Assembly (NCBI RefSeq): GCF_963921235.1
Contig: NC_086097.1
Location: forward strand, 134,170,001 to 134,234,000
DNA from: Mobula hypostoma
Lineage: Eukaryota
Length of the DNA: 64,000 nt
Direction of reading: 5' to 3'
In this document: positions 1-64,000 of the stretch, piece after piece
Position numbering within the stretch: position 1 is the first letter of the stretch
Layout of the letters: every line of letters starts with the position of its first letter
Notes under the pieces: generated by a model
The model's input: only the letters and a program-made list of their open reading frames with translations
Database searches by the model: none
What the model was told of the DNA's origin: nothing
Program-made: the position numbers and the translations under genes

Positions 1-1342
1 TTGCATTATATATTTTTAAAAATTCATTAAAAGGATGTGTATTTTGCAGTCAAAACCAACATTTAGTAACCATCCCCAACTGCTTTTGAGCAGGGTGGCT
101 TGCAAGATGGTTTAGGAGGACAGTCAGGAAGCTGGAGTTACATACAGTCCAGAAAGGGTAAAGAAGGGCAGATTTCCTCTCTTAAGTGCCTTACCAAACT
201 AAGGCAATCCCATGGCCCTGTGGTCAGCATTATTGGCATCAACCTTCTAATTTTGGTGTATTTAATGAGTTAATTGGCCCTAATGGAATCTAAACACACA
301 TCTCCAAAACTGTGCTCCAACTGGCTGGATTATTGGTTCAGGATATGCTACATTTTCTAGTAAAGTGTTGAAACATCCAAGCAAGCAAAAATATGAAGGA
401 CTCTTTTGTCAGCTGAAATATCCTTAGTCACAGTGGCATTCTAATGTGGGTTCCTACAGGATGTGTAATATCACTTATGCATCACGTAATAAGCTGGATG
501 AAGAGTCCAGCAAAATACACCCATTATTCTGTGGAACACCTGCTGCATATTGACAATAGCCCAACATATGACAGTGAGATTGCTGATGCATATTAAAGAG
601 CAGACAGGGAGGAAGAAAACTGTATAGGATCCCAAACTTCAAAATAAAAAGGCAATATTTTTCAGCTACATTTGAGTTCTATGTAAGTAATTTGTTTCTC
701 TGTATTGGGAGTTCTAAGTTAAATTATCACTCAAAAAAAACTTGCATTTTATGTGCTCTGAGATAAGCTCATGAATATGCAGAGAATGGAGGGATATAGA
801 CCATGTGCAAGCATAATGATTAGGTGTCATTAGCTTAATTAGTTCACCACAACAGCGTAGGCCAAAGGGTCCGTTCCTGTGCTGGACTGTTCTATGTTCT
901 ATGTAACATGTCTGACATGCAAGATATTCCCAAATACTTCAAAGGAATGTTATCAAAACCCACAGAGAAGATTAGTCAGGGAATTCTAAAGATTATATCC
1001 TTGACAGCAAAAGACATGAATGCTGGAGTGAGTTTGTTCAAGAGGCCAGAAGGTGAGCATCATGGACTGGAGAAGATTACAGAGGTGGGGAAGGATGAGA
1101 CTATAGAAGGTTTCGAAAACAAGGATGAGAGTTGTATTGCTTATCTTGGAGTCAGTGAAAGATATCAAGCACAGGAGTGATGGTAAATCAGATTTGATGT
1201 GAGCTTGGACAGAGGCAGCAAAGTTTTGGATAAGCTCAAGTCTTCAGATGGCATAGCCAGCTAGGATTGCATTGAGGTTACAAAGACCAAGACAATTAGT
1301 TTAGCTATGATCTGAATCAGGATTGTGGATGCCCTGTGTTAA

Positions 1343-4095
1343 AACCATAAGGCCATAAGATATAGGAGCATAAATTGGCTATTCGGCCCATCGAGTCTGC
1401 TCCGCCATTCAATCATGGGCTGATGCAATTCTTCCAGTCATCCCCACTTCCCTGCTTTCACCCCATACCCTTTGATGCCCTGGCTAATCAAGAACCCATC
1501 TATCTATGCCTTACACCCAATGACTTAGCCTCCACAGCCGCTCGTGGCAACAAATTCCACAGATTTACCACCCTCTGACTAGGGTAATTTCTCTGCATCT
1601 CAGTTCTAAAAGGACGTCCTTCAATCCTGAAGTCATGCCCTCTTGTCCTGGAATCCCCTACCATGGGAAATAACTTTGCCATATCTAATCTGTTCAGGCC
1701 TTTTAACATTCATTATGTGATCGCCCCTCATTCTCCTAAACTCCAGGGAATACAGCCCAAGAGCTGCCAGACGTTCCTCATACGGTAACCCTCTCATTCC
1801 TGGAATCATTCTCGTGAAACTTCTCTGAACCCTCTCCAATGTCAGTACATCCTTTCTAAAATAAGGAGCCCAAACTGCACTCAATACTCCAAGTGTGGTC
1901 TCATGAGTGCCTTATAGAGCCTCAAAATCACATCCCAGCTCTTATATTCTATACCTCTAGAACTAAATGCCCACATTGCATTCGCCATCTTCATAATCGA
2001 CTCAACCTTGAGGTTAACCTTTAGGGTATGTTGCACAAGGACTCCCAAGTCCCTTTGCATCTCTGCATTTTGAATTCTATCCCCATCTAAATAGTAGTCT
2101 GCCCATTTATTTCTTCCTCCAAAATGCATGATCATACACTTTCCAACATTGTATTTCATTTGCCACTTCTTTGCCCATTCCCCTAAACTATCTAAATCTC
2201 TCTGCAGGCTCTCTGTTTCCTCAACACTTCCCGCTCCTCCACCTATCTTTGTATCATTGGCAAATTTAGCCTCAAATCCATTAATACCGTAGGCCAAATC
2301 ATTGACGTACATCATAAAAAGCAATGGTCCCAACACTGACCCCTGTGGATCTTCACTGGTAACCAGCAGCCAGCCAGAATAGGATCCCTTTATTCCCACT
2401 CTCTGTTTCCTGCCGACCAGCCAATGCTCCACCCATACTCCACCCATGCTAGTAACTTCCCTGTAACTCCATGGGCTCTTATCTTGCTAAGCAGCCTCCT
2501 GTACAGCATCCTGTCAAAGTCCTTCTGAAAATCCAAGTACACCACGTCTACTGCATTTCCTTTGTCTACCCTGCTTGTAATTTCCTCAAAGAGTTGCAGT
2601 AGGTTTGTCGGGCAGGATTTTCCTTTCTGGAAACCATGCTAGCTTTGGCCTATCTTGTTATGTGCCTCCAGGTATTCCATAATGTCATCCCTAACAATCG
2701 ATTCCAACAACTTCCCAGCCACTGATGTCAGGCTAACAGGTCTACAGTTTCCTTTCTGCTGCCTCCCACCCTTCTTAAATAGTGGAATAATATTTGCAAT
2801 TTTCCAGTCATCCAGTACAATGCCAGGATCTATAGATTCTTGAAAGGTAGTTGTTAATGCCTCTGCAATCCCTCCAGTTACTTCCTTCAGAACCCGAGGG
2901 TGCATTCTATCAGGTCCAGGAGATTTATACACCCTCAGACCTTTAAGCTTCCTGAGCGCCTTCTCAGTCGTAATTTTCACTGCACAAATTTCACTTCCCT
3001 GACACTCTTGAATGTCCAGTATACTGCAGACATCTTCCACTGTGAAGACTGATGCAAAATATCCATTCACTTCCTCTGCCATCTCTGCATCTCTCATTAC
3101 AATACCTTCAGCATCATTTTGTATTGGTCCTATATCTACCCTCAACTCTCTTTTACCCTTTTTATACTTAAAAAAGCTTTTAGTATCTTCTTTGATATTA
3201 ATAGCCAGCTTCCTCTCATTTTTCATGTTTCCCTTCTGAATGACCTTCTTAGTTTCCTTCTGCAAGTTTTTAAATGCTCCCCAATCCTCTATCTTCCCAC
3301 TAGCTCTGGCTTCCTTGTATGTCCTCTCTTTTGCTTTTACTTTGGCTCTTACTTCACTTGTCAGCCACGGTAGTGTCCTTCTTCCCTTTGAAAATTTCTT
3401 CTTATTTGGAATATATCTGTCTTGCATTTCCCTCATTTTTTGCAGAAACTCCAGCCATTGCTGTTCTGCTGTCCTTCCTGCAAATGTCCCTTTCCAGTTA
3501 ACTTTGTCCAGTTCTCCTCTCATGCCATTGTAATTTCCTATATTCCACTGAAATAGCGACACCTTGGATTTTATTTTTCCCTCTCAAATTTCAATGTGAA
3601 CTCAATCATATTGTGATCACTGTTCCCTAAGGGTTCCTTAACCTTAAGCTCTCTTATCACCTCCAGATCATTGCACAACACCCAATCCAGCATAGCCAAT
3701 TCCCTAGTGGGCTCAACAACAAGCTGTTCTAAAAATCCATCCCTTAGACATTCTACAAATTCTCTCTCTTGAGGTTCAGTACTGGCCTGGTTTTCCCAAT
3801 CCACTTTCATGTTAAAATCCCCAACGATTATCATGACATTGCCTTTCTGACACGCCTTTTCTATCACCTGCTGTAACTTGTAATCCACATCCTGGCTGCT
3901 GTTTGGAGGTCTGTATACAAATGCCATTAGGGTCCTTTTACTCTTGCCATTTCTTAATTCAACCTATAGAGACTCTACACCTTCCAATCCTATTCATCTC
4001 TTTCCAATGATTTAATATTATTTCTTATACACAGAACCACACCACCCACTCTGCCTACTAACCTATCTTTCCGATATACCATATATCCTTAGACA
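1343..4095 (-). mobile_element. CR1 LINE, 5'-truncated, ORF2 (APE endonuclease + RT) broken by stops and frameshifts
   Basis: ORFs 3571-3927 (YRPP, GDFN, SDHN), 2639-3562 (SPGPD, NCRPVSLTS), 1881-2447 (PQGSVLGP, FANDTK), 1633-1884 and 1500-1709; the 3' tail is a short ccataag repeat at about 1343-1365. Confidence 0.95.
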
Positions 4096-4369
4096 GTCTG
4101 GAGATAGAAGTTGAGACACTTACAGATCATCTATGCGTGTCATCAGAAGCTGATGTTAAGATCAAATATATTACCAGGTTTCCAAACAGTCTCATTCAGT
4201 TTCGGACAGGCACCAAGGAAGGATTTGCAATAGAGGTGAGAGAATAGAGTTGTGTTACGTTGCAAGGACAATAGCTTCAGCTTTCCCACCCTAAGCAGAA
4301 GAAGCTATTGCTTACCCAGAAATGGATGTCAGATAAGAAGCCGGCACACTTAGAGAGTGCGATTTGTAG

Positions 4370-4575
4370 ACCAGTACATCAGTAGTGAGCAAAACTAATG
4401 GAGAAGATTCTTAAGGACAAGATTAATGAGAATTTGGAGAAGAATAATCTTAGTAGGGATAGTCAGTGTAGCTTTGGGAGGGGTAGATCATGCCTTATGA
4501 GCCTGATTGTGTTTTTTGAGGATATGACAAAGCAAATTGATGAAGATAGAATGATGCATATGATGTATCAAGACT
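4370..4575 (+). mobile_element. Short CR1 RT fragment
   Basis: ORF 4398-4595 contains SQCSFGRGRSCLMSLIVFFEDMT, a decayed SQHGF.KGRSCLTNLIEFFE motif. Confidence 0.8.
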
Positions 4576-4804
4576 ATTCTTCTCCAAAGATCTGAACCCC
4601 TGGACCTGGAGCACCAGTGGACCACTTTTAGTCTTGCCTCAACCATTTGACCTTTTTGACATGGGTAACCCTGCCTAGAGCCAAAGCATAAAGCCCTTGA
4701 CAATGATATTGCCAAGAAATTACAGAGGAATCCTTGGAAAACACAAAGGTCAAGGGTGGCCACTGAAAATTTAAAAAATATATTACAGGCACTAATCAGA
4801 CAAT

Positions 4805-5062
4805 CGGCTGGTGGCGCAATGGCATCAGCGCTGAACTCCGGAGCGAAGGCTCCCGAGTTCGAATCCAGGTCGGGCCACCCCCCGAGCACACTTTCCATCC
4901 ATGCCGGGTTGAGCGTCGAGCTAGCCACTCGACCTCGTGAAAAAAAAGGGTCGAGTCAGGAACGTTCATATTGTGACCCGGTTAATCCGAAAGGAGAACG
5001 ATCCTGACACTACACACCAGACAAGAATGGCTGACTGTCTGGTATGACGCGCAAAAAAAAAA
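4805..5062 (+). mobile_element. Young tRNA-derived SINE with poly(A) tail and 11-bp target-site duplication
   Basis: Pol III A box TGGCGCAATGG at about 4812-4822 and B box GAGTTCGAATCC at 4855-4866; CpG-rich body; A tail 5053-5064; TSD AATCAGACAAT at 4794-4804 and 5063-5073. Confidence 0.9.
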
Positions 5063-5483
5063 AATCAGACAATGAGTTGAAATGTATGAATGAACTCAAG
5101 GAGCGTGGCATCACCAAGCACATTGACATTGGAGAGGGGATGGAAAAGAATACTGAGATCAACCATGTCCAGTACTCAAGGGGAAACAAAGATGGGATTA
5201 CTAGGGTTACAGGCACAACTTTATAAGGAGATGCTTTTGGTAAAAAGCTGATCAGAATGTTTAAAAATGTAAATAAAAAGTGAATTTAAGTCCGGAAAAG
5301 TTGGCGATGGATTTGTGAGCTGACAACACATTCAGATCTATGGAGAGGAAAGGGTGGTTGAAGATGGACAGAAGTATACAAGGATGGGGATGTTCATGGT
5401 TTTACTTTTCAGGGTGATGGTACCAGATCTGGAGATAAAGAGGCAGCACCCAAGGAGACAGAACTGTTAGCAATATCACCAAA

Positions 5484-5549
5484 CCTAGGGTCAAGAAGAG
5501 AAGTCAGGCAAACAATCCTAGGGTCAAGAAGAGAAGTCAGGCAAACAAT
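5484..5549. repeat. Perfect 33-bp tandem duplication
   Basis: CCTAGGGTCAAGAAGAGAAGTCAGGCAAACAAT occurs at 5484-5516 and 5517-5549. Confidence 0.95.
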
Positions 5550-5890
5550 CGTTTGGAGATAATATGGTTAAGGGAGCAGGAGGAAGATCTCATCAACATA
5601 CTGATGGCATGGAAGAAGATAAAGGAATTACTTAATGGAATTAGGTAAAGGCTAAGGCAGGGAGAAGATCGAATCTAATGGTCTTGAAGAAAAGAGGGGG
5701 TTCACCAGATGATCTAAACTTTGCTGTTAAAGAAAGGCATTGAAGTGAAGACTTAGGAATTTGATCTACCAAAAGAAACAAAACTAGGGATTATCTTTGC
5801 AGTCTTGAATGTTCCTGGGACACTGCACAGGAGCATTCTATGTGGTCCAACCAGAGGCAATGTACCATTTCCATCTATCACTGTCCCATG

Positions 5891-6588
5891 TGTAGCTCCC
5901 TGGCCAGCCTCAAGGTCACTCGGCTCGCTGTCGTCTAGGGAAACAGCCCTCGGCCCCACCAAACTGGGTAATAAGTTTGTGTGGATGCTGTGTGATGTAC
6001 CCCACCCCGCCCAAATAACAGACGATACACCAGATACAATTAAATGATTTACAGTTTATAGATATTACTGGAACTATATAATTAATAGAGAATAAAATAT
6101 AACAGGAAAATAAAAGGCGCCACACTTATCAAAGTTTAATCTCTTCGTGCACAAACTGCTGGAGCTCAGGACCCTTCTTCTTCACCCTGCAACCCCTAGG
6201 ACCACCTCGACCAGCCGCCTGGGACCAACAACGGTGGTCAGCCAGACGCTCCACACGAGTCCGTCTCCGTCTCCTCTCCTCGCCGAACGCCCCGCTCGGG
6301 GTTCAACCCCGTTAGCGGACTCACAGCACCTGGTCCATCCTCTGTCTCTCTCTCCCGCTTTCTCCCCCAAAACCCCACGCATACAATATCTTCAGATACA
6401 TCAAAAACATAACAACTATCTCAATTGGTTTGTAACATCTTCTTCTCACAGCCTAACCCAAAACAAGCTGCTAGCGCAAGAACTTTCTCAGCGTTTAACA
6501 TAACAAAGAAGCATTCCCAAGTATAACCTAACAAAGAAGCCATTTTAATTAGCCTAAGCAGTAACATTAAAGACGAAACCCCCTTACA
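5891..6588 (-). repeat. 3' LTR of Gypsy element 1
   Basis: Direct repeat of 9280-9986; begins tgtagc and ends cttaca. Confidence 0.95.
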
Positions 6589-6601
6589 CTCTCCTCCCGC
6601 C
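6589..6601 (-). other. Polypurine tract of Gypsy element 1
   Basis: The minus strand reads GGCGGGAGGAGAG immediately before the 3' LTR. Confidence 0.8.
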
Positions 6602-6870
6602 AAACAAAGTCATGTTCTCATGACTTCTAAATAACTCGCCAACTAGTCCTGCAGACACACAACACACACATACACAGATACACACAGTGACAGTGCTCCC
6701 CGAACAGTGGACCTTATGCCTGGTCCCACAGGCGCTACATAGGACACCCTATCTGAGAGCTTCCTAATCCTCCGATACCTCCGTACCCCCTCACCTAAAC
6801 TCTAAAGGCTCAGACACTACTAGGGATACCTCGGGCCTGCTTGCCAACTCCTCTCCCTCTCAGGCCACTA

Positions 6871-7866
6871 TTAAAACTCGAAGACCCCCCCGCCCCCCCG
6901 GGTCCCGTGTCCAGGGCCCCGCTTCTTTTCCTTTTTTCCTTCCTGATCCTGCCGTAACTCAGACTGCCCACAGCTAGCCCTCCCCACTACACCTGACTCA
7001 GTGGGAGAAGGGCCAAAGGTCTCTTCCTCAATCACGGGGAAGTTAGCGAAAGGCAGCAGGTACCACATGTCCAGCACATCATTCTTCGAATCCATATTCT
7101 TCCTCATTCCCTTGAATGGTTGTTGCTGTTTGAGTTTCTCCAAACTGAAACATTTAGCCGGGGCTACCCCTTCAGCCTCCTGTTTCTTCTTCCTGATGAC
7201 GTCTTCCAGGTCAACCTTCAGTTTTTCCACTTCATTTAAACTGTCGACAGTCATCTTCAGGTTCCTTTCAAGTGTCCGCCTCCCTTTTCCAAGATCTGTC
7301 CTCCATTTCTTCACCTCCTCGGGAGTGTAGTCAAACTCCCCTCCCTGGGCTCTCAGTTTTCTATTGGCCTTAGTCAGAACACTTCCTTGATCTCCCCCAA
7401 CTTGTAAGTCTTCCAATCTTTTCTGAATTGACGTCTTGAGTTTCTGCTGATCCCTTCGAAGGTGGGTCATTGTTTCTTCTTGCTGGATTAATTCATCAGT
7501 ACATGACCGCAGTGTTGGCTCGGAATTCTGTTGCTCCATCTCCATGTTGACGAGCGTGAATTCCAAGTCTGCAATGGTCATCTCACAAGTGTGGCACTCA
7601 GTCTCCGGCTGGCATTTCTGAGTGTTCAGTTCAGCGGTGCAAATCCCCTCTCTCCCATGTGTCTCATTCAGATTGACGACCTGGGTTTCCATCCCCAGGT
7701 CCACCACCGTCGGTTCCAACAACAGGAAGTTCAACTGGTATGTCAGGTCATTTTTCTCACATTGCACCAAACTCCTCCGGCCAAAAACTCCTCCACATTT
7801 GACACCGCCTCTGTCGCCCGGGTTCAGCCTCTCGCCTGACTTCATAGTCCCCCCAGGCGAATCCAA
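6871..7866 (-). CDS. 331-aa chimeric ORF: Gypsy integrase C-terminal remnant fused to a sarcomeric myosin heavy chain rod fragment (expression unknown)
   Basis: The N-terminal [17 protein letters not shown] resembles the Gypsy integrase-tail L.PGDRVLV.N.G..GK motif; residues of about 32-250 align with the myosin II coiled coil. Confidence 0.7.
7120..7773 (-). pseudogene. Captured intronless fragment of a sarcomeric myosin heavy chain rod (subfragment-2 region), most like MYH16
   Basis: [44 protein letters not shown] and [32 protein letters not shown] match, in order and spacing, myosin EKNDL.lQ, IDDLELTLAKVEKE, LDDLQAEEDKVN.LTK..KL and RRK.E.DLKMTID.LNE.E..KLDLEEVVKK (reference sequences recalled, not searched). 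Confidence 0.85.
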
Positions 7867-7869
7867 GCT

Positions 7870-8080
7870 CTAGGTGGTCATCCACATACGCCAAAACTCC
7901 ACACACCTTCACTTCCCCCATGGTCTTCCTCATGCCCCGCAGGAAGGATGCAGGGGCTCCGGATATGCCCTTGGGCATCTTTTCGGGTCGGAAGAATCCT
8001 AGGGAACTAATAACGGCCGTCTTCGGCTCGACAGCCGCACTCCTCGGGATCTGGCAACATCCACTCCTCAGATCTAGCAC
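7870..8080 (-). pseudogene. pol: Degenerate Gypsy reverse transcriptase core fragment
   Basis: [11 protein letters not shown]...[25 protein letters not shown]...VLAYVDD; the similarity ends right after YVDD. Confidence 0.9.
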
Positions 8081-8086
8081 ATTAAA

Positions 8087-8815
8087 TCACGTCACATAAT
8101 CCACACACACGCTGCCTCCATCTTCCACGCTGCCAGGGTCCAGTTGCCGCGACCTCTCTCTCACTGAGGTGTCTTCAGCAGTCAACTCCCCTCCCTCGTG
8201 GTAGTTGGGAGCATCTACTAAGAGGGTCTCACCCTCAGCTACTTTCCCCAAGCCGTACCACCGCTGGGTCTCACTTAAATTCAGTACCGGCTCAAGGCTG
8301 CTACACACATCCTCAGAAGCAACTTGACACGCTGGGTGCCCAGACAATGCCCCCATGAACTCCAGGGTCATTAACCAATCATCGTCTTCTGGATAACTAC
8401 TGGCACTGGTACCCAAAGTCTCCGGTGCCCTTGCGGTTGTCAAGGGTAAATGCTTCAGACACCGGTTGTAAAACGAACTGTACAACAACTTGACCTGCGC
8501 CGTGGCGTCGAGGATGGCTTGAGCATCGCTTCCCTCTATCTGTAACGACACCCTGGGGCGTGGCCCCTCTAAGCCTTCAGGAATAGGGTCTTTTCCTTTT
8601 GGAAGTTCATTGGTACATTGCTGGGAATGTGCATCCCCAGAGACCCCAAGCCATTCCCCCACTGGGCCTCCACTAAGTTTCCCGACACCTCTCTGATCAG
8701 CTGAGCAACTGAAGGAGGGGCTGATCCCCTGAAATGATCCCCCTGGCACTGCAAGCAATTTAGCCTCCCTCCTAGCCAGAGAAGACACATTGAAAACTTT
8801 CCCCCCCTCTTTCAA
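8087..8815 (-). pseudogene. pol: Degenerate Gypsy aspartic protease region
   Basis: [32 protein letters not shown]; the catalytic DTG has decayed to DAT. Confidence 0.8.
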
Positions 8816-9275
8816 AAAAACTGACAGCTGTCACTACGGTGTAAGTGAACCTGACAGCTCTAACACCGTCACCAGTCCACCTACTTAAACTTTCAACCAA
8901 TCCCTGTCGCTGTCCCTCAACCAAGCACTGCCACTCATCTAACAACTGAGAGATCCGCTCCGCCCACGTCTCGCACGCCTCCGCCCCTCTTGGGGTGGAC
9001 ACTATCCCAAACGCCAGGCAGAGCCTGCCAGAGCTAGAACATTTATTCGCAGACACTACCTCCAAATCAGACCACTCTTTCCTCTCTCTCCCAACAGCAT
9101 AGACAGCCCCAAGTTCCACCTCCAACTCGTCAATGCTAGTCTGAATTCGAACAAAGACCTCACCCACCACGCATGCAGCAGTAACCAGCAAATAACCCAC
9201 AGAGACACACATTACTGATTTAAACAGGGCACCCACACAGCATACCAGTAGACCCAATCCCAGACAAAAGCCCAC
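8772..9275 (-). pseudogene. gag: Degenerate PNMA-like Gypsy gag
   Basis: [42 protein letters not shown] resembles the PNMA/Gypsy capsid motif FSG..P.P.GEE.YE.W.EQ....L.EWQCS...KRQRLVESL. Confidence 0.8.
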
Positions 9276-9279
9276 ACAA

Positions 9280-9986
9280 TGTAGCCCCCCGGCCAGCCTC
9301 AGGGTCGCTCGGCTTGCTGTCGTCTAGGGAAACAGCCCTCGGCCCCGCCAAACTGGGTAATAAGTTTGTGTGGATGCTGTGTGATGTACCCCACCCTGCC
9401 CAAATAACAGACAATACACCAGATACAATTAAATGATTTACAGTTTATAGATATTACTGGAACTATATAATTAATAGAGAATAAAATATAACAGGAAAAT
9501 AAAAGGTGCCACACTTATCAAAGTTTAATCTCTTCGTGCACAAACTGTTGGAGCTCAGGACCCTTCTTTTTCACCCTGCGACCCAACGGACCACCTCGAC
9601 CAGCCACCTGGGACCAACAACGGTGGTCGACCAGACGCTCCACACGGGTCCGTCTCTGTCTCCTCTCCTTGCCGAACGCCCCACTCGGGGTTCGACCCCG
9701 TTAGCAGACTGACAGCACCTGGTCCATCCTCTGTCTCTCTCTCTCTCTCTCCCACCTTCTCCCCCAAAACTCCGCGCTTACAATATCTTCAGATACACCA
9801 AAAACATAACAACTATCCCAATTGGTTTGTAATATCTTCTTATCACAGCCTAACCCAAAACAAGCTGCTAGCGCAAGAACTTTCTCAGCGTTTACCATAA
9901 CAAAGAAGCATTCCCAAGTATAACATAACAAAGAAGCCATTTTAATTAGCTTATGCAGTAATATAAAAGACAAAACCCCCTTTACA
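9280..9986 (-). repeat. 5' LTR of Gypsy element 1
   Basis: Direct repeat of 5891-6588 with scattered substitutions and a longer (CT)n tract. Confidence 0.95.
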
Positions 9987-11466
9987 CATGGTTATTAAAA
10001 AGCAAAGATTAATGCAATGATAGCAGAGAGCAATATGAGGAAATGACCAGAGAAAGCTTTACATTTGACTGGGATGACATGGTGTATGCTGGAGTTGACA
10101 TGAAAATAGGCAAGAAAAGAGTCACTAAACAAGGATAAGAGTGTTTTGAACCCAGGTGAATTCATAAAGAGTTCGAACACAACAGGGACAAAAAAATTGT
10201 GGGTGCAGACACAGATGGAGGGAAGAAGAAATGTGATTTACTGATTGCCTGTGAGGTCTGACTGGTGGGAGATGTAACTTCAAAAGTGCTGGGACAATAT
10301 CTAAACAGGAGGAATGTGTACTTTATTATCACTTAAGAGGGGCTATAAATGTGTCTTTGAGTCTACTTTACCATTCAACAAGAACATTGATATCCCTGCA
10401 TTTCTAGTCCACAGTTTCCATATCCCTCAATTCTCAGGTACACAAAAATCAATCTCAGCCTTGAAAATACTCAAGGGGATTTTTTTTCTCTTTACAGCTC
10501 TATGATGTAGATAATTCCAAATGCATTCCACCAACTACTGCACAAGAAATATCATCTCCCTGGAGTCTCAAATGGCCCAACACCTCACACTGAGATACAT
10601 CCTCCTTGGTTGAACCTCTCCAGCCAGGAGGTGGAACCTCTCGGCGGCTATCTGTCAACGTCTCTCTAACGTAAATCTTCTTAATTCAACCCCCTTATCC
10701 AAAGAATCTCTTCCAATATTAGCCTGCACAATTACTGAGTCCTGATATTTTCACAGTAATTAAAAAATAAAGAACTTTAATAAATACACATTACAAGATT
10801 GATTCTCACTCATGCTCATAATAAGCTGGTGAACAACATACACTGGTATCTACTTAAGCATCAACATACCCCAAGGATTACTAGCACATGGAAATAAATA
10901 TTGTGCAGTGCAGGTGTTCATCTTTACACTGTACCTGATATCATGTCAATTCAGTCTGCAGAGATAGGCAACATACTAAGTTAAATCATATTAATAGTGC
11001 TTTAGATCTTATAACTATAAATAGATTTTTAATTCCCTTAATTTTATGGTATGTGAAAATTGCAATATAAAATCTCTGCTTAAAACCATCAGGGCCTTTA
11101 TTACATTTTATGAAATTGCCTGGCAAGAACTAAAATCTCTATTGAATGCAGAAGCTAATTCTTAGCATGCTTCCAGAGTCATTCCTCTAGCCACAAAAAG
11201 TATCTTGGCAGCTCTGTCATAAATGCTTTGTGGCTTGATCTGAAGCGTGATTCCAAATTTGAGACACTATTATTTCCTATTTAGAACAGTGTTTCTAGCT
11301 GTCAATGAGCAAGGATTTTTTTTTAAAGTTTGAACTAAAGTAACCTTGAATTGAAACATTCCTTCCTAAAATTCCTGCTTCCTTCCAGTGTAGCTTTCCT
11401 AAGAAGCCAGAAAGTCTACATTTTGTATAAGCAAGGACTGCTGTTTTTTCTATGAGTTGTAGTAGT

Positions 11467-11755
11467 GTGGCATGGTAGTATAGAGTAGTGTCACATAATA
11501 GGTTCCATTCCTGCCACTGTCTGTAAGAAGTTTGTACATCGTCCCCTTAACCACGTGGGTTTTCTCTGTCTGCTCCAGTTTTCTCCCACATTACAAGGAC
11601 GTAAGGGAGAGGGACAGTAAGTTGTGGGCATGCTATGTTGGTGCTGAAAGCATGTTAACACTTGCAGGCTGCCCTCAGGACATCCTCGGCCTGAGTGGGT
11701 CATTGACGCAAACAACACATTTCATTGTATGTTCAATGTTTTGATAAATAACCTT
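11467..11755 (+). mobile_element. V-SINE (tRNA head + V domain), decayed
   Basis: Pol III box remnants followed by the V-domain-like gtttgtacatcgtcccc...cgtgggtttctctgtctgctccagttttctcccaca. Confidence 0.75.
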
Positions 11756-12899
11756 TAGTATCAACACCCTATATTCTTGCTTTTTGCCCCAATGCTTACA
11801 CCTCCCTATCTCTGCAATCTTTCCCAGCCCTACAACCACCCAAAAACTCGGCACTTTAGGGGATGTGCTGGAGGCAGATATGACAGAAACATCAAAGAAT
11901 CTCTTAGGTAAGAACATGAATGGAGGAAATGGAGGGATATAGACCAAAGTGATTAGACGTCAATAGCTCAATTCGTTCAGCACAACATTCTGGGCTAAAA
12001 GGCCTTTTCCGCTGCTGTACTGTTCCACATTCTATTCCATCACTTCTGGCCTGTTGATCAGATCTGAATATTCTTCAGAACTTAGGTTTTGGTCATTGTT
12101 CGAATAATTGGGAACAAAGGCAAAACTAGATACCACAGCACAAGGTGACAGACAAGAAATCAGATTAGGAATTCAGGACAAACCTCTGTACCTACTTTGT
12201 CACAACCTATCATGATTTTCTACATCTCTATCAGGTTAACCCATGGAAAAGTCCCAGTCATAATCTCCCAATAAGTTACACTTACAGTTCCAAAAGCTTT
12301 ATAAAAACTCTTTTTTAAAAACTCACTCCATTACCTCAACGCCTGTAAAAGGATAACTTACTTCCCAGCCTCTAAGCAGTTGCATTACTCTTTTCTTTTT
12401 TCATTGAGGCCCAACTGACTACCTGTTGAGCAGCTCATCAGTAGCTAAAGGATATTGTTTTAAGGTTAGAGGTGAATGTTTTAATAAGAACGTGAGAGGC
12501 AACTTTTTCTTAGACAGCAAGTGGTAGCTCATTGGATGCAGCTGCCAGTGGAAGTAGTTGAGGTAGGTACAGCACATTAGATATACTAAAGTAGTACAGG
12601 TATACGGATGACTAGAGTATAGATGGATATGGGCCAGTGCTGGGAAATGGGATTTGTTTAGTTCTGCTTCTGATTATGATTCATATTGGTTACCATGGAC
12701 AAGTATGGGCCAAAGGTCCTTTTCTCCATGCTGTACAACTTTGTGACTGTCACATTTCATTCGCCATTCCCCATAATTTTGATACTTAATTGTTAGCTTA
12801 TTTTGTTTATTCTTTGCTGTATAATAGCTAATAACTTACTTAGAACATCATGGCTATTTTAATCAAAGAACACACCCCTCCCTCTTTAAGTCTAACACA

Positions 12900-13240
12900 C
12901 CACTAAGAAAGTGCTGCAATATCAGAGGAGACAACTATCAGACTGGATATTAAGTCAAGGTCCTGGGCCATTCTGTCAGGTGAACTTAGAAGATCCCATT
13001 GTGCTATTTCGAAGAAGAGCAAGGATGTTCTCTCCAGTGCCCTGTCTAACACCTTATCAGCAATAATATGGAAACAAGCCACTTGCTCCATTTGCACATT
13101 TCTCTTTTTTGGGAGTTTGCTGGCTTCCAATTAGCAATTATCTTTCCAACATTTTAAGAGCATTATTTTACTTTTTTAGATGCTACGTACATTAACATAT
13201 TCTAAGGTTGTAAAATAGCATCACAGAAATGCAAGTTTAC
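12900..13240 (+). mobile_element. DeuSINE-family SINE (Deu domain), old
   Basis: caggtgaacttagaagatcccattgtgctatttcgaagaagagcaagg...ttctc matches the recalled Deu core caggtggacgtaaaagatcccatggcactattcgaagaagagcagggg. Confidence 0.7.
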
Positions 13241-13289
13241 ATTTTGATGATTAAGCAGAAGACCTTTCATATACTTAAATCTTGTAAAC

Positions 13290-13865
13290 TGAGTTATACA
13301 GCAGGGAAACAGGTTCTTTGGCCTGTCTGATCCATTATGACCAAATGCTCTACCCAAGCTACTAGTCCCATTTGCTATCATTTGACCCTAACCTTCTAAA
13401 GCATTCCTGTTGATATACTTTCCAATTTTTTTTTCTACATCCTCTGGAAGGTCTTCCATAATAATACAAACCCCCAGTTTCCTTAAACCTATGCCCTCCG
13501 CTTCTTTATTCCCTAAGCATGGAAAAAAGACTGAGTGTTTTGAGCATGTATATGGCCCTTATGATTTTATACACCTCTATAACATCACTTCTCAGTCTCC
13601 AATACTCTAAGGAATAAAATCCTAGGCCATCCAACCTCTCCCAGTAACTCAGTTCCTCAAAAACTGACAACATTTCGGCACTCTTTCTAATTTAATATAA
13701 TTTTACCTGTAGTAGGGTAACAAACCTGAACACAATACTCCAAGTGTGGCCTGACCAGCATCCTGTGCAACTGTACTTTGACCTCCCAACTTTTATACTC
13801 AATAACCTGACTTACGAAGACCGGCATGCCAAAAGCCTTCACCACCCTGTCTACCTGTGCTGACT
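13290..13865 (-). mobile_element. CR1 3' fragment, decayed
   Basis: Typical CR1 C-terminal sequence (caatactccaagtgtggcctgacc = VRPHLEYC on the minus strand) and 3' UTR. Confidence 0.75.
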
Positions 13866-14724
13866 ACCATGGCAGAATCAAAAATGGCAGAACTTTTCTT
13901 CCCGTTCAATAAAGACTGCTTCTATCACATCTATTGTCAAGTCTTTACTGTAGGAATAGGGAGCACATCCGATTCCAACACCTCCACAACTGGAATATCG
14001 CCTCTGGATCCAGCTCGGGCTGATATAGTAAGCCTGTAAGTGGTCCCATGTGAAATCTGATAACTTCAGATGAAATTGTACACAGTCCATTAACCCAAGT
14101 CTGGGACCAGTAGTGTGACAAGCCACAATAATTACTGATCCAGAAACAGGAAATGTACTGGTGTATTCACTGCTTCTCTTATGAGTTTGGAGATTAAGGT
14201 ACAAGAAGGAAAAATGACATTCATCCATACTGATGTAGCAGAAGTCCCCAAGGTCCACCTGTACAAAAATACAAACACTGAACCATATGACTCTTTATCC
14301 ACTTTCGTCAATTTATACAGGGCTTGTGAAACTGTCACAGAGAGATTTGCCTTCCATTCACTTCAACTTGAATCAAATCTGGACTTGAAGACAAGTGAAG
14401 CAAACAGCTCTTTGCATTATGCCTAACCTTACATGAAGAGTCCTTTACACTCTTCCTAAAACAGCAGCCAGAGCTCTGGTCCATTGATTCCAAGACACAA
14501 GTACGAATCCTACCAAGGCTGCTGGGGAATTTAAATTCCAATAATTAAAAACATCTGGGATTAAAGCTAATCTCAGTAACTGTTGCCTGCTGCTGTTCCT
14601 ACCTGGTTTCTCTTTATGTGACCCCAGATCCTTCAACTCTTAGGTGCCTTCTCAGTCCAGGGACAATGAGAGATTGACGATTAATCCTGACACTGTCTAG
14701 TGATAGGTGTCTAAAACTAGAGGA

Positions 14725-15036
14725 CCATTATGCTGGAAAGAGTGCAGAGGATACTTATGAGAATGTTGCCTGCATTCAAGGGATTGAGTTATGGAGGCAG
14801 GTTGAGTAAATTGGGACTTTTTTTTACTGGAGCCGAGGAGAATGAGGTGATCTTATAGAAGTGCATTAAATCACAAGGGGCATAGAATGGGAGAATACGT
14901 ACAGTCCTTTTCCCAGGGTTGGGGAGTCAGAAACTGGAAGGCAGGGGTTTAGGGTGACAGTGGAGATATTTAATAGAGACCTGAGTAGTAAAGTTTTCAC
15001 TCAGACGGTTGTCCATATATGCAATGAGATGCCAGA
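14725..15036 (+). mobile_element. Older CR1 3' fragment that resumes at about 19835 after a younger CR1 insertion
   Basis: LERVQR-like coding remnant; ...gagatgccagag at 15036 continues as agaggaagt...gcaggtaca at 19835. Confidence 0.7.
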
Positions 15037-15468
15037 GTTATAGAAAACTACAGCACAGTAACAGGCCCTTCAGCCCATCTAGTCCATGTTGAACCATTTA
15101 AACTGCCTGCTCCCATCAACCTACACCAATCGCATCCACCAATGGTGCTGCAGCTCTCACCATCCTCTGAGAGAAGAAGTTGCCCCTCGTGTTCCCAGTA
15201 AACATTTCATCTTTCACCCTTAACCGATGACCTGTAGTTGCAGTCTCATCAATGGAAAGAAACCTGCTTGCAGTTAACCTATCTATAACCCTCATAATTT
15301 TGCATATCTTTGTCAAATCTCCCCTCATTAATCTACTTTCTAATAACTAAAGTTCTAGCCTATTCAATCTTTCCTTATAACCCGGCAATATCCTTGTAAA
15401 TTTTCTCTGTAACACTTACAGTACGCTGGATGAACTCAGCAGGTCAGGCAGCATCAGTGGAAACGATG

Positions 15469-15504
15469 AGTCGACATTTCGAGTCAGAACCCTTCGTCAG
15501 GACT
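15469..15504 (-). ncRNA. Minimal type I hammerhead ribozyme motif in the inverted pseudo-LTR
   Basis: Minus strand reads AGUC CUGACGA A GGGU-UCUG-ACUC GAAA UG UC GACU. Confidence 0.7.
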
Positions 15505-15857
15505 GAAGAATGAAGGAGTTGGAAGGATTTGAAGAATGCTTGTAGGTTCAGTTGAAAGACCAGTAATTTGAAAGACAAAGGGGTGGGGGAGAGGAAGCAT
15601 CGACATCATGGCAGGAAAACAATGGGTAGTAGAAGAAGGAGGCGGAACCATGAGGGAGGTGATAGGCAGCTGGGGGAGGGGGCAGAGTGAAATAGGGATA
15701 GAGGAAGGGAGGGGATCGGTCCCTCCACGACTCCCTTATCTGCAAATCCATCCCCACGGATCTCCCACCCGGCACTTATCCCTGTAAGCGTAAGTGCTAC
15801 ACCTGTCCCTACACCTCCTCTCTTGCCACTATTCAGGGCCCCAAACAGTCCTTCCAG

Positions 15858-16184
15858 GTGAGGCAACACTTCACTTGTGAGTCTGTTGGGGTCATCTTTT
15901 GCATCCGGTGCTCCCGGTGCGGCCTCCTCTACATCGGTGAAACCCGACGCAGATTGGGGGACCGCTTCATTGAGCGCCTTCAATCCGTCCGCCACAACAG
16001 ACAGGATCTCCCAGTAGCCACCCACTTCAACTCTGCTTCCCACTCCCATTCAGATATGTCCATACATGGCCTCCTCTACTGCCATGATGAGGCTAAATTC
16101 AGGTTGGAGGAGCAACACCTCATATACCGTCTAGGTAGTCTCCAGCCCCTTGGTATGAACATAGAATTCTCCAACTTCCGGTAA
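15858..16184 (+). pseudogene. Penelope GIY-YIG endonuclease domain (C-terminal part of the ORF only)
   Basis: FTCESVGVIFCIRCSRCGLLYIGETRRRLGDRF...PVATHFNS..H...RLEEQHLI..LGSLQPLGMN. Confidence 0.92.
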
Positions 16185-16401
16185 TTCCCTCCCCCTCCCT
16201 TCCTCTATCCCTATTTCACTCTGCCCCCTCCCCCAGCTGCCTATCACTTCCCTCATGGTTCCGCCTCCTTCTACTACCCATTGTTTTCCTGCCTATGATG
16301 TCGATGCTTCCTCTCCCCCACCCCTTTGTCTTTCAAATTACTGGTCTTTCAACTGAACCTACAAGCATTCTTCAAATCCCCTTCCACCTCCTTCATTCTT
16401 C

Positions 16402-16437
16402 AGTCCTGACGAAGGGTTCCGACCCGAAACGTCAACT
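16402..16437 (+). ncRNA. Minimal type I hammerhead ribozyme motif in the Penelope 3' pseudo-LTR
   Basis: AGUC CUGACGA A GGGU-UCCG-ACCC GAAA CG UC AACU: conserved core, 4-bp stem II, palindromic ACGU in place of helix III, one mismatch in stem I. Confidence 0.8.
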
Positions 16438-19400
16438 CATCGTTTCCACTGATGCTGCCCGACCTGCTGAGCTCATCCAGCGTACTGTAAGTGTTGCTTT
16501 GATTACAGCATCTGCAGATTATTTTGTGTTTAAATTTTCTCTGTACTCTTTCAATCTTATTTACATCTTTCTTGTAGGTACAGCAGGTGAATGAAACTGC
16601 ACACAGTACTCCAACTTAGGCTTCATCAATATCCTATACCGCTTCAACATAACACGACAAATGCTGTACTCAATACATTGATCTATGAAGACCAATGTGC
16701 CAAAAGCTTTCCTTACAACCTTGGCTACAGTTCTGTGACGCCACTTTCAATAAATTATGGAGCTGTTTTCCCAGATCCCTTTGTTCTATTGCACTTCTCA
16801 GTATCCTACCGCCCACTGTCTAAGACCTACCCTGGTATGTCCTCCCAAAGTGCAACACCTCACACTTGTCTGCATTGAATTCTATCTGCCACTGTTCAGC
16901 CCATTTCTCCAGCTGGTCCAGATCCCACTGCAAGCTTTGATAGTCTTTCTCACTGTCCTCTACACCCCCAAACTTGGTGCCACCCACAAATTTGCTGATC
17001 CAGTTAACCGCATTATCATCCAGATCATCCACAACAGACCCAACACCAATACCTGTGACACTCTACTAGTCACAAGCTTTCAGTCAGAGAGGCAACCATC
17101 TACTACCACGCTCTGGCTTCTGCCCAAAGCCAATGTCTAATCCAATTCACTACCTCATCCTGAATATCAAGCAACTGAACCTTTTTGACCAGCCTTCCCT
17201 GCAGGACTTGTCAAATTCCCCGCTGAAATCCATGTGGACAATTTCCACTGTTTTGCCTTCATCAACTTTCCTGGTATTGACCTACTATGCTAACAATCCC
17301 TAATCAGTCCCTATCTATCTAAATATTCATATATTGGGTTGTTTAGAATACCTTCCCATATCTTTCCTACTACTGACATCTGGCTCACCAGCCAATAATC
17401 TCCAGGTTTATTTCTAGAACCTTTCTTAAACAGCAGAACAACATCAGCAATCCTCCAATCCTCTGGTACCCCACATGTCACTAAGGATGATTTAAATATC
17501 TCTGCTAGGGCCCCTGCAATTTCTGCACTTGCATCCCACATTGTCAGGCCTTGGGGATTTGTCCACCTAATTTGCCTCCTCCTCTGTAATCTGTATAGGG
17601 CCCATAAACTTGGTGCTGCTTTGCCTCATCTTATAGACTCAGGGTCAGTCTCCCGAGTAAATACAGATGGAAAAAATCGATTTACGATCTTGCAGTCTCT
17701 TTTGCCTCCATGGATAGATTACCATTCTGATCTTCCAGAGGACTAATTTTGTCCCTTGCAATCCTTTTGCTCTTTATACACATGTAGAAGGCCTTAGGAT
17801 TCTCCTTCACTTTGTCTGCTAGAGCAGCCTCATGACTTCTTTTAGCTCTCCCGACTTCTTTCTTGCATTTCATATACTCCTTAAGTACCTCATTTCTTCC
17901 TGCCTGCCTATACCTGCTATACACCTTTTTTTTCTTAATCTCTTTTGAAAACCAAGGTTTCCTAAACCTGTTATCCTTACCTTTTACTATATCAGGCACA
18001 TGCAAGCTTTGTGCTCTCAGAATTTCACTTTTGAAGGCCTCGCACTTGCCTTTGCCAGAAAACAGCTTGTCACAATCCACACTTGCCAATCCTTTCTGAT
18101 ACCAGCAAAATTGGCCTTTCACCAATTTAGAATCTCCACCCACAGATCTGACCTATCCTTTTCCATAGTTACCTTGAAACTAATGGCATTATGATCACTG
18201 AATGCAAAGTGTTCCCCTACACAAATCTCTGTCACCTGCCCTGTCTCATTCCCTAATAGGAGATCAAGTATTGCACATTCTCTTGTTGGGACTTCTATGT
18301 ACTGATTAAGAAAACTTTCCTGAACACATATGACAAACTCTATTCCATCTAGTACTTTACAGCATGGGAGTCCCAGTCAATATTTGTCAAGTTAAAATCA
18401 CCAACTATCATAACTTTATGTTTCTTGTAATAGTCTGTGATCTCCCTACAAATTAGTTCCTCTAAATTACACGGACTGTTGGGTGATATATAAGATAGCC
18501 ACATTAACGTGATCATACTTTTCTTATTCCTCATTTCTACTCATAAAGTCTCACTGGATGAGTTCTCCAGTCTGTTCTGACTGAGCACTGCCATGGCATT
18601 TTCCCACCCCTCCCCCTTTAATCCCTCCCACTCTATTCCGGTATGTTGAGCTGCTAGTCCTGCCCCTCCTACAAAAAAGTCTCATTATAGCTACAATATT
18701 ATAATTCCATGTGTTGATGCATGCCCTGATCTCATCTGCCTTCCTTACAACACTTCTTGCATTGAAATAAACGCAACTCAGAACGTTAGTCACATGCTCA
18801 ACCTTTTGATTTCTGAATTTGTCTGAGGTCTTAACGATATCTGTCTCCACAACCACTCCACTGTCTGTTCTGACACTCTGGTTCCCATACCCTGCAACTC
18901 TAGTTTAAGCACCTCTGTGCAGTACTAGCAAACCTTCCTGCTGGGATATTAGCCCCCACCAATTTAGTTGCAAATCGTCTCTTCTGTACAGGTCCAAAAT
19001 TCCCTGGAAGAGAGCCCAGTGATCCTCCCTCCTGCACCAACTCCTTAGCCATGTGTTAAACTGTATGATCTTCCTTTTTCTGGTGTCACTAGCATGTGGT
19101 ATGGGTAGGAGTCATGAGATCATGACCCTGGAGGTCCTGTCCTTTAATTTAGCACCTAACTCCATGAACTCATTTTGCGGAACCTCCTCCCTCTTCCTAC
19201 CTAAGTCATTGGACTGTATATGGACTATGACCTCTGGCTTCTCACCCTCCTACTTAAGAATGTTGAGGACTTGATCCAAGTTGTCCCAGACCCTGACGCC
19301 CGGGAGGCAACATATCATCCAGGAATCATCTTATCCATAGAACCTCCTTTCTGTTTCCCTGACTAACAAATCCCCTATCACCATAGCTCCCCTCTTTCTC

Positions 19401-20729
19401 CCTTTCACTTCTTGCAAGTGAACACAGGAGTCCACCTGCCTTCTCACATCCCGCAAGAGGAGCATACAACTATCCTGCCTGGCATCCCTACTGCTCTAAC
19501 TGTGCAATTTTAATAAAGAAAACAATAAATAATCTGAAAAAAAATCTACCTACAGTTTTTCACCTTCCCTCACTCAAGCCTCTGCTCACTGAAGCCTCAA
19601 AGAGCTAAATTCACAAATCCCCACTCTAACACTGACTACTCCAACAAAGGCCTCCCTACTTGCCCTGCCTTATTTTACTTGCCCTTGCTAATTAATCCTG
19701 ATTTCTGATTGGCAGCTGTTCAAACACTGAAACTCCTGCAAAGTGTTGCTTTTTAATGCACACTCACTGACCTGTGTGAGTCACCTCTTCCCTCCCTCCC
19801 GATCGCTGAATGGCCACTGTTCAAACCTTCCTCTAGAGGAAGTCTTTAAGGCAGGTACATCAACAACATTTTAAAAGGGTTATGGTACATGAATTAGGAA
19901 ATATTTAGAGGGATATGGACCAAATTAAATGGGACTGCATAAGATCATAAGACATAGAAGCAGAATTAGGCCATTCAGTCCATTGAGTTTTCTCTATCAT
20001 TCCATTAACGCTGATTTATTTTTTCTCTCAACCCTATTCTCCTGTCTTCTCGCTGTAACCTTTTATGTTCCTACCAATTAGGAACCTATTCACCTCCGCT
20101 TTAAATATACCCAGCGACAATTCTTCGTCAGTGTGAACAAGTTGGGCTAAAGGCGCTGTTTCCATTTTTCACAATTCTATGACACAGGAAGAGGGAAAAG
20201 GCTTCAAGGAAATCTGGGGGTAAAATTTTCACACAAAGAATAATTGGTATCTCGAACGAGCTGCCAGAGGAGATGGTGGAGGCAGGAACAGTAACAACAT
20301 TTAAGAGGCAGTTTGACAGATGCCTGAATGAGCAGGGCACTGAGGGATGCTATATTAATGCAGGCAATGGACAAAGGGCCTGATTCTATGATACACAACT
20401 CTATGACATCCCACAAATAAATAAAGAAAATAATTTAAACACAGACCAAACCTGCAACATTGAAATCCATCACAATGAAGCAAGCGAATGGGGAAAAAAA
20501 ATTGAGAAAAAGAGATTTGTGAATGTTTCAAAAGCAAAACATGGGATGTTGGAAATCTTGGAAAACAGAAAATGCTGGGCATGTTACTTCTCTTCTAGGG
20601 ATTAATAAACTCCCACTTCTCTCCTCAGAAGAAGTTCTGCCCTCATCTCTGTGATTGCTCTTTTGCCATTCTCCTGCTTTACTATTGCCCCTTCACTGCC
20701 AGATACAGCCACAAAAAAATGGCATGCAT

Positions 20730-21630
20730 CATCATCTTTCATCAGTGGTGATGATGGGCAAACTCTTGAACAGGATTCTTGGAGACAGGGTTCACAAGCA
20801 TTTGGAAAAGCATAGTCTGATCAGGGTTAGTCAGCGTGGCTTTGTGATGGAGCAGCTCATGCCTCATGAGTTTGATTGACTTCCTCAAGGAAGTGATAAA
20901 ACAAATCAATGAAGATAGAGCAGTGGATGTGGTGTAAATGGATCTTAGCAAGGCATTCGATGAGGTTCCTATGGCACTCTCATTCAGCTCATTCAGAAAG
21001 TAAGGAGGCTTGGGATCAAGAGAAACTTGGCTGACTGGACTCAGAATTGGCTTGCCCACAGAAGACAGAGGGTGATAGTAGATAGGGTGTACTCTGCCCG
21101 GAGGTGTGTGACTAGTGGTGTTCTGCAGGGATCTGCTCTGGGATCTTTGCTTTTTGTAATTTTTATAAATGACTTGGTTGAGGAAGTGGAAGGGTGGGTT
21201 AGTAAATCATAAAAATGAGAAAGTCTGCAGATGTTGGAAGTACAAAGCAACACACACAGAATACTGGAGAAACTCAGCCAGGTCAGGCAGGATCTGTGGA
21301 AATGAACAGTCAACGTTTCGGGCTGAGACCCTTCTTCAGGTCAGGCACAGATGCTGCCTGACCTGCTGCATTCCTCCAGCATTGCCCATGTGTTGCGTTG
21401 GGTGGGTTAGTAAATTTGCAGATGACACAAAGGTTAGTGAAGTTGTGGATAGAGTAGAAGGTTGTCATAGGTTACAACGGGACATTGACAGGAATCAGAG
21501 CTCAGCTGCAAAGTGGTAGGCGGATTTGGATTTGGAGAAGTGTCAAGTGATACACTTTGGAAGGTCAAACTTGAAGGCAGAGTACAAGATTAATGGGGGT
21601 ATTCTTAGCAATGTGGAGGAACAGAGGGAT
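20730..21630 (+). mobile_element. CR1 RT fragment interrupted by a Penelope tail
   Basis: WTQNWLAHRRQRV, SGVLQGSALGSLLFVIFINDL, KFADDTK. Confidence 0.9.
21208..21399. mobile_element. Penelope-derived short insertion (inverted tail pair) with 16-bp TSD
   Basis: TSD GGGTGGGTTAGTAAAT at 21192-21207 and 21400-21415; hammerhead core on the minus strand at about 21308-21340. Confidence 0.88.
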
Positions 21631-24600
21631 GCCAACATCCATGTAAGAGACAACCCCATAGCTAAAGGAATGGAATCACATAGAGACCAGACCAGGAATG
21701 AAAACAAGACCCCTTTCCCTAAAGACCATTCACGAACCAGATGTGTTACTAATCATAAGTCAGTAGTTGAATAATATAGATCCTGGAAAATACTCAGTAG
21801 AAAGGCGGAGAGAGTTAGATTTAGCTTGTCCATGATTTTTCATCAAATCTCCAGCAGCTTTATGGCCACCATTAATAAAACAAGCATTGTGTTCCAGCTC
21901 TATTTAATTAGTTTAATTTAAATTCACAGATGCTATGATGAGCTCAAATATCCAAATCACTAATGCAGTCTCTGGATTAGAGTCTAATAACTTAACCAAC
22001 ATACTTCTGTTCCCACTCTACAATTGTTCAACCTATGTTAACTTATCTGTTATTCATTTCACAGTGTAATCTTTCACACATACTTATGTGTTCTTGTACA
22101 TAAATATCTCACAAAATAACATACATATTTCCCTATAGTATATTGTATATGTATTTCACCAGATGATATATGTATTTCATTATGTAGTTGATTTGGGGAT
22201 TTCCTTCTGCTGAAATACCAGTTTTTTTCCTATGAAAATTTTCTCTTATGACACCTCCAGGGAAGGCTCCTCAGACGGTTCCCTTGTACTCCATTGTAAA
22301 TTAAATCACAAGCTGCACCATTATATGGTTGATTTGAGATGTTGCCATTTTTTTTTTGCCTTTGGTAGTCGACGAGTCAGTATATCAGAAGCCTCTGAAG
22401 TTGTTTATTAGTTTTAACCACCAACCACATCTGTTGGATTATTTCTTTTTGCAGCAATGTGTTATTTTTTATCAAGAGCTTTTGCATTTTTCTTTTGTAG
22501 TTTGATATAAAGCACTCGAGTAATAATTATTATCAAAAGCCAAAAGGGTGCTTGAGCCTGGGTATAATGGATGTAGGTCATAAACATTTTCATGTTGGAA
22601 TACATTCTGAAGTTTCCGTTTACTGTACAGCAGAATTAGACACCTAAACATGCTCACTAAAATACAAAACATTTGTAATTGTACATCTTTCCTCAACAAA
22701 GTCAGATGACAAAGGGATTCCTATTCTAAAAGAACTCAGGAAGAAAATAAGCCTCCATTTTGTTCCTCCAGCAACACCATTAGTTTCCACAGAATGAAAA
22801 ATAACTGCAATAACAATAATCCAAGGGACAAGATTATGATCATGGCCAGAGCTTAAAAAAAATGTGTTCACGATTTTGATGTGCATCTCTTCTCAGGAAG
22901 AAGTAAAATTAACTGGAATTTTGTTACAATTATTTCTCATCAACAAGCATTTGCACCTTGTGGAGATAAGAGTTTACATCTAGTTTTTTTTTAATGTAAC
23001 CGGGGAAAATATTTTCATTGTTGTCCCAAGATCATAAGATACCTCCTGAAGATAGTCTCCGGGCAAATCGAACTTGAGTCAAGGTCAATTTTAACAAACA
23101 AGCCAGGACTTTTTTTTTAAAGGGGTTTGCTGTAGGGGGAGAGCTACTCAATTCCCCATGGTCCTGCTTTTGCAACATGTAGGTGCGATGCACACCTTGA
23201 GAGTGCACACCTTTCTCAGCACGTCTCATCTCACCTTTTGGTACCACCAGTGAACATGGCTAGAATGGGAGTCAAGGCACCTGTGGGGTGAAAAGAAGGG
23301 GAGAGCACGTAGTCACTTCAGAATCAAGAAGACAGCTCTCCTTATCAGAATATTAAGTAACCAGAATCATACCGGAGACGCCCAGTCATGCTGTGGGTGT
23401 ATACTTGGATTTCTAGCAGGCTTTTTTGACCTAATTGCAGATCTAACTAAACTAATTAATCACTGCAACCCGTTCAAAATGACAAGGTTTGGCAAGGTGA
23501 CATTCCGCAAAAAAAACTCCAATTTGTTTTTTTTTAATCCCACAGCAATTTATTTCCTGAATATCTAAGATTTCCCTGTGTAAGAATTCCAACAGAAAGA
23601 AAAGGAACCCAAGGTTAACTGTACTGTACGCTTATTCAATATTTATGAATTTTAGTGTATACTTGCAAGGTTTTGTGAGATTCAAACGGGTGCATTAATC
23701 AAAAAAGAAACAGAAAATGACAAAAATGGGCATTCTGACAACTCACTGGTGTTCATTTCATGAGAATTAGGCAATAACTTTATTAATCAACAGTTCCTGA
23801 CTAATTGTTACAAAGTGTCATCCATAAATTTTCTTTCAATTTAATAATCCTTCCTCAGGACTAACAATATCCCCTGTGATTTCAGTTTTATTGAGAGCTG
23901 AGCTCTTATGGAGAAGCAATGACACAAATAGCTCAACAGAGCCAAGACACCTCCATGGACAGTCTTCACAAGCCTGACAGTTATGAAATACAATTATCAG
24001 TATGATCTGCTTAAGAATTCATCATCTGCTCCTGGCTTCAGAGAATTTTTTTGTAACTAAAATACTGAGACAACGCAAAAAAAAAGATGCATTTTTGTCA
24101 CACCCTATAGCTGCAAATTGAAGAAAATTATTTTGCTTGCCTTCAGCTAATTGGATTTTCCACTTATTGTATATTTGCAGATGAAAAAAAGTGTTGAATA
24201 ATTTTAGTTGGAAGAGCAGGATTAGAAATATATGCAAAGGACCTAATTTGTTACACAGTACATGGTGCAGAGGTATATAATGAGAATGGTTGCTTTCTCT
24301 TTTTTGCTTGCAAGATGTTTGGAACAAACACAGATATTTTATTTTTTTTGTCATTTCCTTCATCCACCATTCCAACCCCCCCCCCCAATTTAATTAGCTA
24401 ACATTTATCTCAGCTTTTACTTACAGTGCTTGTTTACCTTATCATCAGTCTTGACATGGGCCAATTAGTACAGTGTAATTGTTTAACCTACTCAGTATGG
24501 TACAGAGAGCATGCATCATAGCTGCTTACTAAAAAGGAATTTTTGCATGACAGCTGCTTCAAAGCTGGCCATTCAGGCCCTTTACCTTGCCTTTCATGCT

Positions 24601-25320
24601 AGTCAATGACATCACCTTGAACCTAGAACATAGAAAAGTAGAGCACACAAACAGGCCCCTCAGCCCACAATGTTGTGCCAATCTAATTGAGCTAATAACA
24701 TCTAATTAAATAAATTCCTTCTGCCTGCATATATTCCACTTCTGACCATTCTCTGTGTATTCATTCCACATCCCTTCCCCTCACCATTGTATTCTAGGGC
24801 CTTCCCCCTTCCTTTCCGGTCCTAAAGAGGGGTCTTGGCCCAAAACGTTAACTGTTTATTCACTTCCATAGGTGCTACCTGACCTGCCAAGTTCCTCCAG
24901 CATTTTGTGTGTGTTGCATATTCATGTGCTTATCTAAGATCTTCTTAAACACCTCTATCTGCCAGTGGATGGGTAGCTTAACACATTGCACCTGTCTTGG
25001 TTCTGATCCTTCTTGAGCAGAGTAAAATCTATTGATCTCATGTTTATAAGTGAACTGGAAGCACAAGGTTCTAAGAGGAATTGATAAAGTAGATGGAGAC
25101 CTAAGACCCTACAGGTGTTGGAATTTGGAGAAAAGGTAGACCTCCTGCAGAGACTCAATAGGTCAGGCAGTACCTGTGGATGTAGGTGGATGGTTGAAGT
25201 CCCAATTCGAAATGTCGACCACCTCTTTGTCTCCACAGGTGCTGCCTGACCTACTGAGTTCCTCCATCAGTTTGTTTATTGAGAGCGTTGATGTTGAACG
25301 GCCACATACTTAGACTAGAT

Positions 25321-25399
25321 CAGGGGCTCCCAACCTCTTTTATGCCATGGACCAAAGCAATTACACAAGGGGTCTGTGGACCCCAGTTTGGGAACCCTA
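25321..25399. mobile_element. Small hAT/Charlie-type MITE (about 80 bp)
   Basis: Ends CAGGGGCTCCCAAC ... TTTGGGAACCCTA; imperfect 8-bp flanks gactagat / gactaagt; related copy at 56649-56728. Confidence 0.75.
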
Positions 25400-25629
25400 G
25401 ACTAAGTACAGGAATAGTGGTGACTGCATGATAGGTAAGGAAATTGGGATTGATGTACAGAGTAATCTCTTGGCTCAGTAGGAGCCTAATTTTGGAGATT
25501 ATCCAGGCAGGATGGGTTTTGATGTTCACTCCTTAGAAATAACAATAGACAAATTCAATACTATTTTTGATGGTATCTTCAATGCTAAGTGGTGATATGG
25601 TGGACCTGATCCTCAGGATCTACCGTGAT

Positions 25630-25790
25630 CAGTGTGGTGGCATAGTCCTCAAAGCAGTTACCTTACAGCTCCAGGAATTTGGGTTCGATTCTAGTTTTAG
25701 GCACTTTCTATGTGGTGTTTGCACATTCTCCCTGTGACCATGCGGATTACCTCCAGGTTTTCTGGTTTCCTCTCACATTCCAAGAAATAC
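25630..25790 (+). mobile_element. V-SINE fragment
   Basis: B box GGGTTCGATTC at 25681 and V domain gtttgcacattctccctgtgaccatgcggattacctccagg. Confidence 0.75.
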
Positions 25791-27114
25791 AAAAGGGGTT
25801 TTGAGAGAGAGAATCTACTGGAGGATTAAAGGAAATAGGGGCAAGCAGACCAATAGGATTGCTCTTCTAGACCAGGTATTGACCCAAGGATCTCTCTCTC
25901 TGTCCCCGCTATTGAGCAAATTTACAAAGGGAGCTGGCACAGGAAAGCAGCATCCATTATCAAGGACCCCCTTCATCCAGGCCATGCTCTCTCCTCACTA
26001 CTGCCTTCAGGCATGGGGCACAGGAGTCTTAGATCCTACAACCTCAGGTTTGAGATCAATCATTTCCCTACAACCATCAGGCTCCTGGACCATCGTGAAT
26101 AACTTCTATCACCTCAAAGCTGAACTGACTCCACCACCTATATCTCACTTTCAGAGACTCTGCAAATCATGTTCTCAGTATTATTTGTTCAATTACTTAT
26201 TTTTAATTCATTATTTGCATGGTTTGTCCTCTTTTGCACATAGGACATTCGCCAGTCTTTGTTATGTATAGTTTTCCATAAACTCAACCATGTTGCTTTA
26301 TTTTCCTGTACATGCCTGCAAGAAAATGAATCTCAAGATAATAGCTGGTGATATATTAAGTACTTTGATAATAAATTTACTTTGAACTTTGAATAATGTT
26401 AGTAAGTGGCAGAGCAGGCTTGAAGAGCAGCAAACAAAATACCAGAAGAACTCAGTGGCTCAGGATGCATCTTTGGAGGGACATAGACAAAGAAATGTTT
26501 CAGGCAAGACCCTTCATCTGGACTAAAAGATCAAAGGGAAATAGCCAGAGTAAAGAGATTGAGGGAAGGGGTAGAGCAAGAGCTGGCAGGTAATAGATAG
26601 ATCATGGTGTGGGGAGGGGTGGTGGTGGTGATAGACAGATGCAGGAGAGGAGAGTGACTTGTAGGACTTGCAGTACCTCATCTTTTATTTCTTATGAATT
26701 AGTACAGCCCTGTCCATCACGGGTAAAGCCCTTCCCACCATTGAGCATATCTCCATGGATATAACTCAACTTCACTCACCCCATCACTAAACTGTGCTCA
26801 TAATCTATGGACTCACTTGCAAGGACTTTTCACCTTGTGTTCTCAATATTTACTGCTTACTTATTTCTTTTTTTCCCTCTTACTTTGTTGCCTTTTCCAC
26901 ATTTGTTGTTTGTTTATCTTGTGTGGTGTCTTCTTTCATTGATTCCATTGTGTTTATTTGTGTTTTCTGTGAATGCCTGCAAGAAAATGAATCTCAGGGT
27001 TGTATAATGTTACATATACATACTTTAATAATAACTTTACTTTGAAGTCTCAACTTGTGAAAAGTGTATTCCATCACTCCACACCCTCTACATGAAGTAT
27101 ACCCTCTTTTCACA

Positions 27115-27720
27115 TTTCATAGCATCATACAGTAATGTAACAGGGGGAAACAGGCCATCCAGCCCAGCTCATCCATGCTGACTATGCTAGCCCCATTTGC
27201 CCATGTTTGGCCATATCCCTCTAAAACCCTCCTATCTCTATACATATCCAAATATCTTTTAAATGTTGTTACTGTACCAACTTCAACCACTTCCTCTGGC
27301 AGCTCGTTCCATGCATGCACCACTTTCTACATAAAGAAGCTGCCCCTCATGTCCTTTCAAAATCTTTCACCTCTCATCTTAAACCTATGCCCCCTAAGTT
27401 GTAATTCCCCTACCTTGGGAAAAAGACTCCGTGCATTCACATTTACTACGCTTCTTTTGATGTTATACACTCCATAACTCAATCCCATAGCACTTAATCC
27501 CCTACTTTCCAAGGAATAAACTTCGAGAACTGCCCAACTTCTCCTTATAACTCAGTTGCTCATATCCCGGCAGTATCATCGCAAATCTGATCAGCACTCT
27601 TTCCAGTTTAATGATGCCTTTCCTATGGATCTTATAAATCTGTAAATTATCCAGGGTGTCCAAAACTGCACACAATATTCCTTGTGTAATCTCACCCAGC
27701 ATTGTGTTCAACTGTAATAT
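27115..27720 (-). mobile_element. CR1 3' fragment
   Basis: ORFs 27117-27323 (WNELPEEVVE...FKRYLD) and 27502-27819 (LERVLIRF). Confidence 0.85.
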
Positions 27721-27809
27721 ACTGTACATAGTCCACCAATCCTCTGCAGCTGGGGCTTTCTGAAGAGCGTGTCTCATTCCAGTAGCTGACACAATCTTAA
27801 CTAAATCCG

Positions 27810-28480
27810 CTTGGGTCATTTATTGCGTCTGGTGCTCCCAACGCGGCCCCCCTCTGCATTGGTGAGACCCATCGTAAATTGGAGGATGGCTTCATTGGGC
27901 ACCTCCGCATCACTGGCCACAAGCGGGACTTTCCAGTGGCCAAACATTTTAATTCTGATTCTCATTCCAAACCCAACATGTTGATCCATGGCCCCTTCTT
28001 GTGCCAAGATGAGGACAGCCTCTGGGTGGAGGAGCAGTACCTTGTATTCCATCTGGTTGCCCTCCTACTTGATGGCATGAATATTGATTTCTCCTTCCAG
28101 TAAACAAATTCCCCCTCCCCCTTCATTTGTATCTCACTCTAACCTTCTCACCAGCCTATTATTTCCCTCTGGAGCCCCTCCTCCTTCCCATTCTCCCATA
28201 GTCCACTGTCCTCTCCTATCAGATTCCTTCTTCTCCAGCCCTTGAACTCTCCCACCCACCTGGCTTCACCTATCACCTTCCAGCTAGCCTCCTTCCCCTC
28301 CCCCCACCTTTTTTTTCTGGCATCATCTCCCTTCCTTCTCAGTCCTGAAGAAGGCTCTCGGCCTGAAGTGTCATCTGTTATTCATCTCCATAGATGCTGC
28401 CTGATCTGCTGAGTTCCTCCAACATCTTGATCAGTGTTGCTTTGGATCTCCAACATTTGCAGACTTTCTCATGTTCTTAA
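27810..28480 (+). mobile_element. Penelope-like element 3' fragment (decayed GIY-YIG + pseudo-LTR with mutated hammerhead)
   Basis: PVAKHFNSDSHS...EEQYLVFHL is homologous to 15858-16184; agtcctgaagaaggctctcggcctgaag at 28341. Confidence 0.88.
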
Positions 28481-30479
28481 CTAATTATATTTTAATTTTG
28501 CACTATCCCCTAAACTATATTTTTGCCTAATTTTAATTTGCAAGCTTTGAACAAATGCAACAGTGGTGACTGATGTTCCCCTAGGATGTGTATGAATTTA
28601 GGAAATTCTGCTTTATCCAAAATCCTAAGAGAAGAGACGTAATCACTAATATATTCAAAGTTCTGCTCAGGATGCAGAATAGTTGTAAATATATATTTTT
28701 TCTCTTCTGCTCATCTCATCCGATGAAATTAATTTCCCATCAACTCATATTTATTTGAGGAGAGCAATGTGCGAAGGATAATATTGAACTGGCTTGATAC
28801 TGGGTCATTTTCAATTCTAAGCTATTTGTGTCCATTACTAAATTTTCCCTTGCCTTCCAGTGGCTTTGCCATCTCTCATATGATGGTGTATAAGTCGAGA
28901 GGACAATTAGTCAGCTTTTATTTGGATCCAAGAGAGGACAGCCTTTGGTGCAGGGAGCAGTGTTTCGAGTGGCTGGAAGGCTGAAATTCTTTCACTACAT
29001 TACAGTACAAAGCTGGTTTCACCTCCCATCCTTGGTTTAGTAACAGACAAGCTGACAAGGTGTTCTTCTAATCGTGTGATGCAACAAGTAACATGAAGTA
29101 TCTTTGGCACCACCGTGTTCAGGAACAAAAGAGACTTTCCCATCACTGCAGTCTGAAAACTTAGAGAGAGAGAGACATGGTTAAGATGAATAATAAAATT
29201 TGCACTATCCCCTAAAGTAGCAAGAGTCCATCCACTGGTGTCTGGGATATTTCACGACATTATTGGAAATGCACAGTATATTTCCTCCTCTGGATGTAAA
29301 AATGTCTGACTCATGGGCAGCCTGTACATGCGAATGAACTTTCAGGAGATTGTTTGGATGGATGGGGATGGAATTGCCAGCTGCTGCAGGACTGTGGGCG
29401 GCATCTTCTGACTAGGAACAGGGCAACTCCAGAGCAGCACACACAAAATGCTGGAGGAACTCAGCAAGTCAGGCAGCATCTATGGAAATGAATAAACAGT
29501 CAATGCACCTTCTCTTCCCTCCTGCCCAGGCTGCAAAGAGTTGGGGGCTGGTTGGAGGTGAGAGTGCTGAACGGACTAACTTGCTCTCTCCCCTGGTCAG
29601 AGAAGCCGGCTGGTGGCCATTCTTCATGTGCCTGCTTGCTCTCCCATCGTGGCTGTCTCTGTGATCCACTCCCACACACACTGTGTCTGTTCATTTCTGG
29701 CTTACAGACAGTTCTCAGGAAGAAAGCCTTGTAATCAGGGAACTGCCTGTAGATGATTTGAAGTCACTTATAGCAACAGACTGCATTCGGGCTACTGGTT
29801 TCCTTTTCTAAAAATATCCCCTATTCATAAAATATGCAACAATACTATCAGTCGTTTATCCTCATTTACTGTACTAAACATTTCACTTCCAATATGTCAT
29901 CCCAGTAATGCTCCAATCCAAATATACCATCAGTGAAATGTTTAAGAGACTGACACACCATGTCCAGGATCTGACACTTTGGTTGTTCCCCAAAGAGCAT
30001 TTGTGGTGGTTACACTGAGCTTCAGTGTATCCCTCTGCACCTACTCCCACATCTCAGAGTGTGCCAGCCGCTAGCATTTGCTTGCAGACATCTCCTTACA
30101 CTGGCAGACCAGCAGTTTTTGGGCAGTGTGTCTTTACCACTGAGCTGATGACCTTCCAGCAGCAGTCAATGCATCCCTGGGAACAACCCATTGATCAGAA
30201 AGTCCTCTGTTAAGCAACTGCTCAGGGTGGACTCCATTCCTTCAAGATTTCCTTGGATAACTCACAGACAACAAGGAGGTGGAAACCTATCTCATCTGCA
30301 TCACTGCTATTGAGAGGGTGGTGGTAGTAAAAATTTGGCTGTGAATGAAGAATCTAACAGTGTTCCTTCTCACTAGCCATGCACGATCTCAGTGTTTGTT
30401 TAAGAGTTCTGGTGTTGAGATATTCTGCTAAAAAATTTATGATGCCTATTGACTTTCACTAATTTATACAGATGTTCCT

Positions 30480-31787
30480 CTGAAAGTATCTTGGAGGCAA
30501 ATTATAAAATAAGCCAAAGTCAGCATGGTTTCTTTAAGGGGAAATCTTGACTGACAAATTGTTCAAATTCTTTGAGGAAATACCAAGCAGTATAGACAAA
30601 GGAGAATTGGTGGATGTTGTGTACTTGGACTTGCAGAAGGCCTTTGACAAGTTGCGCACATGAGGCTGCTTAACAAAATAAGAGCAAGAAAGATACTAGA
30701 ATGGTTAGAAGATTGGCTGATTGGCAGGAGACAAAGAGTGGGAGTAAAGGGAACCTTTCCTGATTGACTTCTGGTGACCAGTGGTGTTCTGCAGAGATCG
30801 GTGTTACATTATACATCAATGGTTTCGATGACAGAATGGATGGCTTTGTGGCCAAGCTTGCACAAGAGAGGAAGATAGGTGAGGGGGCAGGTAATGTTGA
30901 GGAAGAAGAGAGACTGCAGAAGGACTTAGACAGATTAGGAGAATGGGCAAAGTGGTGTCAGATGGAATGTAGTGTTGGGTAGTGTATGGACATGCACTTT
31001 GTTAGAAAGAACAGAAGCATAGATATTTTCTAAATAGGCACAATATTCAAAAATCTGAAGTGCAAAGAGACTTGGGAGTCCTCATGCAGGACTCCCTAAA
31101 GATTAACTTACAGGTTGAGTCAGTAATAAGGAAAGGAAATGCGATGTTAGCATTCATTTTGAAAGGATTAGAATATAAAAGTGAGCATGTAATGCTGATG
31201 CTTTATAAAGCACTAGTGAGGCCTCATTTGGAATATTCTGAGCAGCTTTGGGCCCCTTATCTAAGAAAGGACATGCTGACATTGGAGAGGGTTCAGAGGA
31301 GGTTAACGAAAATGATTTTGAGAATGAAAAGGTTATCTTATGAGGAGTGCCTGAAAGCTCTACGCCTGTATTCACTGGAATTTAGAAGAATGAGGGAGGA
31401 TCTCATTGAAAATTATCGAATGTTGAAAGGCCTAGATAGAGTGGATGTGGAGAGGACGTTTCCTGTAGTGGGGGAGTCTAAGACCAGAAAGCACAGCCTC
31501 AGAAAAGAGGAATGTCCATTTAGAAAGGAGATGAGAAGGAATTTCTTTAGCCAGAGAGTGGTGAATCTGTGGAATTGATTTCCACAGGCAGCTGTGGAGA
31601 CCAGGTCATTGAGTGTAGTATTTAAGGCAGAGGCTGATGGTTTTTGATCAGTCAAGGCATGAAGGGATATGGGAAGAAGATTGGAGAATGGGGTTGAAGG
31701 GGGAAAATGGACCTGCCATGAAAATGGCGGAGCAGATTTGATGGGTCAAATGGCCTAATTGTGCTCCTAACTCATATGATGTTATGG
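30480..31787 (+). mobile_element. CR1 LINE, 3' part of ORF2 and tail
   Basis: ORFs 30764-30982 and 31060-31578 (QRDLGV, LVRPHLEY, RNFFSQRVVNLWN). Confidence 0.93.
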
Positions 31788-32107
31788 TAGACATCCCACC
31801 CTGCAAAAACTCATTTCAGGGAGGTAGCCCCCCCGCCCCCCCCAAACCCCATATCCCCCCCCCCGCAACCCCATATCCCCCACCCCCACGTCAACCTCCA
31901 AAGGTGTATGTAATACTTTGTTTAGTGAGTTTGTCTAATCTGTAAACCAAGTTGAGTATATGTAGAAAATGTGACATTAAAATTGGACTTATATTATATT
32001 ATCATATTTATTCTATTACAACTTTAAGCAAGTCTACAGGGAGTTTGGCCTCATCACGTAGGACATCAATAGCGTAGCTCCTTGGCAGCTAGCCAGCTAG
32101 TTTAAAT

Positions 32108-33298
32108 TAGGGGTCCCCAACCTTTTTTGCATCGCGGACCGGTTTAATATTGACAATATTCTTGCGGACCGGCCGACCCAGTGGGGTCGGGGGGTGTTAA
32201 TCACAGCCAGAATATAGGTGATCAGTCAACTATAAGTCAATTGTAAGTGGCTAATACACTCGATTTAGTTTCTGAAGGGGTTTATCTAACAAATTTAATA
32301 TTAAACACACAGCACGTATTTTTCTTGCATGAATGTAGTGATAAGTCAATTACAACAGTGGTCCCAAACCTCCGGGCCACAAAGAATGCAGTAGTACAGC
32401 GGTAGCCAGAACACACCCACCACGTCTTTGAGAAAAAAGCCGAAATAAACAAGCTAATTGATTAGGTGCCACCTGGCATGTAAATGTTGACCCAGATCAG
32501 AGACAACGCAATCGGCAATTGCCTCTGATCTGGGCTGATATTTACGTGCTGGGCGGCACCTAATTAATTAGCTTGTTTATTTCAGCTTTTTTCTTAAAGA
32601 TGTGCTGGGTGCATTCCGGCCACTGCTGTATTCTTCGCGGCCCGGAAGTTGGGGACCACTGAATTCTAAGTCACTTATAAGTCAATAGCATCATAACATT
32701 CTAAGTAACGTTTGGATATTAAACACACAGCGCATATTTTCCCCGTATGAACATATAAAATCATTGCAACACACCAATATCGCTGAATCAGTGGGAGCCC
32801 TGGGCTTGTTTTCCTGCAACAACATGGTCCTATCGAGGGGTGATGGGAGACAGCGATACTCGAAGGGGGTTCCTTATGTCCAGTCTATTCCGCAATTTAG
32901 TTTTCATTGCATTCATTGCAGAAAACTCCGCTTTGCAGAAATATGTTGGAAATGGAAGCAACGTTTTCAGTGCTTTCGTGGCTATCTCAGGATATTCAGC
33001 CTTGACTTTGATCCAGAATGCCGGCAGAGATGTTATGTCAAACATACTTTTCAGCCCACCGTCATTTGCAAGCTCAAGGAGTTGATCTTTTTTTCGCGGT
33101 GACATGGATGATTCACCAGGGACATTCACAAATGGGTCACGGATCCATTCCTTTGCACGTCTTGGGTCACTGATGACCTCGCGTGCGTTAAAATTCAACA
33201 GTGCATGACAGGGAATGAGGAAAGGTGCAGCTGACTCATATCGTTTCATATCGCTAAATCATATTGTTTCCTTGTGGCCCGGTGGTTGGGGGCCACTC
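32108..33298 (-). mobile_element. Internally deleted hAT/Charlie transposon retaining the transposase C-terminal dimerization region
   Basis: TIR-like ends TAGGGGTCCCCAACC / GGTTGGGGGCCACTC; ORF 32830-33249 has WIRDPF, FWIKVKAEYPEIATKALKTLLPFPT, FSAM..MKTKLRNRL. Confidence 0.9.
32356..32661. mobile_element. Fold-back (palindromic) hAT MITE nested in the Charlie element
   Basis: TIRs CAGTGGTCCC ... GGGACCACTG; the two halves are reverse complements over most of their length; imperfect 8-bp TSD aattacaa / aattctaa. Confidence 0.9.
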
Positions 33299-33459
33299 TT
33301 AGCACGAAGAGAGACCAATCAGGATGCTCGCTCTCCCTCTCAAAAAAATCTATTTCCAGGATATTGTATATAACTTCCGGGCATCAGGGAGCCACTATCG
33401 ATATGTGGGAGACTCCTGGAACTTCCGGGAGAGGTGGGATGTCTGGTTATGGTCTAACT

Positions 33460-33940
33460 ATACAGAGACATTACAGCTTGTTATGGCCACTGCTCTGCCC
33501 AGGATCAAAAGAAATTGCAGGTAGATGTAAACAGCCCAGTCCATCACGAGAAACAGCCTCCCCTCCATGAAATCTGTCTACATTTCTTACTGCTGGACAA
33601 GCAACAAATATAATCAAAGAGCTCACGCACACCCTCTCATTGAACAGAAGATACAAAAGTTTGAAAATATGCACCACTATTCTCACGAAAAGCTTCTATC
33701 CTGCTGTTGTAAGACTTGAACTTATGTATGTTAAAATGAACTTTTGAACTCACAGTCTACTTCGTCATAGCCCTTGCACCTTATAATCTACTTGCTTTTC
33801 TCTAACTAACTGTAACACTATATTTTGCATTGTTTGTTGTTTTTCCCTGATGTTGTGAAATGATCTGTAGGGCTGACTTGCAAAACAAAGTTTTTCGCTG
33901 TATTTCAGTGCATGTGGCAGCAATAAACCAGTACCATTAA
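33460..33940 (+). mobile_element. Rex/Babar-type LINE 3' fragment
   Basis: Decayed AQDRKKLQ-like coding end plus the 3' UTR shared with 34490-34850, 56290-56520 and 58000-58270. Confidence 0.6.
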
Positions 33941-35079
33941 CAATAAATGAATCTGACAGTCTGCCCAGGGAACCATCCCACATGATCCACCATCTCCTCC
34001 AACAAACCGTACACGCAGATTGCTGCTGCCTGACTTAACATGTGGGCAAAGGTATTTTCCACAGGAACTTGTCTACACGATCTTGCTGTGATTCTAAAGT
34101 TGGCATTCCACAGCAACAAGGCCAAGTCCTTTCATCGCAGCAATTGGAACCTCATCATAAGGTGAACACAGTGTTTGCCTACACACAGTGTGATACAGAA
34201 CACAGTAAAAGGCCTTTCAGCCCACAATGTCTGCACTGACGTGATGCCAACTTAAACTAATCCAATCTGCCTGTCCCTAAATCCCACTGTTCTCTGCCTG
34301 TTCATTTCTCTGACCCAATGCCTCGTAAATGTTATTATCATAGCTGCTTCTACCATCTCACATTCTCAGCACCTACCACTCTCATCTTTGTCAATGGCCT
34401 CAAAATCTCAATCAAGTTTGTGAGGCAGGACATCCCCCACACAAAACCATCCCTGATCTCATAAATCCACACTTTTCTAAATGCAACTAAATCCCACGCC
34501 GGATATTTTCTGTCCTCCGCCCTCCCATTGCACAGAAGATACGAAAGTCTAAAAGCATATGTCATTAGGCTCAAGGACAGTATTGATTCCTCCTGTTCAA
34601 TAACAGTCCCCCAATACGATAAGATGCACTCTTGACTTTATAATGTACCTCACTATGGCCTTGCACCTCATTGTCTGGCTGCACTGCACTTTGTCTGTAG
34701 CTACAACACGTTTTTACCTTAATCTGTTATTATTTTCCCTTGCGCTGTCTCAATGCTCTATTGTGATGAAATGATCTGTATGGACGGCAGACAAAACAAA
34801 ATTTTTACTTTGCCTCAGTATATGTGTCAATAATAACTAATTTACCAATTTAATAAGATATAGGCAACAAATTTTCTTCCCTGAAGAACTTGAGGGAATC
34901 AGATTTGTTTTTATAACATTACCGATGTTACCTTTGCAATTCAAATTTGTTTAATTACTCTAATATAAGTTAGCAGTCAAATCTCCATACCATTAGCCCA
35001 GACCACTAGAAGCTAGTCCCGTTAGAAATATTATACGATATAATTCATAAACTCAGGACATGTCAAACCTAATCAAATG

Positions 35080-35350
35080 ACTTTGAAGCACAATTACTGT
35101 TGTAATGCGAGAAACATAGCACCTAACTTGTGCACAGAAAGTTCTCAAAAACAATACCATGATGATCAGGAAATCTAGGTTTTTAGATATGTGGAATGAG
35201 GAATAAATAACATTAAGGACAACTCTAAAAATAGTCCGACAGGATCTTGATATGCAACATGGACATTGCAGCCTCCCACTGCACTGGGTGTGTCAGTTTA
35301 GATACGTGTGCATGAGTCTCAGGAGCTGACGCAAAGGAACACGTCATAAT
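35080..35350 (-). mobile_element. DeuSINE-like fragment
   Basis: Reverse complement resembles the Deu domain and tail seen at 12900-13240 (ttgctgtgcacaa.ttgg...gttt...cattacaacagt). Confidence 0.5.
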
Positions 35351-36359
35351 ATTCCAACCAAGGATCAAGAATTCTACTCTGTGGTAGAGGGGAGGAAATT
35401 GTTCCTCAAAACCCAAATCTTGTTGGCACATGAACCACCATCCCACACACAAACTTATCAGCAGCAGGAAAAATGCAACCTGCTCAAACATTTTTGGAAT
35501 TGGTAACAGGTCCAGGTGCCTTGGCAGGACCCCAGCAATGTACCAGGAAAGTCCAATCTGTCTCCAACGTTGACCATCCATCCCATCCACTCATTTATTT
35601 CACTTTGTCTGTATCTATCTACAATTCACCTGCCACTGCCTTCCAACTTCACCCCCTTTTTCCTCCCCTGCCTGTCATCTTAAACCTCTCCTCAGTCCTC
35701 CAGTCCTCAAACTCCTGTCTCACCACTCATCCTCTTCTCCTTAAACTCATCACGCCCCTGTCTGCACCCTCAGACCTAATGCAGGGTTTTGACCCAAAAT
35801 ATTAATAATTCCTTTCCTATCACCCCTTCCCCACAGATACTGCTTAAGATCATAAGACATAGGAGCAGAATTAGGCCTTTCAGCCCATCAATTTTGCTCC
35901 ACTATTCTATCATAGTTGACTTATTATTCCTCTCAACCCCATTCTCCTGCCTTCTCCCATAACCTTTGTGGTCCTGACTCACTATCACTCTCTGCTTTTA
36001 ATATACTCAATGACTTGGCTTCCACAGCCATCTGTGGCAATCAGTTTCACAGATTCACCACCCTCTGGCTGAAGAAATTCCTTTTTATATCTGCTCTAAA
36101 TGGATGTCTCTCTATTCTGAGGCTGTGCTCTCAGGTCCTGGACTCATCTACTATAGGAAACATCCTCTCCACATCCACTCTATCTAGGTCATTCAATAGT
36201 TAATTGGTTTCAGTGAGATCCCCCTTTGTTCTTCTAAACTCCAGCGAGTATAGGCCCAGAGAGCCATCGGAGGATCCTCATACATTAACCCATTTATTCC
36301 TGGAATCATTGACCCTCCAGTGGACCCTCTCTAATGACAGTGCATCCTTTCTTCGATAA

Positions 36360-38205
36360 CACTGGACAGCAAATTTTTTCAAATGTGTTACTTCCTCAGC
36401 AATTTTCTGTGGTTATGACACACCACTTGAAGCTTAACACAAATATAATTTCACACTACTTGTATCACATAGGAATTGAAGAAACAATAAATTAACTTTT
36501 ATTGAATATAATGCATTTAATTGCATAACGGTGCTGATGCTTTGCAATAGTTCAACTAAGGTAAAAATGTCTTGTTGATGATTTTCATTCGTACTCAGTG
36601 TCTGAGGCTTCCTGCTTAAGTGTCCAACAATACTCAGCCAGCACTGATGGATTCCAGTTGCCCTGATGCTGTTTCTCCATGACCACTATGTTCTGGTGAA
36701 ATCTTTCACCACACTTATCACTGACAGCACCAAGATTTGGAGGAGAGAAGTCTAAATGGGAATGCAAAAAATTAATCTTTAGTGACATATTTCACTTCAT
36801 GGTTTTGTATGGTTGAAGCATGTTGTCAACCAGCATGTAGTTTGGTGCTCTGCAGTAGCCAAGAACATTTTCAACAACATCCTTGAATGCCTTCCATGTG
36901 ATTTTCTCCGGTCCCACTAGAAGTTCTTCGAATTGCCTGTAATTCATGATCTGTTTCATTTGTGGACCAACCAAAATGCCTTCCTTAATCTTGGCATCTG
37001 TTATTTTTGGAAATATCTATCTCAAATATTGAAATCCTTCATAGAAATTTTTGTGCCTGGTGACAGCAGATTCCATCCTTGCAGTCTTGAGCCCAGTAAT
37101 CCGATCACAAACAAGAGAAAATTTGCAGATGCTGGAAATCCAAGCAACACACACAATATGCTGGAAGAACTCAGCAGGCCAGGCAGCATCTATGGAAAAG
37201 AGTATTGTCGAAGTTTCGGGTCAAAACTCTTCGACAGGATCCAGTAATTCTGCTTTGGCCTTTGACAAACCCAAGTCTCTGACCAGGTCGTTTAACTCAG
37301 ATTGAATTATCAGATGAGGCTCGCTCAACATACAGCATTCAAAATTTGTATCAGTATCATTTCCCAGTTTTACCTAGTGCATCATGACATCTTCGTCTGC
37401 CTCCTCTAGACTCCATGTCGCTGGTGGCTTTGATACTGGAAGACTATCGTCATGTGGAACAGAAGTCGTGGCTGAAGGGAGATTGGGGTATTCAATTGAT
37501 TTCTCGTTGTTAGCAAAGAAGCCAGACACACTGGTCAGACAGAAATAGCAGTCTGTCACATGATCCTTCTGCTCTCACCATATCATCAGGTTAGTGAATG
37601 GCATTGACTGCCGAGTACCTCTGAGCCAAGCTTGAAGATCGACAGCGTGAGAAGCCCAAGCTTTGTCTTGGTCACCAATTTTACACCCAAAGTAGAGCTC
37701 ACAGGTTTTCTTAACAAGAGGAGTCATGTTCCATCTTTGAGATTTAAGCGTAGATTCACCACAAATATAACAGAAAGTATCGCAGCTGTTGCAATATTGG
37801 TGAGATAGTTTGCTACCACAAATACTCCCGAGAATACAATTACTTTATTATACTGAGTACACAATATGCTTTTCAGGTAGAGCATGTGCATGCAAACTGA
37901 TAAACATGTAAACGCAATGCACAGAACGGTGTGTGTGTAATGCTTTTATAGCCTTTCTAATACATGTCCTGCCATGCAGCATCCGCCCTGCCTAAGCATA
38001 CCTAGACAAGATAGAAAACTTTACAGATTACCTTGTGGGCAATATTTCAGTTGACTTGAATTATGAATTGATATAACAAATAAAGGTAATTACAAAATAA
38101 TGGTGTGCGATAGGGAAATTACATGGCGATTTTCATGATCAGCAGCCCAAAATCCATAAAATACTCCCAAAAGTATTCAAGAAGCTAAATCTTTGTTGTC
38201 CAGTG
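36360..38205 (-). mobile_element. Chapaev3 (CMC superfamily) DNA transposon, internally deleted
   Basis: TIRs CACTGGACAGCAAA / TTTGTTGTCCAGTG; 3-bp TSD TAA at 36357-36359 and 38206-38208; transposase motifs DCYFCLT..IEYPNLPSA, VGPQMK, MSLKINFLHSHLDF, GERFHQ, YCWTL. Confidence 0.9.
37101..37240 (-). mobile_element. Penelope tail fragment inserted in the Chapaev3 element
   Basis: Same tail sequence as 47774-47910; flanked by CCAGTAAT at 37093-37100 and 37241-37248. Confidence 0.8.
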
Positions 38206-41200
38206 TAAGGGGTTCAAATGCAACCTGATCAATGCCTTATAAAGGCTCAGCATCACATCTTTGCTCTTATATTATAGTCCTCTCAAAATGAATGCTACAT
38301 TGCATTTGTCTTCCTTACCAATGACTCAACCTGCAAGTTAACCCTTAGGGAAGCCTGCACAAGGTCTTCCAAATACCTCTGCTCCTCTGATTTTTGAATT
38401 TTCTCCTCTTTTAGAAAATAGTCTATGCCTTTATTCCTTCTACCAAAGTGCATGACCATACATTTTCTTACACTGCATTCCATCTGCCACTTCTTTGCCC
38501 ATTCCCCCAATATGTCAAAGTCTTCTGCAGAATCCCTGCTTCCTTAACACTACCTGACCCTCCCCCTATTTTTTATCATCTGCAAACTTGGCTACAAAGC
38601 CATCAATTTCGTCATCCAAATCATTGACATATAATGTGAAAACAAGTGATCCCAACACCAACCCCTACGGAATTCCACTAGTCACTGGCAGCCAACCAGA
38701 GTAGGTCCTCAACTCCTTGCCTCCTGCCAATCAGCCAATCTTCTACCATGCTGGAGTCGAGGACCTATTCTGTAATACAATGGGCTCCTATCTTATTAAG
38801 CAACCTCACATGCGGCATGTTGTCAAAGGCCTTCTGGACTCCAACATCTGCCCAACCACTAAAGTCAGGCTAACTGGCCTATCATTTCCTTTCTTCTGCC
38901 TCCCTCCCTTACTAAAGGTGGAGTGGCATTTGCTGTTTTCCAGTCCTCCAGAACCATTCCAGAATCTACTGATTCTTGAAAGATCATTTCTAATGCCTCC
39001 ACAATCTCTTCAGCTTCCTCTTTCAGAACTCTGGGGTGTAGTTCATCTTATCCCTGTGACTTATTTACCTTCAGACCATTCAGCTTCCCAAGCACCTTCT
39101 CCTTAATATTAACAATTACACTCATTTCTGCTCCCTGACACTCTCAAATTTCTGGTGTAGTGTCTTCCACAAAGATGATTGATGCAAAATACTTATAAAG
39201 TTCATCCGCCTTTTTTTTTCCCTAGGTTCTCTAGCATCATTTTCCAGCAGTCCAGTATACACTCCTGCCTTTCTTTTACTCTTTATAAATCTGAAAAAAA
39301 ATTCTTTTGGTATCCCCTTTGATATTTTTGGCTAGTTTACCTTCATAATTCATCTTTTCTCTCCTTATGAAATTTTTTAGTTGCCCTCTACTGGTTTTTA
39401 AAAGCTTCCCAATCCTCTAACCTGTCACTATTTTTTGCTATATTATATGCACTCTCATTTGCTTTTATTCTCTCCTTGACTTCTCTTTTCAGCCACAGTT
39501 ACCTATTCTTCCTTTAGAATACTACTTCATCTTTGGGGTGTATCTATCCTGAGCCTTCTTAATTGCTACTGCTGAGTGACCCCTCCAATCAACTTTGAGG
39601 CCAGCGCCTCTCTCATGCCTCTGTAATTTTCTTTACTCCACTATAATACTGATACATCTGACTTTAGTTTCTCCTTCTCAAACTGCTAGGTGAATCCTAT
39701 CATAATATGATCACTGCCTCCCAAGGATTCCTTTATCTTAAGCTCCCTAATCAAATCTGCTTCATTATACAACCCCCAATCCAGAAATGTCTTTCCCTTA
39801 GAGGGCTCAAACACAAGCTGCTCTAAAAAGCCAACTAATAGGCTTTCTACAAATTCCCTCTCTTGGGATCCAGCAACAACCTGATTTTCCCAATCTACCT
39901 GCAAATTGAATTCCCTCATGACTATCGTGACATTGCCCTTAATACATGCCATTTCTATTTCCCTTTGAAATGTATATCCCACCTCCTGGCTACTGTTCAG
40001 GGGCCTGTATATAACTTCCATCAGGGTCTTTTTACCCTGGGAGTTTCTTAACTCTACTGCAAGGATACTACAGCTTTCAATTCTATGTCACCTCTTTCTA
40101 AGGATTTGATTTTATTTTTTACCAACAGATCTACCCCTCTGACTACCTGCCTGTCCTTTCCACACAAGGTGTTTCCTTGGATGTTAAGCTCCCATCTATG
40201 ATCTTCTTTCAGGCATGTTTCAGTCATGCCCACAATGTCACACCTGCCAGTCTCTAACTGTGCTACAAGATCACCCATCTTATTCCATATATGCCTTGAC
40301 CTACTGAGTTCCTCCAACAGAACTCCAAATTCCAGCATCTGCATTCTCTCATGTCTCTAGTGGAGAAGCTGCAAGTCCAAGCCTTCCTGTAAAGTTTTGA
40401 CAGCCAGTGCCATAAGACCATGAGACATAGGAGCAGAATTAGGCCATCTGGCCCTTTGAGTCTGCTTCGCCATTCAATCATGACTGATAATTTCTTTTAT
40501 ATCTCCTCCACAACCCTAGTTCCCGGCCTTCTCCCTGTAACCTTTGATGCCAGTACAATCAAGAACCTATCAATCTCTGTCTTAAATACACCCAGCGATC
40601 AGGACTTCACAGCTGCATGTGGCCACAAATTCACCATCACCTAAAGAAATTTCTCCACATCTCTGTTTCGAAAGGGTGCCCCTCTATCCTGAGGCTGTAC
40701 CCTCTTGTCCTAGACTCTCTCACCATGGGAAACATCTTTTCCACATCTACTCTGTCTAGGCCTTTCAACATTCGAAAAGTTTCAATGAGATCCCCCCCTC
40801 ATCCTTCTGAATTCCACTGAATACAGAACCAGAGCCATCAAATGTTCTTTGTATGATAACCTTTCCATTCCTGGAATCATCCTTGTGAACCTCCTCTGGA
40901 CCCTCTCCACTGCCAGCACATCTTTTCTAAGATGAGGGGCCCAAAACTGTTCACAATACTCAAGGTTCACAATACTGTTCACCAGTGCCTTATAAAGCCT
41001 CAGCATCATATCCTTGCTCTTTGATTCTAGACCTCTTGAAATGAATGCTAACATGGCATTTGCCTTCCTCACCACCAACTCAACCTGCAAGTTAACCTTT
41101 AGGGTGTTCTGCACAAGGACTCCCAAGTCCCTCTGCATCTCAGATTTCTGTATTTTCTCCCTGCTGAGAAAATAGTCCACACATTTATTTCTACTACCAA

Positions 41201-41367
41201 AGTGCATGAGCATGCATTTTCCAACACTGTGTTTCATTTGCTACTTCCTTGCCAATTTTCCTAATCGGTCAAAGTTCTTTTGCATCCTACCTGTTTCCTT
41301 AACACTAACTGCCCTCCACCAATCTTCATATCATCTGCAAACATAGCAAAAAAGCCATCTATTCCAT

Positions 41368-41597
41368 TGAAGCACGTTTAATAACTCCAAAAGACTGAGG
41401 TTTGGTAAAATACTGAAAGGCTTTTATTCGCTGTACAATATGAATTCCACGGTGAGTGTCTGCCCCCGGACTGAGGGGGAGGGGCAAGGCGAAACACCTT
41501 TATATAGGATTCTGTGGGAGGAGCCACAGGGTCAGTCAGCAGAGGGGCGTGTCCAGACAGTTAACCCAGTTACAACATATATACATGGTTTACCACA
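41368..41597 (-). repeat. 3' LTR of Gypsy element 2 (polypurine tract adjacent at 41598-41617)
   Basis: Direct repeat of 45641-45868; the minus strand upstream reads AAAAAAAAAGGAGGGGTGAA. Confidence 0.95.
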
Positions 41598-41669
41598 TTC
41601 ACCCCTCCTTTTTTTTTAAAAAAGAGTCCCGTGGGGTGAAGTGACTGACAATATTTAAAACAAGTATAT

Positions 41670-44650
41670 TTACAGGTCAAGTATACCAGGCGGTCGAGTC
41701 CGTCGCTGTGATCTATGTAGCACCGGTGGTGATTGCATCGGCGACGGCGGTTGTGCTGGCTCTGGCCTGACTTGAGGTGCCAGCGCGTTAGGCGTTGTTA
41801 ATCCCTCGTGCGTGTGCGTCACGCCCAGTATGGGAGTGTCGTGTGGTGTCTGTGTCGGTTTTGGAGTGCACGGTGTCTTGTGGGTACATACATCGGTGGG
41901 TACGGGGTCAACAGTCACCACAGAGTGTTCAGGGTAGGGGCCCGGTGCTCCTGTGGGCACCAGGTCGCGGATGGAGACCGTGTCCTCCTGCCCATCAGGT
42001 AGAACCACATAGGCATACTGAGAGTTCGCATGAAGTAAGTGAACCCTCTCGACCATCGGGGAGGATTTATTGCCCCTCGCATGTTTCCGGAGCGGCACTG
42101 ACCCCGGAGACGTCAGCCAAGATGGTAGGGTGGTTCCAGTGGTCGACTTTCTGGGAAAAGAAAAGAGCCGCTCATGAGGGGTGGCATTGATGGCCGTGCA
42201 TAACAGGGAGCGGATGGAGTGGAGTGCCTCAGGAAGGACCTCCTCCCAGCGGGAGACCGGCAGTCCCTTTGACCTGAGGGCTAAGAGTGTGGCTTTCCAC
42301 ACCGTGGCATTCTCCTTCTCCACCTGTCCATTCCCCCGGGGTTATAGCTCGTGGTCCTACTAGTTGCAATTCCCGTAGCCAGTAGGTATTGGTGCAGCTC
42401 GTCACTCATAAACGAGGACCCTCTGTCACTGTGGATATAGCATGGGTATCCGAACAGAGTGAAGAGCTTGTGCAGGGCTTTTATAACTAACGTGGTAGTG
42501 GTGTCAGGGCAGGGGATGGCGAAGGGGAACCGCAAGTACTCATCGATAACGTTAAGAAAGTACACATTGCAATCGGTGGAGGGAAGGGGGCCCTTAAAGT
42601 CAACACTCAGTCGCTCAAAGGGGCGGGTGGCCTTGATGAGTTGTGCCTTTTCGGGTCGGTAAAAGTGCGGTTTGCACTCTACGCAGACTTGGCAGTCCCT
42701 GGTCATTGTCCTGATCTCCTCAAGGGAGTAAGGCAGGTTCTGGGCTTTCACGAAGTGGAAAAGCCGGGTGACCCCCGGGTGGCAAAGATCTACATGTAGA
42801 GCGTATAGCCGGTTGATCTGTGCGCTGGCACATGTTCCCCGGGATAGGGCGTCGGAGGGCTCGTTGAGCTTCCCAGGCCTGTACATGATGTCATAGTTGT
42901 AGGTGGAGAGTTCGATTCTCCACCTCAGAATTTTATCATTTTTGATTTTGCTCCGCTGTTGATTATTAAACATGAGTGCGACTGAGTGCTGGTCAGTTAG
43001 CAGGGTGAACCTTTTGCTGGCAAGATAGTGCCTCCAGTGCCTAATAGCTTCCACTATGGCCTGGGCCTCTTTCTCCACCATGGAGTGCCGAATTTCAGGG
43101 CCTTGAATGGTACGGGAGAAGAACGCCACTGGTCTTCCCGCCTGGTTGAGGGTAGCAGTCAGCGCAAAGTCGGAGGCGTCACTCTCTACTTGGAAGGGAA
43201 TGGCCTCGTCCACCGCATGCATTGCTCCTTTGGCAATGTCTCCTTTTATGCAGCTGTAGGCCACATGGGCCTCGGCTGAGAGGGGGAATGTGGTGGACTT
43301 GACCAGGGGGTGGGCCTTGTCTGCGTAGTTAGAGACCCGTTGGGCGTAATATGAAAAGAAGCCCAGGCACCTTTTGAAGGCTCTGAGGGTGTTGGGAAGA
43401 GGGAGTTCCAACAGGGTGCGCATGCGGTCGGGGTCAGGGCCAATGACTCCATTCTCCACGACACACCCAAGGATAGCAAGTCAGGTGGGCCCGAATGCAC
43501 ACTTATCCTTGTTATAGGTGAGATTGAAAGCATTGGCCGCTTGGAGAAATTTTTGGTGGTTGTTGTCGTGATCCTGCCAGTCGTGACCACAGATGGTGAT
43601 GTTATCCAGATATGGGAATGTGGTTTTCAGTTGGCACTGGTCCACCATCCAGTCCATTGCCCTCTGGAAGACAGATACACCATTCGTGACACCGAAGGGG
43701 ACACGCAGGAATTGATAAAGCCTGCCGTCTACCTCGAAGGCAGTGTAAGGGCGGTCCTCCCGGCGGATGGGGAGCTGATGGTAAGTGGATTTTAGGTCTA
43801 TGGTCGAGTACACCTTGTACTGTGCTATCTGATTGACCATATCCGCGATGTGGGGTAGAGGGTACGCGTCGAGCTGCGTGAACCTATTGATGGTCTGGCT
43901 ATAGTCCACGACCATCCTATTCTTCTCCCCGTTCCGAACAACGACCACCTGCGCCCTCCAAGGACTTGTGCTTGCCTCAATGACCCCCTCCCCGAGCAGC
44001 CGCTGCACCTCCAACTTAATGAAAGCTCTGTCCCCCGCGCTGTACCTCCTGCTTTTAGTTGCCACAGGTTTACAGTTGGGGGTCAGGTTGGCGAACAGCG
44101 GTGGGTGGGGGGATCCTGAGGGTGGAGAGGCCGCAAGTGGCGTCGGTAGTGTGGCAGTTGGTATGGTGTTGGGTGGGATGTGCGGGTTGGTGTTCGTGTG
44201 TGGTCAGTAGCAGGGTATGTGACGTCTCCCTACAAAACTGGGGATTTACAACAGTAATTGGTGGGAGGGGCCCATCATACTTCATTGTCACGCTTGTCAG
44301 GTGGCTCTGGAAGTCAAGCCCCAATAGCACAGGGGCACACAGTTGAGGCAAGACCAGTAACATAAAGTCTCAATATTCTGTGCCCTGCACCACTAGCGTC
44401 GCTACACAACCTCCCCCCCCCCCCCCCGGATGTCTGTTGTTGTATGTGACCTGGAAGCCATGGAGACCCTCTGACTTACGGGCCGTATCATGAGTTCGCA
44501 ATGCTGCACCGTGTCCGGGCGGATAAAACTCTCCGTGCTGCCTGTGTCAAACAGGCAGCTTGTCCTGCACCTCTCCACCAGGACGTCCATCATTGACCTT
44601 GCGAGCTGGTGGGGAGCACTTTGGTTGAGGGTCACGGAAGCCAGGGTTGG
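41670..44650 (-). pseudogene. pol: Gypsy pol (protease, RT, RNase H, integrase), several frameshifts
   Basis: CLFDTGSTESF (44402-44833); DYSQTIN, IDLKSTYHQ, RVPFGVTNG, YLDN (43481-44065); ESDASD, VEKEAQAI, TDQ, HHCC zinc finger, VDFKG, SDRGSSF (42281-43459); integrase C-terminus (41670-42323). Confidence 0.95.
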
Positions 44651-44844
44651 GTCACTGTCTTGGTCCGGCGCGGTGGGGTGCCCCGTGAGCACCCATTGGT
44701 CGTAGGCAGTGGGAGGTGGCACCAACCAAGATGGCCGCCCCCATGTCTCGCATGTGGTGGCGGCGTGCTGGGAAGATGGCGGCAGGCAAGATGGCGACCC
44801 CCATGTTTCGCACACGGCGCTGCTCGATCCCACTCGCGGTTTGA

Positions 44845-45614
44845 CCCTTCGCGAAGTGGCCCTTCTTTCCGCAGCTGGAACAGGTAGCTTCTCGGATCGG
44901 GCAGCGTTTCCGGGGGTGCTTCTCCAGTCTGCAGAAGTAGCACTTTGCGGACTCGTGACTGGCAGCAGCCAAGGTCAATTTGCCGGCTGGTTGTGGGGAC
45001 TTGAGAATGGTGGCAGCCGAGGTCGATTTGCCGGTGGGTTGCAGGGTCTGCAGCGCCCATGAGGCCATCGGGGGATTGCGTGCCTGGAGAGCCTTGGAGT
45101 TATGCAGAGCAGCCTCCAGCGTGTCGGCCAGTTCGATCGCTGAACTTAAGGTAAGATCAGCTTTTTCCAACAGCCGCTGGCGCACATACACTGACCTGGT
45201 CCCCGTGACGAAGGCGTCTCTCACTAGGAGCTCTGCTTGCTGCGCCGCCATCAGCTCCTGGCAATTGCAGGCTCACACGAGTGTCCGTAGGGCCTGGACG
45301 AACTTAGCACTTGATTCCCTGGGCCGTTGTTGCCATGTCACTAAGCGGTGCCAAGCATAGCCGCTGTTTATCGGCCGCAGGTATTGTCCTTTGAGGGCAC
45401 TCATCGTACCATCGTAGCTTGGCTGGTCTCTGATCAGCGAATAGACCCATGGACTGACCCTGGAGAGTACAACTCTGCGCTTCGCTACGGGGTCGGTCAT
45501 TTTAATCTGCTCTAGGTACGCTTCGAAGCAGGCCAGCCAGAGTTCAAAAGCATTTCCAGCTTCAGGCGTTTGCGGATCGAGGTCTAATTTGTCGGGTCTC
45601 AGGGCATGTTCCAT
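44845..45614 (-). pseudogene. gag: Gypsy gag with tandem zinc knuckles, frameshifted
   Basis: ATG lies 27 nt after the 5' LTR; ORFs 45273-45614 and 44652-45251; CYFC...H...RC and CSSCGKKGHFAK. Confidence 0.9.
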
Positions 45615-45640
45615 GCTTTAAAATGTACAGCGAATAAAAT

Positions 45641-45868
45641 TGAAGCACCTTCAATAACTCCAAAAGACTGAGGTTTGGTAAAATACTGAAAGGCTTTTAT
45701 TCGCTGTACAATACGACCTCCATGGTGAGTGTCTGCCCCCGGACTGAGGGGGAGGGGCAAGGCGAAACACCTTTATACTGGAAACTGTGGGAGGAGCCAC
45801 AGGGGCAGTCAGCAGAGGGGCGTGCCCAGACAGTTAACCCAGTTACAACATATATATGGTTTACCACA
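45641..45868 (-). repeat. 5' LTR of Gypsy element 2
   Basis: Direct repeat of 41368-41597; minus-strand TATAAA at about 45772-45777 and AATAAA at 45696-45701. Confidence 0.95.
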
Positions 45869-47773
45869 TCCATCATCTAAATCGCTTATATACAGCATAA
45901 AAAGAAGTGGTCCCAACACCGACCCCTACGGAACACCACTAGTCACTGGCAGCCAACCAGAAAAGGATCCTTTTATTCCCACTCGCTGCCTTCCTCCAAT
46001 TAGCCAATGCTCTAACTGTCCTATCCTCTTCACACGCCTTTTATGAAGTGACAGGCAGATAAACTCCATTCCCAATTACCACACTGACAAAGACATTCCA
46101 AGTTGACTTTCTCTAATGTAGCAACTGGCAGTAGGGTAAAACTGACAGAAAGAAAAACATACCATCAAAAGGTGTCTGAATTCCCATTATGGAAAGTACA
46201 AGGCAAGCATTAAGTATACTACAAATGATACAAAATAATACACAAGATACTGTATACAAATAAGTTCCAAATATATCAAAGATAGGCTACTGGTACATAC
46301 AATGTATCTTATGCACATTTTCTCACTACAGGTCAGCCAGAACATGTGGCCCGCATGAATATTCCATCTGTATTTTATCTGCACACAAACTGTTCAAATA
46401 TCTCTGATTTGTGGAAATATGCATATACATCAATAAATAATAAACCCAAAGATTACTTTTACATACCGACGATGCTTTCAAAGACCTGAACGTCAGGATG
46501 ATGTCTGATGAAGAGGCACAAGCTCTCCCTCAACTCTACATGGAGAACTGTCTCGACACCTACTGGATGATGTCATCAACTAGAGACACAGATCACATGA
46601 CCTAAATGACTACTCTACAAAACTACCAACAAAGGGTGATAAATGACAAATAAAAATACTAATACTAAGGCAGCGTGTTCGTAACTTTACTGTAATACCA
46701 TGGGCTCTTAACTTGGTAAGCAGCCTCATGTGTGGCACCTTGTCAAAGGCCTTCTAAAAGTTCAAATATACAATATACACTGCATCCCCTTTATCTATTC
46801 TACTTGTAATCACCTCAAAGGATTCCAACAGGTTTGTCAGGCAGGATTTTCCCTGAAGGAAGCCATGCTGACTTTGTACTATTTTGTCCTATGTCACCAA
46901 GTACTCCATCACCTCATCCTTAACAATTGACTGTAACATCTTCCCAACCACTGAGTTCAGGCTAACTGGTCTATAATTTCCTTTCTGCTACCTTCCTCCT
47001 TTGTTAAAAAGTGGAGTAACATTTGCGATTTTCTAATCCTCTGGCACCATGCCAGAGTCCAATGATTTTTGAAAGATCATTTCTAATGCCACCACAATCT
47101 CCAACGCCACCTCTTTCAGAACCCTAGGGTACAGTTCCTCTGGTCCGGCTGACTTATGTACCTTTAGATCTTTCAGCTTTTTGAGAACTTTCTCTGTTGT
47201 AACAGTAACTGCACCCACTTCTCTTCCTTCACACACTACAACATCAGGCATACTGTTAGTGTCCTCCACAGTGAAGACTTTCGCAAAATACTCATTTAGT
47301 TCATCAGCCATCTAATTGTCCCCATTATTATCTCTCCTGCCTTATTTTCTAATGGTCCTATATCCACTCTCATTTCTCTTTTATTTTTAACATACTTGAA
47401 AAACTTTTACTGTCCACTTAAATGGAGAATTTGTAAGTTATTTTTTAAACTTCCCAATCCTCTATCTTCCCACTAATTTTTGCTTTGTTGTATGCCCTTT
47501 CTACTGTTTTTACAATAGCTTTGACTTCCCTTGTCAGCCACAGTTGTACCATTTTTTCATTTGAGTATTTCTTCATTTTTCTCCTGTACCTTCCTCAATA
47601 TTCCCAGAAATGCATGCCATTGCTGTTCTACTGACATCCCTGCCAGCAGCTCCCTCCTTTGGCCAACTCCACTCTCACACCACTGTAATTTCCCTTACTC
47701 CACTGAAATATTCCTACATCAGACTTTACTTTCTCCCTATCAAATTTCAAATTGAACACAATCATATTGTGAT

Positions 47774-48243
47774 GCAGACACGAGGAAATCTGCAGATGCT
47801 GGAAATTCAAGCAACACACACAAAAGTTGCTGGTGAACGCAGCAGGCCAGGCAGCATCTATAGGAAGAGGTACAGTCGATGTTTTGGGCTGGGACCCTTC
47901 GTCAGGACTAACTGAAAGAAGAGATAGTAAAAGATTTGAAAGGGGGAGGGGGAGATCTGAAATGATAAGACCTGGATTCAGAATTTATCTCGAGATGTAT
48001 CAGAATCCGGTTTATTGGCACAGACAGCACCCATTATCAACTTTCCAGCTCTTAGCTTCATCCCTCCCCTTTCTGTCTTCTCCTATCATTTCGGATCTCG
48101 CCCTCCTCCTCACACTTTCAAATCTCTTACCATCTCTTCTTTCAGTTAGTCCTGACGAAGGGTCCCGGCCCGAAGCATCGACTGTACCTCTTCCTATAGA
48201 TGCTGCCTGGCCTGCTGCGTTCACCAGCATTTTTTGTGTGTGT
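47774..48243. mobile_element. Penelope-derived inverted pseudo-LTR pair with 15-bp TSD
   Basis: Arms at about 47815-47968 (minus) and about 48080-48243 (plus) are reverse complements; TSD CAATC(A/G)TATTGTGAT at 47759-47773 and 48244-48258. Confidence 0.92.
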
Positions 48244-49055
48244 CAATCGTATTGTGATCATTGGTTCCTAAGGGTTCTTTTACCTTAAGCTCCCTAATCG
48301 CCTCCAGTTCATTACATAACACCCAATTCAGTATAGCTGATCCCCTAGTGGCTCAACAATAAACTGTTCTAAAAATCCACCTCTTAGGCATTCAACAAAC
48401 TCACTCTCCTGAGATCCATTACCAACCTGATTTTCCCCAATTGACCCTGCATGTTAAAATCTCCCATGACTATTATAACATTGCCCTTTTGACTCGCTTT
48501 TTCTATTTCCTGTTGTAACCTGTGGTCCACCTCCCAGCCACTGTTGGGAGGCCTGTATATAACTGCCATCAACATCCTTTTACCCTTGCATTTTCTTAAC
48601 TCAACCCACAAGATTCAACATCCTCCATTCCTATGTAACATCTTTCTACTGATTTGATGCCTTTCTTTACCAGTAGAGCCATATCACCTCCTCTGCCTAC
48701 CTTCCTATCCCTCTGATATAACATGTAGCCTTGGACATTCAGCTGACAACTACAACCATCCTTCAGCCATGATTCTGTGATGGCCACAACAGCACATCTG
48801 GCAATCTGTACTATTGCAACAAGATCACCTACCTTGTATCTAAATTACGTGCAATTAGATACAACACTTTGAGTACCATATTTGCTATCCTTTCTGATAC
48901 TGCATCCCTAAAGATTCGATACTCAGCCTACTGGCTGCAACTAAGTCCCATCACCTACCTGCCCTTCGTGACAGTCTGAGTGAAGACTATCTTTACTTTG
49001 TTCCCATCTGTCCTGTCCTGAGTCCCTTCACTCTGGTTCCCACCCCACTTCCAAG

Positions 49056-49659
49056 TTAGTTTAAACCCTCCCCAACAGCTCTAACAAACCTGCCTGCGAG
49101 AATATTGGTCCCCCTCGGGTTCAGATGCAACCCGTCACATTTGAACAGGTCATACCTCCCCCAGAAGGGATCCCAATTATCCAAGAACCTGACATCCTTC
49201 CCCCTGCACCAGCTTCTCAGCCACACATTTATCTGCCATATCATCCTGTTTCTACCCTCACTGGCATGTGGCATGGGTAGCAATCCAGAAATTACTACCT
49301 GGGAGGTCCTGCTTCTCAGCTTTCTACCTAGCTCTCTAAATCCTCTTTTCAGGACCTCATTGCTTTCCCTTCATATGTCATTGGTACCAATATGGACCAA
49401 GATATCTGGCTGCTCCCCCTTCCCTCTCCAAAATGTTGTGGACGCGATCTGAGACATCCCTGACCCTGGCACCTGGGAGGCAACACACCATCTGCATGTC
49501 CCATTCACGTCCACAGAATCTCCTGCCTGTTCCCCTCACTATTGAGTCCCCTATCAGTGCTGCTCCCTTCTTCTCTCTTTTTCTCTTCTGCATGACGGAC
49601 CCATGCTCAGTGCCTGTAACCCGGTTGCTGTGGCATTCTCCTGGGAGGTTATTCCCCAC
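49056..49659 (-). pseudogene. CR1 ORF1 SGNH esterase-like domain, frameshifted
   Basis: ALIGDSIVRG, CCLPGARVRDV and DGLHLNPRG motifs. Confidence 0.88.
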
Positions 49660-51267
49660 AATAGTATCTAAAGCGGTATACTCGTTTTTAGAGGAATGGC
49701 CACAGGGGTGCTCTGCTCTAACTGCCTGTTTCCATTTCTTCTGACAGTCACCCAGCTACTCGCCTCCTGCAACTTCGGAGTGACTACTTCCCTGTAACTT
49801 TGATCAATTATATCCTCGCTCTCCCATACAAGCTGAAGGTCACCCAGTTGCTACTCCAGATCCCTAACACAGTCTTCAAGGAACTGCAGCTGGATGCACT
49901 TCATGCAGATCTAGTTCCCTGAGAGACTCTGGGTCTCCCAGTTCTCCAACATCTGGCACGAAGAGCACATCACAGCCATTTAAATGGTACAGTAAGAGAG
50001 GGGAAAAAAACAAAAAGGAAACCTTAACAGATGCCTTACACAGAGTCAACACCTCTTTTGAGCCAAAGCCTGTTGCTTCTACTCTCGCCGCTGACTTACT
50101 CTTGACATTGGCCGCTCCACTTATCCCTTCTGTACTTTTATTTAGTTCATAGAGCTCTGTTGATCCCACTGATAGGCCACATACAATGGACAAATGCTCT
50201 CGAAGCTCCCTTTTTAAATAACTGCCGTCCCCCTCCCCCTTCTTTGCCAGCAGAGCTGTCAAAAATTTAAATATTTCTGAATACTTCAAACATTCAGAAA
50301 CATTACAAAACTATAAAACTAAGATAAAAAAGTTGAAATTATTAAAAATAAAATCAAGTCAGAAACAAAGGCATTTTCAAATAACTAAGAAAGGAGCAAA
50401 GCACAGATAATGAGAGAAAAAAGTTTTTTCCTCATAGTTGTATAATTCACATTAATGAATCAATAACTTCTCAGAAGCAATCCTTCAGTGTAAGTCCTGG
50501 GGAAATCTCAGCAAAGTAGAGCATCTTTCATTGTACTTTATGAAGCAAAATAGAAGGCTATGTTCTATGTGCTATCTTCTATGTTGTGTCCCCTAATAGA
50601 GCCTCAGCTTTGGATTGTGTCTGTGCAGAAATGTGGTCTTGCTGATTTGAAGTGTTTAAAACCTAGCAATTCCAAATTTACCAGCAAATCTAAGCCATAG
50701 TTTCCATCTGCAACACCTTCCTCCAAAGAGTTGTCCAAGGACAAGTAGTTAATGGACAGGTCACTTTGAACCATTAATGTCCTTGTCCTAAGATATTACT
50801 TATCAAAGTCATGCTTAGCAAAATAACCATCACAGCTAGAAGTTACCTCTAATCACATTGCATGCCACTGCAATGACCAAAGACTTGTTTGTCCAAATTG
50901 TCTGCTTCACCCATCCTACTTCACCTTCCAATGTAGTACAAAGTCACCATTTCATTTCCCTTTTTTTTTGTACTCAGTGTACAGACTGCCTGTAAATATA
51001 ACATTAGGGATTTTGCATAGATTTCAATGTAGTGCATAGCCCACAGTAACACTCTAACACTTCACAGCATATGCACCATTTTGCTAATCAGCTGTGATTA
51101 TATACTTTATCCTAACTCTCTATTATCAACTAACATTAATTCATATCGACAATGTTTCTGTGTTATTTTCATAGTGCACCAAAGGTAAGGCCCATTACAT
51201 GGCCATAAATGAACACCAAGATAATTAGTATCTACTAGAACAACACAAGATATAGGGGGGAGAATAG

Positions 51268-51787
51268 CAGACATCCCACCCTGCAAAAACTCATTTCAGG
51301 GAGGTAGCACCATCAATTTGCGGGAGACTTCCGGGAGAGGTGGGATGCCTGCAATAGAGTAGCTCCTTAGCGGCTGGCCAGCTAGTTTAAATAATGTTAG
51401 CTATGCTAATGAACGAATGACACCTGTTAAACTCACCTCAACATGTTTTTTAGTCTTAACCCACTATGGGCAATAGAAAAGTCACTGTTGCAAATAGTGC
51501 AGCGAGCAACACTGTCATTATTTTTGACCCCTATTAGGCAGCGGTACACTTTAGTGTAGTCTGGGGTGACGTACGTTTTATATTTTCTTTTTTTTGGAAC
51601 ATTCTGCCACGGTGCATGCTCTCTCTCTCTCTCGCGGTTGCTCTCGCTCTCTCACTCTCGTGGTCTCTCTCATGCTCGCTCTCAAAAAAATTGATTTCCG
51701 TGCTATTGTATATAATTTGCGGGCATCAGGAAGCCACTATTAATATGCGGGAGACTCCCAGAACTTCCGGGAGAGGTGGGATGTCTG
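51268..51787. mobile_element. Non-autonomous TIR element (MITE), uninterrupted copy B, superfamily uncertain
   Basis: Perfect 13-bp TIR CAGACATCCCACC / GGTGGGATGTCTG; GAATAG at 51262-51267 and 51788-51793. Confidence 0.88.
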
Positions 51788-52989
51788 GAATAGGGCACAT
51801 GACTTCTCAAGCCTGCAAGTAAATGACTGGTTTTCTACTCCAAATCCACCCAATCCTCAAATGTCTCGACTTCCTTACTGCTCTGAATTTTGTCCATCCC
51901 AGTCTTGAATTACCCTCAGGTATAGGACCCAAAAATTCAAGAGTTTTTGAATGGCTGACCCCTTACATGGAGATGCAACCATGACAGAAAAATAGCTTCT
52001 CAATACCTGCCTGTAAATCCCTCAGTATCTTACATGCCCCTAGTGATCATCTCTCATTTAGACGAAAGGCCCTTAGTCTCCATTATTCTCGGAATAAGTA
52101 TCATATAATTATAACACAATGTCCCAAAGGCATATCCTTCCCTAAGGAACAGAAGGAAGCCTTTTGGTCCATCAAGCCTATACTCTTGAAGCATTTCCAC
52201 AATCTATTCTACCACAGATGCCCACTAACACTGCTTGATCACCAAGTCACTAATTCTTCCTTTGATTCGAGGGAATGTTCAAGGAAGAGTGCAGCCTAAC
52301 TCCTGATTCCATTATTCCCCCAAGCTTGAGTTGGTAAATTGGTTTACTACTGTCACCCGTACTGAGGTATGGTGAAAAACGTGATTAGCATACCACTTAT
52401 ACAGATCAATTCATTGCACTGAGAGTAAAAGGCAGAAAAATTACAAAATACAGGATAACGTGTTACAGTACAGAGAAAGTGCAATGCAGGTAGAGAATAG
52501 GATGCAAGATCATAATGAAATAGACAGCGAGATCAAAAGCCAGCCTTATTGTACTAGGCAAACAATAGTCTTATAACAGCAGGATAGCGGCTATCCTTGT
52601 ACCTGGTAGTATATTCTTTCATTCTATTGTAACTTTTGCCCATGGGATGGGGAAATGAGCAAATGTCTGTGGTGGGTGGGTCTTTGATTGTGCTTACTGT
52701 TATACTGAAGTAGTGAGAAGTGCAGACAGAGTCCATGGTAGGGGAGGGGGGCTGGTTTCCATGATGTTCTAAGCATTGATCTCATTTTTAGTAGCAGGAG
52801 TATGGTTTATAGGTGTCTATGTGAAGTGGAAGCATTGATATAAGTTTGGTGGATTTGCTAGTATCTGTAAACAAATCTCAATTGGCTTGTTGTTGCAACA
52901 GCCTATACACCACTCTTTGAGCAGTTGAATATGGACTGCTTTAATAAACAGGGTACAACCACTGCAAGTAATGGTCACGGTGGCAGGAA

Positions 52990-53520
52990 TCTGTGTTAAG
53001 ATCAGGATTAGAAACAGATTTATTATCGCCCACGTGAAATTTGTTGTTTTGCAGCAGTACAGTAGAAGGACTTTAAATTGCTCTGAGTTACAAAAATAAG
53101 CAAATAACGCAGAAAATGGAACATTCAGAGAACTGATGGTGGAGTACAAGAAGCCATTCCTGAAGGCTCCTGTACCTCCTCCCCAGTGGTAGTAACAGGA
53201 AGAGGGCATGTTCCAAAGGTTGAGAGTCTTTAATGATTGGTGCCACTTTTCTGAGGCACTGCCTTTTGAGGATATACTTGATGGTGGGATGGTGGTGGCT
53301 GAGTCTCTAACTTTCTGAAGCCTCTTGCAGTCCTGTGCTTTGGAGCCTCCATGCCAGTCTGTGATATAACCAGTCAGAATACTCTCCACTGCACATCTAT
53401 ATACACTTGTAAGAGACTTCAGTGACATATTGAATCTCTTCAAACTCTGAATGATGTTGAGGCACTGACATACCTTCTTCGTGATTGCATCAATGTGTTC
53501 AGCCTGGGATAGATCAGGAT
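52990..53520 (-). mobile_element. Rex/Babar-type LINE 3' fragment
   Basis: ORF 52817-53443 begins KRFNMSLKSLTSVYRCAVESILTGYITDWHG...AQDCKRLQKV. Confidence 0.75.
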
Positions 53521-55719
53521 AGAAACAACATGAACTGTTTGCTCAAGCATTGTAAATGATAACTGATGTAATGCCAACATTAGGTAAATGGAAGAACATG
53601 ACTTGTGTTGAAAATGTTGACTTCATCTTCTATATTACACAGGTTTGAAATTGTTATGAATATTTTAAAAATCAAGAATAATGACATGTTCCCTTGACAT
53701 TGCGGGGTTAAGTGAGTTATGTCATACTCTGCACTACAAGTGCAAGGTTTCAATATGCTACAAGGAGGAATAAAAGGGCAATTTATGAGGTCTGAACAGT
53801 TAAACAAGTTGCAGAGATTGCCAGTGTTTGAACTTTGCCCCAGATGTTCCTGGCATCACTCGAATGTCACCATTTGATATCTAGCACGACTTCACTGAAG
53901 TTAGATAAATCACAGGTGTTGTCCATTGTCTTGGCAATAACTAGAGATTTGTAAATTTTAATAATTTTCTTTCTCTTGCTAAATTGCAAGGAAAGCCAAT
54001 GAGTGACACACACTGTCACAAGGATCCTCGTAGCTTATGAAGGTAGGGAATAAAATGGAGGACTTACATAGAGTTATCCACTGCTGTTGCCTGATGTAAA
54101 ATCAGAGCTGCAACATTTTTACTTGAATGTGAGATGGCAGATCAAAAGCTCAATAGCATTTATACCAACGATGCAGACACAATGGGCCATGGAACCCTCC
54201 TGAGCTACAATACCATGTCTCCTGGATTTACAGTAATCAAAAATAGATGCAATAAGAATCAGGTCTTTATCCATCCATTCCAGAACAAATCACTTCCTTT
54301 TAAGTCATGCTTTTAACTGGAAAAGCACAGGAATTGTCTAAAAGATTTAGCAGTGTCAATTACCATGTGCTGTCCTTAAGGTATCTCACTCATATGACCT
54401 TTCCCAATAGAGCCAATTTATTGAAAACGCAGAAAAGAAATAATTTTGAAATGGAGAACTTTGATCTGATTGGAAATTTAGTGCTGCAAAGATATTGGAA
54501 AGGAGGTGGGGATGGGAAACTGTACACGGAGTAAACCTGCTTTTAAGCAGAATTTGATCTATGAGGATTGATCTTAATGCAATAGGCTTAATATGTAAGG
54601 CACACACACATTTCAATGTTAACTCCAATATAAAGTAGAAAGAAAAAGATATATTCTAGTAGCTTTTAAATAAAATTTATGATGTCGTTACAATAGAATG
54701 CTTAAGAAATGTTTTTAGCAACTCAATGTATGTGTCTTTCATTTTAAGTTTAGAATGGTAAGATGTAGTATCGGATGTAAATACCTCAATTTAAGAAGAG
54801 GGGTGGGGTACGTGCAGGGATTTATGAGCCAACCAGCTTAATATCAGGAGCAGAAAATGGAATTCCTACTGAAAGGAATATCTGGAAATGAAAAGATCAA
54901 CATGAACTTCCAATGGGAGAATCTTGCTTCAGCAACATTACTGACTCTTTTTGTATTCAGTGGACAGTTGCAAAGCAGTACAAGTAATTTACTGAGATCA
55001 AAAAGGGGCAATTGAGACAGCAGCCCATAAGACACAAACAAAGAAAATTAGAGATGACAAATCTAGCAAGAAGGAGCAGAACTTGGCAGTTCACTGTCTT
55101 CAGGACCGATCAAAAACCGTGGGAGGAAAGGGTGGGTGTCCTCAGTAGAAGGTGGGTAGAAGTGTTCTATACTGCTGGACCACCGTTTTACAATTTACAC
55201 AGAGAATTTAGGTTCAGCAATCAAAAGCACAATTTATAAATTTGCAGATAAAAATGATTTGAGGGTGGGTAATTGGGTAATACTGAGGAAATTACAACAA
55301 GATACAGGTAGGCATTAATAACCTGATGCAATGAGCAATAACTGACAAATGAAATTTAAAGCAGATAAATCCGAGGAAGGGTATTTGGAAAATAAAAGTA
55401 TAGGGAGCCTCCTTATCAGCTCAAACATATTGGTGTAGAGGAACAAAGACACCTCAGGGTACAATTTAAACAAATCACTAAATGTGGCATCACAGATACT
55501 GGAACTAAATAGAATCTGTAATGCCCAGCACATTCTCACACCAGATGTAGTTATGCTCCATAATCAACCAGAGTTATGTGCTCTCTCACTCTGGAGCTAC
55601 ACATTCACATAAGTGACTAATGCCCACTGTAAGCTTACAGAGGAGGTACTCCCATTGTTTAACCCACCACCGGTCCCCTTACTCATACATCCGAGAAATT
55701 ATCCCACATAAAAGAGACC

Positions 55720-56525
55720 CTGGTGGCATGGTGTCAAGGTGATAACCTTTCTCTCAATGTAAGGAAAACTGAAGAGCTGGTCATTGACTTCAGAAAGTGG
55801 GGCAGGGTACCTGTATGCATCAATGGTGCTGAGGTTGAGATGTTCAGAGTTTCAAGTTCCCTGGTGTAAAGATCACTAATAGCTGGTCTTTCTCCAACCA
55901 AGTAGACACCATGTCCAAGAAAGCACACCAGCCTTCTCTACTTCCTCACAAGGCTCAGAAATTCTGCATATCCCCATTGATGCTTATTGACAGCTTTTAT
56001 AGATGCAACTTATAACGCATCCTGCCCAGATACATCACAGATTGGTATAGCATCTGTACAATCCAAGTCCACACGAAACCGCTGGGAGTTGTAGACAAAG
56101 CTCAGTCCGTCATGTACTCCACTGGCTCTGCTGACACTTCTGGCTGCCTCAGGAAAGCAGCTAACATAACTAAAGACTCCTCCCAGCCTGGGTCATTCTC
56201 TCTTTTCCCACTTTTCGTGGGCAGGTCACCTCCAGCCTCAAGGGCAGATTCTATCCTGCAAAATGATAAGTTGCTTGAACTGATGTCTAGGACGATAAAG
56301 GTGAACCGTTGATCTCTCAATCTACCTCATTGTGGCCCTTGTCCTTTATTTATCTACCTGCACTGTACGTGCTCTATGACAGCAGCTGTATTCTACATCC
56401 TGTTATTGCTTTTCTCTTTATACCACTTTGATCTAATTTTGCTTTGACATTATCTGTATGGATGGCATGCGAGACCAAGTTCTGTACTGTCTCTCAGTAC
56501 ATGTGACAATAATAAACCAATTAAT
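55720..56525 (+). mobile_element. Rex/Babar-type LINE 3' fragment
   Basis: WCQ.DNLSLNVRKTEELVIDFRK-like remnant at 55728-55800 followed by the family 3' UTR. Confidence 0.75.
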
Positions 56526-56648
56526 AATTACCACAGCCACCCTACTCTCACACTACATTACTATAAGTTATATATATGTTTTAATATATTTCTTTCCCAG
56601 ATCTGACAAGCAATCTCTACCCAAAAACATTAACCTTGTTTCATAGAT

Positions 56649-56728
56649 CAGGGGTTCCCAACTTTTTTTATTCCATGGACCCTGACCATTAACCGAGTGG
56701 TCCGTTGCCCTCAGGGTAGGAATCCTGG
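56649..56728. mobile_element. Small hAT/Charlie-type MITE
   Basis: Starts CAGGGGTTCCCAAC; related to 25321-25399; flanks tcatagat / ccgtagat. Confidence 0.7.
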
Positions 56729-58585
56729 CCGTAGATGCTAAATGACATTCTGAGTGCTTCTGTCCTTTTCTATTCTTGTTATGTTGTCCACTGTGCCTTC
56801 TCATTTGAGATACTCACTCACATTGCAGTTTGGCAACACTAAGACCATTCTGATCACCTTACACTAATATAGACTTGTTAAATTATTTCTTGTAAATATG
56901 TGCTAAACTTATGTTTTTTTCTTGTGAATGTTGTGTTTCCAATACGATGCGCCAGTGATTTTGTTGCAAGTAACTTTTTCGTTTCACCTCTGCATAAATG
57001 TTCCCATGCAGTCAACTTGACTTTGACTCTCTCACTGGAGTTAATGTGACTCCTACATCCAGCTGTTCCTGATGTCACTGAATACATTGGCATGGTCAGA
57101 GGCTGAGTTTTTTTGTACTTCAAGATGATATGCAGCAAGTTATACATGCCATACAATGAGACAGGCCCTTCATCCCAACTTGTGCATGCAAACCTAAGTT
57201 AATCCTGTTTCATAGTGTCTGACATGTATAACTTGCTGCATAACATCTTTGTCCACATTTGGCCCAGGTCCCTTTAACCCTTTTCCTATCATGTACCTGT
57301 CTAAATGTATTTTTTTAATGTTGTAATTGTACCCATCCCTTTCACTTCCTCTGGCAGCTCATTCCATGGACCCACTATCCATTCGTGTGAAAAGCTTGCC
57401 CCTCGGATAACATTTAAACCTTTCCCCTCTTTAGACTCTGCTACAATGAGAAGAAGACTGTGACCATCTACCATGTCTGTGACCCTCATGAATCTATAAA
57501 CCTCTATAAAGTTATCCCTCAGTCTCTAACACTTCAGGAGAAACAGTCCCAGCCAATCCAGTCTCTGCTTATATTATAGCTCAAATAAATCCCAAAGTTT
57601 CCTGATATTGCCCCCAACTAATTTTAAGATGGTACCCCATTGTTCTAGTCTCCCCTGCCATTGGAATCAGCTTATCTCTAAATATCCTATAATTTCCCAT
57701 ATTCTTCTTAAGTACCTCAGATAAATCACCACTTGAGGATATATGTCCCGGGAAAATTGCAGAACCTTTCCTCCAAAAAGGTGTAACCTGGACTTCAAAC
57801 ACAGGTAGTTGTCAGATAATGGTTGTCCGGCAGCGGCGTTATTTTTATGAGTATTCAGCACATCACATAAACCAGCCTTCCCTTCATAGACTCCATCTAC
57901 ATTGCTCGCTGCCTTGGTAAAGCTTGCAACATAATCAGACCACACTCTGAGAGTGTGGCTGTGGTAAAAGACTGAGATTGTGTACAAGCAGGCTCAAGGA
58001 AAGCTCTATCCTGCAGCTTTAAGTCTACGGAATGGTCCCCTACAAGAAGAAGATCGCTTAACCTTGCAATCTACCTTATTACGACCCTGCAAATTACTGT
58101 CTGCCTGCACTGCACTTTCTCTGTAACTGTTCTACTTCATTCTACATTCTGTTATTGTTTTCCTTTGTACTACCTCAATGAACTGATGTAATGAAATTAT
58201 CTGTATGAATGGCATGCAACTCAAGGGTTTTTAGTTACCTAGGTATGTGGGACAATAATTAACCAATTTACCAATTTATTCTTTTAAATACTTAAAAGAA
58301 AGTTTTTTCCCCACTGCTGTTAAAAGTAGGGAGACTAACTCACCAGACTCAAATTTAAATTAATTTTAGGTTATTGTCAAACGAGTCAGAGGTGAAATGA
58401 ACACAATGAAAATAGAAGCAGGAATCAGTCTTTCGACCCCTCAAACCTGCCCCATTACTCAAAATGATCAGGGTTGATCTGCCCCCCCAGGCCTGAGGTC
58501 TCAACTCCTCTTCTATGTCAGTTACCCACGGCACTCAATATCCCAGCCTTTCAGTTATTTATCGACCTTCTCTTTAAATACCTTG

Positions 58586-59212
58586 AATAGAAACATAGAA
58601 AACCTACAGCACAATACAGGCACTTCAGCCCACAAAGCTGTACCAAACATGTCCTTACCTTAGAACTACCTAGGGTGACCCATAGCCCTGTATTTTTCTA
58701 AGATACATGTATCCATCCAGGATTCTCTTTAAAGACCCTATTGTTTCTGTCTCTACGGCTGCCGCAGGCAGCCCAGTCCACACACTCACCACTCTCTGCA
58801 TAAAAAACATCTCCTCTGTACCTACTTCCAAGCACCTTAAAACTGTGCCCTTTCGTGCCAGCCATTTCAGCCCTGGGGAAAAGCCTCTGACTATCCACGT
58901 GATCAATGCCTCTCATTATCTTGTACACCTCTGTCAGGTCACCTCTCATCCTGCGTCGCTCCAAGGAGAGAAGGCCAAGCTCATTCAACCTATTCTCATA
59001 AGGCATGCTCCCCAATCCAGGCAACATCCTTGTAAATCTCCTCTGCACCCTTTCTATGGTTTCCACATCCTTCCTGTAGTGAGGCGACCAGAATTGAGCA
59101 CAGTACTCCAAGAGGGGTCTGACCAGGGTCCTATATAGCTGCAACATTACCTCTCAGCTCTTAAACTCAATCCCACGGTTGATGAAGGCCAATGCACAGT
59201 ATGCCTTCTTAA
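58586..59212 (-). mobile_element. CR1 3' fragment, relatively young
   Basis: ORF 58698-59147 (LYRTLVRPLLEYCAQFWSPHYRKDV); atagaaac tail repeat at about 58588-58600. Confidence 0.93.
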
Positions 59213-60634
59213 TGATCTAACTTCCATAACATACCGGGGTAGGGGTTTCCAGAGATCCAGAGATCCATCACTCACTGCAAGCCTGAAGCCCCACACCACT
59301 AGGTTCATGAGTTGCTACTTTCCTACAATGCTAGCCCTACTTTAGCGACAGAACACTGCAGATCACCTCTTGCACTACCATGGACAACTCTGATAATATC
59401 TATTTGCACAGATGTCTTGTTTTACCCAGTAATTATTTTTCTTTACTATTTTGTATAATTTATGTATTTTTATAGTTTATCTGTTGTCAGTACTGAAATG
59501 CTGCTGCAAACAAGGTTTTCATTGTACTTTTACCCCACTGTACTTGTGCACATGACAGTAAACTGGACTCGACAACCTGACTTGCAGAAATCCCTAAAAC
59601 CCTCAACTTTAGATGACGATTGCAAAATTCAAGGTTCAAATTTATTAATCGTGTGTACACTGAAATATAGAGTGAAATGTGTCATTTGTGTTAACAACCA
59701 ACACACCCGAGGGTGTGCTGGGGGGCAGCCCACAAGTGTTACCATATAAGGCAAGTGTCCCCTTAAATTAGAGGAAAGTTTTGCAGGGTGTTCCGTCTGA
59801 ATCAGCAAATTCCAAAGGTAATTGTACAAATCTTTGAGTAGGAGAATATGTGCAAGGCAGTGGGAAAGGTAGAGGGCTAAATAGAGAACTCTTACAAGGA
59901 GCCAGCATAGACTGAATGGGCAGGTTGGTTTCTTTCTGAGCGTCATATGATCTGATATAATACTGGATGAATAGGCAGTTCAGGTTGTTACGCTGAAGCA
60001 TGTCTCAACAACTCACTCATACAGTCACAGATCCTTCCTTGTATTAGAGGCAACCAGCATAATATTAGTCAAAGTATACTTGAACATCACGGGGATACTT
60101 TATGCAGTTTGTCCTGTTGAGAAAAAGTGGCATCACCATTTTAAGAGGCGAGTTCATTCAGTCACCTGAGTGGGCCCAGCAGCAACTTCTCTCACTAGTC
60201 GTGGCACTGTCCAGGGTAAAGCAACATCATTGGCACTTTGTCCATCTACCGTAAACATTCATTCCCTCCGCCGCCAGCCACCATTACAAAACACACTGCA
60301 GTTACTCGCTCTGGTTAATCTGACGGTGCCTCTAAAACCTGTGAGCTCCGTCACCAAGCAGATGAGGGCAGCAGGAGCTGGGAACAGCACCAGCAACAGC
60401 TTCCCCTCTGAGTCACACCTCACTCTGACTTGGAAATAAGATCATAAGGCATAGGAGCAGAATTAGGCCATTTGGCCCATTGAGTCTGCTCCATCATTCA
60501 ATCATAGTTGATCCTATTTTCCCCTCCTCAGCCCCCCCACCCCGGCCTTCTCCCTGTAACCTTTGACGTCAGGTCTAATCAAGAACTTATCAAGCTCTGC
60601 CTTAAATACACCCAATGACCTAGCCTCCACAGCT

Positions 60635-60778
60635 CTTCCTTCAGTTAGTCCTGACGAAGGGTCTCGGCCTGAAACGTCGACTGCGCCTCTTCCTAGAGAT
60701 GCTGCCTGGCCTGCTGCGTTCACCAGCAACTTTGATGTATGTTGCTTGAATTTCCAGCATCTGCAGAATTCCTGTTGT
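60635..60778 (+). mobile_element. 144-bp Penelope tail insertion with 14-bp TSD inside a CR1 3' fragment (about 60436-60925)
   Basis: TSD TAGCCTCCACAGCT at 60621-60634 and 60779-60792. Confidence 0.92.
60647..60682 (+). ncRNA. Minimal type I hammerhead ribozyme motif, best-preserved copy
   Basis: AGUC CUGACGA A GGGU-CUCG-GCCU GAAA CG UC GACU: stem I AGUC/GACU intact, predicted cleavage after 60678. Confidence 0.82.
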
Positions 60779-62389
60779 TAGCCTCCACAGCTGCCTGTGA
60801 TAATAAATTCCACAAATTCACCACCCTCTGGTTAAAGAAATTTCTCCACATCTGTTTTAAATGGACGCACCTCTACCCTAAGGCTGTACCCTCTTGTCCT
60901 AGACTCCCCCACCATGGGAATACATTGTCGTTCCTTTATTGTTACCAGATCAACACAGAGTCACAGCATTATATAGCATGGAAACAGGCCCTTCAGCCCC
61001 ACGGTTTCATGCTGACCAAGATGCCCCATAAAAGATATTTCTGTTTAGCTGTATTTGGCCCATGATCTTCTAAACCTTTCCAATCCATGCACCTGTCTAG
61101 CTGTCTTTTAAAAGCTGCTATTGTACCAGTTCCTCTGGTAGCTCATTTGACATGCCCCCACCCTTTGCATAAAAAGGTTTGGCCTCCTCAAGCTCCTCTT
61201 AAATCATTTCCCTCTCACTTTAAACTTTTTACCTTCTAACTCTTGTTTTCCCAGCCTTCAGGAAAAAGACTGAGTGAGTGCATTCACCCCATCTATACTC
61301 CACTGGTACCGGTACATCTGTTACTCCCTCCCCAACAGCACTTGCAGGAGGAGCTTCACCGTAAAGGCTGCGGCGATTCAAGACAATGGCTCAGCACCAC
61401 CTTCTCAAGGGTGACAAATGGGCAACAAATTCTGGCCTTGCCAGTAATGCCCAGATCCAAAAAAATGGATAATTTTTTTTTAAATTTAAAATTGTTTTGA
61501 TTTAAGAAAGGCAACTTTCCTACAATTGGTTGGATCTCACTTGGTGTTGCCAAAGTTCACTTTATAATCACCCAGTTTACTGCACTGTGAACATTAATCA
61601 TGAATAACAGTTTTGTGAAAGGCATAGTGTGCATTCCACTGCTAATTCAGTGGTAGAAATCAGTGGTAGTAAAATGAGAAAGCTCTTCCGACAATGCCTG
61701 TAAATCCATGGGAAAAAGATGTGTAAAGTAAGACTCTTATTTTATTCCACATATGAAAAACCTTCCACTGAATCAATTTGGAACAAGATATGCCAGGACA
61801 GTTTGTGAAAACAGAACACAGTGCATGTAACTCTAGAGACACGGGAGACTGCATATGCTGGAATCTGGAGCAACGAAAAGCATTTTATAAGGGTTTCCCC
61901 ATTATAGGAAGAATGTGAAGGTTTTGGCAGGGTTACAGAAGAGGTTTACAAGGATGTTGCCTGTATGAGAGGGCATGCGCTATAAGGAGAGGTTGGACAA
62001 ACTAGTGCTGTTTTCTCTGGAGCAGCTGAGGTTGAGGGGAGACCACACAGAGGTTTATAAATTTATAAGAGGCATAGATAGGGTGAATGCACTCAGCTGC
62101 TACCTTTTTTCACAGGGTTGAAGTGCCCAGTACGAGAGGGTGTGCATTTAAGCTGAGAGGAGGAAAGTTCAAAGGAGATGAACAGAGAAGGTTGTTTTTA
62201 GATGGAGAGTGGCAGGTGCCCAGAACATATTTGCAAGGGTAGTGTTGGGACAAGTACAATAGAAGTACTTAAGAGGCTCTGAGAAAGGTACATGAATGTG
62301 CAGAGAATGGAGTGATATGGACAATGTGCAGGCTGAAGGAATTAGGTTAAGTCGGCACTATTAGCCACTGTGTGGCTCAGTACAACTCC

Positions 62390-62863
62390 AACACCATATT
62401 CAAGTTTTCTGATGACACCGCTATTGTGGGACATATCTGAGGTGGTGATGACCCAGCATACAAGAGGGTGATTGAAAATCTGGCTGAGTGGTGTCAGAGC
62501 AACAACCTCTCATTCAATGTCAGCAAGACCAAGGAACTGATTGTAGACTTCACGAGAGGGAAAGCAGAGGTCCATGAGCCAGTCCTCACTGGACGATCAG
62601 AGTTGGAGAGGGTTAGCAACTTCAAATTCCTGGGTGTTACTATTTCAGAGGATCTGTCCTGGATTGGCACGTGAGTGTAATTGCGAAGAAAGCGTGGCAG
62701 CACCTCTACTTCCTTAGGAGTTTGCGGAGATTCAGTATCACATCAAAAACTTTGACAAACTTCTGTAGATGTGTAGTGAAGAGTGAATTGACTGGCTGCA
62801 CTGCGGCTGGATTGGAAAGGTACAGGATACAGCCCAGTACATCACAGGCAAAGCCCTCCCAAC
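62390..62863 (+). mobile_element. Rex/Babar-type LINE RT C-terminal fragment
   Basis: KFSDDTAIVG; ORFs 62468-62674 (WCQSNNLSFNVSKTKELIVDF, FKFLGV) and 62671-62868. Confidence 0.85.
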
Positions 62864-64000
62864 CATAGAACATAGAACATAGAATAGTACAGCACAGTAC
62901 AGGCCCTTCGGCCCACAATGTTGTGCCGACCCTCAAACCCTGCATCCCAAATAAGCCCCCACCTTAAATTCCTCCATATACCTGTCTAGTAGTCTCTTAA
63001 ACTTCACTAGTGTATCTGCCTCCACCACTGACTCAGGCAGTGCATTCCATGCACCAACCACTCTCTGAGTAAAAAACCTTCCTCTAATATCCCCCTTGAA
63101 CTTCCCACCCCTTACCTTAAAGCCATGTCCTCTTGTATTGAACAGTGGTGCCCTGGGGAAGAGACGCTGGCTGTCCACTCTATCTACTCCTCTTATTATC
63201 TTGTACATCTCTATCATGTCTCCTCTCATCCTCCTTCTCTCCAAAGAGTAAAGCCCTAGCTCCCTTAATCTCTGATCATAATGCATACTTTCTAAACCAG
63301 GCAGCATCCTGGTAAATCTCCTCTGTACCCTTTCCAATGCTTCCACATCCTTCCTATAGTGAGGTGACCAGAACTGGACACCATACTCCAGGTGTGGTCT
63401 AACCTGAGTTTTATAGAGCTGCATCATTACCTCGTGACTCTTAAACTCTATCCCTCGACTTATGAAAGCTAACACCCCATAAGCTTTCTTAACTACCCTA
63501 TCGACCTGTGAGGCAACTTTCAGGGATCTGTGAACATGTACCCCGAGATCCCTCTGCTCCTCCACACTACCAAGTATCCTGCCATTTACTTTGTACTCTG
63601 CCTTGGAGTTTGTCCTTCCAAAGTGTACCACCTCACACTTCTCCGGGTTGAACTCCATCAGCCCACTTCTGCATCTTATCAATGTCTCTCTGCAATCTTT
63701 GACAATCCTCTACACTATCTACAACACCACCAACCTTGGTGTCGTCTGCAAACTTGCCAACCCACCCTTCTACCCCTACATCCAGGTCGTTAATAAAAAT
63801 CACGAAAAGTAGACGTCCCAGAACAGATCCTTGTGGGACACCACTAGTCACAATCCTCCAATCTGAGTGTACTCCCTCCACCACCACCCTCTGCCTTCTG
63901 CAGGCAAGCCAATTCTGAATCCATCTGGCCAAACTTCCCTGGATCCCATGCCTTCTAACTTTCTGAATAAGCCTACTGTGTGGAACCTTGTCGAATGCCT
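62864..64000 (-). mobile_element. Young CR1 LINE, 3' part, running off the window
   Basis: ORFs 63633-63932 (SGVPQGSVLG, FADDTK) and 62933-63682 are joined by one frameshift; (catagaa)n tail at 62864-62886. Confidence 0.95.

Follow-up and report, generated by a model that had tools for sequence, protein, structure and literature searches.

A Ty3/Gypsy element carrying a captured myosin piece belongs to an old, probably non-autonomous LTR family in rays

Structure of the element

The window, a 64-kb stretch of Mobula hypostoma DNA, contains a 4,096-bp Ty3/Gypsy element on the minus strand (9986 to 5891), in which a truncated reverse transcriptase (RT) is followed by a piece of a myosin heavy chain (Table 1). 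Both LTRs read TGTAG..TTACA on the plus strand and hence TG..CA on the coding minus strand, and the CATG target-site duplication is identical on both sides, as a preliminary description of the locus had stated. The same description held that the LTRs differ only by scattered substitutions; on aligning them, 41 substitutions were found over 698 sites (5.9%; K2P 0.062; 31 transitions and 10 transversions, 18 of the 41 in CpG context) together with two indels, a distance too large for near-identical LTRs. Downstream of the 5' LTR (9240-9279), the interior starts with TTG, not TGG, and no tRNA or Rfam match was found within the 64-kb window.

Table 1. Coordinates of the element and its parts in the window
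Feature	Position	Strand	Basis or remark
Target-site duplication CATG, left copy	5887..5890	.	Sequence
3' LTR, 698 nt	5891..6588	-	LTR alignment; contigs of organisms A and B cross from the flank into the LTR
Polypurine-tract-like run directly before the 3' LTR	6589..6601	-	Sequence; putative role
Retroelement tail after the myosin piece, same frame	6874..7110	-	Common to Mobula and Hypanus models
Short second myosin piece (rod, about residues 1400-1430)	7110..7170	-	Weak alone against intact myosin, E 0.067
Captured, apparently intron-free myosin heavy chain S2/rod piece, presumably MYH16-like	7171..7773	-	MYH7 913-1087 match
RT-to-myosin junction; frame change in the window copy	7804..7830	-	Comparison with sibling models
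Ty3/Gypsy RT stub ending shortly past YVDD	7835..8130	-	Profile search, sibling alignment
Open frame: gag end, protease-like stretch, linker	8130..8815	-	Frame list, sibling alignment
PNMA-type gag stub; frame change near 8815 in the window copy	8820..9278	-	PF14893, E 0.00065, below the family cut-off
5' LTR, 707 nt	9280..9986	-	LTR alignment; canonical TGG primer-binding start absent after the LTR
Target-site duplication CATG, right copy	9987..9990	.	Sequence

The interior comprises 2,691 nt, most of which is tiled by four stop-free frames (8772-9323, 8087-8830, 7757-8086 and 6871-7869, spanning 6871-9279), in agreement with the earlier observation. In a Pfam search of these frames, the RVT_1 match covered only profile positions 72-157 of 205 (E 0.001) and the PNMA gag match was weak (E 0.0008); the RT indeed ends after YVDD, and no RNase H or integrase family was detected in the four frames or in seven related proteins. 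Within the RT stub, 26 codons are deleted at 8086, and a single stop occupies 8087-8089. In the open frame next to it, a protease-like motif lies near 8501-8509 and a 51-codon deletion at 8350; the protease-like stretch has no Pfam match, its label is our assumption from a DTG-type motif (DAT in the window copy), and the Atlas features of a sibling, which point to protease and RT clusters, are a lead only. The tail after the myosin piece, for which no Pfam match was found, is probably the end of pol, and we take it to be a putative integrase tail. The assignment to Ty3/Gypsy comes from the order gag-protease-RT and from RT similarity, the latter a pairwise match rather than a tree; a sibling protein of Hypanus (P0061) matches Ty3 RT with an E of 5.6e-11. 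By its paired TG..CA LTRs, short target-site duplication and polypurine tract, the element can be classed as a derived Ty3/Gypsy element and, measured against a complete RT, RNase H and integrase, is not autonomous.

Elsewhere in the window, many decayed copies that are 67-80% alike (within 1344-4098, 30492-31788, 38225-41364, 46681-48835, 58686-59212 and 62933-63709) are presumably CR1/LINE-like. Inverted 307-nt repeats, 95% alike (15411-16495), surround a 160-residue frame (15702-16184), which we take to resemble the GIY-YIG endonuclease end of a Penelope-type element. The left flank holds a 33-nt tandem duplication (5480-5545) that is absent in a contig of organism B (joint 5483-5517).

The captured myosin piece

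In the last frame, a stretch of 175 residues aligns to MYH7 913-1087 with no gap at all (E 1.5e-15); it lies in sense and in frame with the coding strand of the element. The MYH16-like label is presumed from recall and from the NCBI names of siblings, with no tree behind it. The window protein is 35% identical to two intact-type myosins, compared with a distance of about 4% between the window copy and the family majority, which bears out the divergence described earlier. The two myosin pieces are joined in the window copy by an in-frame 54-codon deletion near 7170, which is absent from all six Mobula models covering that place. DNA-derived myosin fragments (P0043, P0044 and P0059) match only query residues 182-228 and then run into unrelated sequence; these matches would represent one exon, and since the window copy continues on both sides, the captured piece appears to be intron-free. 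Homology demonstrates the capture itself at the sequence level, and the element counts as an LTR-mediated retrocopy, in which part of a host mRNA, free of introns, has taken the place of internal ORFs between the LTRs.

On comparing the element with myosins, it was found that 92 of its 111 differences from P0015 and 37 of its 41 differences from the Narcine myosin P0017 are common to the sibling majority. These two proteins are proxies that mix host change with element change, since the host myosin of rays was not found; shared deletions are free of that problem. A search for long myosins gave no ray parent gene, which is weak evidence. P0017, with 33 of 46 residues identical in its best block, may itself be degraded.

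Copies and spread of the family

Sibling copies were traced in contigs of four runs (X1, X5, X9 and X10, from three organisms) mapped on 5291-9279; that X9 is RNA is a guess, as its profile is close to that of X10, a DNA run of low depth. Part of the stretch is present in 20 of 24 listed runs from four organisms, and each of the four mapped runs covers every one of the 20 interior bins. The median interior depth is about 1,650 times (X1) and 1,640 times (X5) that of the flank (range about 450-3,400), a value of about 1,600 that is taken as an order of magnitude only, since contig depth does not measure copy number. The depth of the myosin bins is similar to that of the protease-RT bins. The LTR bins reach about 11,000-fold of the flank, some 7 times the interior, an excess compatible with solo LTRs or other interiors. 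In X1, 98 contigs continue past the LTR end into flanks that vary (agreement 0.47), the picture expected of independent insertions. There is no second copy of the element within the 64-kb window.

Protein searches identified sibling gene models in Mobula birostris, M. hypostoma, Hypanus sabinus and Hemitrygon akajei, and the family therefore spans two ray families. The window copy has 77-87% protein identity to four Mobula models and 60-61% to two Hypanus models over 585 codons; between subfamilies, the RT stubs have 57-71% identity. The multi-copy spread of the chimera can be regarded as practically certain, and its many dispersed copies with the same defective structure constitute a non-autonomous LTR family. 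The idea of a single copy that decayed in place is refuted by these many siblings.

No helper element was found among the longer proteins, where the three matches were all chimeric siblings, or in metagenome and viral contigs. In a second Gypsy element on the minus strand of the window (41670-45272), long frames cover gag, RT, RNase H and integrase-like parts; a pair of 236-nt repeats with 94% similarity (41366-41601 and 45639-45872) would be its candidate LTRs. This element was rejected as a partner, with an RT identity of 18/83 and no DNA match.

Order of capture, erosion and insertion

Three models of M. birostris (P0003, P0063 and P0064) share the 51-codon deletion at 8350 and the 26-codon deletion at 8086, have the RT-myosin junction in common and read through it, and siblings with these pol deletions and this junction lie on other chromosomes and in other species. 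Hence, capture and most of the erosion predate the insertion of the window copy. The preliminary description had proposed that order for the decay as a whole; it holds for the amino-acid sequence, but the reading frame had not decayed. The expectation that siblings would have the same breakpoints was likewise borne out for the junction and the 51- and 26-codon deletions, but not for the 54-codon deletion or for one of 40 codons. The latter (120 nt) is carried by four models and recurs at DNA joints whose depth is about 60 and 87 times that of the flank, and the window copy lacks it; judging from these sequences, the family kept losing pieces while spreading. The DAT motif of the protease had also been read as decay before insertion, and this part has to be withdrawn: at place 8502, within the motif, nearly all family contigs differ from the window copy, so that the lesion is at least partly private and no evidence of earlier decay.

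The insertion itself is old, since it is shared by organisms A and B, whose contigs bridge flank and LTR with 0 differences over 422 nt and 10 over 617, respectively, and since the LTRs are not near-identical. The window copy differs from the X1 contig majority at 138 of 3,389 nt (4.1%) and from that of X5 at 152. Seventy-five of the 138 differences are T>C or A>G, the pattern of CpG decay in the window copy, and the distance of about 4% agrees with that between the LTRs. The differences from the majority fall on codon positions 1/2/3 as 8/11/10 (29 scored, among 40 of 223 places listed).

It would alternatively be conceivable that the interior decayed in place while gene conversion kept the LTRs alike, or that copies arose by segmental duplication. 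LTR conversion could have occurred in a single pair, and the protease motif, the stop at 8087 and probably the 54-codon deletion look private or rare; against this, the deletions and the junction recur on other chromosomes and in other species, the flank has single-copy depth and the interior is over a thousandfold deeper, the flanks at the LTR end vary and the copy has its own 4-bp duplication. Such an origin is thus highly improbable.

One long open frame

By alignment, the four stop-free frames of the window appear to be pieces of one long frame. Three Hypanus loci have 729-residue models that are 93-97% identical (XP_059820834.1, XP_059820679.1 and XP_059823747.1), three further loci have models of 632-691 residues, and the Hypanus models match, as one protein, the successive gag, middle and myosin frames of the window. 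In M. birostris, P0064 has 450 residues in one frame from the linker through RT and myosin. In the window copy, the frame is interrupted at three places (near 8815, at 8087 and near 7804-7830). For the interruption near 8815, an indel difference was seen in 72-76% of the depth (X1, X5) and in all of X10 and X9. Neither frame has a Pfam match within gag at 8640-8815, where part of gag may be read in a shifted frame in both subfamilies; over this stretch, the ancestral Gag frame may differ from the one that the Hypanus models share with the window. The sibling frames were read from gene models, which are selected for open frames and possibly spliced.

Along the homology path, one stop is present in 799 codons, where 7.3-8.7 would be expected (P 0.002-0.006) on a window branch of d about 0.10, some 40% of the distance to Hypanus as derived from 15-20 informative sites. 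The other two minus-strand frames carry 101 stops in 1,598 codons (6.3%), so base composition does not explain the deficit. The single stop is compatible with decay after insertion (2.4-3.1 expected). When the count is restricted to the 585 codons aligned with Hypanus, the deficit is weaker (5.3-6.4 expected, P 0.013-0.031); when both master branches are counted, with Hypanus at zero stops, P is 0.0002, a value that leans on gene models. Deletions were tallied from 15 of 85 joints, leaving out two joints past the frame end, a flank joint and a go-back joint and merging repeats of one event. Those in multiple copies measured 120, 60 and net 57 nt, with one of 667 nt unresolved, whereas none of the four single-copy deletions was a multiple of three (Fisher P 0.03, or 0.14 with the 667-nt joint counted). 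This contrast is small and lends weak support, and microhomology in coding DNA favors in-frame deletions anyway.

The residues behaved differently from the frame. Mismatches to Hypanus have a mean BLOSUM62 score of -0.35 to -0.85, compared with about -0.6 for the neutral expectation and +0.32 for mismatches between two host myosins, and the amino-acid changes in the gag, middle and myosin parts hence look neutral. It was considered whether a functional Gag-myosin fusion protein, acting as a coiled-coil tether of the particle or restricting the helper, is under selection. The kept frame, the PNMA-type N-terminus and a coiled-coil register that can be aligned gap-free over 175 residues would suit such a protein. 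The neutral residue pattern makes it less likely, and prolines and glycines sit inside the coiled coil of the element, while the subfamilies retain different, partly non-overlapping myosin pieces; a working protein is accordingly quite doubtful.

A simpler alternative accepts the same non-autonomous family and treats the myosin and pol remnants as pure passengers, the open frame being due to luck, mutation bias or annotation bias. Neutral residues, the modest P values of the strict 585-codon set and the choice of gene models for open frames agree with it. However, the stop deficit is visible in the window DNA itself, other frames of the same strand are rich in stops, and the frame is open over one and the same span in two subfamilies that differ by about 40%, so that this alternative is unlikely, though less so than a working protein. 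The more probable reading is that master lineages kept one open frame from gag to tail while the residues changed as if neutral.

Proposed history and comparison with known systems

The best explanation, to which a probability of about 0.75 was assigned, is an old non-autonomous family whose master lineages kept one frame open; the preferred reading is that the frame was selected for translatability, not for a protein. In the ancestor of stingrays and devil rays, a Ty3/Gypsy element would have exchanged RNase H and integrase for spliced myosin rod cDNA, possibly through template switching, as inferred from Tan 2016 (PMC5131818). Having retained LTR ends and polypurine tract, the chimera would have been copied further by an intact helper; this mobilization in trans is inferred from the missing RNase H and integrase. 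Subfamilies would then have separated, drifted to 55-70% protein identity and shed more pieces, and the window copy would have inserted late in the history of the family, before organisms A and B split, with some 3-4% of decay thereafter. The RNA would need end-to-end translation for stability or for packaging with helper Gag, and the myosin piece would be stop-free filler rather than working myosin. Avoidance of nonsense-mediated decay is an equal candidate reason for an open frame; a narrow literature search gave no paper linking it to such elements.

Capture by LTR elements with later non-autonomous copying is already known (PMC5131818; Bs1, PMC13317346). In LTR-mediated retrocopies of animals, partial spliced mRNA replaces internal ORFs between LTRs, often, as in the ray chimera, in sense and in frame, and two fly retrocopies present at several insertion sites have been proposed as non-autonomous elements (PMC5131818). 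What sets the ray chimera apart from the cases described there is a copy number of roughly a thousand in order of magnitude, its division into several subfamilies and its presence in two ray families. Among older retrocopies, 14 of 21 are reported to have carried loss-of-function changes and constrained ones to have had low KA/KS (PMC5131818), whereas in the ray chimera the frame is open and the residues look unconstrained. The maize LTR element Bs1, with captured host gene pieces in a chimeric ORF, is described as transcribed, translated and possibly functional (PMC13317346), while the ray chimera is known here from sequence. Defective D-type elements of bovine ERVK[2-1-LTR] outnumber and parasitize competent ones; they are described as having no intact ORFs, unlike the ray chimera (PMC10924933).

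In the mouse IAP 1Δ1 element, a deleted gag-pol is in one frame and helper proteins are needed in trans, while the fusion protein that it encodes is said to promote its retrotransposition in cis (PMC7411935). The mobile lineages of the ray chimera likewise have a single open fusion frame, partly on the evidence of gene models. IAP is presented as a young ERV of near-intact sequence and without host cargo (PMC7411935); the ray chimera is a Gypsy element whose subfamilies have drifted about 40% apart in protein and which carries an in-frame myosin piece, and a cis role for its product would be an analogy. By that analogy, a need for translation may be the most likely reason for the open frame, a proposal with roughly even odds. 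It is equally balanced whether selection on translatability alone lasted so long that a frame of about 730-800 codons stayed open across ray families with neutral residues and interchangeable myosin filler. No published account of the family was found in the literature, although supplements and repeat libraries (Repbase, Dfam) may hold one; neither 'myosin' nor 'retrotranspos' occurs in the main text of a mobulid genome preprint of 2026.

Consequences for annotation and significance

The prediction of spurious myosin-like annotations was confirmed, as six sibling gene models bear myosin names (P0065, P0006, P0010, P0011, P0012 and P0013). Three element-derived models are listed as isoforms of unrelated host genes: P0061, P0064 and P0009 appear under isoform X1 of host genes, namely TMEM192 and SDHAF3 in Hypanus and GSTT2 in Mobula. 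In P0009, a host N-terminus is joined to the myosin piece, which is possibly real read-through or exonization. The chimera thus contaminates ray annotations and can inflate counts of the myosin family. It represents host-gene capture by an LTR element that was amplified to a very large vertebrate family. If the frame was kept by selection on translation, that selection would be measurable from the copies alone, and hundreds of dated copies would allow a coupling of translation to RNA packaging, or to the avoidance of decay, to be tested in LTR elements under natural conditions.

Follow-up and report, generated by a model that had tools for sequence, protein, structure and literature searches.

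The window, that is, the whole 64,000-nucleotide stretch of Mobula hypostoma DNA analysed here, carries at 5891-9986, on the minus strand, a non-autonomous Gypsy element with long terminal repeats (LTRs) that are 94% alike and with a CATG target-site duplication on both sides (5887-5890 on the left, 9987-9990 on the right). The 5' LTR (9280-9986, minus strand, 707 bp) and the 3' LTR (5891-6588, minus strand, 698 bp) were delimited by comparison with each other; both have TG...CA ends, and they differ at 41 of 699 aligned bases. The 2.7-kb interior contains, in this order, a weak PNMA-like gag remnant, a weak reverse transcriptase (RT) remnant and a 331-codon frame. A first-pass annotation, made from the letters of the window, had described a Gypsy LTR element bounded by a target-site duplication and a 331-codon open frame at 6871-7866; both descriptions held, the frame lying on the minus strand. 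Counts for the family given below refer to 27 copies, namely the window copy and 26 of 29 other loci, which are the best matches to the window rather than a random sample; L012, L014 and L027 were dropped beforehand for internal duplications or rearrangements.

All further parts are likewise on the minus strand. A decayed primer-binding-site-like stretch (9257-9276), identified by its position and its conservation among copies, presumably resembles a tRNA-Pro site. The gag remnant (8569-9212) is a PNMA-like capsid piece with no zinc knuckle (PF14893, E 8e-4, below the cut-off); its ATG at 9212 is kept in 23/23 rows covering that position, and in the window copy the frame is shifted in a homopolymer tract near 8810. 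Protease and short inter-domain remnants (8111-8690) were recognized by comparison with a full-length relative, L042. The catalytic triad of the protease is lost across the family, with DPG at the triad position in 16/27 copies and DSG in 1/27. The heptamer GGGAAAC (8677-8683), at the gag/pol overlap, is a candidate -1 frameshift site that is present in 19/27 rows, a count that keeps rows without that region in the denominator, and L042 carries the same heptamer. GGGAAAC serves as a -1 frameshift site in Gypsy-derived genes. The RT remnant (7841-8110) is truncated (PF00078, E 0.001, below the cut-off) and holds a stop at 8087-8089 in the window copy; the RT of another copy, L016, matches that of L042 at 48% over 91 amino acids. 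A plain polypurine tract (6589-6601) adjoins the 3' LTR. The domain remnants are collinear with gag, protease, RT and RNase H of L042, and the position of the integrase is taken by myosin-derived DNA. The window copy is a decaying insert, broken upstream of the myosin frame.

Other repeats surround the element. A second Gypsy-type element (41366-45868, minus strand) lies inside a LINE remnant; its LTRs, of 236 bp, are 94% alike, and it has frames for RT, RNase H and integrase. Many remnants of CR1-like LINEs, among them endonuclease and RT pieces, occur at 1345-3963, 31000, 38200-41300, 45800-48700, 58700 and 63000. Upstream of the element, a short tRNA-like SINE (4795-5075) carries motifs like A and B boxes, has an A tail and is flanked by direct repeats of about 11 bp; a tRNA gene search of the window found none. 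A long inverted repeat (15408-16495), with arms 94-100% complementary, surrounds a 160-codon frame presumably similar to the GIY-YIG endonuclease of Penelope-like elements, and another inverted repeat (32395-33258), with 112-nt arms, adjoins a 142-codon frame presumably resembling the end of a hAT-type transposase.

Myosin identity and order of the fused parts

Residues 58-232 of the 331-codon frame align gap-free to residues 913-1087 of myosin-7 (E 2e-15 in a search of 177,635 PDB sequences), and the likeness is therefore to myosin and not to coiled coils in general. A Pfam search of the 331-amino-acid frame returned no myosin family, the match having come through the PDB sequences. The proposal that this frame follows the myosin II rod register for register was thus borne out, and its limits have changed. 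The rod segment had been placed at 7120-7773 as a single stretch of about 200 residues; the myosin-derived bases run from near 7710, not 7773, to 7112, and in the window copy they form two blocks, with rod residue ~1078 joined to ~1392. Behind this join is a 162-nt deletion common to 8/27 copies, most copies keeping those bases. Over all copies together the captured span starts at about residue 888 and extends to about 1419, with deletions that vary between lineages; residues about 1000-1078 are retained in the window copy, L022 and L036-L039. The last myosin block (7112-7182) corresponds to rod residues of about 1392-1419 in Callorhinchus MYH16-like numbering.

The myosin piece had been read as fused into an integrase tail, and this reading has to be replaced. 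The full-length relative L042 encodes gag, zinc knuckles, RT, RNase H, H2C2 and rve, while the chimera matches L042 on both sides of the integrase and not across it, which is why the integrase is regarded as lost from the chimera. Residues 246-292 of the open frame, positioned after the myosin part, match the pol tail of L042 (22/47 identical, E 4e-06); this Gypsy pol C-terminal tail (6871-7111) is in frame with the myosin part and runs to a stop. In L042 itself, over 2 kb of tandem repeats (L042:7421-9500) extend the pol frame past the tail. By these alignments, the order of the fusion is RNase H remnant, myosin and pol tail, with myosin replacing the integrase.

Two motifs at the start of the frame were likewise reassigned. 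The motif LNPGDR..VK.GG (7791-7840), which had been taken for the integrase tail, sits between the RT and RNase H remnants, collinear with the RT connection region by its order in less-deleted copies, although protein scores are not significant either way. It enters the 331-codon frame only via a loss of 2 nt, with the frameshift near 7805, that no other copy shares with the window copy. The motif EKNDLTYQL, offered as a myosin signature of MYH16 type, belongs to a stretch (7702-7790) that aligns to Gypsy RNase H at both the DNA and the protein level, and the matching part of L037 hits Pfam RT_RNaseH (E 1e-9); a short shared stretch overlaps the start of the myosin part. At the end of the preceding donor exon the motif is absent. 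After EKND, P rather than L is found in 20/27 aligned copies and the P-to-L change in 6/27, and the likeness of EKNDLTYQL to myosin is due to chance, helped by that change.

Donor gene and evidence of splicing

The donor was found by way of a Narcine protein, which led to a host exon on contig C68. Its exons B (14564082-14564186), C (14583580-14583666), D (14612358-14612503) and E (from 14615500) are preceded by AG and followed by GT, the limits of exon E being read from the splice sites, and are separated by introns of 19.4, 28.7 and 3.0 kb. In the window these exons are joined with the introns precisely missing: exon B complete at 7423-7527 (105 nt, 81% identical to the donor), exon C complete at 7336-7422 (87 nt, 85%), exon D complete at 7190-7335 (146 nt, 81%; donor G000:C68:14612358-14612503) and the first 7 nt of exon E at 7183-7189, where the 162-nt deletion begins. 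The part at 7528-7710 corresponds, from about residue 905, to the exon for rod residues 888-963, with limits taken from the paralogue on contig C36; the donor's version of this exon is absent from the C68 segments fetched (L043-L045 and L046-L049). The exon joints are contiguous in 27/27, 27/27 and 25/27 aligned copies, and identity to donor exons D and E is 88-98% in L036-L039, which are less decayed. A spliced transcript had been proposed, with a check for crossing of exon-exon junctions; three donor exons are joined, the alternative of a match within a single exon fails, and the element almost certainly captured a spliced mRNA.

The donor gene (G000:C68:14480496-14737159, plus strand; L032, L043, L046, L048) extends over more than 250 kb and adjoins a fast myosin cluster, separate from the canonical MYH16 on C36. 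Its four exons that were read are open, and the closest relative found is the Narcine protein P0017. The C36 gene and the C68 donor share exon limits, including the MYH16-type extra introns; against the tail exons of Callorhinchus MYH16-like, the C68 gene is 55-76% identical and the C36 gene 58-90%. In a tree of 25 rod segments, from which fast skeletal myosins were left out and in which the element rows are of odd composition, the Narcine protein and the elements cluster together (100/99); they lie outside the canonical MYH16 group (93/88) and fall on the MYH16 side of a split (99/98) from MYH7, 7B, 15 and two outgroup rows. The earlier preference for MYH16 over MYH6/7 therefore stands as to type, against MYH7, 7B and 15, and fails as to canonical MYH16. 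Because of the exon match on C68 and this placement, the donor is assigned to a divergent second MYH16-type gene.

Other donors were considered and rejected. The canonical MYH16 on C36 reaches only 72% over 58 nt, against 81-85% between the window and the C68 exons, and a myosin gene on C2 was ruled out at 72.9% over 59 nt. A DNA search with the upstream myosin part gave only element copies among the best 40 of 775 candidates, and a search for the exon-end pattern missed the donor, which differs at that site (two unrelated matches against one in the control). The genome also holds long intron-free myosin-tail matches, most with stops (G000: C18:48745314-48746731, C50:30689110-30689772, C21:138691427-138692201, and further ones on C184, C157, C22, C12 and C9), which are probably processed copies of other myosin genes.

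A large non-autonomous family in rays

Rather than an isolated event, the element is one copy of a large, multi-genus ray family. In a DNA search of its own genome (3.48 Gb), 840 first-look candidates were obtained, and the best 40 were all at least 91% identical over the main piece. The copy-number check by protein search went further: the best 150 of 1,154 candidates all matched, one of them being the host exon, which gives at least 149 places. Subfamilies reach down to 78% identity. Annotated proteins of related chimeric build occur in Mobula birostris, M. hypostoma, Hypanus sabinus (one under the name 'putative uncharacterized protein MYH16') and Hemitrygon akajei. These are regarded as element copies because in several of them RT or the pol tail is fused to the myosin piece; the annotated relatives P0006, P0010 and P0018 are without most of this myosin block. 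The family is inferred to be older than the split of Mobula, Hypanus and Hemitrygon, with transfer between genera as a possibility.

L036-L038 have the same 3' myosin joint as the young family, which argues for a single origin of the chimera. In L037 and L038, the 5' myosin joint coincides, or very nearly so, with the beginning of an exon in the C36 paralogue, which may be chance or a hint of the capture route. Both flanks of the myosin piece are discontinuous parts of one LTR element and there is no poly(A), as in LTR-mediated retrocopies, and later deletion joints in family copies carry short repeats. The chimera spread as a non-autonomous family that then lost gag, pol and myosin pieces. 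Since the protease triad is lost and the RT truncated, the family would need a helper. A search with RNase H returned, among the best 150 of 4,192 candidates, frames of over 1,000 codons that belong to a related full-length family; the LTRs of L042 and of the chimera have only short stretches in common. Contigs of four runs, guessed to be RNA, covered 22-23 of 30 bins of the element at 85% likeness and left the right flank uncovered, and for a repeat this is uninformative on expression.

The open frame and the absence of amino acid constraint

The myosin part of the family evolves like unconstrained DNA. Its dN/dS is 0.92-0.99 relative to L037/L038 (kappa 3), and shifted frames give 0.84-1.04; the shared changes comprise 41 synonymous and 126 non-synonymous ones, against 41.7 and 109.7 expected. 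Four prolines are common to 21-27 of the 27 copies and none of them occurs in donor exons B-D. First dN/dS estimates of 0.55-0.65 proved to be an artefact of transition bias, which disappeared with the shifted frames and kappa 3. The value between donor and window (0.60) mixes in the donor branch, and the last myosin block has a within-family dN/dS of 0.37 (20 codons, kappa 1). Given a dN/dS close to that of shifted frames and the four shared prolines, it appears that no working coiled coil is being kept and that the myosin protein is unconstrained.

The frame itself behaves differently. Across 707 codons, no column has stops in more than 7/27 copies, and the four commonest are CpG sites. Among 383 testable codons, shared stop gains number 0 against 6.1 expected from the family's own directional mutation spectrum (P 0.002); with polarisation, which assigns 37/41 changes to the young branch, the expected number drops to about 5.5 (P about 0.004). 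CGA codons have become stops in 4-7/27 inserted copies and are kept in the moving lineage. Modal spacing is in frame for 20/21 intervals, the exception being the gag/pol offset of -1 at GGGAAAC, where the end of the upstream frame resembles that of the overlapping frame in L042; in L042 itself gag runs into pol without an offset, so the -1 shift is deduced from how the two frames look. Sequence following the heptamer forms no more stable an RNA fold than shuffled controls do (z 1.0 and -0.4). Of the private indels, only 19/90 have lengths divisible by three. About eleven pol-frame joints are all in frame, for which a hand calculation gives about 1 in 4,000, but in-frame blocks are easier to see; deletions between repeats tend to be in frame in any case (40-60% of repeat pairs), and at least one short block is read outside its natural frame.

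Taken by part, the signal is weaker. For the myosin part alone, stop gains number 0 in the coding frame and likewise 0 in each of the two shifted sense frames, with eight in the three antisense frames, and the result is not significant (simulated probability of zero 0.06-0.17). This part is moreover ascertained, the family having been noticed through its open frame. The gag-protease-RT part alone had 3.1 stop gains expected and 0 seen (P about 0.05). Altogether, these counts make it quite probable that the open frame has been under selection in the moving lineage.

Origin and maintenance of the chimera

We propose that a myosin mRNA was co-packaged with the RNA of the element, and that the reverse transcriptase would have switched onto it after RNase H, at about rod residue 888, and returned to the element in the pol tail, at about residue 1419. 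A template switch had been suggested by the first-pass annotation as the way in which a cellular mRNA was captured; the capture of a spliced mRNA is seen directly, and the switch is very likely the route. Full-length relatives would then provide proteins in trans. The myosin piece would be filler with irrelevant amino acids, and the moving lineage would be selected for an open gag and pol-myosin frame. The likeliest reason would be that the passage of ribosomes shields the RNA from nonsense-mediated decay or aids packaging in cis. This step is plausible because the fused frame of mouse IAP 1delta1 aids movement in cis and because readthrough can block decay. Readthrough of 1-5% can suffice to prevent nonsense-mediated decay, subject to how long the downstream frame is (PMC5360307), and after frameshifting, too, the outcome is set by the position of the final stop (PMC9661723). 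In its best reading, the family would thus have been selected for a translatable RNA and not for a protein, to which we assign a probability of roughly 0.6. The fuller picture, in which host coding DNA served as ready-made stop-free filler, was carried across ray families over tens of millions of years and had its frame kept from gag to the pol tail while every protein function decayed, is tentative and somewhat short of an even chance.

The same capture and spread could have left an open frame through luck and ascertainment, the piece and its frame being neutral cargo. The stop tests on myosin alone, which do not reach significance, the P of about 0.05 in the unascertained gag-protease-RT part, the tendency of repeat-guided deletions to favour the frame and the lack of amino acid constraint anywhere in the myosin part are all in keeping with such cargo. 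It would have to accommodate, however, 0 stop gains overall against about 5.5 expected, about eleven joints that all keep the pol frame (roughly 1 in 4,000) and CGA codons kept in the moving lineage yet decaying to stops in 4-7/27 inserted copies, and we consider it unlikely, although it is the most serious of the alternatives. That the myosin piece instead works as a coiled coil, either as an oligomerising fusion or by docking on helper particles or the cytoskeleton, or that the host adopted a copy, would fit its being in frame in most copies, the retention of residues about 1000-1078 in the copies named above and the dN/dS of 0.37 in the 20 codons of the last block (kappa 1). A dN/dS near 1 over 172 codons and the four shared prolines speak against it, as do the deletion of different parts in different lineages, the loss of most of the block from P0006, P0010 and P0018 and the break upstream in the window copy itself; at the family level a coiled-coil role is already largely refuted, and the whole proposal is highly improbable.

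The route of capture has an alternative of its own, in which a processed copy made by LINEs recombined into a Gypsy element, or an element in a donor intron was spliced to the myosin exons. The genome is LINE-rich and holds other intron-free myosin rod matches, and in L037/L038 the myosin begins on, or very close to, the first base of an exon of the C36 paralogue. But the piece replaces central pol with both flanks in order, ends inside an exon and has no poly(A), and since this is the pattern of the double template switches described in PMC5131818, such a route is highly improbable. Selection for a translatable RNA, following capture by template switching, thus remains our preferred account.

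Significance and relation to known systems

A captured fragment of a muscle gene has here become part of a large, long-lived family, while the animal cases reviewed are few-copy. If the open-frame signal holds, 'frame kept' becomes separable from 'protein kept' on a measurable scale, a point relevant to how some crippled elements come to outnumber their helpers; and if the filler reading is true, the family is a natural long-term experiment in which translation in cis, and not the protein, sustains a non-autonomous element. The family also cautions against taking long open frames in such elements as a sign of domestication, and in ray genomes copies already bear the gene labels 'MYH16' or 'myosin heavy chain-like'. 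The donor, in turn, points to a second MYH16-type gene in batoids. A literature search found neither a myosin-carrying Gypsy family, although Repbase/Dfam, subscription papers and supplements may hold one, nor, with subscription papers and supplements as the same limits, a second MYH16 of cartilaginous fish. The donor shares the extra introns of MYH16, the masticatory myosin (PMC6402096, PMC11050549), and its side of the tree, but is a second gene on C68 that groups with the Narcine protein outside the canonical group.

The capture process itself has already been described. Tan et al. 2016 (PMC5131818), in the portion of the paper available, report LTR-mediated retrocopies in fly, mosquito, zebrafish, chicken and mouse as well as human. 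These, like the ray chimera, are partial intron-free mRNA pieces within an LTR element, with no poly(A), often in frame and mobile non-autonomously. By the same portion, however, they are single- or few-copy and mostly young, whereas the ray family occupies at least 149 places and three genera, and cartilaginous fish do not figure in the study. What is new here is the open-frame signal and the second MYH16-type donor. The Bs1 element of maize (PMC5131818, PMC5408686) also carries captured exonic sequence in a hybrid frame and re-transposed with shared joints, but has 1-5 copies, three donor genes and a hybrid protein described as functional, in contrast to the single donor, far higher copy number and lack of constraint in rays. 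The mouse IAP 1delta1 elements, as presented in PMC6466679, are likewise non-autonomous, internally deleted and very successful, with a fused open frame whose translation in cis is reported to aid movement. They differ in being betaretrovirus-like endogenous retroviruses with one deletion and no host sequence, and in that their cis effect comes from experiment, whereas the ray family has many deletions and host filler and its effect is inferred. By the marks that were tested, the chimera classes as both an LTR-mediated retrocopy and a non-autonomous Gypsy element; by analogy, its origin would be like that of Bs1, and its upkeep perhaps like that of IAP 1delta1.

Follow-up and report, generated by a model that had tools for sequence, protein, structure and literature searches.

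A Ty3/Gypsy element of Mobula hypostoma that probably primes reverse transcription with its own LTR, and the inverted mini-elements related to it

The 64,000-nucleotide stretch of Mobula hypostoma DNA analysed here (assembly GCF_963921235.1, contig NC_086097.1, positions 134,170,001 to 134,234,000; hereafter the window) harbors a Gypsy element in which the place expected for a tRNA primer-binding site is taken by a complement of the element's own LTR. This raises the question of which molecule primes the minus-strand DNA synthesis of such an element. Among Gypsy elements, self-priming has been associated with the Tf1/sushi chromoviruses and has served to recognize them (accessible text of PMC6317226 and PMC10085805), and the only self-primers named in the accessible text of PMC6317226 are Tf1/sushi, Tcn1 and Copia TAR elements. 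For Tf1, pairing with the primer site involves the first 11 bases, and cleavage by RNase H falls between bases 11 and 12 (available parts of PMC7175516, PMC10085805 and PMC4600332). By analogy with such elements, we consider it very probable that part of the element's own LTR, and not a tRNA, serves as the primer of its minus-strand synthesis.

The element is a decayed member, 4.5 kb long and on the minus strand (41368-45868), of a high-copy Ty3/Gypsy retrotransposon family. The order of its pol domains, protease, RT, RNase H and integrase, is that of Ty3/Gypsy, and the TG..CA LTRs, short target duplication and polypurine tract are hallmarks of the same group. The best match among solved structures is Ty3 Gag-Pol. 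The positions of all features are given in Table 1. The LTR borders were confirmed by four contig-only sequencing runs. Gag contains two zinc knuckles of the CX2CX4HX4C type, near 44942 and 44882, and no Pfam family, a chromodomain included, matches the tail of the window integrase. The description in an earlier note on this DNA, an element with double zinc knuckles and no chromodomain, was correct except that the second knuckle lacks its last Cys here. The element is nested in the RT region of a decayed LINE (45869-45966 and 41051-41367), which we take to be CR1-like from a motif; related LINE pieces are found again at 38230-38705. Elsewhere in the window, segments 47814-47954 and 48103-48243 form 141-nt inverted arms, 93% complementary and with 148 nt between them. 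Part of these arms recurs at 37108-37239, which suggests, from the sequence, two opposed copies of a short repeat.

Table 1. Features of the Gypsy element, in the order of its transcript.
Feature	Position in window	Strand	Remarks
Target-site duplication ATGGA, upstream copy	45869..45873	-	Same 5-mer at both flanks
5' LTR, 228 bp, TG..CA	45641..45868	-	Borders recur as loose ends in sequencing contigs
TATA box TATAAAG	45771..45777	-	From sequence; 31-34 nt to the initiator in 108 copies
Initiator-like CTCAGTC	45742..45748	-	0/8 sites polymorphic; predicted transcript start near 45745
LTR arm, candidate 3' end of self-primer	45695..45710	-	Includes AATAAA (45701-45696); predicted cut 45695/45694
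Hairpin directly behind predicted cut	45647..45694	-	About 45694-45684 with 45656-45647
Putative primer-binding site	45624..45639	-	Perfect complement of arm; single spacer base 45640
gag	44810..45614	-	ATG at 45614; in-frame stop near 45275; 3' end approximate
pol: protease, RT (YLDN), RNase H, integrase	41670..44659	-	Disrupted by stops and frameshifts
Polypurine tract	41598..41617	-	
3' LTR, 230 bp	41368..41597	-	94% identity to 5' LTR over 218 nt
Target-site duplication ATGGA, downstream copy	41363..41367	-	

One base after the 5' LTR (the LTR+1 register), the transcript strand carries 16 nt that are 100% complementary to an arm inside the LTR, with AATAAA in the paired segment and 55 nt between the two. 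This had been noticed earlier, and the coordinates proved exact; the gag ATG, then placed within about 10 nt, lies 9 nt past the primer-site arm. No TGG occurs within 26 nt after the 5' LTR, nor do any of the 27 families of relatives described below have a TGG-type site, in line with the earlier claim that such a site is missing. The window contains the 16-mer at three places, one in each LTR and one, in inverted orientation, at the primer position; shuffles yielded no occurrence. The 3' LTR carries the arm (41422-41437) with no complement downstream of it, as had also been stated. With the register fixed at LTR+1, 16 nt of pairing was reached in 0 of 200 dinucleotide shuffles (best 9 nt), and the fold of 45745-45600 has a z-score of −4.7. 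These two values exclude a chance origin of the pairing.

The pairing is conserved in the family to which the element belongs. A query with the LTR-gag sequence gave 2616 first-look candidates in the genome, and the 40 that were scored are 94-100% identical. The 5' ends of 140 copies were aligned, 30 from this query and 110 of 150 places in a second listing. At least 13 of the first 15 positions pair in 123 of the 140 copies; absence of the complementarity from other copies and related families is one of two findings that the earlier note had regarded as fatal to its proposal. Compensatory changes on both sides, which that note had suggested looking for across related families, were found among these copies at four positions counted from the 3' end of the arm: −8 (GC in 84 copies, TA in 27), −9 (CG in 97, TA in 13), −11 (AT in 83, TA in 43) and −15 (GC in 78, TA in 44). 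The linkage of position −8 with its pairing partner (r2 of 0.87) is higher than with the best other site (0.79), and pairing at position −16 is not kept (59/140 copies). The subfamilies of this one genome switch both arms jointly. Strand-transfer junctions were sought from subfamily recombinants, where the patterns mostly track lineage.

A search with the RT sequence gave 1267 matches. Named relatives with 76-90% identity come from rays and sharks, and those with 57-64% identity from insects, corals, a crab, a sea cucumber and a nematode. No relatives were found in the viral contig collection, and the ESM Atlas contained generic Gag clusters only. DNA of relatives was obtained from 86 metagenome and genome-bin loci, 48 of them with enough sequence upstream of gag. 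In 37 of the 48, a perfect complement of at least 10 nt is located at LTR+1, with 0 of 200 shuffles reaching this in each case; two further relatives pass after correction of the gag start (39/48). Among the nine failing loci, three are damaged copies of passing families, L074 has 8 nt, the pair in L043 was recognized only by eye, and the remaining four show neither pairing nor a matching upstream LTR. In L043, as in L040, the pair is seen by eye against the element's own 3' LTR. Eight elements of this animal-type clade lie inside bacterial genome bins (L109-L116), most likely as host contamination. The RT active-site motif is YLDN and not YLDD in most clade members; a few have YLDD.

Hand-picking from the passing loci gave 27 families, in all of which the arms pair fully to −11, a result partly built in by this choice. 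Pairing is retained at −13 in 25 of 27 and at −16 in 15 of 26 families, and is at background beyond −18. Among the 27 families, 24 different 11-nt cores occur, each primer-site core matching its own LTR, and perfect matches between the cores of different families occur in just 6 of 702 pairs. The covariation seen within the genome of M. hypostoma is also found between families. The base after the arm is a purine in 25 of 27 families, followed by C (25/27) and another C (26/27). In 25 of 27 families, bases +1 to +3 behind the predicted cut are paired to a higher degree than in shuffled loops (mean 0.80 against 0.44), and further helices that would form a three-duplex "pretzel" with this hairpin at the predicted cut are inconsistent across families. 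In 24 of 27 families, −11 is A or T and −10 is G, an initiator-like arrangement that fits an 11-nt primer of the Tf1 type, and most relatives have no TATA box at a fixed distance. Primer length may therefore differ within the clade. In L032, L037, L048 and L105, the primer-site duplex stops right at the gag ATG and could also influence translation, and in L073 (about 140-260) the 11-nt primer site occurs twice before gag, each time preceded by CA.

As controls, 20 other Gypsy loci were taken from the same genome, 17 of them with LTR pairs. Twelve elements from tRNA-primed groups have an LTR complement of just 4-7 nt. Among the five chromovirus-type loci, two have 10-11 nt at LTR+1, about 30 nt past a TATA-like box, and three have 5-8 nt; a chromodomain was confirmed in two chromovirus-type controls. 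The RT was also placed in a phylogeny, as the earlier note had proposed. In a tree of 19 RT-RNase H rows, with outgroups drawn from the same genome and no fungal references, the clade stands on one side of a long branch with support of 100/100, apart from the sushi-type chromoviruses. The topology in which the clade and the sushi-type rows are forced together is narrowly rejected (AU p = 0.041). A quick tree of 56 rows agrees. The labels Gmr1-type and Mag-like for outgroups are our assumption from their features.

The complementarity of the primer site to the element's own LTR is shared with Tf1 and Tf2 of Schizosaccharomyces pombe, Tj1, Tosmo1-3, Tcry1 and the Tf1/sushi chromoviruses, and the LTR+1 register with the sushi-type elements of the same genome. 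In contrast to the Tf1/sushi group, neither a chromodomain nor an SH3_Tf2-1 domain was matched in any of seven full-length relatives, in a search in which the positive control was detected. The duplex in the clade measures 11-19 nt, usually with a poly(A) hexamer inside it, and encloses a loop of mostly 23-68 nt, and a local hairpin follows directly behind the predicted cut, all unlike Tf1/sushi. In the window element, the TATA box is about 67 nt upstream of the arm, compared with about 30 nt in the sushi-type controls. On the sequence evidence, the element appears to work like Tf1, and the lack of a chromodomain and the RT-RNase H clustering place it outside the Tf1/sushi group. According to the accessible text of PMC6317226, self-priming in plants is recognized by complementarity of at least 10 nt starting 0-5 nt after the LTR. 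The pairing in the window falls within this range, as it does in the Tcn1 clade and the Copia TAR lineage (Houba, Osr-1); unlike Tcn1, which is a chromovirus clade, and TAR, which is Copia, the element has the Gypsy domain order and no chromodomain.

A further view of the primer site comes from integrated by-products. At some junctions in the genome, the primer site leads straight into an LTR copy in inverted orientation. A search of two subfamilies gave a total of 73 such run-on junctions, 52 in one subfamily and 21 in the other, and reversed-pattern controls gave 0. In the first subfamily, the 52 run-ons stand against 719 normal junctions (6.7%). The sushi-type family shows 0 run-ons against 96 normal junctions, a comparison affected by the greater age of its copies and a different stringency of the pattern. 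Seventy-one of the 73 run-ons were read: 48 end at the LTR start, 3 near it, 10 enter the polypurine tract and 10 are short. The 48 that end at the LTR start are inverted mini-elements with a median of 406 bp. Among the by-products (L278-L348, 71 loci), these mini-elements consist of a whole LTR, one base, and then the inverted arm and U3. Of the 34 with both ends, 24 have perfect 5-bp target duplications, all different, and four more have one mismatch; cross-pairing of flanks gave 4 of 1190. The ten long run-ons continue in antisense past U3 and reach the polypurine tract and integrase, some for more than 1.5 kb, and some by-products jump back to sense internal sequence.

Nine of the ten short run-ons stop 28-57 nt from the cut (28, 33, 33, 39, 50, 50, 52, 55 and 57 nt), five of them at 50-57 nt, beside the initiator, and the tenth measures 164 nt with an internal deletion. 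Nine stops within 57 nt have a p-value near 1e-5 under a uniform model. Several short run-ons show microhomology and later insertions or deletions; among the five ending at 50-57 nt, the jump lies at or close to microhomology in two, and another repeat breaks up one. These stops are only suggestive of an RNA 5' end near 45745. In the short run-ons L307 (50 nt) and L309 (about 29-33 nt), the 5-mer of the left flank recurs within a few bases, a pattern that insertion of a strong-stop duplex by a single proper end might leave. A primer boundary at −51 was not visible as an excess of differences in the arms of the mini-elements (95/1754 in the first 52 nt against 207/4148 beyond). Among non-CpG arm differences, 36 of 225 are common family alleles, the expectation being at most about 8%; this indicates that some run-ons were copied from a second molecule.

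In the standard scheme, as described for Ty3 in the accessible text of PMC5371799, the last stretch of plus-strand strong-stop DNA is copied from the primer. On this scheme, the frequent branch point at the end of the primer site marks it as a likely working primer site, with a primer that has the sequence of the arm. The run-on products reveal where strong-stop DNA ends and not which molecule primed. The mini-elements likely record a misfiring of this copying step.

The following course of events is proposed. Both a TATA box and an initiator are present in 108 of the 140 copies, always at the tabulated spacing and with varying sequence between them; in 38 of these 108, the TATA position reads GAATAAAG, a weaker box, and the initiator A is mostly 51 or 53-54 nt upstream of the arm end. 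This spacing points to a transcript start about 51 nt before the 3' end of the paired segment, and the earlier remark that a TATA-based start would not fit the geometry of Tf1 was borne out. We somewhat prefer a start near the initiator at 45745, and a primer of about 51 nt is accordingly the favoured length on sequence features; a Tf1-like start within 45710-45705 is possible but doubtful, and a start anywhere else is unlikely. The contigs of two metagenomic relatives, L060 and L072, open at or just before the arm, with LTR parts of 77 and 55 nt; they were rejected as evidence for the start site because these lengths are typical assembler word sizes. After transcription, the arm would anneal to the primer site and the hairpin would arise directly behind it. 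RNase H of the element would then cut past the last A of the arm; the cut is proposed by analogy with Tf1, and the enzyme and the transcript start are likewise predictions. Synthesis from the freed 3' end would proceed through U5 and then R until it reached the cut, and the first strand transfer would have roughly 15-25 nt available between the cut and the poly(A) site. At its end, plus-strand strong-stop DNA would carry the copied primer site, whose sequence is complementary to the arm, and this end might sometimes anneal to its own arm or to that of a second RNA and run on, giving rise to the inverted mini-elements.

Other explanations of the primer site have to be weighed against this scheme. 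The primer might be a tRNA, a tRNA half or another host RNA, the match to the LTR being incidental. Priming by half-tRNAs without TGG is known in Copia lineages (accessible text of PMC6317226). The best tRNA complement to the primer site was 3 nt, in a weak comparison set of tRNA-Lys(ttt) only, with 30 loci fetched of 60 tRNA matches (35 genes, 9 distinct). A host primer of this kind is nevertheless extremely improbable: it would be at odds with the 24 different cores that each match their own LTR and with the concerted change of both arms among the subfamilies of one genome, and Rfam has no match in 45400-45950. Among the tRNA loci themselves, a tandem cluster of tRNA-Lys(ttt) with a spacing of about 1.5-3 kb was observed at about 4.0-4.3 Mb of G000:C90 (L253-L276). 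A different possibility is that the element does prime itself, with the arm of the 3' LTR or of a second packaged RNA in place of the nearby 5' arm. The same arm is indeed present in the 3' LTR, ten run-ons extend into the polypurine tract and integrase, and the family alleles point to a second molecule in some cases. The 5' arm is, however, just 55 nt away in a strong fold, the long run-ons can be explained by mis-annealed strong-stop DNA with no need for a 3' primer, and a cut in the R of the 3' LTR would presumably shorten the transfer acceptor, which makes priming from a distance very unlikely.

The duplex might also serve mainly to hide the poly(A) signal of the 5' LTR, with priming by another route. 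A poly(A) hairpin is known in HIV-1 as a parallel for such masking. Predicted folds have AATAAA paired at 99-100% in the 5' context and 2-71% in the 3' context, and the arm includes AATAAA or ATTAAA in 17 of 27 families. The other ten families have no canonical hexamer in the paired arm (three of them carry it in the loop), so masking is probably not the main purpose. Neither would masking require a fixed LTR+1 register; the run-on products branch exactly at the primer site, and no alternative primer site is visible in the short leaders, which have 10-50 nt to the ATG. We therefore regard masking with priming by another route as very unlikely indeed. Of the earlier suggestion that the hairpin masks the 5' poly(A) signal instead of or in addition to priming, the additional role follows from the fold, and masking confined to the 5' LTR is likely a second benefit. 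Self-priming by the nearby LTR arm, which the earlier note had proposed, is supported by the covariation and by the retention of the pairing in copies and relatives, and the tRNA genes compared offered no match.

With respect to its affiliation, the element resembles the Mag lineage in its short LTRs and in the double zinc knuckle of Gag, which is a feature of Mag. The Mag-like elements of the same genome differ from it in having TGG-type sites, and they make up a clade of their own. The relatives found here resemble Cigr-1 in their dimensions and may be affiliated with it; Cigr-1 has a length of about 4.2 kb, LTRs of nearly 245 bp and a single ORF of around 1200 aa. Clades named Cigr-1 and MolGy, from Ciona, molluscs and annelids, appear in the accessible text of PMC6238403 and PMC8556966; a search of four supplements of PMC6238403 for three motifs gave no match. 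A name for the clade, or a mention of it in Repbase or GyDB, may already exist. The literature covered, to which Repbase, GyDB and most subscription papers do not belong, gave in its accessible text no description of self-priming in a non-chromovirus animal Gypsy clade and no report of such inverted by-products.

The basic mechanism of self-priming has been known since Tf1; what is added here are recurrent integrated fold-back products, same-genome controls and a hairpin where the cut is predicted. Our broadest reading is held tentatively: self-priming may have arisen separately in a large non-chromovirus clade of animal Gypsy elements, and in the present family the primer would be a capped piece of about 50 nt, cut within R where the poly(A) signal ends. 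A single sequence would then act as primer, as poly(A) signal and as a switch of the 5' poly(A) site, and the fold-backs at about 7% of junctions, with their mini-elements of about 405 bp, would be a fossil map of the intermediates. Repeat annotation would tally these inverted mini-elements as odd solo LTRs, and they allow intermediates of reverse transcription to be read from a genome. If the reading is true, a second widespread animal clade uses the same register with another primer geometry, which would mean that independence of tRNA evolved repeatedly or is older than thought, and the clade would provide a vertebrate system for asking how RT cuts an RNA duplex.
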